DNA of 64,000 nt from Rhizodiscina lignyota (GCA_010015805.1 ML978136.1:372001-436000); one strand, 5' to 3'. Counted from the first letter of the stretch, positions 1-64,000 are shown. Notes: generated from the sequence alone by a model not told the origin. Numbers and translations: made by a program.

Positions 1-27
1 GCCTATTGCCTATGACTTTTTTCGACT

Positions 28-44
28 CGGAAATTGTATGTCCG
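28..44. promoter_or_regulatory. CGG-N11-CCG Zn2Cys6-type site upstream of dienelactone hydrolase
   Basis: CGGaaattgtatgtCCG, about 120 nt upstream of ATG 163; same architecture as sites at 6466, 7908, 8047, 13188. Confidence 0.5.
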
Positions 45-162
45 GCCAAAAGATCTCTACGTATTTCATTATCGTAGGACCGCCTTTCATGAGTTCTTTG
101 TTCCGATTTACTGATAGGTATCATTTCAGATCTTTGAGGATATTAAATTGAACGCTGTGATC

Positions 163-1110
163 ATGGCTGCAGTGAGCAAAGCTTGTTGTGTGTACGTTCA
201 ACGTTGTCTCGGTCGCAGAAAATTGCTCACCAGATGTTTGTACTAACAAGAATTTCTGTAAGCATTCCCCCTGTCATATCTCAAGGGTATCAGGCAAAAG
301 GCGAATACAAGACTCTCGATGGTCTGCAAACTTGTACGTTTATTGCTCTCGCACTAATTGAAACAAACGCTAACCGACTGGCAGATATTACTGGCCCACC
401 CGAGGCCGCTCACGCTATTTTAATAATATATGGTATTTACGACCAAATCCACACTTTCAGTCTTGACTTTGCGCTAAATTCTCATCAAAAATGAAGACAT
501 ATTTGGATTTTCTCCTCAGATTCTCCAAGGGGCTGACCTCATGGCTACTGCTGACACCCATCGCGAGTATCGGGTATTCATGCCGGATTTCTTCGAAGGT
601 TCGCCTGCCGATGGAAGTTGGTTTGCATCACAGTCCAATGAAGCACAGCAAAAGGTTGGAAACTTTTTCCAGACAAAAGCTGCACCGCCTCGGACTCTGT
701 CGAAGATCCCTGGAGTGATTGAAGACGCGAACAAGCTCAGCCTGGAAAGCAACACTGTTTTCTCAACCTGGGCAATCATGGGCTATTGCTGGGGAGGAAA
801 AGTAGCCAATCTGACTCTAAAGTCACCCACTGCGTTCAAAGTCGCGGCTCAGCTTCATCCGGCCATGTTGGATCCTGAGGATGCGAAAAACGTTGATGTG
901 CCAATGGTCCTGCTCGCATCTAAGGATGAAGACCAGAATGCTGTCGAAAAATACAAGAACAATCTCCATCCAGTTCACCATGTCGAGACCATCCCAACCC
1001 AAATTCATGGCTGGATGGCGGCTCGGGCGGATCTCAAGGATACCGAAGTTGGCAAAGAGTATCAGAGAGGATATAAGACGGTGCTGAAATTTTTCCACCA
1101 ATACCTGTAG
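163..1110 (+). CDS. Dienelactone hydrolase family protein (multi-exon)
   Basis: Starts MAAVSKACC (ATG 163), short GT-AG introns to ~520; nucleophile motif GYCWGG, QLHPAM, catalytic QIHGWMAARAD. Confidence 0.9.
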
Positions 1111-1321
1111 CATACAAAAGGATTGACGTGAAGGTTTAGAGGGAGGATAATTCATGAATGAAAATAAATTTCAGGCCTAAAGTACTTGAACTCCCACCTG
1201 TTATAGCGCTGCTAATTTCATGATCGTGGTTTTATCACTTTTTCTTAGATTCTTTTCTCTTCTCCTTTTGTTAGACTAAAATCTACTCTGGAAAACATTG
1301 ATCTCGCTACAATAAACTCTT

Positions 1322-1552
1322 CTAATACAACTCATGCTCGAGCTTTGAGACCAAGATCCCGATATACGGCGACAGCTCCACATTGAACAAGTCGCCAGCT
1401 TTCAAACAATCTGGTGTTGGATTCTTTGCTGCTCCTACTCCAGCAGTTGTTCCATAGGAATCACTGTGCCTGCCAGTAAGGTGGCTTCCTTGAGTGAGGA
1501 AGGCAACTAGTTGTGGGATGTTGTGGATCAAATCTGTCAATGGACGCTCTAG
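1322..1552 (-). pseudogene. C-terminal relic of a fumarylacetoacetate-hydrolase (FAH) family gene
   Basis: PLTDLIHNIPQLVAFLTQG..GTTAGVGAAKNP..LKAGDLFNVELSPYIGILVSKLEHE resembles the FAH C-terminus (SQGTTLxAGTVILTGTPxGVG); the intervening ATLLAGTVI is in another frame (compensating frameshifts); no 5' part visible. Confidence 0.75.
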
Positions 1553-1628
1553 GAAGAGTAGTACTGTATACATAAATGCTAAAAAGGTTAGAGAATAGAC
1601 TAGGCCGTTAATAGCTATTATAGCTATG

Positions 1629-2572
1629 CTATAATTCTAAAGTTATTATAAATGGCGAGTTCCGTTTAGAGACCTCCCTCTTTCTACTTGTCATATACGC
1701 AGCATTCACGAAAAGTGTCTGTCTGCCAGGTACGAGATCGCCTTTGCCGTCATCTACACTCGAAAAGGTACATTTCCTTGGGGAAGCAGCGGTGGATAAA
1801 ACCTGTGCGGAGTCGATCTCATCGCTACCATATTTCCATCGCACAAGCTCGATCCCATTACTGACATGATAGTGGCCAAAGACACAGAGCAGAGGTCGTG
1901 CTTGAGCGACTGCTTGGGCTTGCGCAATGCAGCCACGTAGTCGGGGAATGTCAATCCAGTCCAATCGCTTATCCGGAGGGCCATGAGTAGCCCAGATCTG
2001 AACGCCTTGATTCCGATCAGGAGCACTCTTCCAAGCTTTCGCTGCCTCAGGAGACGGCGAAGGACTGTAAGTGAATGCGTAAGGGTTGGTGTTTAGGAAA
2101 TCCGGCTGCGAAGGATTGCCATACACCATTAACGGCAGTGGTTCTCTGGAATCAGGGCGCTTGAAGTACGCTACTGTTCGCGTCTCCTGGTTCAGGTAAT
2201 ATATGCCATGCTCATGAGCTTCTCGAGAGGTGAAAAGCTGAAGCACTGATGCATCGAACGCCTTGTGACCGGGATCCAGACCTAGATCATGATTCCCTCC
2301 AAGTCATTTTAGCCGCCACTGCTGCTAATATTCCCAAGACAAGGGTACTTACCAGCAACTAAGACTTTGACCAGATGAGGTAAACTACGTATCCACTCAA
2401 ACGCTTGATTCATCTCTTTCTGGCCTCCATAGTCTGTGAAGTCGCCCGTGTGGAGCAGAATGTCGCCGTCGGGCACGGCCCCGCGAAAATCCTCGTCATG
2501 GGTATCGGAAATGCACACAATGCGAAGAACATTCGTATCGAAGATGTGTGGACCGCTGCTCTCGGATGACAT
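1629..2572 (-). CDS. Calcineurin-like metallophosphoesterase (MPPED-like), 2 exons
   Basis: CISDTH, LLHTGDFTD, VAG/NHD across an intron at ~2300-2351, THGPP, VFGHYH, FVNAA. Confidence 0.9.
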
Positions 2573-2962
2573 GGTCGTTAAGGGGTGACAGGCTCTCCTC
2601 TTTCGAAGCGGTGTAGGGCACAATGGTCGTGTACAAGGGGGGTGCCGTGGGCACCTCGTTTCTCTTTTGTTCTAGCCCCAGCCTTGTCAACAACGGCAGA
2701 CAGCCGCACGGTAGGATAAGGCGTTGAGTTTGCCTTCTTCCATCAAACCCACGTGTACAAATGTGCGCTGCGTATTGGTGCTTGAAAGTGCATCTGGCTC
2801 AGCTGGATCGCTAAAGTCCCTCACGTTGTGTACTGGAAGAGCGTGCTGTAAAGAGAGGAACGCTTGCGAAAGAGTCACAATGGCAGTATCAATGGCTTGT
2901 GTAGGCCAGGCAAAGCTCTATTTAAGAGACCTCTCATCTGTCATTGTCTTTCCAAAAGGTCC

Positions 2963-4327
2963 ATGGCCCATGAGATTAAAATTTTTTATAACGAAGCCAA
3001 CATTTCGTCCCGCACCATGCCGCCAATACCAAAGCGCGCCTACCGGCTCGTACGCACAGTCTTGCAACCTCGTTCTGCGGTCTCAGACCAAGACTTTGCA
3101 ACGACTACTTTCTCAACTTCGGGAGTTGATCTGCTCGCAATGGTAGTTTCCGATTCTGGTCTTGCAAACTCCGAACCTCAGTGGTGGAACGCTTCGCCGG
3201 TCGGCTGCGTACTCATCGGTCTCCAGCCTCGTGGCGGCTGGCAGATCTTCCAACGCAGCGTGCAATGGGGACAGGACCGATTGGCGCATGCGTTCGGCGT
3301 CAACTGCGAGGACCCTGTGTTATACGCGTACTTCGCTTGCACGATGCGCAACCGCATTGAGCTCTGGGATACACCCTGTCTTTGGAGTCCTATGGAAGGC
3401 GTGACTACCGGCCAGTGGAAACAGAGCGAGTCTTTTAAAGTGAAGAGGCCCACCAAGCTGATCGATGGAAGCAGAGGAGGCCAAGCCTTCATGTGCGAGC
3501 TGCTCAGGCCGGAAGAAGGCAAACATTACAACATAAAAGACCAGTCACAAGCGCAACTATTAAGCGTAATGCTAGTTTCTGCAGGCCTGATGAATGGCAA
3601 GAGTCAGGATGAAATCGAGACGACTATGGATGAGGTCTTCAGCGTCGGTGTTGGCCTTGGTCCGATATTCAACACCTTGAGGATCGCACTCGTGACGGCA
3701 AACATGCTCATCATCGCTTTGATCATCACTGTCTTCTATTCCCTCTGGTGTCACAACCTGTATGGTCGTGCCGTACCTTACATCGTTCAATTATCCTCAG
3801 AGCTCGCTTGGGCAACGGGAGCCACCGGGCTCCTCATGTCAGGCGGTAATCCTCGGGTACGTTTGATTCAGAGGAGGTTGCCGACACACGTTCAGTCTCG
3901 CCTAAGAGGGATGTACAATGGATCTGAGAAGAGTTCCTCAGCATTCGTCGTCAAATTTGGCTCATTGCATGGCTCCGTCTTTACAGCTGACCAGGGCCAA
4001 TGTTCGCTTCCTTATCGTCTCATCGCGCGGATCTGTGCTTGGGACATACGACTTACTAGGACGCTCCGATGGTATCTCGGTGAGTTTTGGTTCGCATTGT
4101 TCCTGCTCATGGGCATCGCTCTTCAGATTGCCGGATCCAAAGTTAGTACCCTCGGATCTGAGGTGATGGGTATTATAGTACTGCTCGCTACCTCCGTCCT
4201 TAGAGGCAGCGGCGTATCGGGATCGGAAGAATGGATGATTCCAAAGTGGAAACGACGAAAGGATACTCGCCCAGGTGCTCAGCTAGTTGGAGCGTTTACG
4301 TCGCGGGCTTCGGCATCTATGGCGTAG
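2963..4327 (+). CDS. Hypothetical multi-pass membrane protein
   Basis: Long intronless ORF (ATG 2963) with about 4 hydrophobic segments in the C-terminal half; no family recognised. Confidence 0.7.
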   Translation: MAHEIKIFYNEANISSRTMPPIPKRAYRLVRTVLQPRSAVSDQDFATTTFSTSGVDLLAMVVSDSGLANSEPQWWNASPVGCVLIGLQPRGGWQIFQRSVQWGQDRLAHAFGVNCEDPVLYAYFACTMRNRIELWDTPCLWSPMEGVTTGQWKQSESFKVKRPTKLIDGSRGGQAFMCELLRPEEGKHYNIKDQSQAQLLSVMLVSAGLMNGKSQDEIETTMDEVFSVGVGLGPIFNTLRIALVTANMLIIALIITVFYSLWCHNLYGRAVPYIVQLSSELAWATGATGLLMSGGNPRVRLIQRRLPTHVQSRLRGMYNGSEKSSSAFVVKFGSLHGSVFTADQGQCSLPYRLIARICAWDIRLTRTLRWYLGEFWFALFLLMGIALQIAGSKVSTLGSEVMGIIVLLATSVLRGSGVSGSEEWMIPKWKRRKDTRPGAQLVGAFTSRASASMA

Positions 4328-5026
4328 CTAGATCTTGTTTTATCAATAGACATACAATGAAATTTCGCGAGATTACAATTTTCTGGGCTAATCGCTGGAT
4401 TATAGGAGAAGATCTCTTGTGAAAATAGATTCGAGCACTAACTAAACGAAAGGCCTTGGATGCGAGATGAAGCGGAAAGCTCTTTGCGTAACATGCATAT
4501 TTTGAGGATATCTTGGGTCAGGTATTGGCATGCATCGTACGAGACCTAGATATGTGCTTATGCTAAGCGATCCCTAAGAATAATACTATACACAGTTGTT
4601 AATGTACTTGCGTTGGGAGCTCATCTTTCGAGATATACTTTTCAAACAGATCAAGTTCAGGGGGTTAAAAAGGGGGTGCCAAGACAAAAGCCATATCTAC
4701 AAAATCTATGATATATCCTCAGAGTTCAATTACTTGTATATTTGTAAGGAACTGAGTCTTGTACTGAGGCGTCGGAGCCGACGACATCAATATCTTGAGA
4801 GATATTCTGACAAATTCCGCTGGAGTCATTCAGCACAAAATCTCCATAAACACAGGATAGCTCGGTGAACACCTCTAAACACGAACAATCGTTGCAATTA
4901 TTCAGCTGAAGAGCCACGGCTCGGTAGAAGGAGATCTTCTTGCAAACTGTGGGGTCGATACGGACTGTCCACTGTAGCCAGTTTCCAACTGCAGAGACAT
5001 TCTCGTATGATTAAGCTACAATTTGA

Positions 5027-6079
5027 CTACAACAGAGTCTTCATGACAGTCTCCATATCCTGAGCCGGCAGTTCCAGCAAATCATTCATAACCTTTCCAG
5101 CCCTATCAAAGTCATTCCCGCCACGGATGTCCATGTTGGCATACCAGATAATGGTGCCCACTTCGCTGGGGTCACCTCTCTCAAGCTTTTCGTATGCCCC
5201 TTTCACTGCAGCATCGAGATCGACCTCTTCGATGATCCACTTTTCTCCAGTCAGCTCCTCAAAATTTTGCAGGAGCTCTGACATGGTTGTCGTGAAGCTG
5301 CGGACATAAACAATTTTGTTTGCTGTCTTTGGTGCATGAGCGGGCGACAATGCTTGAGCAACGGCCAGTCCAATCATATCAAGGGTCGTGGTGGAGAATG
5401 TCACATCCTTGTACTTTGGATAGATCGTGGCTGTCTTCGTGGCGGTGTTGAATGGAATGAAACCAACTTTGATTCCCCTACAGGATTACCACTTAGCATC
5501 ACAGGATACGTAGGAGATCTGGAGAATTACCAGTCAAAGAAAAAGCCGTTGAAGAAGGCAGTCCATTCTATTTGATCCTTTTTGCTGTCCAAGTATTTTC
5601 GTACCTTGTCCTTCTGGCTCCAGAAAGTGAAGAGTTGGAGGCCAACCTCATTGCTCGTGTCGGAACCAAATTCTGAAGGAACAAAACGCTTCACTCCAGC
5701 ATCGATCGCTGCATCAACTATTCGAATTTGGTCCGGAATTGCGTGTCCGGCAACGGTTGAGATGACGACATCTTTGCCTTTGAACACGGCCACAAGCGAG
5801 TCGTGGCTATAGTCCGTCTTCAATTGTTCGACTCCTACGGGTGGCTTGTATGTGGATGATTCGCGAGAGATAACTGAGACGTTATATCCATGTGGGGATT
5901 GTATCAGACCATTAACCACTGCAGGACTTGGATTTTCTTAGTGTTCAAGTTACGCTCCATTCGGGAAAGTGAATACCTGAGATTTCCTCCTCCCTGCCAA
6001 AGTATGTTAGCTTAAATCTGTAAATGTCGAGTTCGAGTCTTAAACGTACACCAATGACAGCAATGTTTTTGAAAGACAT
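5027..6079 (-). CDS. NmrA-like / isoflavone-reductase-like NAD(P)-dependent reductase
   Basis: MSFKNIAVIG + 17-nt micro-exon GGGNL; DAAIDAGVKRFVPSEFG; WTAFFNGFFFDW; 3 GT-AG introns. Confidence 0.9.
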
Positions 6080-6249
6080 CAAGAAAAAACTTAGCGGGGA
6101 TAATTCTAACGATTGTTTTTCTTGTTGAGCTGCGACTAATGGACGAAAGCCCGACCATCCAGACATTTATAAAGGTATCATACCATCAATGTTTTTCTGT
6201 TTTACTAATCAAAGATCTTGACGCCTGCATTAAAAAGGGGATAGATACT

Positions 6250-6260
6250 CGGATATAATA
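6250..6260 (+). promoter_or_regulatory. CGGATATAATA half-site in the NmrA/Luz-like divergent promoter
   Basis: Exact 11-mer also present on the reverse strand at 6472-6482 and 7914-7924. Confidence 0.5.
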
Positions 6261-6465
6261 GAATTCGTATCAAGAAATGGAATACCATGCCCAGTCGCGG
6301 CGGAGAATCAGTATATCAGGCCTACTTCGTGGATTCCCAGGTCTCTGCGGACGGGAAAACGTCCTCTTTGAACCCCTGCTTCTGGCGGGGCCAGCGGGTA
6401 GCGGGTGGTGGCGGGATGGAATGGTCGGGTCCAGGGTGTTTCGTCAACTCCGTCTTTCCAGCAAC

Positions 6466-6482
6466 TGGATATATTATATCCG
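6466..6482. promoter_or_regulatory. TGG-N11-CCG near-palindromic Zn2Cys6-type site
   Basis: tGGATATAtTATATCCG, perfect 7-bp inverted repeat; ~160 nt upstream of the Luz-like ATG; TATAAA at ~6570. Confidence 0.55.
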
Positions 6483-6639
6483 ACAGCGAAAATTGGAGCT
6501 TTCTCCACACTAAGGTGACGTTGTGACTTGAACTTCTGATATCTCTCCGAGGCTCCACTCTGTTCTAGGTATAAACGCCACCCGAAGCCCAGTGCTCTTG
6601 GTGACTTGGTCTTTCAGATCCTCCGCAATTTCCTCCGCA

Positions 6640-7631
6640 ATGACATCTTCCTCCGTTTCCTCTACCGTACGCTCCATGTTCTCCGCCCTAGATGGCAACT
6701 TTGTCTGGGGAAAAGATTCTTTGCTCTCCAGGAGCCTTGGCAGCAGCACCAGCAGGATCATCAATCCCAAATCTGCAGCATTCCAATCCCTTATTGTTCT
6801 TCTCTCGGCAGCTGGAGCTTATGCTGCATATCGCGACTATCGCAGCTACATAAGCCTAGGACCTGGCGGTGCCCCTCACAATGTTATAGGATGGTTCTTT
6901 GTATCCATGTTATTGTCTCCCCTGGGGCAAAATATGTTGAGTCTTAAAGTATACGACCACTGCACAGACAATACAAGTATCATTGGCGATATCCCAATAC
7001 GTCAGGGAAGCAGACCCATCATTGCTCGACATGCCGTGCCACAACGACAGGTTAATCAAGTCCCAGACAAAGAAATTACTATGGTGTGCCTCCTGAAGCT
7101 TGAGTTCCATTCGCAGAGGCTGATTTTTCGCAGGCGCTGGTGGCTTCATTCAATGAATTTTACGAGAAAAACAAACATCTTCTCAAACTTGCACCCTCAC
7201 TCCACGAGAAGCGCGGAAATGCACTCTTCCTCGCAGATACAATCGCAGGCAATCAACCGATCGCTGACGAAATGCTCCGGGAGGTTGCACACATCCATAA
7301 ATTAGGAGATTATTCTCTCCACATAGCTCTACCGCCTCAAGACTGTAAGTTTCACATCTTTCTCACTCCACATATCGACCCTTTGTTCTCCAGAATTTAC
7401 AGTGTAAATATCGCAGGCAAGAAGGTTGTCCGCGCCGGCTGGGGCCAACGACATGCTCTGTCTGGTGGAACGATATTAGCTCGTATTGGTATCAAAGGCT
7501 TCTATCTGCCAGTTCAGTACACCCTCATCTATTCGCCCCGCAATCGAGCAGAGATCGAAGTCGTCATGAAACTTGTCCGAGCAAGCACGGCTTACCTTGC
7601 AAATGTCCCACTTGAAACCATTGAACCTTGA
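6640..7631 (+). CDS. Fungal luciferase (Luz)-like / DUF5519 family protein, 3 exons
   Basis: N-terminal TM then RDYRSYISLGPGGAPHN, IPIRQGSRP..PQRQ..Q, EVAHIHKLGDYSLHIALPPQDCK..GWGQRHALSG, LIYSPRN..E..VV; introns 7084-7133 and 7345-7416. Confidence 0.85.
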
Positions 7632-7907
7632 GAATCTCTAAGAGATGGACATGTACAATACCTAAAAGATGCACGACGAGAACTGTCGGACCGCATGAAT
7701 GGAATCATATGTTGAACGGTTGATTCAATGTACCCCTTGTTGTATATGCTCCCTGGACCTAGGGTTATGTTGTTGATACGTGCGAAACTATATCTAGCTT
7801 AAGCAGGCTTGTAGCTAATTGGTTGTCGGTTCGCGACCGGTCGGTCATGCCTGAGCTTGAAACATCGGGGTGCTCCATAGCCAGCATATAAGAGCTTAAA
7901 TGTACTC

Positions 7908-7924
7908 CGGCGATATTATATCCG
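7908..7924. promoter_or_regulatory. CGG-N11-CCG site upstream of PEBP gene
   Basis: CGGcgatattatatCCG. Confidence 0.55.
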
Positions 7925-8016
7925 CAAGAACACGCATTGCATCATTTGACTGACAGCGTTTGTAATTATTCTTCCAATTGCTCCGAGATGCAATTACGGC
8001 CGAATCGACGCGTTTG

Positions 8017-8063
8017 TTCATTGCTCGGATGCATTTATTCATTGCTCGGATGTAACAATACCG
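8017..8063. promoter_or_regulatory. Direct repeat TTCATTGCTCGGATG x2; second copy forms CGG-N11-CCG (8047-8063)
   Basis: Copies at 8017-8031 and 8038-8052; CGGatgtaacaataCCG. Confidence 0.55.
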
Positions 8064-8160
8064 GTTGGTCTACTTAGATATAATAGATGGCTATTTCGCT
8101 GGAGGCATAACGTAGATTTAATTCACTCTCTTCAACCAGAAAAGGAGCAAAGGAAACAAA

Positions 8161-8975
8161 ATGCATTCTCTTAAGAAGGCAATTCTCTCTTTCTCTATTT
8201 TGGGCCATGTCCTCGCGCAGACTCCTTCCGGAATATCTCCAGCCACGAAACAGAGTCTCAGTGTCGAATATGGCAGCACAAACTTTACCGAGGGTCAATT
8301 ACTCACTAAAAATCGTATGTGTCATCTGACTCGAATTTTTGCATATTTTGCATATTTTGAAGAGTCTACTGACACCTTTTTGCAAAACCAGTTGTCGCTG
8401 AGCAGCCTTCGATTGGTACCTTTGAGTACATGACCGGCACATACACCGTGATCTTGGTTGATCTTGATGCAGCTTATCAGGACAAGCGTACTGAGGTTCT
8501 GCATTGGCTTCAAACAGACCTCGTCGTATCTCGCACTTCTTCGCAGAACGTCTATCCGTTGGGAGCATCTCCAACAAACAATGTCTCCGCACTCGCTCCT
8601 TACTATCCCCCCGGTCCACCGCTGGAAGTCCCCGCGCACCCTCATCGCTACACACTACTTTTATTTAGCCAGGTACACGGCGCAGAGATTACCATCTCTA
8701 GTGCCCTTAATCAGACGCTGACGAACCGTGTGGGATTCAATCTCAGCGATTTTGCGGTGAATTCAGGGATCGGCCCATTGGCTGCTTCCAAATATTTCAC
8801 CCTCGTCAACACCACATCGAGTTCCTCTTCGGCTTCACCCAGTGGAACAGGCGGGACAGCTGTCGCATCAGCTTCTAGCTCACCGTCCTCTTCCTCGGCT
8901 GCCGACGTCGGGCCTTATTTCGCGTCAAACTTGATCGGGCTTGTGCTTTTGGGGATCGCGTATGTCTGTCTCTGA
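8161..8975 (+). CDS. Secreted, probably GPI-anchored PEBP-family protein
   Basis: Signal peptide MHSLKKAILSFSILGHVLA; YTVILVDLD, LHWLQ, PYYPPGPP..HPHRYTLLLF; Ser-rich stalk and hydrophobic C-terminal tail; one intron. Confidence 0.85.
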
Positions 8976-9700
8976 CGAACCACGGTGGCCTCAGATTCAG
9001 GTCGTCAGGAAGAGTTGGAACAGAATGACTGTAGAGGTCTGCATAATTTATCAGTCGACGGTGCCTCTCGAAATGCAAGGTCATCTGGGATGAGAAGAGT
9101 TGGTGTTGCTTCAGTCTTTCTGTAATATTAGTTTCGAAAAGCAAGTATAAGTTGGTGAGATAGACCGTTAGAAATATGACTACTCCTTAGGTCAATTACT
9201 TTTGTACGGAGTAGGGGAGGCAGCAATAGAAAAGATCTCGGCGCTATCAAAATGAAGAGCCAGGGGGGAATTTCGCCTTAACGCTATTCGCTGAACGCTG
9301 CTAACCATCTGTGGGAGGAGGGAGTGGAGCTGCATAGATTGATTGGTGCAAATCCCTGCTAGCGTGCATCAAACACGAAAATCTCGGAAGCTGCCTGTCA
9401 GCACGTGACTACGCGTGGCCGGGCCGCTAAGGCCTAAGGAGCCCCTGCAGGCCTTCAAATACATAACTAGCTACTTACTTCGTACGTCTGAGTCCTCACT
9501 CACGTAGTCATCTCTACTTGCGCTATTGTAGCTTTTTCGTCCTTTTCATTCAAAGGCCTTGATTAGAAATCTTAGACATTGCACTCTCCGCCTCGGAAAT
9601 CACGTGCTTGACAAATTACTCTGTACCTACCCAGCTCGATTTCATATTCAACTCGCTCGTTCGATTCCGTATTCGTGTTCCAGTGTGCGGTTTATTCAAC

Positions 9701-12219
9701 ATGGATGTTTCGCATGAAATTCGTCTCAAAAATGATGCTCGAGCTCTTCTTGCAGAAGCTTCGACAGCAGCAGGCATGCGCAATCGACCCCAGCTTTCAT
9801 GTACACCTTGCAGACAACGAAAGCGAGTGTCCCATCCTTGCTTCTACTCGGGTTTGCATTGAATGCGAGCACTAACTAATGCTTGCACAGACTGAAATGT
9901 GATAGGGGAAGGCCTTGTGAGAACTGTGTCAAGAGAGAAGAACTCGACACCTGCATCTACCCAAGATACGCCAAACGCAGCCTCCGCACTCCGGACAAGG
10001 CAAAGGAGCGAATCAACAAACTTGAAAACTTGTTTATGGAGCTGTCTAAAGGGAATGATAATTTCCCCAGCTCTGATAAATTGAATACTGGAGATGAGTC
10101 TCTGGTGAGGGATCAGAGATCCATGAACGGGAGTGAAATTTCTCCAAGATCTCTGTGTACAGACACATCTAATTCCACAACGCCTCTGAAATGGAAAGAT
10201 ATTCTCGAAGACGTAAGCAGATACGATATATGGATTCTTCAGTAAATCTTCCGCGCAGTTAATATTTGGCAGATTACAGAAATTAAAGAGTACTTCGAAG
10301 GACACGAACTCGACCTCAAACAAGACGTTGATAAACTTCAAACTACGAAGAGCGACCTGCAACTTGCGGATCTTCTTTGTGGAATACACTGCAAGCAAGA
10401 TGTGTCTCTCTTGATCGCAGGCCTTCCCGAACGGCCTCTGGTCGATAGACTGGTTGCGAACTACTTCGACTACTCGTTTATGTTCAGACGTATGTGGCTC
10501 TGTGCATAGTGTGGCTCATTATTCCACTGAATTGACCAAATTCCACAGCCGTTATCCATCCCAAGCAATTCCAGCGAGAGGTACGCATATGTATCCTGCT
10601 CTAAACACTGTACGTCAGTGATACTGACCTCTACCATTTCAGTATTCTCGGTTCTGGAAATCACCATCAACCGTTTCCAAAGTGTGGCTGGGGCTTTTAT
10701 TCGCTATGATTCGACTATCTGCCGAGACCCTTCGAAATGTGTCGAGCAATGCCTCACCTGAACTTCTCCTGTCCGACGAGACGATCTCAATCTTTCGAAC
10801 TTGCGCCGTTCAATGCCTAGCATTGGAAGATTATACCAACGGCAATATCCACGGCCTGCAAGGCCTTCTCACACACCTCGAGTCCGAATACATGCGTTCC
10901 TTGGATTCACAGGCGAACTTGTGGATTCTAACTGGAACGACTGTCCGTATTGCCCTCATGAATGGCTTGCACCGAGACCCAAGCCACTATGCAAACCTCT
11001 CTCCTTTTGAGTCAGAAATGCGTCGCCGTCTGTGGGTGTGTGTTGTTCACTGCGATGTGCTGCTCTCGTTCCAGATGGGTTTGCCAGCTATGATCCCAAC
11101 AGCGCAGACGGATACGAGTCTGCCAAGGAATCTTCGAGAGGATGATTTTGATGAAGACATGGGAGGACTGCCACCAAGTAGGCCAATTGATGATGCAACT
11201 ACCATATCATTTTATCTGGTGAAGGCGCCTTTGGTCGAAGTGTTCGGAAGGGTCGCATCGCATCTGCAAACCGTGCATATGAGCGATGAGCTAATGAAAA
11301 CGCTAGATGCGGAGTTACAGGCTGCATGGGATGGGGTACCTGCATACTATCGAGTACGTCCAATTGACGAATCACTGATTGACCCGGCGTACATGATCAT
11401 GCGACGATACGCGGTGAGCCAGATCCACCTGACCGCGGTGTGTATCCTGCATCGAAAGGGATTAGTGCTTGCCCGATCCCACGAACAGTTCAACTGGTCG
11501 CGGAAAGCTTGTATGGACGGGGCCATGACGCTACTGGGATATCAAGCTGTCAGACATCGAGAAACTCAACCGGGCGGACGACTCTCTGGTCTCCGAAGCA
11601 TGATGATGTCTATCACAAAAAACGACTATCTCCTAGCCGCAATGCTGGTCTGCCTGGATGTGCACCTCACCGTAGCTCAGCCGTCGAGCATTTGCACTGA
11701 TCTCGCCATCTGGGGCTGGGATCGTACCGAGGAGATGTTGAAAGCCCTGGAGACTTCGTATTATATTTGGAAAGAGTATAGTCAAGAATCAGCCGAAGCA
11801 TTCAAGGCGAGTGAAGCTTTAGCTGCCATGCTGGAAAAACTCCGACCCGAATTCGGTATTACCACCAAATACGGGTCTTCTGCTTCCCTCGGCCAAATCC
11901 CTTTTCAATTTGATGACTTTGGTATGCTTAAACTGTTTCCATGTTCGATTTTGACCCTTGTCTCATATTTCTCGTAGTGCCTACCGGAACGACCATTGAG
12001 TCTGGGAATGGAGACAACACGTCGTATGGTGCAGACATGCCGCTATCGCAGATGTTTGTTGAGCCAGAGAGCATTGATTGGGTACGTGGAAAATTGAGCT
12101 TACATCCAAAAATGTTCAGATCTAACTTCTGTGACTCATATCAGGACGAGCTCGATCGCTATTTCATCAATTGCAGCCCTCCTGTCAATAGCTGGATGAA
12201 CCCCACAGACATGACTTAA
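9701..12219 (+). CDS. Zn(II)2Cys6 transcription factor with fungal-specific TF domain
   Basis: SCTPCRQRK/LKCDRGRPCENCVKREELDTC; GLHRDPSHY..FESEMRRRLW; C-terminal IDW/DELDRYF; several introns, the first GC-AG (9823-9890). Confidence 0.92.
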
Positions 12220-12247
12220 TTTGTATGGCATTTTGTTACATCTCTGT

Positions 12248-12891
12248 TCAGAGTTGTGCAATGAATTCTTTCCGTGTTTCTAGCTCTTTGATCAAGCCTG
12301 CAAAGTCCTCATCACCGCTATCCGCCAACTGTTTCCATGCCTGGAGATTCGATTTCAGGTACACGTGGTCTTCGCCGGGCTAGGGAGTTATGAAAGGATC
12401 AGCAAAAGAGTCTCATATAAGCAGAGTTCGCATCCTTTGCAACGGGAGCGCAACATAAATGCCATGGGAAAATGGAGAACAGGTGGAAGTGAGCAAAACC
12501 ATACCATTGGAACTCTAAAGCCGACCTCCAAGCCTGCTGCAAGACCACCGAGGACGAACACGCCTCTCAATGAGCGTTGAGAGTGCGTTTCCTTCGGTCC
12601 ACCTACATCCACCACCTCGTTCCAAACTTCCGACAGCTCCTCGCACAGCTGCTCGAATTGAGCTGCGGTCCGAGCCCCGCCTGCTCGGGCGTGAACAAAA
12701 ATAGCGTTAAATGCAGCCCTACGTTTACCAGCGACGTAAATCTGGCGCTGGCCGACATCTGTAAAGGCAACGTTTATAAAAAGCGACGGTGTCGTGAATT
12801 TCCCGGAGTGTAGATACGTAATCTTCTCTGCCAGGGCGTCCTTTTGGGCGTCGGTCAGAGAGATGCAGTGGTGGATGTCGTAGAAGGGCAT
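12248..12891 (-). CDS. Pro1 tautomerase (cis-CaaD / oxalocrotonate-tautomerase-like), 2 exons
   Basis: M-P-FYDIHH..QKDALAEKITYLHSGKFTTPSLFINVAF; intron 12380-12504; exon 2 PGEDHVYLKSNLQAWKQLADSGDEDF..EFIAQL*. Confidence 0.85.
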
Positions 12892-13187
12892 CTTGGTCTT
12901 GGTTTGCGGAACGGTGCCACACAGGCGGGATTATCGTGGACAGATTGTCAGATGAGCACCAAGTTGGAATTAAATAGCTCCAGTCGTGAGACTCTTCGAG
13001 GAGGGCAGCAGATGCCAACGGGTAGAGAGACGTGTAATCCGGGTATTCACAGTGTCCGAAAGACCCATCTTCATCGCAACAAGATGCTCAAACGGCTGCG
13101 TGTCTAAGTCTTCACGGCCGTATCACTGAAGTAGAGAGGGCGAAATGTGGATAGAGAACTCTTTGTAGACTAGACTCAGGTTCCTGT

Positions 13188-13204
13188 CGGACATAATGAA
13201 TCCG
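13188..13204. promoter_or_regulatory. CGG-N11-CCG site upstream of tautomerase
   Basis: CGGacataatgaatCCG, ~300 nt upstream of the minus-strand ATG 12891. Confidence 0.5.
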
Positions 13205-13379
13205 AGTGGGGAGGAGCACAATAGCTTAGCAAGAAACTCGGGATCGAGACTACATGGAGAATTTTCTATTAGGTCTGCATGGCTGGTGCCGTATGGAGTT
13301 CTTCGGATTTTGCAGGTTGTCGAGCGTGCGTTACGGCGAAGCACTGTGCATAGGGTCTCATCGTTTCTCTTGAGCGGAG

Positions 13380-13960
13380 TTAATATCTCAACTGAAAGAT
13401 GACATCTTCTCTATTCAAAAATCCACACCTCCTTTTCAACATCTCCGTCATCACCACGTCGTTCGATCCGACTCCTAAGGTCGAGTCTCTCATTGGGTCC
13501 GCTTGTTACGAACACTTTCGCATCAAATTCTCCGTCTCCTTTCTCGTACGCCTCCTCACATCCCTTGACCGTAGCTTTGCCTACTATCCAGGGCATTCCT
13601 GTCGTTGCAAAGCTCGCCCAAGACCTGGACATCCAGTCCTTCAACTCGAAGTCCGCTTGGCTGGGCCGAATCGTATCCATTGCATCGTTGTAAATCGATA
13701 AATTGCCAAATAGGAATGCGAAGTCCGATGTGTGTATCACGCCTAGGCCTGACAGTCCGATCGATGTAAGATATTCGTCAAGAATCGTTTGGTTATGCAG
13801 GTAGGGATACTCAGAGTTAGAGGCTGACATGGCCGACCCAAAGTAGAATGTTGGACATGTGAAGATGATCATGAAAGATTTAGGCGCAGCGGTAGAACTC
13901 TACGGAGAGACTGGCCTAGGGATTTGCAGTGAGAGGAGAGTTGATGCAGACGGGGAGCTT
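13380..13960 (-). pseudogene. Type-B carboxylesterase C-terminal relic
   Basis: EFYRCA*IFHD / IFTCP..LGVIHTSDFAFLFGN..SRSWASFATTG / LKRRCGFLNREDVIFQLRY*; stops at 13916-13918 and 13880-13882 plus frameshifts; no N-terminal half visible. Confidence 0.8.
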
Positions 13961-14890
13961 AAAACCTGGCAGGAAGTCTTGATGAGTCGACGAGGAGGCT
14001 CAGGCGAAAGTCGCCAAAGCAAGGGAAGGTCGTCAGTTCATGATGAGAACTTAGAAAAAAAATTAATAATTGTTGAACAAATTAACTAGTACTCAGAAGT
14101 GAGTCGAGAGTGACTCTGACGTATAGCAATGCTACAGTGGTGGATAAAACAAATGCTTTTCTTTGGACAGATTCTCCTGTCCGGCAGCGTAATTATTGCC
14201 TGGGGGCAAAGACGCCCTCCCGCTCCAGTCTCTACTACACGCAATGAAAGGTTTACGCGTATGATGTCGCAAATCTTGCTGAGAGTTCTCTTGTGCGCTC
14301 GAGTTCTTCAATGATGCGTTTGCGCAAAGCAGGAGGCTTGCCAGTCAGACTGGCGCACAAGATAGAGGACTGGAACACCGACTCTATTTCGGACTCCATA
14401 CGTGCCATCTTTTCTCCTTCTATGGGCTCGATGCCGAAGAAGAGATTTAGAACCTTCCGCGCAGCTCGGCCTGCAAGAATAATCCTTGTGGTTGCGCGTT
14501 TCAGATTGATGACATCGTGGATTTTCTGGTGAGGCTGGTGTGGTGGAGAGTCCCAACCACCAGGAACCAGCCTCCCTCCAACCTTTGCATTAACGTCCCA
14601 TAAATACACCACGACAACAGGCATCATGAGTTCGCATTCGAAAATCAGTTACACTGCATCTTGCAGAACTGTCCCTCCAATTTTCAAGCCTCGAACTCGT
14701 CATCGCTGCCGGCTACGACATCCCGTGTAGCGGTCTCCTCGCATTTACCAGTGTTTCAACTACCAGCGAATAGAGCTGTACAGCCGGGCTGTGAGCCAGG
14801 CACATCTGCGAGCGTTCCAGTTACAGCTGAACGATCATCTGCATAAACCTGCCCGGCAGCTGATCCGAATTTGGAGTAATCTCTGACCAG

Positions 14891-16387
14891 ATGAGTGCTC
14901 GCATTCCTGGGATCCCCAGAGAGACGGATTCCAAGATGCTTGACCGATCAAGCAGAGCTATATCGCCCTCCCCCTCCGGCCACTCTTGTTCATCTGCTTG
15001 CATGATCGAGGAGGAACACGTTCGGCATCCTCGTTCTCTTCGACGCCATCCACAGAGCTGGTATCAAGGAGCATATGACGAAATTATCCTTCCGAGTGCA
15101 CCGCCATCTGTGCTTACCTCCTCCTCGAGATCCACCAGTTACAGCCCCGAGCCACCCTCGCCTCTGGAAGACGCCCCTCCCATATCCCACCAGCGCTCCT
15201 TGACAGCAACATTCCTCGACAAGGTCAAGATACCGCCGATTGTCACACAGACTGCCTCTCGAGCTTCCTTGCATTCTCCCACAAGATCGCTCTCTCAGTT
15301 CATATCCTCCCGCTCGACCCCAGACGAAGACACAGCTCCAAGGTCACCAAGCAAGAATAAACAAGGACCACTATTCAGCGACTGGTTCACCGGGACATCC
15401 GCTCCTGTGAATCTAGGCCTCATTCCCTCTCCAAGCAGAGATCTTTCTCCTTTCCGCGAATCAGACGATTATATCTCCGCCGATATGGATTCCACATATA
15501 CATCACGGCCAACTCGACCGCGCCGCAGCTCCACGACCAATTCACAGAGCCAGTCGACCGGCTTCGCAAGCAAACTCTCGTGGTTTACGAAATCCGTCTC
15601 ACCCGCCTCTCCCTCTCAGTGTCGTCCTTCCACAAGCGCCGCCATTGACCCGTCCGATGACCTCCTCACTCTGTCTATTTCGGCCGCACTCCTCCCGCAC
15701 GGCACGCCTGACATCCTTGCTCCATCCTCCTTCCACGACCTGCTCTCAACCTCCGAGCTCCTCCTATCGCGCTACCAAGCCGCATACCGCGCCAAAGCCA
15801 CAGCGCTCGCCGACCTCCGCGCCGAAAAGGATGCACAAGCCGAGGAGCTCGAAGAAGCTGAGACACGGGCGCGACACCTGAAGATGCAGCTCGACGACAT
15901 GGCTGAGAAGGCCAAAGCCCAAGAGGAAGAGATGCGGGCGCTAAGTCTGGAGCTCCTTGCGGAGCGGAGGCGGAGAGAAGACGAGGAGATAGCAAGGCGG
16001 AAGAGCATTCAGATGGTACGCGGAAAGGACAATCGGGCTGGTATGAGACGAGGCACAAGTAGCAGTGGGAGCGTTAGCGACTCTGGTTTCGAGAGCGATA
16101 CGGATAGTGCAGTGGGGAGTGTAGGAAGCAGTTTCAATTCGTCGCCCACGCTGGCGAAGCAAGAGCCAGAATATGATGAAAGGAGAAGTGGGAATGAGAG
16201 ACCGTTGGGGCAGAGGAGGATGTCAACTTATGATACGGTGTTGAAGACTGTAGCTGGAGAGCCAGCGGGTGCGTGGGCAGTGATGGAGGGATATAGGGAG
16301 GAGAATAGAGCGCTGAGGGAAAGAGTGAGAGAGTTGGAAGGCGCCGTTGACGGTTGTCTTGATATGGTTGCGGGCCTGGGAATATAG
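14891..16387 (+). CDS. Fungal hypothetical Ser/Pro-rich protein with C-terminal coiled coil
   Basis: 498-aa ORF; ELEEAETRARHLKMQLDDMA, SDSGFESD, ENRALRERVRELEGAVDGCLD. Confidence 0.85.
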   Translation: MSARIPGIPRETDSKMLDRSSRAISPSPSGHSCSSACMIEEEHVRHPRSLRRHPQSWYQGAYDEIILPSAPPSVLTSSSRSTSYSPEPPSPLEDAPPISHQRSLTATFLDKVKIPPIVTQTASRASLHSPTRSLSQFISSRSTPDEDTAPRSPSKNKQGPLFSDWFTGTSAPVNLGLIPSPSRDLSPFRESDDYISADMDSTYTSRPTRPRRSSTTNSQSQSTGFASKLSWFTKSVSPASPSQCRPSTSAAIDPSDDLLTLSISAALLPHGTPDILAPSSFHDLLSTSELLLSRYQAAYRAKATALADLRAEKDAQAEELEEAETRARHLKMQLDDMAEKAKAQEEEMRALSLELLAERRRREDEEIARRKSIQMVRGKDNRAGMRRGTSSSGSVSDSGFESDTDSAVGSVGSSFNSSPTLAKQEPEYDERRSGNERPLGQRRMSTYDTVLKTVAGEPAGAWAVMEGYREENRALRERVRELEGAVDGCLDMVAGLGI

Positions 16388-16676
16388 TGAGAGTTCCAAC
16401 TATTTAATTCGCAAGAGCTACTGAAATGATAGAATATATTGCGATTCAAAGATGGCATGTTTTTGATGCGCAAGCTCATTGGATACAGACCCGCTCCAAT
16501 AACAGACGCATGCAAGCTGCATTACCTTGCACGGCAGACTCCGCACATCTTGAAACCGAACTCAGCCTTGCATTCATACAAGGCCGCTGTCTTTTTTTCT
16601 TTTTCTTTTTTTTATCAGCTTAACACGTTTCCCATGTTAACTTGTCTTCCGTCTTACTCTTGTTCATTACTGCAAA

Positions 16677-19600
16677 ATGGCTTTTGGTGTTGGGTTTAGA
16701 GACATTGTCACGGCTTTGAAGATAATTAAAGAGCTCGGAGAAGCATTTGTGAATTCTCCAAAGGAGTACACAGCCATTTCAAACGCGTGAGTCGAAACAT
16801 TACAGCTATCATATGAGATGCGGAATGTTCATTTACCTGCATAGGCTCAAGGATCTCTCCGCTGTACTCGATAACATTAAAAACGTAGTCGCAAGCTCGA
16901 AACGAGGCCTCCCTTCGCAGCAGGAAAGTCAGCTGCAGAAGATCGCGACTGAGTGTCGCACTACACTTCAAGACCTACAAGTGAAGCTCAGCAGACATGA
17001 GAGCTTGGCATCGAGCTCTGCTCCTCAGGAGAACTTGGCAGATCGTATTCGCAACGCAAGCCGGAGAACATACCACAGGTTCACTTGGTCTTCGAGGGAT
17101 ATTTCCGAATGGCGAGACCGAATAACTCTGAACGTCACGATTCTGAACGCTTTTATGAACCAACTGACTCAGTATGTGGGCATCTCTTTGTCTTTCGGAA
17201 ACACTGCTGTCTTGTTTGCCGGAATCTCATGCCTTATTTCGACTGATTAACTTTAGGCAAGGTGTAAACCAACTCCGCAATCATCCGATGGTCAGCAACG
17301 CAACAGCCGTAAGGACGCTATTATCGAGTGGCTATGCCAGACAAACCATGCATCGTTCCACAGAAACATCATTCGAAACAAGAAGACAGGCACCGGAGAA
17401 TGGTTTCTAAATCCGAAAGAGCCAAGTCAGAGTAAATACCTCGAATGGGTGAAGGAGAGCAAACAAATCTTGTTTTGCGAAGGAATTCCAGGAGCCGGCA
17501 AAACAATGATATCTGTAATGGTCATCGACGACCTCGAGAACCAGTTTCAGGCCGATACAGACGTCAACATTGCATATATCTATTGCGGCTACCAATGCCT
17601 GCAGCAAGAACACACGCCTGACGACTTTATTTCCAACATTCTGGGTCAACTTCTTCAACGCCAATCCAGCCTGCCCGAAGGTATCGAGAAGCTTTACGAG
17701 AAGCATCGTCACCATCGAACACGACCCGGGATTGATGAGATCGGAGGAGCAGTACAGTCTACACTTCAACTCTACATGCGTAGCTTCATCATACTTGACG
17801 CTCTGGATGAGTACCATGCTTTGAGCAATGGCGATTTGAGGACGTTTCTGACACAGATACTGGCCCTAGGAAGTGCAACATCTGTAAATATTCTTGCTAC
17901 GTCGCGGCCCATTGAGGATATCAGGTCTCAGTTCGATGGCGCATGTCTGGTTCAAGAAATTCGAGCCCATAAAGATGATCTATTGCATTACGTTCATGAA
18001 CGGATTCTCGAACTTCTGAGAGGGAGGTTTAAGGACCTACCGGATCTGGAGATGGATATAGTTACCTGCGTCTCAGATGCTGCTGCAGGCATGTGAGTCA
18101 GCCCGCCTGCGAATCTTCCTCGGCGTCCTAGGCTAACTTTTCTGTGTCAGGTTTCTCCTTCCAAAGTTACAGATGGATTACCTCGCACTCAAACCAACTG
18201 TAGCACACATCAGGCGGGCCCCGAAGAACATGCCGAAGGGTGATACAGCCTTGGATGAGACATATTCCAGGGCCTGGACGACGATAGAAAGCCACCCCGA
18301 CGAAGACACTCGCGAAATTGCGAAACAGCTACTCTGCTGGATTACACATGCTCGGCGTGAACTCTCTGTTGTGGAGCTTCAGCATGCTGTTGCTGTGCAG
18401 CAAGCTCGTGCTTTCGACCCCGAAATTTCTGAGTTTGACGAGGAATTCCTTCCACCAGAAGCACTCTTTGGCTCAATCTGCGCGGGTTTGGTCACGGTGG
18501 ACCCTGAGAGCGATACAATTCGATTGGTTCACTATACGTTAAGAGAATATTTCCATCGTACGAACAAGTTCCAACACGCACAGGTCGATATTGCAACCAC
18601 ATGCATTATCTATCTATCGTTCGATACGTTTTCAGAACCCACAGAAACAAATGGCCGTGCTAGCGAGCGCCCACTGACACATGCCATTCTTCGTTTGCAA
18701 TGCCATCCATTTTACGACTATGCGGCAGAGAACTGGGGCTACCATGTTCAGGGCAGTCACTTAGAACAAGAAGATCTTCTCATTGATTTCCTAAGCAATG
18801 ATGCCAAGCTACAAAGCAGTCTGCGGCCTGCTTTGAGTCACGGTTATTTTCCGATATCCATATACGACAGATCCGCAGACAGTATCACCCCAGCACACGT
18901 TGCGGCATATTTTGGGCTCTCGGAAACATTGAAAAATCTTTTTAGCAATGGATATGATCCAGATACACGCACATTTGACGGCCAATCTCCATTAGCGTGG
19001 GTTGCTTTCAACGGGCAAGCCGAAACGGTCCAGGCGCTTCTCGAGCCAAGTATCGGCATAAATCCTAATTCACAAGACGACGAATGCCGGACTCCACTAT
19101 CATTGGCTGCCTCTAGAAGTCATGAGAATGTGGTCAAAGTCTTCTAGGCATGTGGGGATCGCGTTGATGTAGAATCCAGAGATGAGTGGGGAGAAACACC
19201 GCTCTACCACGCAGCGAGACATGGTCATCAGGAAATTGTGCATCTACTTCTGCAGTATGGTGTAGACCCAGACCCAAGAGATATAGACCTCCAATCGGCG
19301 CTCTCATGCGCAGCGTCAAGGGGTCATGAGGAAATTGTTGAGCTGCTTCTACAGTATGGTGCGGATCCAGACTCAAGAGATATGAATGACTGAACGCCGC
19401 TCTGGCATGCAGCAGAAGGAGGTTATAAGGAGACCGCGAGTGTGCTCCTACGTCATGGTGTCGACCCGGACTCGAGAGATTCCACCGGACAATCCCCCCT
19501 CTCATGTGCAGCGGAACAAGCTCACAAGGATGTTGTGGATCTGCTCCTACAGCGTGGTGTAGACCCAGACTCGAGGGATGACACGGGACAATCCCCCCTT

Positions 19601-20068
19601 TCGTGGGCCGCGAGCCTTCAATGGTTACAGCGAGAAGTAACAGCTGACGTTATAGCGCTTTTACTGCAGCAAAATGATGTCGACCCATGCCCCAAGGACA
19701 AAAAGGGTCAAACTCCACTGCACAAGGCATCCATAGAGAGTTGGACAGAGGCAGTCGAAGTACTGCTCAGAGAGAAAAGGGTAGATCCAAATGTCCGCGA
19801 CAACAACGGTCGAACTCCAATCTTTTACGCCACACAAGCTCCTTCGTATACAAAAGCGTCAAGATCCGTGAAGACAGTGGAGGCTCTGCTCAAGCATGAT
19901 GGAATTGACCTCGACTCAAAAGACGAGACAGGAAGTACCGTTCTCGACTACGCCAGAGCTGAATACGTTCAGTATGAGAGAGGTCAATTTCACTACAGAA
20001 TCCCAGAGGTTGTTGCACTTTTAGAAGCACATCTTCAGCGTACCCAAAACTCTTTTCTGCTGAAGTAA
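16677..20068 (+). pseudogene. NLR-like STAND gene: HeLo-like N-terminus + NACHT + ankyrin repeats, with premature stops
   Basis: MAFGVGFRDIV.. N-domain; GTGEWFL; Walker A GIPGAGKT; Walker B FIILDALDE; GM/FLL; RLVHYTLREYF; ankyrin TPLx repeats; in-frame TAG 19145-19147 and TGA 19391-19393. Confidence 0.85.
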
Positions 20069-20549
20069 GGTGTGTGCATATCCTGCGGCATGCCTGCGTG
20101 TCATTATTGTCGTGCCCGATACACTCATCCGAAGGCCAAACTCATTAGGCTAATACGACAGTAACCCACAACGAGATTCACTTAGATGGGTTATGCACAG
20201 TCTAATCAGGCTTTGGGTGTATGGGACCGTGGTGAAATAGACTCTGCCATCTATATATACTTCTTCCTCTCAGTCACGTATATGCTTTAGTTCTCACCGG
20301 CGCTCGTACCTTTGTGTAACATTATGCCTGCGCTCATTGGCGTCCGCTATCAGCGCACTGCACGAACACATCAGAACCTCACTGAAATTTGATTTTAGCA
20401 TATCTTTAGCATTTGGGGAATTCACGATCCTTAGGGAAATCACTCCGAAGGGTGAAACAATGTGAAGTTGTTAGCTCACGGGAGAATTAGCTACTTATCC
20501 ATTCTACATTCATATATCCCCCTTGCTGAACTACGGCTTTGAAAGTACG

Positions 20550-22079
20550 ATGTCCACAGCTGTGAAAACGGATAAGCAAAATGAACTTCAAGCTCAAACA
20601 ACGCAACTTCGGCGACCGCACGCACAGCCGACGATTCTGGCAGTCACTCCCACACCTTCCACCTTGGTGTCTAATACACAAGCGGAGTTGTATTCGAGAC
20701 TGATTTTGCTATCTCTGCTCTCAAAATACAAAGACAGGCCTACCGAGCGCGATGCAGCCGGAGAGAAACAAAGTGAACTGATTAAATATCGACGGGATTT
20801 CCTTGACAGATTGTCTTATCTGTGTGATATCGACAAGTTTGGAAGTACTGTGACAGCAGCGGCATTGCAGAAGGTACCAGCATTCAATATCCTGTGGTTG
20901 GCTGCCAATGAAAGCTTCCATCCTGGAGTCGAAGAGTTTGTCCATCGGATTATACATCACGTCAAGAGTGTAACACCCGAATCACGGCATGACGTCGAAG
21001 ATACGATGCTGGAGGACGCTGTGAAAATGGGTATGCCGAGACTGAGATTCTATCGGGATAAAATGGTCGATGCGGCCATTAAGTGTCGGGATGACTTGAA
21101 ACAATACATGCCAGATGATCAAGGTGAGCTATACACAGTAATACGATCGAGAAATGTACTGAAATTAGAAGCATTGAAATTGCGCGCATGGCTGAGGAAG
21201 ATGAAAAAGTTGGGCATGAAGCATTTAGGTTCGAAGAAAGTCGTGCTTATGATCGAACTGATCAAAAGATGTGAAAAGGAGAGCGATGTTTACATGCCTT
21301 ACTTACGTGAGAGAGATGTTTCTTTCCCTGGCAACGAAACCAACGGAAATTGCTATGCGGACATGAAGCACTTCGTAGCTCGGTTGAGGGCGCATGTCTA
21401 CTCTGTGAAAGACGTTGTCAAAGCCTCACTCTTAACGCCGTCTCTCCGAAAGATTGGCGAGATCAAAGTCGAACCATCGTCGGAACCCAGAAATGCCATT
21501 CTTCCAGACAGATACCTGAATCCTTATCGGACCTTCACGCGTTGTCTGGCTGAAGAAATAGCACCGATGCGAATAAGTGTGTTGCTCAAATCAGTCACGG
21601 AACGTGAGGCGAGTCTCGATTTCGATTCCGCGTCAAGGAAACACTCACAAATAACCAACACAAATACATTCATAACCCGTGTTCATGCAGAGATCCTTCT
21701 TGCCGACCTCTTCAGCCGGCGAAACTTTGACTTTGTCGACGACGACAAGTATATAGGCTGCAGCAAGCCCGCGTGTTACTGCTGTGCTCGATACTTCGAA
21801 TCTCACCCGAAGACCAAGTTCGTTAGGCCGGCAACCCACAACAAGATTCTACTCGGATGGCGTTGTCCGGAGCCTAATCAAGATTTAGACATAAGGGGTC
21901 GTGGCAAAAAGACCATTGAGCAGATTGAGCGAACCATGAATTGGACAGTGCGACAGCATTTGATGGAGAAACTGGAGGAAGGTGGAGAGCCAATTGAATT
22001 TCATTGGCAGTCGACTAATGGATCTGTGCGAGATCTGAGTATTTTGTCTGGAAGGGTGATACCATTCCGTGGACGATGA
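20550..22079 (+). CDS. OTT_1508-like nucleic-acid/nucleotide deaminase
   Basis: FLDRLSYLCD..GSTVTAAAL..WLAAN; RVHAEILL..YIGCSKPACYCC..THNKI..WR; probable in-frame 45-nt intron near 21124. Confidence 0.85.
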   Translation: MSTAVKTDKQNELQAQTTQLRRPHAQPTILAVTPTPSTLVSNTQAELYSRLILLSLLSKYKDRPTERDAAGEKQSELIKYRRDFLDRLSYLCDIDKFGSTVTAAALQKVPAFNILWLAANESFHPGVEEFVHRIIHHVKSVTPESRHDVEDTMLEDAVKMGMPRLRFYRDKMVDAAIKCRDDLKQYMPDDQGELYTVIRSRNVLKLEALKLRAWLRKMKKLGMKHLGSKKVVLMIELIKRCEKESDVYMPYLRERDVSFPGNETNGNCYADMKHFVARLRAHVYSVKDVVKASLLTPSLRKIGEIKVEPSSEPRNAILPDRYLNPYRTFTRCLAEEIAPMRISVLLKSVTEREASLDFDSASRKHSQITNTNTFITRVHAEILLADLFSRRNFDFVDDDKYIGCSKPACYCCARYFESHPKTKFVRPATHNKILLGWRCPEPNQDLDIRGRGKKTIEQIERTMNWTVRQHLMEKLEEGGEPIEFHWQSTNGSVRDLSILSGRVIPFRGR

Positions 22080-22466
22080 TAGAAAGAATATTGAAGCGCT
22101 CAGTAAGAAATTGTAATGAAAATGTAATGTGAGTTCTCGAATCTTCAAGGGCGCCGTGACGGTCAGTTTCGCCTGGGGCATCGCATATGATACACGTGCT
22201 GGTATAGCTTGTTGATAGTTTAATGACAATACTAATGTAAAGCACTCTCTTTTAGCCGAGCACTGAAATTAATGTGAAAAGGACAAGGGCGTACACATGT
22301 ATACTCTCGAAGATGCTGTGTGGTCAGCTAGAGTCCTCCGCATCTGAAAGAGCGGACATATCCCGCCACTTGCCGTTTTGAGCCACCAGCTATCCACCTG
22401 CAAGACAACCTCAATCGTGTTGGCCAAACAGTCACTTCACCTGTTAGGATACAACCGTAAGCAAAA

Positions 22467-24059
22467 ATGGCTGCAGAACTCACAACAATCAAGCTCAACC
22501 CAGACGAGCATCTTCTTCTGGTACACATAGCCACTGCCCTAGTCTCGGTTTCAAGCGACGACTTTGCTAACATCATCACATGTACAGGACCAACCTGTCC
22601 TCCGCCTCCCCGCCGAAGTGAACCGCTCAAACCTCAAATCGGCCCAGATAGCCATCGATCAAGCGAAGAAGGCCGTCGTCCCCGCCGTCAACTCCGCCAC
22701 GAGCGCCGCCCTCTCGGCCAGCGGTAACAATGACCAGGCAGCCCAGAAGGCGCTTGCCTCCCTGGACAGCATGATCCAGAAGACAAATGTGCTGAAGCGG
22801 AAGCTCTCTGCGATATCTGCAAGCACAGACAGTGCGAGTGCATCGCTGGGCGCGAGGGTGCGACATCTAAATGAGCTGCATAGCATACCAAGTCTGGCGG
22901 ACGTCAAGTACGACGAGTGGAGTCGGACGAGGTTGGACCGGTTGCTGGTGGATTACTTGCTCAGGATGGGATATCTGGAGAGCGCAAAGGGCCTTGCAAA
23001 GGCGAAGGATATTGAGGATCTGGTGAGGGTGGAGATTGAGGCCTTTGAGGCGTGTGGGAAAATTGAGAAGAGCCTGAGAAACAAGAGTACAAAGGAGGCA
23101 TTGGTCTGGTGTGGAGAGAACAGGAAAGAGCTGCAGAGAGTTGAGGTGAGTATCAGACACGCCATTTGCGTCTAGTACAGACCGACTGACAGGGCATTGT
23201 AGAGCGAACTGGAGTTCGAGTTGCGGTTCCAGCAGTATACCGAGCTAATACGTAAAGGCCCTGGGCACCGCTTAGAGACATTGACACACGCAAAAAAGTA
23301 TCTTTCATCTCATAAGGACCAGGGCCTCGTAATGCGAGCAGCAGGCCTCATGGCATTCTCATCGGATGTGCCGTTCGATCCCCAGAGGGTGAGTGTTGTC
23401 TTTTTCAATCCCTCCTCGAAAAGTCATTTGCTGATACAGTAGATGTGCAGTCGCTGTTCTCGGATGATCGTTGGAACAGGCTGGCTGATATATTTGTCCA
23501 AACGCATCACCAACTGTTCTCCATACCCCCCGTGCCTCTGCTACATACTGCGCTCTCGGCCGGCCTCACGGCTCTCAAAACTCCAGCATGTCACTCCAAG
23601 AATAACCCCAATTCTTCTTCGTTAACAGACTCCGCTCCATCGTCTGTCATCATGAACGGGCATCATCACCACCATCACCCGATTTCCTCTCAGCGCGCTA
23701 CTCTTCATCCGAGTAATCTCATACTTGATAACGGCGACGTTCTTACCACAGGAGCCAGCAACGGAAATACGACCAACGACAGAACGCCATTCGGTCCCAC
23801 ACCAGCAGCATATTCGAGTCCAATATGTCCAATTTGCAGCACTGAGCTAAATGCGTTGGCGAGAAATGTGCCGTATGCAACCCACAACAAGAGCCATGTT
23901 GATCCGGATCCGGTGGTATTGCCCAACGGGAGGATATATGGGAGTGAGAGGCTGAGGCGGGCAAATGAGAAGTTGGGCACTGAGAAAGGCCGTGTGAGGG
24001 ATCCACTCGATGGAAGTGAATTTGATGAGATGAGCGTGAAGAAAGTGTTCATTTCATAG
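22467..24059 (+). CDS. FYV10: GID/CTLH E3 ligase subunit (LisH-CTLH-CRA-degenerate RING)
   Basis: EHLLL/DQPVLRLP; WSRTRLDRLLVDYLLRMGY; LSAGLTALKTPACH; CPICSTELNALARNVPYA; VLPNGRIYG. Confidence 0.92.
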
Positions 24060-24172
24060 TCCTAATCTTAAAAACAGGACTGAAGTATGTGTAGCCTAGC
24101 ATAGCACTGGCGTCATAACCAGGCGTCTTTTTCAATGGCGAGATGGGACCATTAGGTATATGAACCATCCGA

Positions 24173-24719
24173 TCATAATTTGACCCCACCTTCGTCCTCA
24201 TCCTCGCTATCGCTATCATCTCGCTCTTCCGTCTTCCCAGCAGGTCCCATTCTGCCTATGATAGCACTCTCAGGAGCATCCACCGGAACAAAGGCATACG
24301 TCCTTGCAGCCCTCTGCTCTCCCTTCCAACCACCACCACCCTCGATATTCCCAAGCGTTCGTGCGTGCTTATAGCCTGGAAACAGATTCGCATCGAATTT
24401 CCAACTCCGTTCTACGCGGTATCCAGAGTGCCGCGCCAAGTCACGGATGTTCCAGAGAGTATACGGTTCGCCTTCGAAGAGGGTGACGAGGACAACTCCG
24501 GCATCGCGTGCGAGGAGGGAAAGTGAGGCGCGGAAGAAGGACACGAGGAGGGATTGGTTTGCGCGGACTTGACGATTCACGTCGGTGGATTTGCCGCCAA
24601 TGTGTGGGAAGTTGAAGGATATAATGTCCCATCCTCTCTCAGGTTGTGATTTTTTTTCAGGTTGTGATTTTTCGCGGTAGGGTTCGATACGATTGCCATC
24701 TGAGTCCCAGCCATCTTCG

Positions 24720-24751
<32 letters not shown>

Positions 24752-25355
24752 GACGTCCATACCATCCTGATCAGCTAACATCTCCTCTTGCACAACCAGG
24801 CACGGATACGGTGGTTTAGCGATAGCTTTGTGGGTCAGCTTGGTCGCGTCTATGTCGTACAGCACGCGCGCTCCATGTTTATCGAGAAACGAAAGATGAT
24901 TGCTCGCTTGTGGATACTTCTCCATCAAATCTTCGCGATGGTCAAAGCACGTTGCCAGGACGTATTTGCAGCGATGATATGAGACTAGAGACTTCGCGAA
25001 GGAGAAATCGCCTACTCATCCATTAGAACGGTTCCTTGATGTACGTGAATACGTCCGTTATAGTCGAAGGATACATACCTTCTCCAATAAGTAATATCCG
25101 ATCGTTCGTCCCATACGGTGTAGGCATAATGGGAGCGATCGTGTCCTTCTTGGGTTTCTTCTTGTTCTTCTTGTTCTTCTTGATTTCGGGCGCCTTCGTT
25201 TTCCTTTGCTGCTGTTTCATCTTTTCGGTTCTGGCCTTATGAATAGCGAGAATTCTTTCTCGCTTCTCCGCTTTTTTGCTCTTGCCGCGAAGCATGAGTT
25301 TTCTCTCCTGCCCCTCTTCCCACTTCTTCTGTTTTTTGGATTTTCCCTTCCCCAT
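24173..25355 (-). CDS. BMT5: 25S rRNA (uridine-N3)-methyltransferase, DUF2431
   Basis: Lys-rich N-terminus; ILLIGEG/DFSFA; IDAT; FNFPHIGGKSTDVNRQVRANQ; YTLWNIRDLA; GYKHARTLG. Confidence 0.92.
24718..24750. repeat. (TCA)n microsatellite encoding poly-Asp in BMT5
   Basis: About 10 tandem TCA units. Confidence 0.9.
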
Positions 25356-25425
25356 TTTGTTGTCATGGCGCAATTGCAGCGCGTTGCCAGAACTGTGAAA
25401 GTCTGAGATGTGGAAGTGTTGAACA

Positions 25426-25434
25426 TGAAATTTT
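25426..25434. promoter_or_regulatory. RRPE-like element
   Basis: TGAAATTTT ~70 nt upstream of the ribosome-biogenesis gene BMT5. Confidence 0.35.
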
Positions 25435-26598
25435 GGCGCGGGCCTGCCGCGCGCTTCGGCTACGATAACGGAACGATCCGAGATGGCGGAAGCCCGCCCT
25501 GTGGCGGTCAGCATATGGGACAAGGATGCGGATCCATGCTCCACCGTAACGTCTTCCGAAAGACGAAGCTCTTTTCCAGCTTTCTACGACCTTTGATCTT
25601 TGACTCCACTGAGATTTATTGGTTAATAACAAAATCATCGCTCTCCTCTTGTCTAGTGCGATAATGCGAAAGCTATTATACCAGCAAGCATCGTTTACAT
25701 AGGGCGAGAGTGGCATCATGCGTATTACAGTAGACCCGTCACATTCAGATCACATTCTGCAGAAGTGGCTTGAGATCGTGAATCAGCTGCGCCCCTTTAC
25801 CTTATTTGCAGTCTCAGGATTGTCATCTGAGATGAAGACCATATAGTCCAAATGCACTCGGATCGCGGAGCACCAGCGCAATTTAGAGCTGCTTCGTCAC
25901 CCTCACGGTGAGCTGTGCAATATCTCGACGTCAACCCAATAGCAATACGATACATGAGCGCATAGTACAATCATATTATCTCATAAAACACAACCCTATG
26001 ATAGCGGCAATTTAAGCAATGCTCCTGTACTTTCGGGGGAATTGGCTTCGCCAAAGCCGAGTTTCATTGAGCGCCATAATCTCGTAGAGCACATCACTGA
26101 AAACGTTACAGACAACTTGCACAAAATTAATATATACCACCGAAAGTATTCTGAATACTAAAATTACAATGCTAAGTGTCATCAGGACGGCACGGCTACC
26201 TATGTGCAGAGTTTCGCCAGCCGAGAAGAACCGGCTGGTACATCAGCCACTTTGAGCCACGAGCTTGTCCTGCACCATGACACAAATCGAGAAGAGAAAA
26301 GAAAAGTTCAGCTGCTAGCGTCCCAGCAACGCTATCCAACAGCGCAGCCAGCCCCGCCATCAGATTTGCGATATCAACTTCCACTGATGCCGTCCATCCG
26401 GTGATATCAGAAACAGCCGCACTTGATCCTTGAGACGAGGCAAACCCAGAAACGATCTAGCAAACGCAGTAGCAGCCCAGGCATGGCATCTGATCGTTCG
26501 CAGAGTCAAAAGTTGAGAAGAAAGTCGAGAGTGTTTAAGTACAGGTCAGTCTTTTTGTCGCAGCCACAACGTTCGAAATGGTACTGAGAACGATTCAC

Positions 26599-29162
26599 TC
26601 AGTGAGTGAGCAGATTGATCTTGGCGATATCATTCTCGCCGAATGGCTTGCCGCACGTCGGGCACTTGCGTGAGCGCAACTTGATCTGCTTCACGGCGCA
26701 GTCCATGCAGAAGACGTGGTTGCACACCGTGATGATCGCGTCTTTGAAGTTCGTGCGGCAGAGGTGGCAGTACGCGATGCGCTGCAAAAAAAAGTTAGCC
26801 TTTTCTGATCTGAGACTCAGCATGGAGTGAAAGGGACATACTCGCAACATCTCATCCGCTTCGGTCATCTTTCCCTTGGCTTTCTGCTTTAGCTCCTCAT
26901 TACGCTTTGCAGTCTCAGCCAGCTTCGCCTTAGTCTCTTCCAGCTTGATTTCCACTTCACGACGAGCGTGATCTGATTCTGCCTTGTCGTTGTCCTTGAC
27001 GCTAAGAATCTTCTTCAGCTCAACGATTTGCGTTGTCAAGCCTTCCGAGGAGATCGTATAGTCGGTCACTTTCTGTTGGAGAGTGCGAACTTGACTAGCG
27101 AGCACTGCCTGCGCCTCTTTGGCCTCGGAAAGCTGTCGCTCCATCTGCGTCAGCATTGACTTGGCTTGACTCTCCGACTCCTTAAGCTGCGTTACAATCT
27201 CCGAGCTCTTAGCGTTCTGCATGCGCAGCGTTCGGGTCTCGGCATCACGAGCCTCCTTTGACTTCATGGCCGCGAAGTACTTCTCGTTTGCTTTTGCCTT
27301 CTCTGCTGAGAGTCGCGAAACATGCTCCTCCATGCTTGATATCTCAGCAACATTCTTCTTGCCAATTGCCTGAGCCTTCCTCCATGCTGCTTCCATTGCC
27401 GGAAGCTCGTGGCCAATCAACGAGTTCTCTTTCTCAAGCCTCGCGATCTTCTCACGGAGCTCTTCTAGGGATAACGATGAAAGGTCCTCGGAGCCTTCAA
27501 CTTTCAGATCGCCTGCACGCACCTTCAGGCGCTCAATCTCTGATTCAAGCGCAGCAATCCGGCCTTCGCTTGACGCGTTGAGTTCCTTCATCTGGTCGAT
27601 TGAAGCCTTAGATTGTTCGAGGGTCTGCTTGCGAATGTTCAGTTCAGCCGAATATTCATCTCGCGATGTCCTTATCCTAGCAAGGTCCGCCTCGGCCTTG
27701 GCGAGTTCGCTCTCCGCCTCGGTCACAGCTGTGCGAGAGTCCTCCTCAACCTTGAGCCTGTATGCCGTACGCTCAGCTTGTAGTTTCTGGGCTTCTTCGC
27801 GAAGTTCCACGTTGGTTGCCTCCAGATTGTTGATTCGGCGGATAACGTCCTCGTGCTGCGATTTCAGTGCCTTGAAGAGATCTGTCTTCGAGTAATCATC
27901 GTCTGATAACGAAGCAAGGCGAGTATTAAGAGTAGTGACCTGCTCCATGAGCTTCTTGTTCTCGTCTTCCATTTGCGCGAGTTGTTCCTTTCTCTTGTCT
28001 GCTGCTGCCACTGCAGCCCTCCTCTCAGCCTCCATGTTCTCATCCAGAACAACAGCCTTGATCGCTCCATTTGTATCCTCCACATCCGGCTCGGACCTAG
28101 GCTTCGCCGCGGGTTGGGCACCTGGAGCGTGCTCTCCGATCTGGAATACCTTCTGATAGATCTGACTTTTGTTGCGTTCCAATCTCTTCTCGGCCATCAT
28201 GTACCTAAGCGTAGAGTCCTCGAGGCGGTCGTTGAGCTTCTCTTTCTCCGCTGCCAGGCGCTGCAGCTCCACAGTATGGTCCTTCTGTGTTGCCAATATC
28301 TCATTGAGCTTCCGCTGTAACCGCTGTGCATCTGGTGGTGGAGCCGGAATCCTGCCAAAGAGTTCTGTGATCGCGAGTTTGATGGTTGAGGCGTGGGCAG
28401 AGAGATGAGCTTGGAATTTCTCGTTTTCGGCAGTTGGAAGTGTGGTAAGCGTGGAAAGAGCGGTTGAGGGGTCTATATATGTGTCAAAAGATGTATTCTG
28501 TTTGGAACTTGTGGGGAGAAGGCACTCACCGTGAGAGCCGAGGTTGTCGAGGTTGTTCGTGTAGACGCGCAGCTCGTCGAGAAGCTCGAATTCACCGTTA
28601 GCACATTTCATAAGTTCAACTAATCGCGTGAAATGCACATACCTGCGAGAGCCATGCATCTATGATACGGAGATGGTCATCGTGGAACTTGGATTTCTCG
28701 TCAAGTTCGGCGACTTGAGACTCAAGCTCTGTCTTGTCCTTCTTGAGTTGTTTGAATGATCTGAAGATCGCATCCTTACGGAATTCCTGCATGGAGAAAA
28801 CTTGTCAGCCTTGCTGCATCGCAAAGTCAAACTGTCGACAGAGCCTTGTCGCTTGTACGCCAGCAGACTTCCGATCTTGCCTCCAAATATATGATGCAAG
28901 CTTCATAGTAACGCTTGCGCATTCGCAGCTGTTGTATCGTGGTAAAATGATATCTGAGCAGGGTGCGGAATTTGCCTCTCACCTCCATGTTTGGATCCCA
29001 GTCTGCAAAATCCTCTCCCTTCTTGCCATTCACCAGGGTGGCCTGCCTCTTTGGCGGCGGTAAGGCATCATCTGCGTCGGGCACGGTGTTTCGCTTGCGA
29101 GTGTCCTCCATCTTGACAAGGCCAAGTGAAGGGACGCTGACGGAGCGGGCTTCGAGGGTCAT
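26599..29162 (-). CDS. BRE1: H2B E3 ubiquitin ligase Bre1
   Basis: MEDTRKR..PPPKRQAT; AIWRQMQE-like exon (RIWRQI); long coiled coil; KANEKYFAAMK; C-terminal RING CHLC..CNHVFCMDC..RSRKCPTC. Confidence 0.93.
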
Positions 29163-29528
29163 GGAAAAAGGTTGTAGATGGTCTGCAGGTGTAAGGTAGA
29201 GCAGATATAAGAGGGCTCGGCCTCGCAGAGGGTTGTTGAAGGTGTCCCTTAGAGGTAGTGGCTGCTCGCGTGCTACTACATCAACGGGAATCTGGAGTGA
29301 AGGATCTAACATGAAGTGGAGTGGACTCCTTTTGAGGCTGTCCTTACATAAGCAGCGCCAAGCTTAAGCCACACCTAATTTCTTAGCGTCATCTGCAACC
29401 CCACGTCGATTTGGCGAACTGTACCTGACACTAACCTTCACAACATCCTCTCCGCAATGAATTGGTGGCAATAACATCATCCTGGAAGGCGGCTTTGGTC
29501 TTGACATCCGGGGCGGGCAGTTGCCATC

Positions 29529-32064
29529 ATGTCGTCGTCTTTCGGGAGCTCTGCAATTGGTATGTCGCACAATTGCCCAGTCCCCTACCGCATAGTCACT
29601 AACTTCTATGAAAGTATCGTCGAAGAAACTCGCTCCGAAAGCCGGAATCCGCAGAAGACCTGCAGCGCCGGCAGCTCCTTCGCAGCCCTCGAGGCCAGTT
29701 CCAACGCCTGTGACGGAGAATGAAGATACTACAATCACAGCTTCAGAGAAAGGCGCAAGTGCAGTCGAACCCGCCTCCGCCTCCAATAACCCGACACCTG
29801 ATGAGGCAGAGAGTACTGCTGCTGCAAGTCTTCCCGATGTTAACGCGAGTGCAATCGAGACCGCTTCCGCCTCGAACGATCCAACACCTCAAGCTCCAAC
29901 TTCCGATGAAGCAGAGAAACCTACTGGTGATGCAGCTCTCCGCGATCTTAGTGCGGGTGCAATAGAGGCCATTTCCACGTCAAGTGACTCGGCACCTGTA
30001 GCTCCATCTACTGATAGGACAGAAGGAGCTACTACTACCACAACAAGTCTCCCGGATGCCACTGCGAGTGCAATCGAGGGCGTTTCCGCATCGAACGACT
30101 CGGCACCTGAAGCTCTCACTACTGAGATAGAAAGAGCTGCTCCTGCTGCTGCAAGTCTCCACGATGCCAATGCGAGTGCAACCGAGGCCGCTTCCGCGTC
30201 AGATAGCCCGGCACCTGAAGCTCCAACTTCCCATGAGACGCAAGGAGCTGGTGCTGCAGCAGGTCCCTCCGATGCCAATACGAGTGCAATCGAGCCCGCT
30301 TCCGCATCAGATGGCCCAGCGCCTCAACCCCCAGCCACGAACGAGAGGGAGGAAGCTACTGCTCCTGCTCCTGCTCCTGCAAGCCTCCCCGATACCACTG
30401 CCAGTGCAGTCGAGGCCGTATCCGCCTCAAACGACTCGGCACTCCAAGCTCCAACTACTGATGATACAGACAGAGCTGCTGCTGCGAGCAATAAGCGCAA
30501 ACGACAAGCTGCAAAGATTGCTGCAAATAAACGTGCTAGACTTGAGCAACAGCAGCAAGCTGAGAGTAGTCTGCGGGCTCATAGTGCTGGTACCACTGCT
30601 CCTGGAAGTGCTGGTGTCGCTGCCACTGAAGGTGATGACGAGGTCAGACCTATTGAGCAGCCACCGCCAGGAACACAGCCCGCGAAAAAGCCACGCAAGA
30701 TTCGCAAGGACAAGGGCATCCCGAGGAAGAAGAAGGCCGATCAACAACAGACACAGCAGCAACAAGCGGATGGAGCTGCAACAGAGACATCTACGACGCC
30801 AGGCCGAGAATTGAGGCGAAGGGCCAGGAACGCAACGGCTGGAGATACCCCACGCGAGTCGGGGTCCGCTGACATAACCGGAGATGAGGAACACGACGAG
30901 GAGCACGATGAGGAACACGATGAGGAACACGATGAGGAACACGATGAGGAACACGATGAGGAACAAGAACCAGAAGAGCAGCAAAAGAAACGTAGGAAGC
31001 GTAAGGCTACGCCAGAAGAGTTCGAAGACAAGGAGATCGATCCAAAGAAGGCGCGAATGGGTGACTTCTGCCATCTGAGCAAGTACGGGAAAGTATCAAA
31101 TCTCGAGAAGCGAATGCGCAAGGTTGACTGGGTGGCGGTGAAGAGGAGGCGACGTGCACAGCAGACGGCACCGTTGGCGGAAGAAGCGAATGGATCAAGA
31201 CCAGGAACTGCTACTGGCGAAGATGGAAGTACAGAACGTCAGGCGACTGCAGGTGCGGAGCGAGATGAAGAGGATGAGGATGAGGATGAGGAAGAGGATG
31301 AACCGCCGCCAGGAAGACGTCGTACGAAAATCGTTAACGGGGTCGCTGTGATCATTGAGGAGGCAATGGAAGTGGACCGCCATGCGGAGGTCGATCTCGA
31401 CCTTGACAACGCTGATGTAATCGAAGAAGATGATCTTACGGTCCGAATCACCTCTCAAACTTGGCTAGACGTCAACCGCCGCGACCCGAAAGAGCGGCGC
31501 TATGGCCGCAAGAAATCCGATCCGTGGACCATCGAGCAGACCTGTGCATTCTACGATGCACTCAGAATGTTCGGAACAGACTTTATGATCATCAGCAAGA
31601 TGTTCCCCGGTAAGACGCGCCGCCACATAAAGGCAAAGTTTGTGCGTGAAGAGCACGAGGACCCGGAGCGCATCAAGCGCGCCTTGCTCCTCGAGAAAGT
31701 ACCCATGACACTTGAGGCGTACAGCGAAGCGACAGGTATTACGGAGTTCACAGACGCTGATAGAGTCAAGGAGGAGATGGCCGAGATTGATCGGGCCAGG
31801 CAAGAGGAGATTGTCCAAGCGAGAGAGGAGTGGGCAGAAGAGGAGAGGCAGAGGAGAATCATGGAGGCTCAGGAGGGTGACTCGGCTAAGGAGAATTCGG
31901 AGCCAGATGGTGGGAATGGAAAGAAGAAGAAGAAGAAGAAGAAAGATAAGGGTAAGGGTAAGGAGAGAGCAGTTGATCCCTCGATGAGTCCGCGGGCAAC
32001 ATCTGTAGGAGGGTATGAGGACGAAGAAATCATTGGGACTATTGAGGACCTCGATGATTATTGA
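29529..32064 (+). CDS. BDP1: TFIIIB B'' subunit (SANT/Myb-like domain)
   Basis: Short exon MSSSFGSSAI then KKLAPKA..RRRP; WTIEQTCAFYDALRMFGTDFMIISKMFPGKTRRHIKAKFVREE. Confidence 0.9.
29755..30485 (+). repeat. Coding minisatellite, about 7 units of 30-40 aa (ASAIExASASND..AP)
   Basis: Recurring GAGTGCAATCGAG..TCCGC..GACTC..GCACCT..AGCTCC at ~90-120 bp spacing. Confidence 0.85.
30886..30966 (+). repeat. 12-bp tandem repeat (GAGGAACACGAT)n encoding (EEHD)6
   Basis: Six near-perfect units. Confidence 0.9.
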
Positions 32065-32067
32065 TCT

Positions 32068-32151
32068 GGCATTGGACTGACGAAGCGTCGTACTAATGAG
32101 GCATCGGACTGGTGAAGCATCGTAATGATGAGGCATCGGCTGATGATGCAT
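32068..32151. repeat. 32-bp tandem repeat (about 2.6 copies) just after BDP1 stop
   Basis: GGCATTGGACTGACGAAGCGTCGTACTAATGA / GGCATCGGACTGGTGAAGCATCGTAATGATGA / GGCATCGGCTGATGATGCAT. Confidence 0.7.
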
Positions 32152-32331
32152 GGGATTGATAGCAACTTGTGGCCACGCTCAATACGTTATTTTTAGAAGA
32201 CCATAGACCTAAAACACCAAGCGATGTAGAGCTTGATGAGACGTGGTTCAACACAAAATCGAAGCTGTTTAGCTCTTTCTGAAATGTTTCCATTAAATGG
32301 TTCTTCGTGCAAGTCAAGAGCACCCATCCGA

Positions 32332-33051
32332 TCACTTCATCCTCATGGCTTCCATGAATACTCTCTTCTTGTCTTCAATAATATCGTCCACTATCTCCGC
32401 CATGCTCTCCCACTCGACAACACCAGTGCCATGCTTGAAAGTCCAGAGCTCCTCCTCCTCAGCACGCACTTGGAATGCCTGCCAGTTCAAGCCTCTGAGT
32501 TCTTTGGTATGCCCGTTGACATCTTGTGCGGGGCCAGTGAAGATAAGAACGCCTGGGTATCCGGGTTTGGATATACCGGAGACGGATGTTGTTGGTGGAG
32601 CTAGAATAGCTTTCCGTTTGGTAGTTGAGAGAAGATGGTGAAGCCATATGATGACCGTGAGGTGTGCCTGTCCCCCAAGCTCTGTTTTGGACAGTTCCAC
32701 GTCATTTACGTGACTTTGGACTTCTGAATGAGCAGCGTCCGCAATGTCCTGAAATGCCGTGAGGATAGCGTCGAGCATCTCCTCTGCATCTGGGGCTTCA
32801 CTCATCGCTTTCTTGAGCTCATTTCGTAAATCATGAGCCCCTATTGATGCAGAGATAAGCTCTGGTCGTCCAGAAGATGGGTAAGACTCCGGAATTCGAA
32901 GGCACAGACTCGAGCGGTTTTTTGGCTTAAATGTCATCTCTTTACGGGAGGCGTCATACGAGAGTTCGGTGGGATACATGGCTTCCAGCAAACTAAGTTC
33001 ATTTTGCAAGCGGAAAGCATTACCATCGCCGGTTTCTGTTTCTGTTTCCAT
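32332..33051 (-). CDS. RWD domain + DUF1115 protein (RWDD2-like)
   Basis: ELSLLEAMYP, IPESYPS, IIWLHHLLSTTKRK, GISKPGYPGVLIFTG, LNWQAFQVR. Confidence 0.88.
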   Translation of the reverse strand: METETETGDGNAFRLQNELSLLEAMYPTELSYDASRKEMTFKPKNRSSLCLRIPESYPSSGRPELISASIGAHDLRNELKKAMSEAPDAEEMLDAILTAFQDIADAAHSEVQSHVNDVELSKTELGGQAHLTVIIWLHHLLSTTKRKAILAPPTTSVSGISKPGYPGVLIFTGPAQDVNGHTKELRGLNWQAFQVRAEEEELWTFKHGTGVVEWESMAEIVDDIIEDKKRVFMEAMRMK

Positions 33052-33897
33052 GGTCCACTTTAAAGGCTGCGTACTTGGATTGGTACAGCCTGTTCAGTCT
33101 GTTTGTGCCATCTCTTGTTCGAAATGCCGCGTAGCGAGTTCTGCGTAGTGATTTCGGTTCACAATTCGAGGACGCAAAAGGTCGTGAGATAGTTCTAAAG
33201 AGAGATTCTATAGAATCGTATATGGCAATTCGTTAGATTTTAGAGTATGCTCAGAGGATTTTACGAAAATATTGAAGGTCCCTGAGACTCCGATCACAAA
33301 TAGGGTTAGGGTTTAAGGCGTCGCAGATCGAATGACGCAAATTACGCAGGTGAACATGCGCAAAAAGCAGAAAGTAAATAAATTTTACATCACGTATTAA
33401 AAGAGAGCCAGTACACTGGGCGACTCAAATTTGATTAAGGGTTTATGCTGGTTAAGGCATTATGTTGCACATTTCGCGATTCGTAAATTCACAATGTACC
33501 GTACGGAAGTACCAGGGCAAAAACATATTTTAAGGAATTCTCACATTTCTTTATGACACAAGTGCTAAGCGCCGAAACAACTATTATAATACATAAACCT
33601 GCTATATAATCACTACTTATAACTATTCCGAGAGTATTTAGACACATTGAAAGGTAGAAGTAGAATACTTCTCGTCCAACCACATCCGGAAATAGGGGAT
33701 GAACTTTTCCTGCTCCCCGCCAATTGGAGACCCAAATCCGAGGACCGATGCAAATAATGGTTTTAAACGGTTTAAAGCCTGTAGAATCTAAGCAGACTAA
33801 TTTCTGAATCGATTATTCTATTCCAGCCTAAGATTTCAATCTTTGAGCATTCGCTCACTGCTCTTGGCTTCGACAGTGCTCCACAGTAGCTCGCACC

Positions 33898-36223
33898 ATG
33901 GCCATGACTTCTACCAACGGCGCGACTAGTACGGTAGCCAATGGACATACCAATGGCTCTCATAAACCTCCTATCAGAATCGCCGGAGCCTCTGGCGGCT
34001 TCTCCGATCGTCAGAGGGCCATTAGCTCTCTAGCAAAACTCGACATCGAAGTCATTGTAGGGTACGCAATTCTTAAATTTAGGCAGCTTTGATCCTCCAG
34101 TGACGTTTTTTTAGCGACTGGCTCTCTGAATGCACCATGAGTTTGCACGGAGCAGAAAAGGCTGCCAATGACGAACTCCGGGCGGAGGGTAAGCTCACTT
34201 CTGAGCCTGCTGGATTGTACGACCCGACTTTCATGGAGAACCTGTCGCCTGCGCTAGACGACATTGCACGTAAGGGGATCAAGGTCGCTGTCAATGCTGG
34301 AGCAAGCGATACTGCTAGGCTTGCGAGTGTGGTGGAAGAGGAGGTGAATAGAAGGGGACTGGGACTGAAGGTTGCGTATGTGGAAGGAGATGAGGTGACG
34401 GAGACAGTGAAGAGTATGATGAAAGAGGGAGAAGAGTTCCGAAGCTTAATGACTGGAAAGCCGTTGAAAGAATGGGGTTACACTCCGCTATCTGCGCAGT
34501 GCTACCTCGGAGGCGCAGGCATTGCTGAGGCGTTGCGAAGCGGTGCAGACATTGTCATTTGTGGACGAGTTTCAGATGCTGCTCCCGCGGTGGGTGCAGG
34601 AATGTGGTGGCATGGTTGGGATCGCGAAAAGGACTTTAACCAAATTGCAGGCGCTTTAGTCTGTGGACATCTGGTCGAGTGTGCGGCATACGTGTGCGGT
34701 GGTTATTATAGTGGCTTCAAGTCGCTCATGGAAGGCTGTGAGAACCTCGGGTATCCGATTGCTGAACTCGCCGCGGATGGGACGTGTACGATTACGAAAG
34801 AGCCAAATACTGGAGGCGAGGTAAGTGGATGTACTCATACGCCTTGGCTTTGGCTAACGGGCCTTACAGGTGTCTGTAGGTACGGTATCCAGTCAGATCC
34901 TGTACGAAATTCAAGGACCGCTGTATTTCGGGAGGTGAGCGCCGAGAAGTTACCACATTCGTTCTCATGAGTCTAGAGCTGATGCCTACATCTAGTGATG
35001 TAACTGCTGTTCTCGAAGGCATCGTCATGACACAGGAGGGCAAGGACCGCGTGAAAGTTGCTGGCGTCAAAGGCCTTCCCCCTCCAGTGACGACCAAAGT
35101 TGGTTTGACGGCCTTCGGTGGCTATCAAGCCGAGTTCTCTGTATACATCTGCGGCCTCGTAAGTATTTCCACGGTGATTTCAGTCCTGGTTGCTGACTTT
35201 CAGCAGGATCTCGAAGCGAAAGCGGAGTGGATCGAGCGCCAGATCAGGTATTCCGCTGGAGATGCAGTGAAGGAGCTGACTTGCTTCAAATTCCAACTAG
35301 TCGGATACAGTCCGGAGAACCCAAGGAATCAAGAAATTGCCACTGCAGTCCTCAGGATATTTGTGCAAACGAAGAATAAGGATCTTGTGTCAAAGTCGAC
35401 GCTTGATGTCCCTGGTTCGTAAATCGACTGTTCGAGAATCGATGAGTCACATTAACAGTTTACAGGGCTGAATAGATGGGCAATGGACAATGGCCTTCAG
35501 GTTGGGGCAAGACCACACAATTATACTTACTGGAGCTAATTAATGAGTAGGGCTGTCCGGGCTGGACTTTAAGCAACGACCAGCGATTATCCGAAGGAAA
35601 AGTCTACTATGAATATGACGTGACTTTAATACCACAGTCCAGAGTGGAGCATCGCGTCGCTTTGCCATGGATCAATAAGACCCTCGACATTCCACCAGCC
35701 AAGGAGTTGAGAGAGTATCCTCGAGACCAGGCCAGTTATGAGACCAAGGATCCAGTGGACCTGAATAGCTTTGGACCAACAACGAGAGGACCAATGGGAT
35801 GGATCGTCGGAGGAAGATCCGGTGAGTTGCCCTCTCTATAAACTGTACCCTGGGTACTCATTCCTGTGCAGGTGATAAGGCAGCGGACGCGAATGTAGGG
35901 TTCTACGTCCGTCACGACGATGAGTGGGATTGGTTGCGATCGATTCTCACTATCCCTAAGATCAAGGATTTATTAGATCAGGAGTACAAAGGTCGGAAGG
36001 TGGAGAGGTTCGAGATACCGGGAATTCGAGCGGTCCATTTCCTCTTGCGCGAACATCTCGATCGCGGGTTTAATTCCACGAGCACGCTTGACACCCTCGG
36101 AAAGAATGTAAGAAACCGCATCCTCATAGTCTTGTCGGCGCTGACAGTTTGTAGGTTTGTGAGTACTTGCGCGCAAAGTATGTTGATATCCCCAATAAAT
36201 TCCTCCATCGGGGGAAGTTCTAG
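33898..36223 (+). CDS. Acyclic terpene utilisation AtuA-like (DUF1446) protein, multi-exon
   Basis: IRIAGASGGFSDR, DWLSE, KVAVNAG, CYLGGAGI, DIVICGRVSDA, GHLVEC, GRSG/DK..NVG, STLDTLGKN. Confidence 0.92.
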
Positions 36224-37816
36224 TGGTGGAGCTGTGCTGCACAGAGATGAATTGCATTCTTTGGCAATAGGGCGCAGTTGGCGATGATAGTTATGCAAAC
36301 AGCAATGGAGAACTTTGAATCTAAACGCGTTAAACCATCGTTATGTTGCCAGCCTGGAAGGAAGGAAACAAGTGCATGTGAAATTCCAGTCTACTTAGTA
36401 ATCATTCGTCTAACCCCTTTTTCTTCTCTCCACCTCCAGGGCCTCCAACCTCAACCTCGTTCATCTACAAAGCTCTTCAACTGTGTGAAAGAATGTTTCA
36501 GTTTCTAGCACTTAGTTTTCATGTCATTACGTTCATCGTCATTCTGCTTTTTCTTGTCTCCGGCTAAGTAATGTGTCATGTGCCCATCTCCATTCCAATT
36601 CGAGACTTCCCAACGAAACGGCCCCTTAGTTAAAACCCCTCTCAATTTCATCAAAACCGTCGTATTTTCAACGGTCTTAAGAGTCACGAGGCGAGGGGTT
36701 TGCGTTCTCGTTTGATGGTCTCTTCCATCGTGGGCCGTTGGACGTTTCGGTACTCGGCCCCACGAATGACCACGCCCCTCGGACTCCATACAGTCACCAT
36801 ATCAGAACATGATCAATATGGTTATCCAATAACTGTACGGTACTTGGATCTCGGAGACGGATGCAAATGAAATGAGATATGGATTTTGCTTAAAAAAAAA
36901 AGAAAGAAAAAAGAAGTTATTGTCCCAGCTGGACAGTCTGTTTGCTAATTTTTCGTTGCCTCAAGTTTTGAGAATAGAATGCTTTCCCTCGCAAATTTCC
37001 AGATGCCATACGCTCGTAGGATTGCGATTGCATTCCATAAATGCTATGTCGCAAGCTGTATTGAGCAGGGCCAACTCGTCAAATATTTGTTGCATTGCCG
37101 CTGATAGTGGAGCATATACAGACGGGGACCAAGTCAAAGTAACCGCCACTAGAATGCTGTTTCTGAATGCTTTGTATTGTCCACGCAACACTCATCCCTG
37201 GTGGATTCGGTGGAGTCATTCTTGCTATCGTCGGCGCGCTCAGTAATCCAGTTGCTGCTACTCGAGAGCTGATACCCCGGAGTGCTCTCCAGATGCCTCG
37301 CGGGAACCTCACCATTCTTACTAACCTGGCTTAATTGGGATGAAGCGATAGACGTTGAAAGCCTGCACAGAGGGGCAACCAACCCAAAAAGTAGCATAAC
37401 AAAACGTAGCATGGACAAGGTCTCGGAATGCTTTCCTCCCTGCAGAGCTTCTATAGGAAAGAGCTACCCCTGACTTGCATTGAAGGGCTTCGCCTGGGAA
37501 CTACGAGGCGTGGCTGTAGACCTTACCCCGCCCACCCTGATACCAATAATTTACTTAGGCTTGTTATTGCAGCGTCGTTATTGGTACCGTTACAAAATCG
37601 TTGAGGCCTTTGCTGCGAGCATGACCCCTTCCGGCAGTTTTCAAGCATTGATGGAGAGGACGTACTACAGTATAACATAGGTATCTTCCCCTCCTCTCAA
37701 GAGTCTCTTCTGCAGACATACTTCACCACTGAACACTATCACCTCACACCGCCATCAGCATCATCGAACATTACCATCAAACATCATCAAATTCGAACAT
37801 TAAAAAAATCAACACA

Positions 37817-38230
37817 ATGGCACCACCAGCCAGAATTCCTCGTCACGTCGCCGAACTGGTCGGCTACACGCCTTGCTCCGTGGTGGCAGCCGGAACGAGG
37901 CGAGCAGTGGCGAAGCCACTGCATAGCAAGTCGAAGGAGGTCTCCAAGAGGGATGCGATGGGGGTCGCGTGCTCCCGAACCAAGTTTACGGAGAGGCTGT
38001 TGGCAGCGCGGGAGGAGGGTGGTAAGGAGAAGATTACCATCAAGTTGAGAGGGTTGCGGGCTGCGCGGAGGGAGCAGCAGAGAGAGGAGAGGGCAGCGCG
38101 GACGCGGAGAAGGGCGAGGATGCAGGAAGGCAAGCTCCCGCGGCCCTTGGAGCCAGAGAAGATGGTGAAGGTGAAGAAGGAGGAGACGGAGCCGATGATG
38201 ATCAAGCTCCGTGGTTGGAGCCAGAAGTGA
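37817..38230 (+). CDS. Small basic (Arg/Lys-rich) orphan protein
   Basis: 137-aa ORF, good start context (CACAATGG), C/A-rich leader, GC-rich third positions. Confidence 0.55.
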   Translation: MAPPARIPRHVAELVGYTPCSVVAAGTRRAVAKPLHSKSKEVSKRDAMGVACSRTKFTERLLAAREEGGKEKITIKLRGLRAARREQQREERAARTRRRARMQEGKLPRPLEPEKMVKVKKEETEPMMIKLRGWSQK

Positions 38231-38943
38231 GGTTGGGGGTTGAATCGGATTTGTATGTAGATTCATTGCGTGATAGTCAAAATACAATTCATTCTCAGAT
38301 CTATATTATATCGATGCTTATGCAACAGTGCGAAGGTGCTTGAAGAATGACTTTGCGGAATCCTCTCAATGCTCGCCCAACAATATAACCGTGTGAGAGG
38401 GAAAAGCTTCCCAAGTCTGGTAGATGCTTGCGCCTTGGTGATTGTAGCAGAAGAGGCACTCCACGCCAATGATATCGCAGGTTCAAATATTGTACGATGT
38501 TTGTTGAAGAAGACGGCAGGCCAATACTACTTATGCTTAATCATACTGCGAAGGAAGCAGTAGCAAAAGGACGTCTACTTGAACAGGGGCTGCTAGTCTG
38601 TGCGCAATGGTGTTTCTGACATTTTGGGAAAGGTGCATCTGCAGCGCAACCCTCGGTACTACCCGCTTCGCAAAGCTTGAAGTAACGAGTCAGAAGAATT
38701 TCTTCGGTACCAATCGCACCATGCTCCGTTGTACCATTCTATCACCAAAGACATTTCATTCTGGGAGATTTCATCATCGCACGCATCCAAGTTTCACGAC
38801 TTCAGGGCGTACATCGAAGAATTTGGCACAATGTCACGAGTGGAACTCCCGGCTGTCATTGAGAATCGGAAGATGCGTGAGGGTGGTGCATGCAAAAGTG
38901 GTGCAAGCAAAACGCGAATACGAATTTGAACTATTCTAAATGA

Positions 38944-39297
38944 TCACTTAACCAGCCTCACTGTTGAGTACTCCGACCCCGTGCTCTCCCCCTCTTTCTC
39001 CTTCTCCCGCTTCGCCTTCTCCAGCACCCCCTTCAGGACCTCCTTGTTGGTCCACCATAGCGGCCCATACACCTCCTCCACCCGCTCCTCTTTCCGGGCC
39101 GCGCAGAACATGCACGCCATGTCCCCGAAGGTTGTCGATGCGTAGGCGTGCTCGCCGAGCAGGCAGGGGCCCGATGAGTAAGGGCATGACGGCTCTCTTG
39201 GCGAGGTTGGTGTGGCCGTGGTGGGAGCGTTCTTTGGCGCCGGCTTGGTTGACTTGTTGCTGCGCTTGGCGAGCGCTTTTTTGATTCCGAAGACCAT
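38944..39297 (-). CDS. Small orphan protein with C-x6-C-x4-H..CxxC motif
   Basis: 117-aa ORF, CACAATGG context, AATAAATA upstream, GC3-rich codons. Confidence 0.55.
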   Translation of the reverse strand: MVFGIKKALAKRSNKSTKPAPKNAPTTATPTSPREPSCPYSSGPCLLGEHAYASTTFGDMACMFCAARKEERVEEVYGPLWWTNKEVLKGVLEKAKREKEKEGESTGSEYSTVRLVK

Positions 39298-39894
39298 TGT
39301 GGTGGTGGTGGTGGTTGTGGTGTGGATTGATGAGTTGATATTTGATGATCAGGTTGTTATGGTTGAGTTGCTTTGATGGCTTGATGCTTGAGAGTATATG
39401 AGAGTGGGTAGTATTAAGTCTGATAGAGAAGAAAGGAGAATCGAGAGAGGAGAGGACCTATTTATTCATTTCTCATAGCTACCAGATCAACGCTCTGATT
39501 CCACCGTTGATAGTCGAAGTTGATTCGCTCTTTCAACGGCCATCAAGTGAAGTGGCGAGCCATTGAGAAACCACACATGTCGCAAACACACTCATCAAAT
39601 AATGGCTTTGTGAAAATAGATGAGAAAGCAATGAGATCATGCGACTTACGGATGCCCCTATTGTAATTGAATGCAATGACAGCAGTGGAGAGAGGGATTG
39701 TGCAGAAGATGTTTCCAAACAGGTTCACTCAGACGCTGCACCTATGTACGATGATAGGAAGGCCACACGGAGATTACCCACAAAATATTTGGATATCTTA
39801 GGTCAAAAGCAGTGCCAAATGATCCACTCATTGCTCATGTTATGAATGGAAGCAGCGGCTGCGAAAAGTTCTCAACTCCCCCTCTATCATATAC

Positions 39895-42800
39895 TTACAT
39901 CACAACACACTCTCTATCCGGGGCCTTCCCTCTCTTCTTCACCTTCTCCTTACTCCTACCTCGCGCAATGTCCCCATAGCTCGCAGTCACCGGCCGTCCG
40001 TCCATCTCCATACTGCTCCTCTTAGCAGCAGCAATCTCCGCATCCGAAACCGTCAACCTGCCACGGCTCCGGCTGCGCTTGTCCTTGTCCTTCTTGTCCT
40101 TGTCCTCGCTGCCGCCAAGGCTTAGCCCCATCTGACGGCGCAGGGACTTGCTGCGTCCAATGCCGGAGCTAGACTTGGCGTTCTCTTTCTCTGCCATCGC
40201 AGAGGGGGAGACGTTGCGGCTTGCCGACGGCTTCGGTGTGGTGATGGTGAGATGCTGCTGCTCTGAAGGGCGGATCGGGGTCTCGCTGATCTCGTTGACT
40301 GTAACAACCGGATCTGGCTCCTTGTCTACGCTGGTGGTCGTGCTCCCGTTAGTTCCACCGCCTGCAGCGCTCGAGAGTCCTGCAAGCAGCTTGTCGCGCG
40401 ACATCTTCCCGGTGAGTCTGCTCATCGTCAAGCTTAACCTGTTCTCGCCGGATTGACTGCTCGGCCGACTCTTGCGCTCTCTTCGTTCCACATCCATGCT
40501 CAGCCTGCCCTTGTCGCTCTTACTGCCGCGCCTGCTTCCTATGTTAGAAAGCCAGCCGGTTCTGCTCTCGTCTGCGGGCGTTACTGGGGCTGTTGATGGC
40601 GTCTTGATGGATCCATTGACAGAAGGTGTCGCGGTGCCTGCGGAGTGAAGCGCTTCTTCAAACGTGACGGAGGAGCGGCGACCAGGGTCTAGGCTCGTGC
40701 GGCCGCGACGTTCGGGCGTTAGGTCGACGGTGCTGTGAGTCGCGGTGGTCGTTGTACTCTGAGCTGTGGACGCATCATGTATAAAATCGGTGACATCAGT
40801 CATCGAGGATACGGTAGTAAGCGGCTTTGCTGCAAGAGCGGACGCATTAAATGGGTTCTCATTGGTGGTTTCACAGGGCGTGTGGACAATTGATCCAGAC
40901 GGAGTGGTTATGAGTACTTCAGACGACGGCTTCGAGGCAAGGGCGCTCGCCCCTGCAACAACTGCCTCTGAAGTAGATATATCGGATCGGCTGGTGTCGC
41001 TGCTGTCATGCCCACTTGCAGAGTGGATTGTGTCGGCAGCGGCTGGGAGATCCTGATGCGACGCCGCATTTGCTTCGGCATAAGTAGGAGGGACCTCATC
41101 TTCGACCGGCTGGACTTGATAGAACAATAAGTATGGCGATTCCTCTTTCAGCGCCTCCTTAATATCGACGTAAGTAACACGTTCCTTCGCCAAATCATCG
41201 AAGCGCATCCATGGTGACTCTGCATCCGCGGTCGAAGGCTGCCGCGGTGTAACACCGCGAACGAGGGAGATGTAGTGGCCAGCATTGGTTGAAACTCCAC
41301 GGTGGCAGACAACTGATTCCAAGGAGAGCTTGAAATCACCGAAATCTTCGCGAGCGTGCTCATCAGAAACAAATTCAGGCAATGCAATCTCTAGGGGTAT
41401 ATCGACGAAAGTATTTTTGCGTTTTGAAACACCGCGGTCGTTGACTTCGTATCGCTTGAGGCAAATGCCAAGCACAGGCCTCTTCGTCTGGAAATGCGCC
41501 GCAACTTGCGCGTCGCTCGTGGGATTCGTGTCCGTGTACCACGCTACAAGTTAATTTTTAGTAAAACAGGCTGCATTAAGGATGACAGCGTGGCACCTAC
41601 GAATCAGGCTGAAAAATTGCCAAGCAGGCATCAGAACTTCTTTCCTAATCGTGCCCGCTCTCGGCCGGGCGCTCGTGACTGATGCGTCATCTTGTGACTT
41701 GCGCCCCTCTTCGACCCGCTTCTCACCAAAGATGCTATCCGTTCGATGGCGTGAGCTTAGCGGTCGTTGTGGAGAAATAGGTGTTGTGGGGCTCATTGGG
41801 CTCATGGGGCTCTTGGGAAGCGGTGAAGCAGGAGACTGTGATCGGGATCGGACTTCGGTGGTTTCTATGTGTATTGCCTGGCTTTTGGAGGCATCGACTG
41901 AACGCAAGGATTGGAGGGTATTTCGACGGTGGAGTAATCGCTTGACCTCGATCTTGTTGTTGAAGTAGTTCTCGAGGCACTCTTCGAGTGTGACGCTGCC
42001 ACCACTCTCTGACGGGTCCGGTATGGCAACTTCGAGGAGGCGCTCGTGCACCACTCTGTGATCGTCCTTAAGGTCCTCTTTGCCGAAGTGATAGATGTCC
42101 ATCTTTAGCGTGAGCAGCGGCAGCTGCAATTTGTCTGTGATGAAAGTGAAAGCTTCGGAGGTGTCTTGCTGGTGCAGCTCCGCTGCTTCAGCCCAACCGC
42201 ACTCGGCCAGCGCTTCTTGGAGCTGTTTGGTCTAGTAGATCAATTAGTATCTCGTCTTTTCACAGATTTTGGCGACATACAATATCCGTCGTGATCAACT
42301 TTCCAGACCGCAGCATGTTTACCCAAAGGCGTAGTAGCTCTGCCAACTTCTTGCGCGGGGTATCTGTAAAGGTATCGAATAGTAGTGCCTCAAAGCTATC
42401 CAATCGCGCAAACATGGAAAACAGAAGCGCATCGAGGTAGCATGTCACTGCTTCTCTATTCTCTGCACCGAGCATCTTTATAGCGGGATTATATTCTCGG
42501 ACAATGCCCTCCACGGAGTCTTCGAAAGTTTGGAGCAACGATAAGGCCTTGTCGACGTCGCCATTTGCAGACTTTGATCGGAGAGCATACTCGATCTGCG
42601 CTTCTTGAAGGTTCGCGATTCCGAGCTTCGTTAACCGGAGAGTGACCGCCTTGACCTGAGAGCGGGTGTGAGCAGTTGGCTATCAGTGGCGCATGTCGCG
42701 ACCCACCTTCTTCTCCTCCTCTTTGTCGGTTTTCTTCTTGTTGTCTTCGTAGCTAAAGACATGGTAGAGATCCGAAGAAACAGCGCCGCTCTGTGTAGAA

Positions 42801-42938
42801 AGCGCATCAGCTCTCGCAATTCAAAATGGCCGGACGCGCTCCGTATGGGCTTTATTGGAGTAGCCTTACCTTGCTCGCCGAGCTGTGCTTTGGATGCTTC
42901 TTCTCGCGCTTGCTGAGGAAGCGCTGCATACCGTTCAT
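39895..42938 (-). CDS. Fungal ubiquitin C-terminal hydrolase (USP family), C-terminal CAAX-like CVVM
   Basis: Cys box ENREAVTCYLDALLFSMF; QQDTSEAFTF; His box VCHRGVSTNAGHYISLVR; WMRFDDL; PYLLFYQ; start uncertain (42938 or 42977). Confidence 0.9.
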
Positions 42939-43494
42939 CTTCTCACCGTCCTTCGGCTGGTCAAGCCATGAAGGCATCTGGGGGGAAATTTGGGCGCGGC
43001 GCGATTATGTGTAGAGCCGTGCTCGCTTCAGTGCTTCCCGCGTCTTGTTGATGGCGACGACCTTGGCCGCGGGGTATGCGCGATTCGCCAATGTCAGATC
43101 GCTGCTGATCCACGGAACATCGCAATCATCTGCGTTTTCGGGCGCGGGTGGGTGGTTATATCGAGATTGCTCACGGCGCTAGATCGTGCCGTCAATTGAT
43201 AGCCTGCGACGGCGGAGGAGGCGAAGGCGCGGATGGACAGGCAGTCGTGATGAACACCGCGCGGACATTCATTCGCAACCGGCTGTTTTGTGAATGAACC
43301 CAGGGTCTTGGCCAGCCAACAAGACACCGCCTAAGGAACCCCTGCTTCCAAGTGCTTCCAGCTTGGCACTTGCTGCTGCAGCCTGCACCGACCACTTGCC
43401 GGCGCTAGTTGAATGCTCCAAAATTTCTCGGCGTGAGAGAGGGAAGCGCGCGTTGTGCATTTCACCCCCGAAAGGCCGAGCGAATATAGCAACA

Positions 43495-44663
43495 ATGGCC
43501 TTGCGAGAGGGAGGCTCGATGCTTGGGACTGCCCTAAGGCCTCGATTGCGACCTCTTTCGCAATGTGTCTGCCATCGAGCGCGCCGCCCGGCTTCGACGG
43601 CTGCGAGCGACGAGCTGGAGCAGAACTCTTCGCTCGTGACTGCTGCCTCCGCCGCTGGTGTCGTCAGCCAGTTTGACCCCTTGGCCAGCAGTCGGGCACG
43701 AGGAGGGCGACAATTGCCACGAAGCAGGTAAGAGCCGGTGCATCTGATCTGCAGTCCACTATAGCTCTCATTATTTGCGCGCTGACGTCTGTTCTGAAAG
43801 GTATCAATATCGACCACCAAAATACTACCGCGGTCCTCTGCACCCCCATCAGCCTCCTCCACCTTCTGATCCTGCATCGCGCGAGTTCGTTCCTGGCCCA
43901 TTCTCTTCATCTCGACTCGAGCAGACATACCACTCCACCATTGCCCCCGACATTCTCGCCCTAGCCTACACACATTACCCTCCCGGATTCAGGCCACCGA
44001 CAAAAGCCGAACGGTTACGAGAATGGACCGGCGAAAGCCCGTATTTCAAGAATCGACCACGGAAGGGACCGCGCGGAAGTAGCGAATTGCCTCCCCTCAG
44101 GAAGCCAATTACTTTTCGCAATGTACCAAAGGTCACAGGAGTGGTAGTCCACTCCCAATCCAGCGAAGCCAACGAGGACTCTGCATATCTGCACGTAGCC
44201 GGAATGGTCATCCAGGCAATCACAAACACGCGAGTCGAGACATTTAAGGCAAAGAAGGCCGTCAACCAGTGGGGACAGAAGAAGGGCAAGTACGTATCAG
44301 TAACTGCGACGCTAAAAGGAGAAGACATGTACGATTTCCTGGGCAGATGTATCGATTTGGTGCTCCCAAGAATAAAGGAGTGGAAAGGGGTGCGAGGGAG
44401 CTCTGGTGATAGCACTGGGAATATCTCGTTCGGCCTGGATCCTGTTGCAGTCTCGTATTTCCCCGAAATCGAGGTCAACTACGACATGTGAGAGCCGATG
44501 ACCCAGAAGACTTACTACCAATATGCTAATGACGAGTAGGTATCCACCGAAGATGATCCCTGGCTGTCATGTGACAGTTCAGACTTCCGCCGTGACCGAC
44601 AGAGACGCGCGTCTGTTACTTTCTTCAATAGGTGTGCCATTCTACGGCAAACTCGTCGACTAG
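43495..44663 (+). CDS. MRPL7: Mitochondrial ribosomal protein uL5m
   Basis: YFKNRPRKGPRG, VPKVTGVVVHS, LVLPRIKEWKG, SSGDSTGNISFG, FPEIEVNYDM/YP; 2 introns. Confidence 0.93.
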
Positions 44664-45180
44664 CTTCGCCTGTGGTGATAGGCAATGTATAGATACCTGT
44701 ACAAACTTGTAGCATATGTGATATGGCATACTCATTAACGAGGGTATTCTTTAAATTCAATAAGACATATGTGATAGCTGACGACTAGCTCCCTGTAAAT
44801 CCTACTGGCTCCCTGCTACACGAAACTATTACGGGATCGTCCAAGATGGAGTTGCCATTGACTGTGCGTGCACCGTTGCTTGTAACGCAGTTCGAGGAGA
44901 CCTCCCATTCCGAAAACTGAGTGACCTTATCGAAGGAGTTGACTTGAATTTGCCTTTGACTCGTGTTCACCCTCCCTTCTGGAACTTCTGGAAGTGATGG
45001 AAGTCACACCGCAAAGGATCCAGACTTTTTGGAACGATCAAAATTTTAATTTGAGTTGATTAACGAGGCAGCCCGAATTGGCTTCTGTTATTCCTGGGAG
45101 TAGAAAAATCGACTTTTACCGAGACATTGCTTTTGAACGGAAGCAGCAAAGTGGCATCAGCCGACGAACAAAACCTGCCT

Positions 45181-46336
45181 CTAGTCTACGAGCTCTTCCT
45201 TCTCGATCTGCTCTTTCGAGGGTGACCACTTGTCCTGGAGTTGTTTGTCCAGCGTCAATCCGTAGACGTCTTTCTCCCACCATTCGCCCCAGCTAGTGAG
45301 GAAGATGCGATCTGGGTCTTCAGGAAAGTCGTTTCTATTGAGCGCCTCTAGGATTGACTTGGCTCCTGCAAAGAGTCAGAACTCGGAATATTAGATGTAT
45401 AGGGCTGCCCTTTACCTTCTGGGAGGGTCTTCGCGTCCGGCAGGTCCTTCGGAATCTGGAAGTTCGAGTAGCGATTCAGCCCGGTATACGGAATTAGTCC
45501 TGTATACGTCAATTTCGGGTGGACTTTATGTATCTCGGATAGCGAAGAGACTGACCTGGAGAGACCGCAATGACATCGCACTGGCCTGTAAGCTGGCGTC
45601 GCCAGTAGTGCGCATTGAGCAACTGCGTGAATTTGGTGTTGGCGTATGTTTCGAAGAAGTCGACTCCGGATTTCGCTTTCAGTTGCTCATCGAGCGAGCC
45701 TTCAGTTAAATTCAACATTAGCTGCTTTCCTCGTTGCGCATAAAGGGCATGACTGACTGGTGTCCTTCACGTTCCTTACACCTCCAGATGATACGACGAC
45801 GACGCGGGATTTTGATGCGACCAATTTCTCACGTAGGAGATGAATGAGATAGTGCTGAGCTGTGGAAAGCACTGGTGAGCATGCGGCATATGCTTGGAAG
45901 ACATAGATTCTTCATACAAAGATGATTGACGATGTACGACTCGCACCACTTCGACCCATTGACACCGGGCTGATCGGCGGCTTTTGAGAGCGCGGCATTG
46001 AGCAGCAAGATGTCGAGCTTGTCGCTGCCGAGCTTGTCGAGTGTCTGCCGTGCAAAGGTCTTGACAGTTCTCAGATCAGCCAGCTCGAGGGGAAGCACGG
46101 TCACGCTATGCGTCTTGCTGTCGTAGGAGAGACCGTCATAGTCAGCCTGGGCTTTCTTGGTGTCTCGAGCACCGAGAATAACTCGATACGGCTGAGTCTG
46201 TTGAAGAAGCTGCTTTATGGCTTCAAAGCCCTGTTGACGAGGTTCGTGAATTTTCTCAGGGGTAACAGTATCAAGGGATGCTCACGAGTCCGGAGGTTAC
46301 GCCAGTTGCGACAATAGTCTTTGCGATGCTTGCCAT
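45181..46336 (-). CDS. Short-chain dehydrogenase/reductase, multi-exon
   Basis: TIVATGVTSGL/GFEA, LDILLLNAA, VNHL, YANTK, AVSPG; last exon FPEDPDRIFLTSWGEWW..EELVD*. Confidence 0.88.
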
Positions 46337-47475
46337 GGTCGATTTTGCAATTGGGATAAAGCAGAGCTGCTTTTGCAGCTGCTCCTAACAGTTGATATTT
46401 GATCTTAGCCTGGAAACGATCGTCCAGTTATATGTATGACGCGTTTAGAAGTGCCTTGGTGGATGCTTACCGTTGTGGGACCAGCTCCGCTAAAATCCGT
46501 CCGACTGAAAGGTCTTGCGGGGTTATCGCTATTTTTGATTGATAATTGAACTGGTCCGATACGTACAGAAAAATTGAATTAATAGTGTGATTGAAGACTG
46601 GTTTCTGTGTAACCGCCGCACAAGTCGTGCGGAGGTGCGGAGGTGCGGACGAACGTTCAGAATTAGCTCGAGTTAAATGTATTTTCCAGCTAAATCCATG
46701 TCCATGTTTCGACGCACAGATAATACGGTATGAGCGAGAAGAGAGTGCATTTTCGGTATCTATGCTATTCTATAGATCGCTAGAACTACAACAAAACTAA
46801 GTACTAGATAACTGCCTGTGGACACCCCTCATCAAACTGTCAAGGATGGAGCTATACGTGTAAGAGACAGGAAACATATATGTAGCTATGTAACGGAAAG
46901 CAAGTCGACGGTGTACGATACTACTCTTTAATGACGAACAGAGTCTGGGGAACAGCTGTTGAAGGGAGAGAGGCCGTGAAATAACCCTCTTGCTACGGTC
47001 TTTATCAGTTGGTGTTGCCCTTGTTCGCTCTGTGGTAGAGTGCTGGGGCAGGCTTCTCTGAAAACTGAACACGATTATGACATTCAGTACGGACGGCCCT
47101 GGAGCCTTCTCTGCTGTTTCTGCAACATAGTCTTAGGATCCACGCCATTCCGGAAGACTCCCATTCATTACTAGCAACAGGAAGCTCTCGCCACTAAAGA
47201 GCTCCCCACAAAGACATGGATTAGAGGACTGAGATGTATTGAGGGTGAAGCTGGTAGGATCTACTGAAAGAAGGTACCAACTCTCGTCGCCAGGAAAAAG
47301 ACATAATTGCTGAAACCAATTGGACCCCGAGTTCCCACCAAACGCCGATCGCTCGTGAAGAATATTGTACATCCGATCGGAATCTCGTAGACTGGTATCG
47401 ACAAAGGAGAACTAGACACCGCCTCAACCCTCTCCTTCAAGCTCCGTCCATCTCTTGTTAACCCAGCTTCTCGAC

Positions 47476-47968
47476 TCATGAAAAGCTAACAAACTTAGGA
47501 TCCCTCGGAAGTCCATCTTCCGCAATGCCAGCCTTCTTAAACCGCTCCTGCATCCAAATGCGTCGCGCCTCATCAAATCCAACCTTCTTCTTCCGCATAA
47601 TCTTCTGCACCTGTCGTTTCCCTTCCTCGTCGAGCCCGCCGCGGCTGTCACCAGCCTCGATGTTGTCGGCGAGGTTGAAAGTGGACGAGGAGAGGCCGGA
47701 CTCGGCATCGCTTTGGAAATTTGACGGGAGTTGCGTGTAGAGGTAGGAAGACTGCATCCATGAGGGTAGGCGTGGAGTCGGGAGCTGGATGGCAGGAACG
47801 GAGAAGGGGAGGAGAGGCGCCCAGCGGGAACGAGTTACATAGAGGACTGGACGGTTATTAGCTTAGGCTCTGAGGCGATATGCAAAGATGGCTGTTGGAG
47901 ATATAGGTCAACGTACCTGTTGCGATAATGAGGAATACGAAAGAAAGAGTAAAGAGGATGTATGCCAT
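47476..47968 (-). CDS. DUF2015 (UPF0357) fungal membrane protein
   Basis: N-terminal TM exon; FQSDAESGLSSSTFNL..GDSRGGLD..FDEARR..DGLPRDPKFVSFS. Confidence 0.88.
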
Positions 47969-48376
47969 CGCAATAGCCTGAGAGTCGCTGGATCAGCGGC
48001 TGCTTCGGGATTGATATTTAATAGAAATTCGACAGAGTGAAGGGGGTCAGACCCTTCAGCACCATAAGCTGGAAGGGAAGATGAAGAAGCCGCGTAGCTC
48101 TCCGCGAGCTTCGCCGCGTTGATGTACGAAACGCCAACTAGGTATGGCCACTGTCTCTGCCTTCGTCCGTCAGCCTCCGCACCTGTCGTCAGCTCTCCTC
48201 CGCGGCACTTCCCGAGGCCGCGAGCACCGCCACACCGTAGCCCTATCGGCATCAATATTTGTCCGCGGACCGATGCGCCTTATGCCGTTTTGGGAATTTT
48301 CGACTTCGCACAGCGACCAACGACGCGCGAATTGTAGGTTGAAGAGAAAATCACCCTTCGACCCAAATACGACAAG

Positions 48377-48997
48377 ATGGCGGATCACTTTTCACCAGAC
48401 CTGATCTGGGAGATCACTCGTACGTGCTGCTCCAATTACGGATAATCTTCTAGCAGCCACATCGCTAGGAGGAGCGAAAACCCGCATCAATAGCTAACAT
48501 GATCTCCAATCAGGCAAGAGGAGCGCCATGCTCGTGAAGCGCAAGCAGGCCGGAGGCGTGCAATTCTCAAAAGACCCTCTCAACCTCACGAACATCCACT
48601 CGCGAAAGGTTCGCCTGGTCTCCAATTCCAATGTCAACATAACACTGACCGAGACGGCACACAGTATGAAGGCTTCGTAAACGACAAGGCCATCGGCGTC
48701 CAGCCCGCCGCGAACCAGGAGAAGGGCGTCACGCTCTTCACGAAGAAGTCGCACCAGGCGAACAAGCCCGCCTCGGAGCTGCAGACCACCACGTTCGGCC
48801 CATCCACCAGCTCGCGCAAGACGTACCGCAGCATTGTGAGCCAGACGGCAGGCAGGGGCTATCGTCCAGACCTGAGGCAGAGCGCTGTTGCGAGGGCTAG
48901 CGCGATCAAGCTGAGCCAGAAGGACAAGAAGGCGAATCCGCCGGTTAAGCTGAGGGGAGCGAGAGCCAAGAAGGCGAAGGACGAAGGAAAGGCGTAG
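48377..48997 (+). CDS. RPL28: 60S ribosomal protein eL28
   Basis: MADHFSPDLIWEIT / KRKQAGGVQFSKDPLNLTNIHSRK / YEGFVNDKAIG..GYRPDLRQSAVARASAI; 2 introns. Confidence 0.93.
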
Positions 48998-49479
48998 AGG
49001 ATGCGTATACGAAAGTCGTGCGAGGGGTGTGAGGGAAGTTAAGATGAACAGTCCATAGGTGGATTTTCAAGCATTGTTCGATGGCGCTGCGGTTCCAGGA
49101 CGAGCACCAGAAATATGATTTCAATCCAAGCCGCTGCTTTGCCGCTACCCGTGCAGTTGAAGCATTGTTTCCAAATATCTTCTACTACCCTCTCTACTGC
49201 TCCGAGAGCGTGGTCTTATGTGACTTTCTCTTCACGAAGTGAGACGACTTTTGAGAGTCTGTACACGCCTTCTCAATCACTTCACCAGCGCACGAACATG
49301 CATTCTGCAACGACTCTTCACAGTCCTTTTGTTGATTTGGCAGTTTTATCACGTGTGCGAGGGCCCTTCCAATTGGTATTCACGCGGGTGACAAAATAGT
49401 TGAGCTGGACTGACCTGAACGGCTGTAGTAATAACAAGTATTATTCTTCAGCACATGCGAGAGCATCTCTGAAGCCTCG

Positions 49480-49900
49480 ATTACATGAATACTAGAGTAT
49501 ATTTATTAAAATCGTATAGCTTTAGTATATATAACCTTAATTAACTGACGAGGATATACATCCTCGCGGCTCGATATATTACAGCCTCGACTCAACTATT
49601 TTGTCACCCACTTGGTATTTCTCACTATTCGAATTGGGCTCACAAAATTCATGCAATGGGATTGGTTATTGTAATTTCTTGAATTGGGCAGTTAGGAACT
49701 GCAGGTGCCCTAGTACGAGAACCCTAAAGGGGACCGATCCAATAAGTTAAAAGTCAAAAAGTCCTATTAGAGAGCTAAGATATATATAGAGCATAGTTCT
49801 CGATTACTATACTCCCTTAAAGGTATAAGATTCGATCAATCTGTATACGAGATCGGGGCATAATTAGCCTCTATATACAGTTAAGATTTAATAGCACTGT
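49480..49900. mobile_element. AT-rich, TpA-rich relic, possibly RIP-mutated repeat
   Basis: Abrupt AT/TpA enrichment with few CpA/TpG between convergent RPL28 and HSH49; no ORF; small hairpin 49549-49566. Confidence 0.4.
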
Positions 49901-50204
49901 GCGCACGACGCTTCGTGTCCGCTAGCCATATAGTAGAGAAGCACAAAGAGAAAGGTTTAGGAGGAGTTGGCACTCTGATGGCAGCAGGCGCTGCCTTACC
50001 ATTGTTAATCGGTGGACTGCATACTCTAAAATAACCATATCCACCCCTCATTGAGAAAAAACCATCGTCGTTCAACTCAGTCCGTCACCGTTAAACAACC
50101 ACGAAACTAACCGCCAACTCATCAACTCCTTTGAATGCTAACCTGAAAGACACCGAGTTCGCCATCATGTGCTAGTTATGAGGTCTGTCGAGCGTTCATC
50201 ACCT

Positions 50205-51460
50205 TTATCTGCGTGGATAACCCGGAGGAGGCGCACCAGGCTGGTGTTGACCAGGGAAGCCAGGAGGAGGAGGAACCGGGAATCCAGGAGGCATGAAGCC
50301 AGCTGGGCCACCATAGCCAGCCTGACTAGGAGGAGGACGAGCAGGAAGACCAGAGGGGGGCGGAGGAAGAGGGTTGCTCGGCGGAGCGTGGCGGTGATGA
50401 GCCTGCGGAGGTGGAGGATACGCCTGAGTCTGATAGCTTGGCGGAGGAACCGGCGAGTGCGACGGCATGCCGTTTGGCGGAGGACCTACAGGGCCACCTG
50501 GAGGAGGAGCGAAGGGCGAGTTACCGACCGGGGTGCCGGTGAGGCCTTGACGCGGATCCATGGGCATTCCGCCTGGCACTGGGCCTCCGTATGGAGCCAT
50601 CATGCCACCGGCAGGTGCAGGAGGAGCGCCGAACATTGGCGCGATCGGCTGAGTAGGGATCGAGACGCCGTGCTGCATGGCCTCGGCAGCGAGACGACGC
50701 TCGGCCTCGTCACCGTGACGCTTGCCGGCGCCATCCTTCTTGAATGCGTACTGGACAGAGATCTCCTTGTTGTTGAGGAACTGGCCATGCATGTGCTTGA
50801 TAGCGTCGTCGGCAGCCTCGAAGGTAGCGTAGGAGAGGAAGCCGAAGCCCTTGCTGAGGCCAGCGTCGTCACGCGCAACCTATGTTATGATCAGATCGAG
50901 GGTCCCAAACATGAATGTTAAGAACGGCAAGTGAAAATCAAAAACAGCAGTGTCGCGTGATGCGTGCGGGGATGTAAACACACCTTTGGGATAGCCACCA
51001 ACAGTCCGAATCTGACGAATGTATCGTAGAGCGCGGTCTCGTCAACCATCGGGTCCAAGTTGCCCACGAACACCTCAGCACCGATCTCGAGCTGCTTCTG
51101 CTTGTCGGCGCTGGCTTTGTTGACCCTGATTGGCTTGGTGAACATTTTGATGCCGTTCATGATCTTGGAGGCGTAGTCCGCGTCCTTCTCGCCCTTGAAC
51201 TCGACGAAGCCATAGCCTTGGTGCTTCTGGCTGACGCGATCTTTGGGAAGGTGGACATTTACGACGGGGCCAGCATGGTTCATCAACTCGGCGATAAGTT
51301 TGTCAGTGACGCGCTCATCAAGATTGCCGACGTAGACAGTCGCCTCTTTATTCTGCTCCCTAATGCGATTGGATAAGTTTGGGTATGAACGCAAAAAGAA
51401 ATTGTCTCGGGGGGGAGCTTTCCAATGAGGACGCTCGCCGAAAGTACCGCGGTAGGCCAT
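50205..51460 (-). CDS. HSH49: U2 snRNP SF3b subunit 4 (two RRMs + Pro-rich tail)
   Basis: [71 protein letters not shown]. Confidence 0.95.
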
Positions 51461-51945
51461 CGTGAAGAGTGACTTTTGTGTAGCTGGGGTGAAAAGAAAA
51501 AGTGAAAATGACTTCGCGGGTGCGGTGTTTTGACTCGGCGTGCGCAGAGTTGTGAAAGAGAAAGAGGAAGAGGCAGAGAAGTTTGGAGGATTTATATAGC
51601 CCATGTGCGGCGTAGATTGTGAATGACATCTTGTCCATATTTGGCAAAGGCGGTGTTGAATGGGTTGCGTTGCCGAAGAAAAGCCGGACTTACCAGTGTC
51701 TCCCACCTGACATGGTCAGCGAGTGTGTTGTGTTGTGTGTGCGTCAAAGGGCCTGACGACGCGAGGCCGTGGTGTTGAAGACGCGATGTTGGAAAAGTCG
51801 CGCGCACGGACGCCATCGCCGAGACCTGCACCGAAAGCTCCGAAAAAAAAGGATCGGCTTTGCAGCTTCGACTCAACCTCACCTCATCCCATCTCTTCTG
51901 CTACGGTCGTCTGAGCAATTAGGAAGCAGCACCACAGCTATGAAA

Positions 51946-52360
51946 ATGCAGTTGTCAGAGGAGAGCAAGGTGAGTGCTCGCTGCGCCTGCACTTGTGCAT
52001 CTGGGAAGCTAACGTCCAGACAGGAGCGCATCGCCAGAATCATTGACGTCTCGCGAGTCGCGATACACTAGTATGCACAATTCCTCGAGCTGATTTTGGT
52101 ATTCACAATGGCTGACTGGGCTCAAGTGGCTATCTGCCTCTTATTCTTTGGTTAGGTGGGTGGCCTCGCGGCATGGTCAGAAGTCACTGCTGGTCGCATA
52201 GCTAACCATCATCTAGGATACACTCAAAGCGTTCCTCGACCTTCGCTTCTCCGGTAATAACCTATTTCCTGTCTCATTGATGATGCTTCCTATCCCGTTC
52301 GACGACGCGTGTGTCGAGCTTAGGCTGATCACGTCCAGACTCCTCTCCCCTCTCGCATGA
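51946..52360 (+). CDS. TOM7: Mitochondrial outer-membrane translocase subunit Tom7 (5 exons)
   Basis: Spliced: [52 protein letters not shown]. Confidence 0.92.
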
Positions 52361-53566
52361 GGAGAATCATTCGCAGCGACTCAAATGCCGACATGGCCAC
52401 AGCGTTTCACGGAGCAATCATCAGTGTACTATAGCAGCAGGAGGCATGGACAGGAGTTTAGCGATATAAGGAGTGGTCGAACCTGCTTGTTTAGGAAGCT
52501 GGACGGGCGGTGCCAAGATGAAAGCAGCATCTGGATAGTGTGTATATAATGTGGCTGCAAGCCGCCTCGTGGGTTACGTCCGTGAACAGCGATACTTTCT
52601 ACTCTGAGCCGCGGCATTTGCCAGACATGTGGATATCTCCATCCCGCCTTTCTATGAACAGACGTGCGCAATCTCCAGAAGGTGATGATCGAGGCCCCAG
52701 TGCGGAGCGCTCCGGTGCATCCACGCCACGCCGCCGGGAGCGCAGGACCCTGTTTTTGGTGCTTGCTAGTGCGGAGCTTGGCTTCGACGTCGAGCAACAG
52801 CCTCAGGCACCGCGAGTGCTTGGGGCAGACGGCCAACGAGGGCGCTGAATTGGCAGGGAGGCAGGGCGATTACGTCGCTGCGCGGGATAGTGTGCTGGAG
52901 CAGCGCGGCCTTTCTTTTCAGCGTGAAGGTGAAGCGCTCTGGAGTCGCTCTGTCCGTCCATCGAGCTCCATCCTCCATGCGCGCGCGCGTGGCTTGGGCG
53001 TGCGGCTGCAGCCAATCAAGCGCACACGTGCTCCCGCCTGCCGCATCGATGCCAGCGTCGGCGGAGCGCGCTGACGGGCACGTTGCTCGCCCTCTGGAGC
53101 GCAAGGCATGGCTCCCAAGCAAAAATTCGCCTCGTCCTGCAACGCCGCCTGCCAGAATGCCGATTCCCCTACCCAATATGGGGGTATGCTAGCCCCACGG
53201 TCTGCCGAACTCATGGGATGCCGCTCTCAAGCGCTCGCGGCGGTACACGAGCAGCCAGCTTACCGAACAAATGCGCCTGTTGTCTCGACACCGCTGACAA
53301 GAGAGAGCGACTCCCTCCCAGACAACTCACGTATCACAGGAAACGTATTCCCTACGAGTCCTTTCAGCTGCTTTTTCGCCAAGCTGCTGCTGGCCCGCCG
53401 CCCATTGACATCACTGCCTGCTGCTCACCTCCCACCACCGCTCCACCGGCATCTATGCGCATCTGTGCAAATAAATTCGTGCCCCAGTTCTCTGAGCTTC
53501 TGGCCTCGCGGATAGCATAGTTTCCTCTGTGCGGCCGCGTGCCGTCAGCCGCCTGTTTCCGACACC

Positions 53567-56211
53567 ATGGCCGGCATCCCGAGCATTGGCGACATTTTGA
53601 TGCTCTCCCAGATCGCGTGGAAGATTGGCAGAGCATTCACCGCGGGCAGGCGGGGCGCGCCCCCTGAATTCCTCGACATAGAGACCGAAGTCAACGGCCT
53701 CGCCACTTCCCTCAAGCGTCTCGTCGAAGTGCTCTTCAATGACGACCAGGATAATGGGGACGTGGGGACTGGAGAGGGACTGCTTGCGCAGGCGGACAGG
53801 AGGACGAGGCTGGGCATGGCCACGATATTGATGAGCTGCCAACGGACGCTGCAGGACCTTGATAGCCTTGTTACGCAATACCAAGACGTCAAGACCTTCC
53901 GCACGAGTGGGGGGGCAACAATCAAGGACAAAGGTTGGAGCGAAGTGGTGCTTAGGAGCTACACTACTATGATGTGGACTGCAGAAGGTGGCAATATTGT
54001 GGACCTCCGGGACATGCTGCATTTGCACACAAGTACTGTCATCTTGACCATCCAGGCGCTGCAGAGGTTCGTTCAAATTTACCGTCTCTCAAATTTCATA
54101 TATACCGATTTCCGAGGCATTTGTGCTGATGCATGTGATTCAGTAAATCTCTCGCTCGTCTTGAGCGCACCGTCAATCCAATGGCTGCTAGAATAGATGA
54201 TATCCACAACCGTCATACTGGGGAACTTAGCGAACGCATGGAAGAACTTCATCGCGTGATACTTAAGATTGCTGGAAACCAGTCGCCGAATATTCCGCCA
54301 CAACGTGACGGAGCGGAGAGCATCATATCCTCGATGGATCTCGACGGCTCTCTCAAGTCCAGAGTCCCAAGCGTGAACGATGTGCCGTCGCAGCCTCCTC
54401 CACGACATCCTGCGCACAACTACAGCAACTCCCTCCGCTTCCCATTTCCACCGCAGCGCAGTATCTCTGACCAGCAGTCTCCCATCGACAGGCAGCCCAT
54501 CGACCATGATCTATTCTCTACTCCTCGCGACCCGGCGGAACTTCCGGGTTCTGATCCGTCCGACGCCTCCTCCAGTCAACGCCTCTCGACCGCTAGTTCC
54601 GATGTCTTGGGCTGGGACCAACCTTCCATCCGCCAACAACCGTCGGCCATGGGCTCGCGTCCAAATTCAGACGGAAGGAACAGAAGCAGTAGCAACCAGC
54701 AAGCTATGGCGGGCGCACCTCGATTTAGCTTGAATGACGAAGACATGACAGAAGCGTTCCCCGAACGAGTTGGTCGCGACTCCATTTTCACAGCTTCGAG
54801 CAGCAGAAGCATTGCGCATCCTTGGCCTCCGGATTCTGCGGCGAGTTCGGTATTGAATCATGATTCCACATCCATCTCTGGAGACAGAAGGCGCAACCTT
54901 GAGACAATGATTGTTGGTTATGACGACCCACATCCCGTGGAACCGCTATTGTTGAGGTCGAGAAGCGTGCCCGGCCCTTTTGACAAGCTGAGCGGAACTA
55001 CGGATCGAAGGAGCGACCCAACGACGCGGGGATCAGAATATGACTCGATGAGCTACGACGAGGAGAAGGAGATGAATGAAAAAGGCATCGCGACAAGAAT
55101 CCAGCAAGAGGATTTCGAGAGGAGCGCATTCCGGAACTCTGCGGTCCTCTGCGATGTGTAAGTCGACCAACCCACCAGCGACTGCATTTACCCCTTTTCG
55201 AAATATTTTCTTTTTCCCAGTCGGTCCGATTAGGCCTCGCTTCTTATGCTAATCCAACCTAGTCGTGGTACCCTCGTCGAGTATACCCAACCCGTCGACC
55301 CCGAACTCTACCGTCTCGACCAAGAAATCGCCGAAGCCTGCACAACATGTCGCATCTGCCTCGTGCGCAAGCGCGACGTCCTCACTGACGGTGCGGTACG
55401 CCTCTCCACGTCCATCTGGACCTTCTCCGACGACCGCCGCATACGCATGCAGCAGAAGCTCATCGACGGCATGGAAATCATCCCATACGCATCGTACTTC
55501 ACGCCTAACAAAGTCTCGCTGCCGCTGCCGGACTCGGAGCTCATATTCTGGGGGACCGTACACGGCGGCAAAGGCGAGCGCACCAGGAAGAGCAGCTGGA
55601 TCAACTACGTCTTCGAGGATGCGCAGGGCGCTACGCACTTCCAGTCCTTGCTGTTTGGGCGTACGCTCACGCATTCGTTCCGCACGGAGAAGACACTGCG
55701 CATTCACGAGGGTATGAAAGGTGTATTGGCATATCAGGAGCAGCTCTGCGCCATTGAGTTGCTCCGCATCTGGATGGACGAGGTACCTGATATGCATGGC
55801 CGTCGTGGCGTGCTCGCCATGATTCACTTCTCGGGTCAATTCCGCGCTGGCGAGGGATATCTCGCGTTCTGGCTCAACAGTGCCGACGCGCCGGTGCGCA
55901 TCAAGGACGACGGCGGGCGGTGGGTCAAGGTCAAGGGGTTGCGCGTCGCGGTGGAGTCGCTGCAGAACGATAACAAGCAGCGGATGGCGCTCGTAGGCAG
56001 TAGGAGGGATAGCGGTGTCCAAGACCACGATAGAATGGGCTCTGTCGATGGGGAGGGCAAGGTGGGCAGGAGGGCGAGCGATGCGAAGGGTGGGAAGTGG
56101 GTCACCGGCGCGAGGATTGAGTTCAGAGACGAGGGCCAGAAGATGGGCTTCTTGGAGGTGGTGAGGAGTTGTCAGAGCGCGAGGCTGGCGCTCCCCGACC
56201 TCGCGGTCTAA
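53567..56211 (+). CDS. Protein with HeLo-like (fungal STAND N-terminal-like) domain, disordered linker and beta-rich C-terminal domain
   Basis: MAGIPSIGDILMLSQIAWKIGRAF..APPEF..EVNGL..SCQRTLQDL; three exons joined by GT-AG introns (~54067-54142, ~55158-55262). Confidence 0.8.
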
Positions 56212-57719
56212 GGCATGTGAGTTTGGATAGATTGGAGTTGGATGGCACTGCTTTTATAATGAGCTTGGATATGGATGGCCACGTTAAAGCGGGATGGGCG
56301 AAAGCATTGATTTCTTCTTTCGCCGGCGGAGTTTCCAAAGAACCCTTTTTAACTGATGATGCGGTTCAGCGAGGCGCATTTGTTTGTAAGAGCTACAGCT
56401 ACACTTTGCAGCAAATGCCACAAAAGTATTGCTCGGATTTGTTTGAGGGCATATTTGAGTTCGCATGCTTGAAGTACATATTCGTTCTCTTGAGCATCTG
56501 TCCATCCATTCCTTTCCGCCCTCTGTGGATATCGCCCCAAGTGCAAGTGCAAACTTCACAAAAATTTTGATACCAGTATCGACCGGTTTAATGTTAGATA
56601 GAGCATACTCCAGCCGTATTATCCTACAGCAACGTAGACTCCACCTTTTCAATTCCTTGAGCTGTTCGCAATGGACATGAAATCCGCAGTCGTCTCTTTC
56701 TCTGATTCAGTCGTGAAGGTCTTAGCGTCAACAACCAGCTGTATGGATGATCCACGAATCGATTCAGGTCGATGTCATCTAGACTCGTCAGTTCGTAATC
56801 GTGTGTGGTTGGTCAAGGCCGCCGGGGTGCTCGTTGAATGCCAATGCTGCACCGGCATGGTTCGTGTACACCTGCATGGAGATGTAGTTGATAGTGCGAC
56901 CTATAAGTATGAGACTTTGAGACTTGAGAGTGGCGTCGAGTTGCTGGTATGGGTTAAACCAGGCCTCAACACGGATTTCCCTAAACGCCTCTGGCGTCGC
57001 TTTTAGCTTCCGATCACCAGCTTCCGATACTTAGCTAGCGCCTTCGAGTTATCCACACGTATGAAGAGCACATGGAGCAGGGGTTTTCCGAAAAGAGACC
57101 ATTTGTCTTGGCATTGACAGGGGTTGTCCCAAAATGGAACCGCACGTAGACCACACCTCTTGGCACGACAACAACACGCGTTAAAGTATTCAAACAAAGG
57201 AATTATTCGGCTCACGGGGAAGGAAATTTGTGATGATGTGCTTGGATTATCTCTTGTGGTGAGTGATGTTATTTTGGGCCTTGAATAAGATTTTGGCACA
57301 ACCCGAACGGCATTCGTCTTTAATACTGCGTTAAGCTCAGGTAAAGCGGACTTTACGTTCATTGTATCTCGAAATTTCCATTATTTTGCACCTCGTTGAT
57401 ACTATTAGGGTTGTTTCTGACTAGAATTTCAATGCCACTGGCTGAGTTTATGCACAATTCGAGTTGTGCAGTGTAGCGAATCTGGCTCCTCACCAAAATT
57501 ATATGGTGAAGTACATGATGGCGCGAGCATTTCTGCATGCAACAGTTCAAAAGTGAATGCGTAACTTTATACGTGCCCAGCAATAAGAACAGATCCTAGC
57601 GACCGAGAGCCATATATCATGTGTCAAGTACGCCGAACTCAACCTTCATACCGCCTCCAGTATTTCGAACTTACGATATTTACAGTCATACAATAGTTCG
57701 CGTGCGATGGAGATTCCAA

Positions 57720-60700
57720 TCAACGCAGCCTTTCCTCCCTGGCCCACTGCTCATCATTGTGCCCATGTATATTCTTCAAATACTTCTGGAAATCGGTCGC
57801 CGTCCGTATAGCCTGCGAGAGATGGTCCCATCCCAGCCTTTCGTTCTTGTAACGCGCGAGCTGCTGCGCCGTCAACAAGCAGTTGCGGATCTGGCGCCCG
57901 TTCATTTCCTCCGCTGCCAGATCGTCCAAGCGACCTTCAAGTTCGCCTATGTCGACATCGAGGTCTTCTTCTTCGAGCATCTCGAGGAAATTCTGCCAGA
58001 TTTGGCGACGAGACTTCTTTGTCAGTGGGCCATAGTGCAGGGCTACCTGGATGCGGGACTTGAAGGCTTCGTCGAAAGTACCAACGCGATTAGAGGTGAG
58101 AATCAGGATGCCGTCGTAGAATTCGAGAATACGAAGGAAAACTGCACTCAAATTAGACAAGCGGCCACGTTGTAACAGCATTCTGGATCCCACCTGAAAC
58201 AAGACTGTTGCGTTGAATGTCGGCCATTGTTCGTTCTTCGAGGAACACATCGGCTTCATCCATGAGCAAGACTATCGTTATCAGTGTCACTGTGCCTTCT
58301 CGACGCAGGAAGCATCTCACCACAATCCCATTTCTTGCCGAGGTACAAGACCTGTTCCAGATATTTCTCAATCGACTGAGCGTCAGTGCCAATGTCTCCG
58401 CAGGTTACTCGATACAATGGTTTCTCCGCGAGCTCAGCGACACTACAGAGAAAGTCAGCTCCATGGCGATCATGACTGATTGGCTATTCTTGCCACATGC
58501 ATATTGTGTGGTTTGAAGCCAGAGGTATCAAAGTCCTCACCTTTCTGCAGTCAGAGTTTTCCCCACGCCAGGACTTCCATGCAGGAGAATGATCAACCCG
58601 TTCCCTTTTCCACTAATGATATCACCCATGTTCTTTGCAGAGGCATGGTGCGTGACAATGGCCCGAATGAGCTCTTTCGACCTCTGATCCAGAACAAGTC
58701 TTTCGAATGCCTTTTTGTTCCACTCGACTGCTTCGATTTGCTCAACGTTGAGACGCACTAAGGAGTACGAAGTAGTAAGCATCATTGCTTGTAGTGAATA
58801 TCTGGGGCTTCATCCAGGCTTACCCCATTTCTTAGCTTGCATTTCAAATCCAGGAATGTTGGAAGGGAACGTCATGAGCATCGAGTCATCCACCTCTTGG
58901 GTAACTTCCAACTCCACTGGCCAGTTGTCGTGGAGGTCTTTTGGTAGGGGGGCAGAGTTATTAAAAAAGGGCGTTTCCGATCTGTGTATCCTCTTGTAAG
59001 TGCTCGTATCTATCACAAATCGGTTTTTCATCTGTGTCTGTTAGTTCATTCGGTGGAGCTAATACAGTGTAGTCCGCCTACATATTGTTGGTCATGATGC
59101 GAATCCCATCCACTGTAACATGCAAATGTTTGCTCTTTCAGGCTCCAGAATTTCCGGCCGCGATCAGTCAATCTCTTCAGTGTTGGCTCGGAAGCATATC
59201 TTGATGGGTATGTGCCAAGCTCGGTGATTAACCTGGGACCTTTTCCCTTGAGTTCCAACTTGACAAAAGCTGGAATTCGAGTCAGCTTGCGGCCGTCAAA
59301 GTCCCAGGACCAACACTGCAAAGACAGGCTCTCGTTTTGAATGGGCCAAGCTCCAAGAACGTGAGCCACAGGTATTCCTTTAGCTTCCTGTATGACAACC
59401 TCGTTCGGCTTGAACAGCTTCTTGACATGTTGCGGGCTGACCATGCCTTTTTTGAATTCCTCTTCAGCTTCGGAGTATTCAGCACCGTAGTTGGATTCCA
59501 GGAAATCTCGAAGGAGAGTCAACTGCTCTCGAGACTCTTCGGCTGCATTCTCGACTGACTCTGAAAGTTGACTTCGGTGGTGGTAAAAGAAGATGTACGG
59601 AGCATCCAGCTCGGGGTCTTGCTGGATCGGATTGAAAGCTGGATTGAACGTGTCGTTAATACTAACTTGGCACGTTGCGAACGCGGTAATGGCATCCTTC
59701 AGTGCTTGAGAAACAATGCGCAGCCTTTCATTTCTCTCAGATGCCTCCATCACAGCAAAGCCAGGAGGCACCAGGGCCTTCTTTCGTTGCGCGTTCCCAC
59801 CGCAAAGATGTTCGCGAAAGACGATAAATGCTACTTGTGGGTTTTGGTGGATATAAGAGTCCAGGTTCGATATGAGCTTCTCGCCATGAAGTTTCGCTGA
59901 AAAGGCTCCATGCTTTGATCGATAGTTATCAGTGACGACCTCGTGGGGTTCATCTTCAAAGATGAATTGATTATGCCGATGCCAACTGGTATCACAAAAT
60001 ATACGGTGAAGCACTACTTGACGTGGAGTATTGTCCATTGGAAGAGCTGGAATGTCCAGTGAATCTGGCTTCGGAGTCACAGAAAACACTTTCGGTCTCC
60101 TTGTACTGCTGACCCATCGCTCGTGAAGGATGTTATTGAGTGTGGTGAGTTTTTCCATAGTATCCAGGGTGATGCCGAAAAATTTGGCCTCGCTGCTGTC
60201 GTTGCGGAGGTTAAGACCCAAGACATTGTTTCCGTAGCTTGCAACCATGTGCGCAACATTTGGCATAGCGCTTTCCAACGTTGCATTACTAGGACCACCA
60301 TCATGATTCCAGGCATTGGTAGAAGAAGGAAGAGCTCGGCTTTGGCCGTGTCGCTCCTCTCCAGCATTGGCAGGACCGGCTATGTCAAGCATATTCGAAT
60401 TCGAGATCGGTGCCGAGCTAGTCTCATTAATTTCAGTTCTTTCCTCGGAGCTTGTTTCCGGGGTTTTGATATCGTCTGAGGTCAAAGAGCTGAGCTTCAT
60501 GCCAGCAGTGATGGCATCATCTTTCGGTTTGCCCAATACGTTGAACCAGGTGGGCTCCCAGTCCTCTGGGACATCCGGAGAAGATGCTCCCGATGAGTCC
60601 GAATCAAAAACATCCATCCGGGGTTGAGGCTCTGGATGGAGGGGATTAACAAGGGGTGGCACCGGCCCCGGGGTGAACCCAAAAGGATGAACTGATGTAT

Positions 60701-61098
60701 TGAGATTCTTTTGAATCTCTTCGGCAACTCGTTTGCCCATCTCTTGCAAAATGGCATCCTCCTTGGCGGCGTTACCTCCGGCAGCGTCCCGGGATATGGT
60801 TGATGACATTATGCCATTCGCAAAGTCGCCTGCATACTTGAAATTAACAGCCCATTGTGGCACACGAAAACGAGCAGCTCCCACCTAGTTGATCCACTGG
60901 CCCAACCTGTGGCATCCGCGGGTCTCCTGGAATGGGACCACCCAGTGGAGGTGGAGGTGGAGGTGGTAAAGGCGGCATTGCACGAGACGGACTTCCAATG
61001 GGCGGTCCATGGTTAGGTGAAAGACCTATTGGATGTGATAAAGGTGACCCTCTTCCCTTCGGCGGCGGCGGGCCAGGACTGGGCAGAAAGTTCGACAT
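57720..61098 (-). CDS. Fungal AAA+ ATPase with long N-terminal extension, multi-exon
   Basis: WNKKAFERLVL, DIISGKGNGLIILLHGSPGVGKTLTAE, LLMDEADVFLEER, FLRILEFYDGILILTSNRVGTFDEAFKSRI, MNGRQIRN; 5' start uncertain. Confidence 0.9.
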
Positions 61099-61575
61099 TC
61101 GAGCTCCAAATTCGATCTGGAATCTGTTGTGCAATCTGTTAGGCGACTTTTCCGGCTGCGACTGGAGGTATAGAAGGAGAGATTGGACAGTTAAGGCCGT
61201 CTTGTCTTCTATGATAGCATGGTATCTTCAGCCTTGCGCTGGAAGCGTTGGCAGGCTGTGCGCACAGCCTTCCAACCATGGGTCCCTTCACAACAGCAAT
61301 GCGGCTGGCCTTGGTTGCCTTGGGTGCTTCGCCACAGGGGCCGGGACGTTCTGTAGGGACGGGCCTCGCCGTCCCATCGCTCGCATGATTCGTGCTGGTA
61401 ACGCGCTATTCCAAAGAAAGGCGCGTTTAACGCAAAGCTGGTGCATGAAAGTGGAAGGGATTACGATCCTTCAGCCTCGTCGTGCACTGCCACGCGACTA
61501 CAGATTTCAAATGGCCATTTCACTGATGAAAAGCTTCCACTTCGCAATGAAGAAGATGATTTCGACATTAATAAC

Positions 61576-63445
61576 ATGCAAAATCCACAAACCAGTATTG
61601 TTCGCTCCACGGTTGCAGATTTTGACGTTGAAGGCTCGTTGGCTTTAGAAAGGCAGCTGTCACTATATCAGTCCAACTCCGATATCACCGCCTGGCATAC
61701 GAACTCACAAGGCACGAGGTATGACACTCTCCCTTGTTTGCAAATGTAGACTCGAAATTCGATTGCCCAACTTCAGAATTGAGATGAGATGCTAGGTGGG
61801 ATGATCCGGCTCGCGAAGCATACCAGGAAGCCGTAGCGCTTTTCAAGCGCGAATTGACGCACGACGAATGCAAGCGAATATGGCTGGACGACAAGGCGTC
61901 CATGTATGACGTGCAACTCGCTATCGTACATGCTCAAGCCGAATACGAGAAGAGCTCGAAGAAGTCGAAGGCGAAGATTTGGCTGGCGCGATGTTCCTCC
62001 ACTATTATGCATTATGGAAATGTCTTAGATGTACTCGTGCAACAGAGTCCGGAATACGTTTCGCTTATTTGGGGAGCCATGAAGTTCCTGTTCACTGTGA
62101 GCGAATCCATCATTTGACCACTATACAACGAGAATGGCTGATGTGAAAGCAGGCAGTGCTGAACCACGAAGAACTCTTGGCTGAAGTCTCCAAAGCCGTA
62201 TCACGCATTGCCGATGTACTCCCACGAGCGGAGTTACATATTAATCTTTATCCCACACCTCGCATGAAGGAGGCGATAGCGGTGCTGTATGCCAAGATCA
62301 TCAAATTTGTCCAATCCGCAATTAGCTATTACAAGAAAGATCGAATATCGAAGTCATTTACGGCAGTCGTGAAACCATTCGCATTAAGCTTCAAGGGGGC
62401 TGTGGAGGAGATCACGGAGTGTTCAAAAAGAGTAGATGAGCTCGCAAATTCAGCCTCGAAGGCAGAGCTGCGGGATCTGAGGGTCGAAACCCGAACTTTG
62501 CGGGCGGAGGTGCAAGACTTGCGCTTCCAAGTCCGAGAGATGGCAATGAGTGAGTAACCAGACATAATTTACTTAGAAGACACATGCTGATGTTCAACAG
62601 TACAGCATACGTTTCAGAATCAAGTGTTCCTCAATATGAGCAGCCAACGACACAACTACGAAACCTTACAAATGGACAATATCCGAGCTCTCCCAATGAT
62701 CGAACATGTTCCTTCGGCCGAACAATCATTGCAATACTGCCGTTCGATGACCCGACGGCGCAGAGTGCGCCTGAAAACCTCGTTATCAGCACGAGATATC
62801 CAGTGGCTAAAGACCTGGATCACGAATAAGGAGTCGTCTATCCTCATTGGCGAGGCACGCGGAATCAAGACAAGCTCTAGAGACTTTGCAGGGGATCTCC
62901 TCGAAGCTCTAATATCGGCAGAGATTCCTGTTATATGGTTTCTTCCCAGTAGCTTGGATGAAGATGACGTGACCGCGGAAAAGGTCTTTATCTCGCTGAT
63001 AATGCAAACTATCAACCTGAATCCTGGAATCCTTTCGGAACAAGTGAATCCTGTATCAGCAACTCATTTTAAAACTGTGCGCACAACAGACGAATGGTTC
63101 ACGATGTTCCAACGGTGCCTCCGGGAGATCCAGCAGTTGTACATCGTACTGGATCTCATCCTCATCAGTAAGCTGCTGAAGAAAGATAGTTCCATGGAGT
63201 TGGATGAACTTCTGGAGAAGCTTGAGGAATTGTCCGAGAGGCACACAGGTATTATAAAGGTCGTTTTGCTCTCCTGGAGATCTGATGCGACATTGTCTGG
63301 ACTTTCAGAGCGCTCCGTGGATACCCATATACTTGCAACCGACCCAGGCCCAAGGAAAATACGGTTAATGAGGAATCCAAAGTTTCGAGCAGCGTTTTCT
63401 GCGAGAGGGCGAAGTGTTTCTGACGCGCTTAAGACCAGCGCATAG
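61576..63445 (+). CDS. NACHT-associated helical N-domain + degenerate NACHT-like protein
   Basis: YGNVLDVLVQQSPEYVSLIWGAMKFLF..LPRAEL..LYPTPRMKEA..LYAKIIKF; C-half has NACHT layout (LKTWI..SSILI, VIWFL, LYIVLD, IKVVL) but no GxxGxGKT. Confidence 0.8.
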
Positions 63446-63640
63446 AGCTCTTTCAACTTGTCACGCTCCAGATTCACTCCGCAATAAATTCGCGTTCATT
63501 ATGGCCCAGACCAATAAAGTTAAACCCGGAGAGACGCAGTTTTTGAATAAAATGTTCATCGTTCAAATGAATGTCCAATTTCAGTCAGCAGAAGAAATTA
63601 CAAATGGAACGTAGCCCACCAATCGTTGGAGTTTATTGAC

Positions 63641-64000
63641 CTACTTTCCCACCTGATCAAAGAACACCTTATCGAAATAATCGTTTGAGAATCTCGCCTT
63701 CAAGTCTTTCAGGGTCCAGCCAGCATCTTTCCCAATGTCTTCAAGCACGCCCAAGAACTCAGCAATCTCGTTCTTATAATCCTCGTTCTTGAGACGATCA
63801 ACCCACGGCTTGCCATCAACCTTGAAGTCATACCATTCCTTCGCCCAGTGTGGACGTGTACGCAGCCTTTCGCCCGTGGTAGGGTTTTTCAGTGCCATCC
63901 ACTTGTCTATGATTTCCTGGACAAACGCTGGCCAAATATCGCCGGCATTGTGTAAGGTCAAGACCTCAATGGCGCACGTTCCAAGTTTATTCCCACGCTG
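63641..64000 (-). CDS. FAD-linked oxidase C-terminus (cholesterol-oxidase-II/ALO-like), partial
   Basis: CAIEVLT..RPHWAKEW..ARFSNDYFD; runs off the window end. Confidence 0.7.
   Translation of the reverse strand, partial: QRGNKLGTCAIEVLTLHNAGDIWPAFVQEIIDKWMALKNPTTGERLRTRPHWAKEWYDFKVDGKPWVDRLKNEDYKNEIAEFLGVLEDIGKDAGWTLKDLKARFSNDYFDKVFFDQVGK

Follow-up and report, generated by a model that had tools for sequence, protein, structure and literature searches.

A Luz-like gene, an NmrA-like reductase gene and a Zn2Cys6 regulator gene form the core of a small metabolic gene cluster in Rhizodiscina lignyota

What does a relative of the mushroom luciferase Luz do in an ascomycete, and do the genes around it belong together? 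In the oxygenation catalysed by Luz, a 3-hydroxy-alpha-pyrone becomes caffeylpyruvate, and an FAH-family enzyme then cleaves this product (PMC6294908). The stretch of Rhizodiscina lignyota DNA analysed here (64,000 nucleotides, hereafter the window) carries a Luz-like gene in its first 14 kb, and a preliminary description had read that region as an inducible pyrone or phenolic degradation cluster with its own regulator. R. lignyota itself is a wood-dwelling ascomycete (Dothideomycetes). A Pfam search on 17 stop-to-stop open reading frames (ORFs) gave matches for ten, and together with the ORFs themselves it recovered all eight of the features named beforehand, the FAH and carboxylesterase sequences as fragments scoring below the cut-off (Table 1). 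Two further genes, for a metallophosphoesterase and a 454-aa ORF, had gone unmentioned; both lie between the DLH and NmrA-like genes and, being unrelated to the rest, break up the proposed 14-kb unit.

Table 1. Genes, gene fragments and promoter motif sites in the cluster region; positions are counted from the first letter of the window.
Feature	Position	Strand	Evidence or location
Motif site A, CGG-N11-CCG, AT-rich spacer	28..44		119-135 bp upstream of DLH start codon
DLH-family gene	163..1110	+	Pfam DLH (ORF 478-1110), ORFs, DNA
FAH C-terminal fragment	1322..1636	-	Pfam FAA_hydrolase, below cut-off
Calcineurin-like metallophosphoesterase gene	1629..2572	-	Pfam Metallophos 24.5 bits, ORFs
454-aa ORF, hypothetical-protein family	2963..4327	+	ORFs, no Pfam family
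NmrA-like NAD(P)H reductase gene, 297 aa	5027..6079	-	Pfam NmrA (ORF 5527-5937), homology, public protein P0008
Motif site B, CGGATATAAT core, weak 3' half	6250..6266	+	NmrA/Luz bidirectional promoter; rank 33 when left out
Motif site C, CGGATATAATATATCCA (CGG-N11-CCA)	6466..6482	-	158-174 bp upstream of Luz-like start codon
Luz-like gene (PF17648), 289 aa	6640..7631	+	Pfam (ORF 7104-7631), splicing, public protein P0001
Motif site D, CGGATATAATATCGCCG	7908..7924	-	237-253 bp upstream of PEBP start codon
Motif site E, CGGATGTAACAATACCG	8047..8063	+	98-114 bp upstream of PEBP start codon
PEBP-family gene	8161..8975	+	Pfam PBP 45.3 bits (ORF 8373-8975), ORFs
Zn2Cys6 transcription factor gene	9701..12219	+	Pfam Zn_clus and Fungal_trans (9880-11977), comparison with C. 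immunda protein
Tautomerase_3 gene	12248..12891	-	Pfam (ORF 12388-12930); second exon proposed
Motif site F, CGGACATAATGAATCCG	13188..13204	+	297-313 bp upstream of tautomerase start codon
Carboxylesterase C-terminal fragment	13411..13899	-	Pfam COesterase, below cut-off

The Luz-like gene belongs to the PF17648 ‘Luciferase domain’ family (59.7 bits; cut-off 23.7), and its translation, spliced from exons at 6640-7083, 7134-7344 and 7417-7631 across GT-AG introns, matches the annotated R. lignyota protein P0001 exactly. Used as a phmmer query, this protein found 900 family representatives at E<=1e-3, and it has an identity of ~38-39% with Luz-family proteins from two non-luminous Agaricales, Fistulina and Cylindrobasidium. 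All residues that are invariant in a 30-sequence alignment of the family (R121, P134, R136, S170, H203, H211, W227 and P259, numbered as in the window protein) are kept, as are the near-invariant E198, H201, D207, S209, H231 and R260. The structure model is confident (pLDDT 88.4); structure comparison recognised no known oxygenase fold, and the C-terminal domain resembles small alpha/beta proteins without enzyme activity, namely DUF419 (Z 9.1), YjbR (6.5) and frataxin (5.2-5.4). The model has a helix at residues 43-72, over a hydrophobic stretch, which is predicted to be an N-terminal membrane helix, and a transmembrane helix at that end is likewise reported for nnLuz, a proven enzyme (PMC6294908).

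The neighbouring NmrA-like gene is divergent from the Luz-like gene, as had been described, with start codons at 6079 and 6640. It is split into coding pieces at approximately 6079-6050, 5993-5979, 5928-5530 and 5476-5030, its product scores 66.1 bits against Pfam NmrA, and all residues of the corresponding annotated R. lignyota protein, P0008, are present in the window. On sequence comparison, this reductase is nearest the plant PIP (isoflavone-reductase-like) family: its best relatives of solved structure are isoeugenol synthase (E 1.4e-13), A622 isoflavone-reductase homologues, pinoresinol reductases and eugenol synthase, and it aligns with these enzymes over a VKRFxPSEFG stretch, which includes the PSEFG motif, and at the lysine that has a catalytic role in the PIP family. 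The third gene of interest encodes a transcription factor with Zn_clus and Fungal_trans domains, with a length of ~745 aa as judged against its counterpart in the black yeast Cladophialophora immunda.

In that unrelated species, the reductase (OQV11222, CLAIMM_15085), the Luz-like protein (OQV11223, CLAIMM_15086) and the factor (OQV11224) are encoded by consecutive genes on one 16,122-bp contig, and are identical to the window proteins at 234 of 297 (79%), 141 of 187 (75%) and 366 of 449 (82%) aligned residues, respectively. This adjacency bears out the proposal of a cluster with its own Zn2Cys6 regulator for a three-gene core, and the region is shown to be a genuine small metabolic gene cluster centred on these three genes. 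The public C. immunda gene model for the Luz-like protein, at 187 aa, is without the stretch carrying the invariant R121, P134 and R136, and may be broken or mis-annotated; because the contig is short, it may also be foreign to that assembly. The nearest relatives of the core are found among Eurotiomycetes and not Dothideomycetes, in the reductase and factor trees as well as among named Luz-like matches. The reductase pairs with that of C. immunda (SH-aLRT 100) in a four-row clade with Talaromyces rugulosus and Thermoascus, and the factor pairs with its C. immunda counterpart (SH-aLRT 99) in a nine-row clade (100) otherwise made up only of Exophiala, Knufia and two other rows; three Dothideomycete rows in the factor tree are distant from the window factor. 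Neither GC nor GC3 sets the core genes apart from their neighbours.

A candidate promoter element may extend the cluster beyond this core. The preliminary description had placed a CGG-N11-CCG-type site in four promoters, and we find six related 17-bp sites with an AT-rich spacer and the core CGGAYATAAT in four intergenic regions, ahead only of the DLH, NmrA/Luz, PEBP and tautomerase genes; the NmrA/Luz intergenic stretch holds two of them (6250 and 6466-6482). A short tandem duplication ends in site E. Across the window, plain CGG-N11-CCG does not exceed chance: it matches 14 times where 11.5 would be expected, and 25 of 100 shuffles give at least as many. The first 14 kb contains five of these matches; four of the five (28, 7908, 8047 and 13188) are intergenic and have an AT-rich spacer in common. 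For CGGAYRTA the count is 12 where 4.1 would be expected, which 0 of 100 shuffles attain, and the four exact copies of CGGAYATAAT in the 64 kb are all intergenic and within the cluster region, though both counts overstate significance because the core pattern was refined after the sites had been seen. An unbiased count of k-mers gave a number of 11-mers occurring at least three times that was matched in three of 200 shuffles, and in a leave-one-out matrix scan five of the six sites ranked 5-7 among ~128,000 positions, making them the best non-training matches in 64 kb. No motif site precedes the metallophosphoesterase gene, the 454-aa ORF or the factor gene itself; lacking one, the metallophosphoesterase gene probably lies outside the cluster, as does the 454-aa ORF, which also has no Pfam family and whose relatives are confined to Ascomycota.

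Three genes are joined to the core by the motif only. The DLH gene, which looks intact, with about three short introns in its 5' part (exon structure judged by eye), belongs to its family by score (40 bits; cut-off 21; profile positions 39-217 of 217) and by a GYCWGG motif of the nucleophile type, G-x-C-x-G in DLH enzymes. The tautomerase, whose protein begins MPFYD and so has the Pro1 residue, matches Tautomerase_3 with 45.8 bits (profile 1-92 of 138); its first exon spans 12891-12505, and GT-AG sites suggest a second at 12379-12248. The PEBP gene has one intron, and its product begins with a signal-peptide-like segment and has a Ser-rich C-terminus with a hydrophobic tail. None of the three stands beside a Luz-like gene in any other neighbourhood scanned. 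In 34 metagenomic loci with Luz-like genes the other cluster genes of the window have no relatives (E<0.01), save for one weak carboxylesterase match.

The FAH and carboxylesterase sequences, named as relics in the preliminary description, are short, decayed pieces of genes that can play no part in a present-day pathway. The FAA_hydrolase match (19.9 bits; cut-off 23.9) covers profile positions 150-211 of 214, ~65 C-terminal residues only, and the 3' end of the metallophosphoesterase gene fills its upstream side; with a full-length bacterial FAH as query, no other FAH pieces were found. The COesterase match (24.1 bits; cut-off 27) is confined to profile positions 389-475 of 515, and a full-length homologue matches just one piece of the window, at 13606-13866.

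We surveyed 47 prokaryotic PF17648 loci, which were the best-scoring ones and partly related, so that the counts are not independent events. A reductase or dehydrogenase using NAD(P)H, flavin or F420 lies in the scanned flank of 19 of them, and five of the ten Bacteroidota loci have an NmrA-like or NAD_binding_10 gene within 1.5 kb of PF17648; in one bacterial locus (L009) the gene directly follows a Gfo/Idh/MocA gene. Ring-cleavage enzymes also recur: LigB is directly upstream of PF17648 in four bacterial loci (L038, L076, L077 and L078), a protocatechuate dioxygenase and a flavin hydroxylase are near it in L030, and a Rieske oxygenase (L043), an FAH (L044) and a pirin (L082) are neighbours elsewhere. 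Regulators of the MarR, TetR and LysR types are recurrent, and HxlR, DoxX, OsmC, FMN reductase and ring-cleavage dioxygenase genes sit with bacterial PF17648 as well. This context fits a role in phenolic or pyrone conversion. Among fungi, the divergent arrangement of reductase and Luz-like genes is found again in one metagenome lineage (L008), where the reductase is an unrelated NAD_binding_10 gene; in nine of the ten fungal-like lineages with context, the Luz-like gene has no adjacent reductase, and several stand amid housekeeping genes.

Taken together, these data lead us to read the region as a conserved core cluster and factor-driven regulon for phenolic or pyrone conversion, with a probability of roughly 0.5 for this joint reading. 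The cluster first proposed finds partial support, in a conserved core with a regulator, a candidate common promoter element and the reductase and ring-cleavage context of PF17648 in prokaryotes; its FAH and carboxylesterase parts are dead, and two unrelated genes interrupt it. A role in breakdown or detoxification, with a phenolic or pyrone compound as the substrate, is plausible from the combined analysis, and not proven, because the DLH, tautomerase and PEBP genes are tied to it by the motif only and the FAH and carboxylesterase fragments are dead. The factor would bind the 17-bp element and through it switch on the reductase, Luz-like, DLH, tautomerase and PEBP genes. Judging from the enzyme families and the prokaryotic neighbourhoods, the substrate may be a phenolic-derived quinonoid, an enol-lactone or an alpha-pyrone. 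The reductase would make or consume an electron-rich enol or hydroquinone-type intermediate; the Luz-like enzyme, by analogy to Luz with 3-hydroxyhispidin, would add O2 and open or oxidise the ring; and the lactone hydrolase and tautomerase would process the ring product.

Three other explanations were weighed. The core could be a co-inherited, possibly horizontally transferred block without a common pathway, set in a chance neighbourhood of common fungal enzyme families within a decaying accessory region, with the motif coincidental or the site of another factor. We consider this unlikely: two dead fragments and two unrelated genes do lie within the region, outside this region none of the other cluster genes is met with next to a Luz-like gene, plain CGG-N11-CCG is at chance level across the window, and the motif core was defined post hoc, yet unrelated reductases stand divergent from Luz-like genes in L008 and several bacterial phyla, five of the six left-out sites outrank all other non-training matches, and every exact CGGAYATAAT copy falls in a promoter of this region.

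Somewhat less probable again is a biosynthetic or tailoring mini-cluster, in which the PIP-type reductase and Luz-like oxygenase would act on a phenylpropanoid or polyketide whose synthesis is encoded elsewhere in the genome. It is typical of fungal secondary metabolism that small clusters with their pathway regulator spread horizontally, and PIP-family enzymes are biosynthetic in plants, to go by the names of the solved relatives. Luz itself lies within a biosynthetic cluster (PMC6294908), but among the ORFs scanned across the 64-kb window there is none for a PKS, an NRPS, a terpene synthase, a P450 or a flavin hydroxylase, in agreement with the preliminary description as regards PKS and flavin hydroxylase. 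The prokaryotic partners, moreover, are of kinds that belong to catabolism or detoxification: LigB, protocatechuate dioxygenase, FMN reductase and MarR/TetR/HxlR regulators.

NmrA acts as a redox-sensing regulator for AreA. That the NmrA-like protein, by its Pfam family and, it may be argued, by the position of its gene next to that of the factor, is likewise a redox-sensing modulator of the Zn2Cys6 protein, with the Luz-like membrane protein a sensor or binding protein in keeping with its DUF419-, YjbR- and frataxin-like domain, is improbable, since the former is nearest to catalytic PIP reductases, with PSEFG motif and lysine aligned, and the latter keeps every invariant residue of a family whose member nnLuz is an enzyme (PMC6294908).

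The preferred reading, a factor-driven cluster for phenolic or pyrone conversion, bears on the origin of the family, as a cluster around a non-luminous Luz relative hints at the family's role before light emission. More tentatively, PF17648, so far described only as the family of the mushroom luciferase, may be an ancient fungal, bacterial and archaeal family that uses O2 on alpha-pyrones or enol-lactones, in concert with reductases of the NAD(P)H, flavin or F420 type, in aromatic ring-cleavage and quinone-detoxification pathways, the R. lignyota module being a transferable catabolic cassette from a Chaetothyriales-like donor. If so, fungal bioluminescence would have arisen by recruiting a catabolic PF17648 enzyme.

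Known systems resemble the region in different respects. The Agaricales luz/h3h/hisps/cph cluster of the caffeic acid cycle (PMC6294908) shares with it a PF17648 protein, an N-terminal membrane helix (predicted here), a place in a small gene cluster and an FAH-family sequence nearby. In contrast, the window is without PKS or flavin hydroxylase, only a dead piece of an FAH gene is left, the Luz-like gene is partnered by those of a PIP-type reductase and a Zn2Cys6 factor in an ascomycete host, and there is no sign of luminescence for these genes; linkage of luz to h3h and hisps (hispidin-3-hydroxylase and hispidin synthase) was not seen among the ORFs scanned over 64 kb. Protocatechuate 4,5-cleavage (LigAB/PmdAB, LigC/PmdC), in which LigAB-type ring cleavage and then an NAD(P)+ dehydrogenase lead to the alpha-pyrone PDC (2-pyrone-4,6-dicarboxylate; PMC11489326), is similar in its logic to the reading proposed here, joining ring cleavage with an NAD(P) enzyme and an alpha-pyrone that has to be processed. 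On the bacterial side only, the likeness extends to the loci with PF17648 directly after LigB, whereas no ORF scanned in the window matches LigB. In protocatechuate 4,5-cleavage the pyrone is processed by a hydrolase, which is not known to be a PF17648 protein. The MarR-/HxlR-type repressors MhqR, YodB and CatR of Bacillus subtilis control quinone and catechol stress regulons, of which no PF17648 protein is known to be a described member; bacterial PF17648 genes recall these regulons through their MarR, HxlR, TetR, DoxX, OsmC, FMN reductase and dioxygenase neighbours, while the fungal module differs in using a Zn2Cys6 factor. The quinate (qa/qut) cluster is a fungal catabolic cluster with a pathway-specific Zn2Cys6 activator, and although the enzyme set of the window is undescribed and no transporter was recognised in it, the two have in common adjoining enzyme genes, a Zn2Cys6 factor of their own and CGG-based sites, candidate ones in the window, in the promoters of their members.

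The core of the Rhizodiscina lignyota cluster, made up of an NmrA-like reductase gene, a divergent Luz-like gene of the fungal-luciferase family (PF17648) and a Zn2Cys6 factor gene, has its nearest relatives, gene for gene, in Cladophialophora immunda (Eurotiomycetes, Chaetothyriales). Identity amounts to 234 of 297 positions for the NmrA-like protein (CLAIMM_15085, OQV11222), 141 of 187 for the Luz-like protein (CLAIMM_15086, OQV11223) and 366 of 449 over the large exon of the factor (OQV11224), and the three consecutive accessions lie on one C. immunda contig of 16,122 bp. The preliminary description had proposed a Luz-like catabolic cluster with its own Zn2Cys6 regulator, a proposal that absence of linkage in related genomes would have undermined; for the core, linkage was found. 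The proposal is partly supported: the core cluster, regulator included, is genuine, and wider membership rests on a shared promoter motif.

R. lignyota is itself a Dothideomycete. In a tree of 34 factor sequences, picked from 120 listed, it pairs with C. immunda (SH-aLRT 99) inside a nine-row clade (SH-aLRT 100) that otherwise holds four Exophiala sequences, Knufia and two unlabelled rows; the three Dothideomycete rows are distant from it. The reductase tree (24 rows) recovers the same pair (100) within a four-row clade that includes two Eurotiales, and further close relatives of the Luz-like protein that carry a species or genus name likewise belong to the Eurotiomycetes (C. psammophila, 59%, partial; Rasamsonia, 52%; T. 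marneffei, 45%; P. coprophilum, 43%). Because of the C. immunda identities and these placements, we favour, from sequence comparison, transfer of the core block from a Chaetothyriales-like lineage to Rhizodiscina or the reverse. Neither GC nor GC3 content distinguishes the core genes from their neighbours, and no transposon-like repeats were seen in positions 1–16 kb. As the C. immunda contig is short, it may be a foreign element in that species' assembly.

All genes named in the preliminary description were present in a Pfam scan of 17 stop-to-stop ORFs from positions 1–14,000, 10 of which matched a family, and two further genes lie between the dienelactone hydrolase (DLH) and NmrA-like genes (see table). 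The FAH and carboxylesterase "relics" are dead, and Pfam gave no confirmation of the second tautomerase exon. The 454-aa ORF has membrane-like segments and a low-confidence structure model; its relatives in the ESM Atlas are Ascomycota hypothetical proteins only. Genes to the right of the cluster (14–64 kb) are unrelated to such metabolism: a NACHT-ankyrin protein, deaminase, CTLH, BMT5, BRE1 and Myb protein occupy 14–32 kb, and AtuA, UCH, ribosomal protein L5 and an RRM protein 32–64 kb. Here an NLR-like gene (NPHP3_N/NACHT with ankyrin repeats) adjoins an OTT_1508-like deaminase gene, and the AtuA-family (acyclic terpene utilisation) gene is split into two ORFs by an intron or frameshift. 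The ORFs scanned across the window included neither a PKS nor a flavin hydroxylase, as previously stated.

Features of the window discussed in the text, with positions, strand and basis
Feature	Position	Strand	Basis or remark
Site A	28		CGG-N11-CCG-type, 17 bp
Dienelactone hydrolase (DLH) gene	163-1110	+	Pfam
FAH fragment, short	1322-1636	-	Pfam score below curated cut-off; match confined to the final ~65 profile positions
Metallophosphoesterase gene	1629-2572	-	Not in preliminary description
454-aa ORF	2963-4327	+	No Pfam family; not in preliminary description
NmrA-like gene	5027-6079	-	Pfam
Site B	6250		Related site, NmrA/Luz intergenic region
Site C	6466-6482		Related site, NmrA/Luz intergenic region
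Luz-like gene	6640-7631	+	Pfam (PF17648, 'Luciferase domain')
Site D	7908		CGG-N11-CCG-type, 17 bp
Tandem duplication	8018-8063		Immediately upstream of PEBP gene
Site E	8047		CGG-N11-CCG-type, 17 bp
PEBP gene	8161-8975	+	Clear Pfam match
Zn2Cys6 factor gene	9701-12219	+	Pfam
Tautomerase_3 gene	12248-12891	-	Pfam; begins Met-Pro
Site F	13188		CGG-N11-CCG-type, 17 bp
Carboxylesterase fragment	13411-13899	-	Pfam score below cut-off
NLR-like gene	17257-20068		NPHP3_N/NACHT, ankyrin repeats
Deaminase gene	20475-22079		OTT_1508-like
AtuA-family gene	34104-35422		Two ORFs

Splicing of the Luz-like gene at GT-AG introns 7084–7133 and 7345–7416 yields exactly the 289-aa R. lignyota protein, and every residue of the NmrA-like protein was likewise recovered in the window. 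The deposited annotation seems to lack the PEBP gene, since the accessions of the Luz-like protein (KAF2093893) and the factor (KAF2093894), between which it lies, are consecutive. The deposited factor model, of 634 aa, is probably mis-spliced: the ORF is uninterrupted, yet the model leaves out parts of it to which the C. immunda protein of 750 aa can be aligned. The C. immunda Luz-like protein (CLAIMM_15086), at 187 aa, is without about 100 residues, including the family-invariant R121, P134 and R136, so that either the gene is damaged or its annotation is wrong.

The plain CGG-N11-CCG element, proposed earlier as a shared site in four intergenic promoters, occurs in the window at chance level (14 matches vs 11.5 expected). 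The four copies (sites A, D, E and F) do exist, and have an AT-rich spacer in common; two related sites, B and C, lie between the NmrA-like and Luz-like genes. The more specific CGGAYRTA was found 12 times against 4.1 expected, a count reached in 0 of 100 shuffles, with 7 of the 12 in the first 14 kb, and all four exact copies of CGGAYATAAT in the 64 kb are in cluster promoters. With no word chosen beforehand, two 11-mers occur at least three times in 1–14 kb, a result equalled in 3 of 200 shuffles; one is CGGATATAATA and the second a local tandem duplication. When a matrix built from five sites was used to rank the sixth among ~128,000 positions, five of the six left-out sites ranked 5–7 and site B ranked 33; scores were 18.4–24.8 inside the region vs 13.2 for the best match outside. 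The sites stand 98–403 bp upstream of the DLH, NmrA-like, Luz-like, PEBP and tautomerase start codons, and none was found ahead of the metallophosphoesterase gene, the 454-aa ORF or the factor gene. A candidate five-gene regulon has moderate support, a grade set by the fact that the motif core was refined after the sites had been inspected. Ahead of the PEBP gene is a short tandem duplication, TCATTGCTCGGATG, in whose second copy site E begins.

The PF17648 family is large, with 900 representatives at E<=1e-3 (phmmer, 50% clustering). Among 14 named control genomes a match occurred in Haloferax volcanii only, and pattern-scan matches were also obtained in Crenarchaeota and Heimdallarchaeota MAGs; the family therefore extends into archaea. 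A search with alignment A2, used in place of the too diverse 30-sequence alignment A1, found 34 metagenomic loci, in which tblastn detected no recurrence of the window's other cluster genes apart from a weak carboxylesterase match. Grouped by identical match statistics, these loci provided ~10 fungal-like lineages with context. In one (L008) the Luz-like gene stands beside a divergent NAD_binding_10 gene, with a metallophosphoesterase, and that reductase has no sequence relation to the NmrA-like reductase of the window; in another (L019) a carboxylesterase lies directly upstream, and in several the Luz-like gene is set amid housekeeping genes.

The prokaryotic context of PF17648 is more consistent than the fungal one. 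Two metagenome contigs (L030, L031) carry LysR followed by an SDR gene, with PF17648 only 4 bp further downstream, and L030 additionally has genes for protocatechuate 3,4-dioxygenase and for a flavin hydroxylase; on a third (L009) a Gfo/Idh/MocA gene overlaps a full-length PF17648 form. Inspection of eleven genome loci revealed LigB upstream of and overlapping PF17648 (L038), an upstream Rieske oxygenase (L043), an adjoining FAH gene (L044), a downstream Zn-ADH (L045) and a divergent F420H2 quinone reductase (L037). A reductase or dehydrogenase was present in the scanned flank of 19 of 47 prokaryotic loci, and an aromatic ring-cleaving or related enzyme in 8 of the 47, which are not independent events because they are the best-scoring loci and partly related.

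Two phyla were sampled at 401 genomes each. In Bacteroidota, where 10 genomes hold PF17648, an NmrA-like/NAD_binding_10 gene lies within 1.5 kb at 5 of 10 loci and LigB directly upstream at 3 of 10, two of these three sharing the order NAD_binding_10, LigB, PF17648, 4HBT, TetR; one locus runs MarR, PF17648, pirin. Four Bacteroidota loci (L076, L077, L078 and L038) have NAD_binding_10 or DoxX followed in turn by LigB, PF17648 and a 4HBT thioesterase, with TetR, and judged by gene content these operons would be an undescribed extradiol-cleavage cassette with a luciferase-family gene. In Actinomycetota, PF17648 scored above the cut-off in 71 genomes and at E<=1e-3 in 74 (63 without 11 flagged as unpublished). 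Published genomes supplied 22 of the loci; at 9 of these, FMN_red, PNPOx, Pyr_redox_2 or Bac_luciferase occurred within 1.5 kb. MarR was present at 4 of the 22 and Mem_trans at 6. A recurrent set of Mem_trans, short PF17648 (~110 aa), PNPOx-like, MarR and NADPH-dependent FMN reductase genes (L046, L050, L052, L053, L060, L069) has the look of a stress operon for small molecules that has been conserved.

The R. lignyota NmrA-like protein comes closest to the PIP-family NADPH reductases that act in phenylpropanoid metabolism; its PSEFG motif and a lysine align with theirs. The Luz-like protein retains all invariant family positions, and its confident structure model (pLDDT 88.4, pTM 0.81) has a long N-terminal helix. 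Its profile found no sequence relative with a solved structure, and its model no Foldseek match in the PDB at E<=1e-3. By VIA-align, only small alpha/beta proteins resemble the C-terminal domain (best DUF419, Z 9.1, rmsd 2.9, 114 residues; YjbR, 6.5; frataxin, 5.2–5.4), so the fold says nothing on mechanism.

Two papers (PMC6294908, PMC11766655) still present the fungal luciferase as lacking any described homologue. Our literature search returned no paper on PF17648, DUF5519 or "luciferase domain-containing" proteins, and a search on Ascomycota Luz homologues and ancestral role no function for non-luminous members. A non-luminous function is presumably ancestral for the family. Two culturable ascomycetes that share a conserved module and its dedicated regulator would allow such a function to be tested directly, as would the compact bacterial operons of NmrA-like, LigB, PF17648, thioesterase and TetR genes, and both systems could supply oxygenases of a new type that act on pyrones or on aromatics derived from lignin.

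Since PF17648 repeatedly adjoins LigB and NAD(P) enzymes, the most economical reading, by analogy, is that its product may use O2 to convert a pyrone, an enol-lactone or an intermediate of the hydroquinone type, downstream of which, in the window, DLH would hydrolyse a lactone and the tautomerase would perform an enol-keto shift. In the known systems, LigAB-type cleavage followed by a Gfo/Idh/MocA-type NAD(P)+ dehydrogenase leads to the alpha-pyrone PDC (PMC11489326), and Luz adds O2 to a 3-hydroxy-alpha-pyrone to give an acylpyruvate that is then cleaved by an FAH enzyme (PMC6294908).
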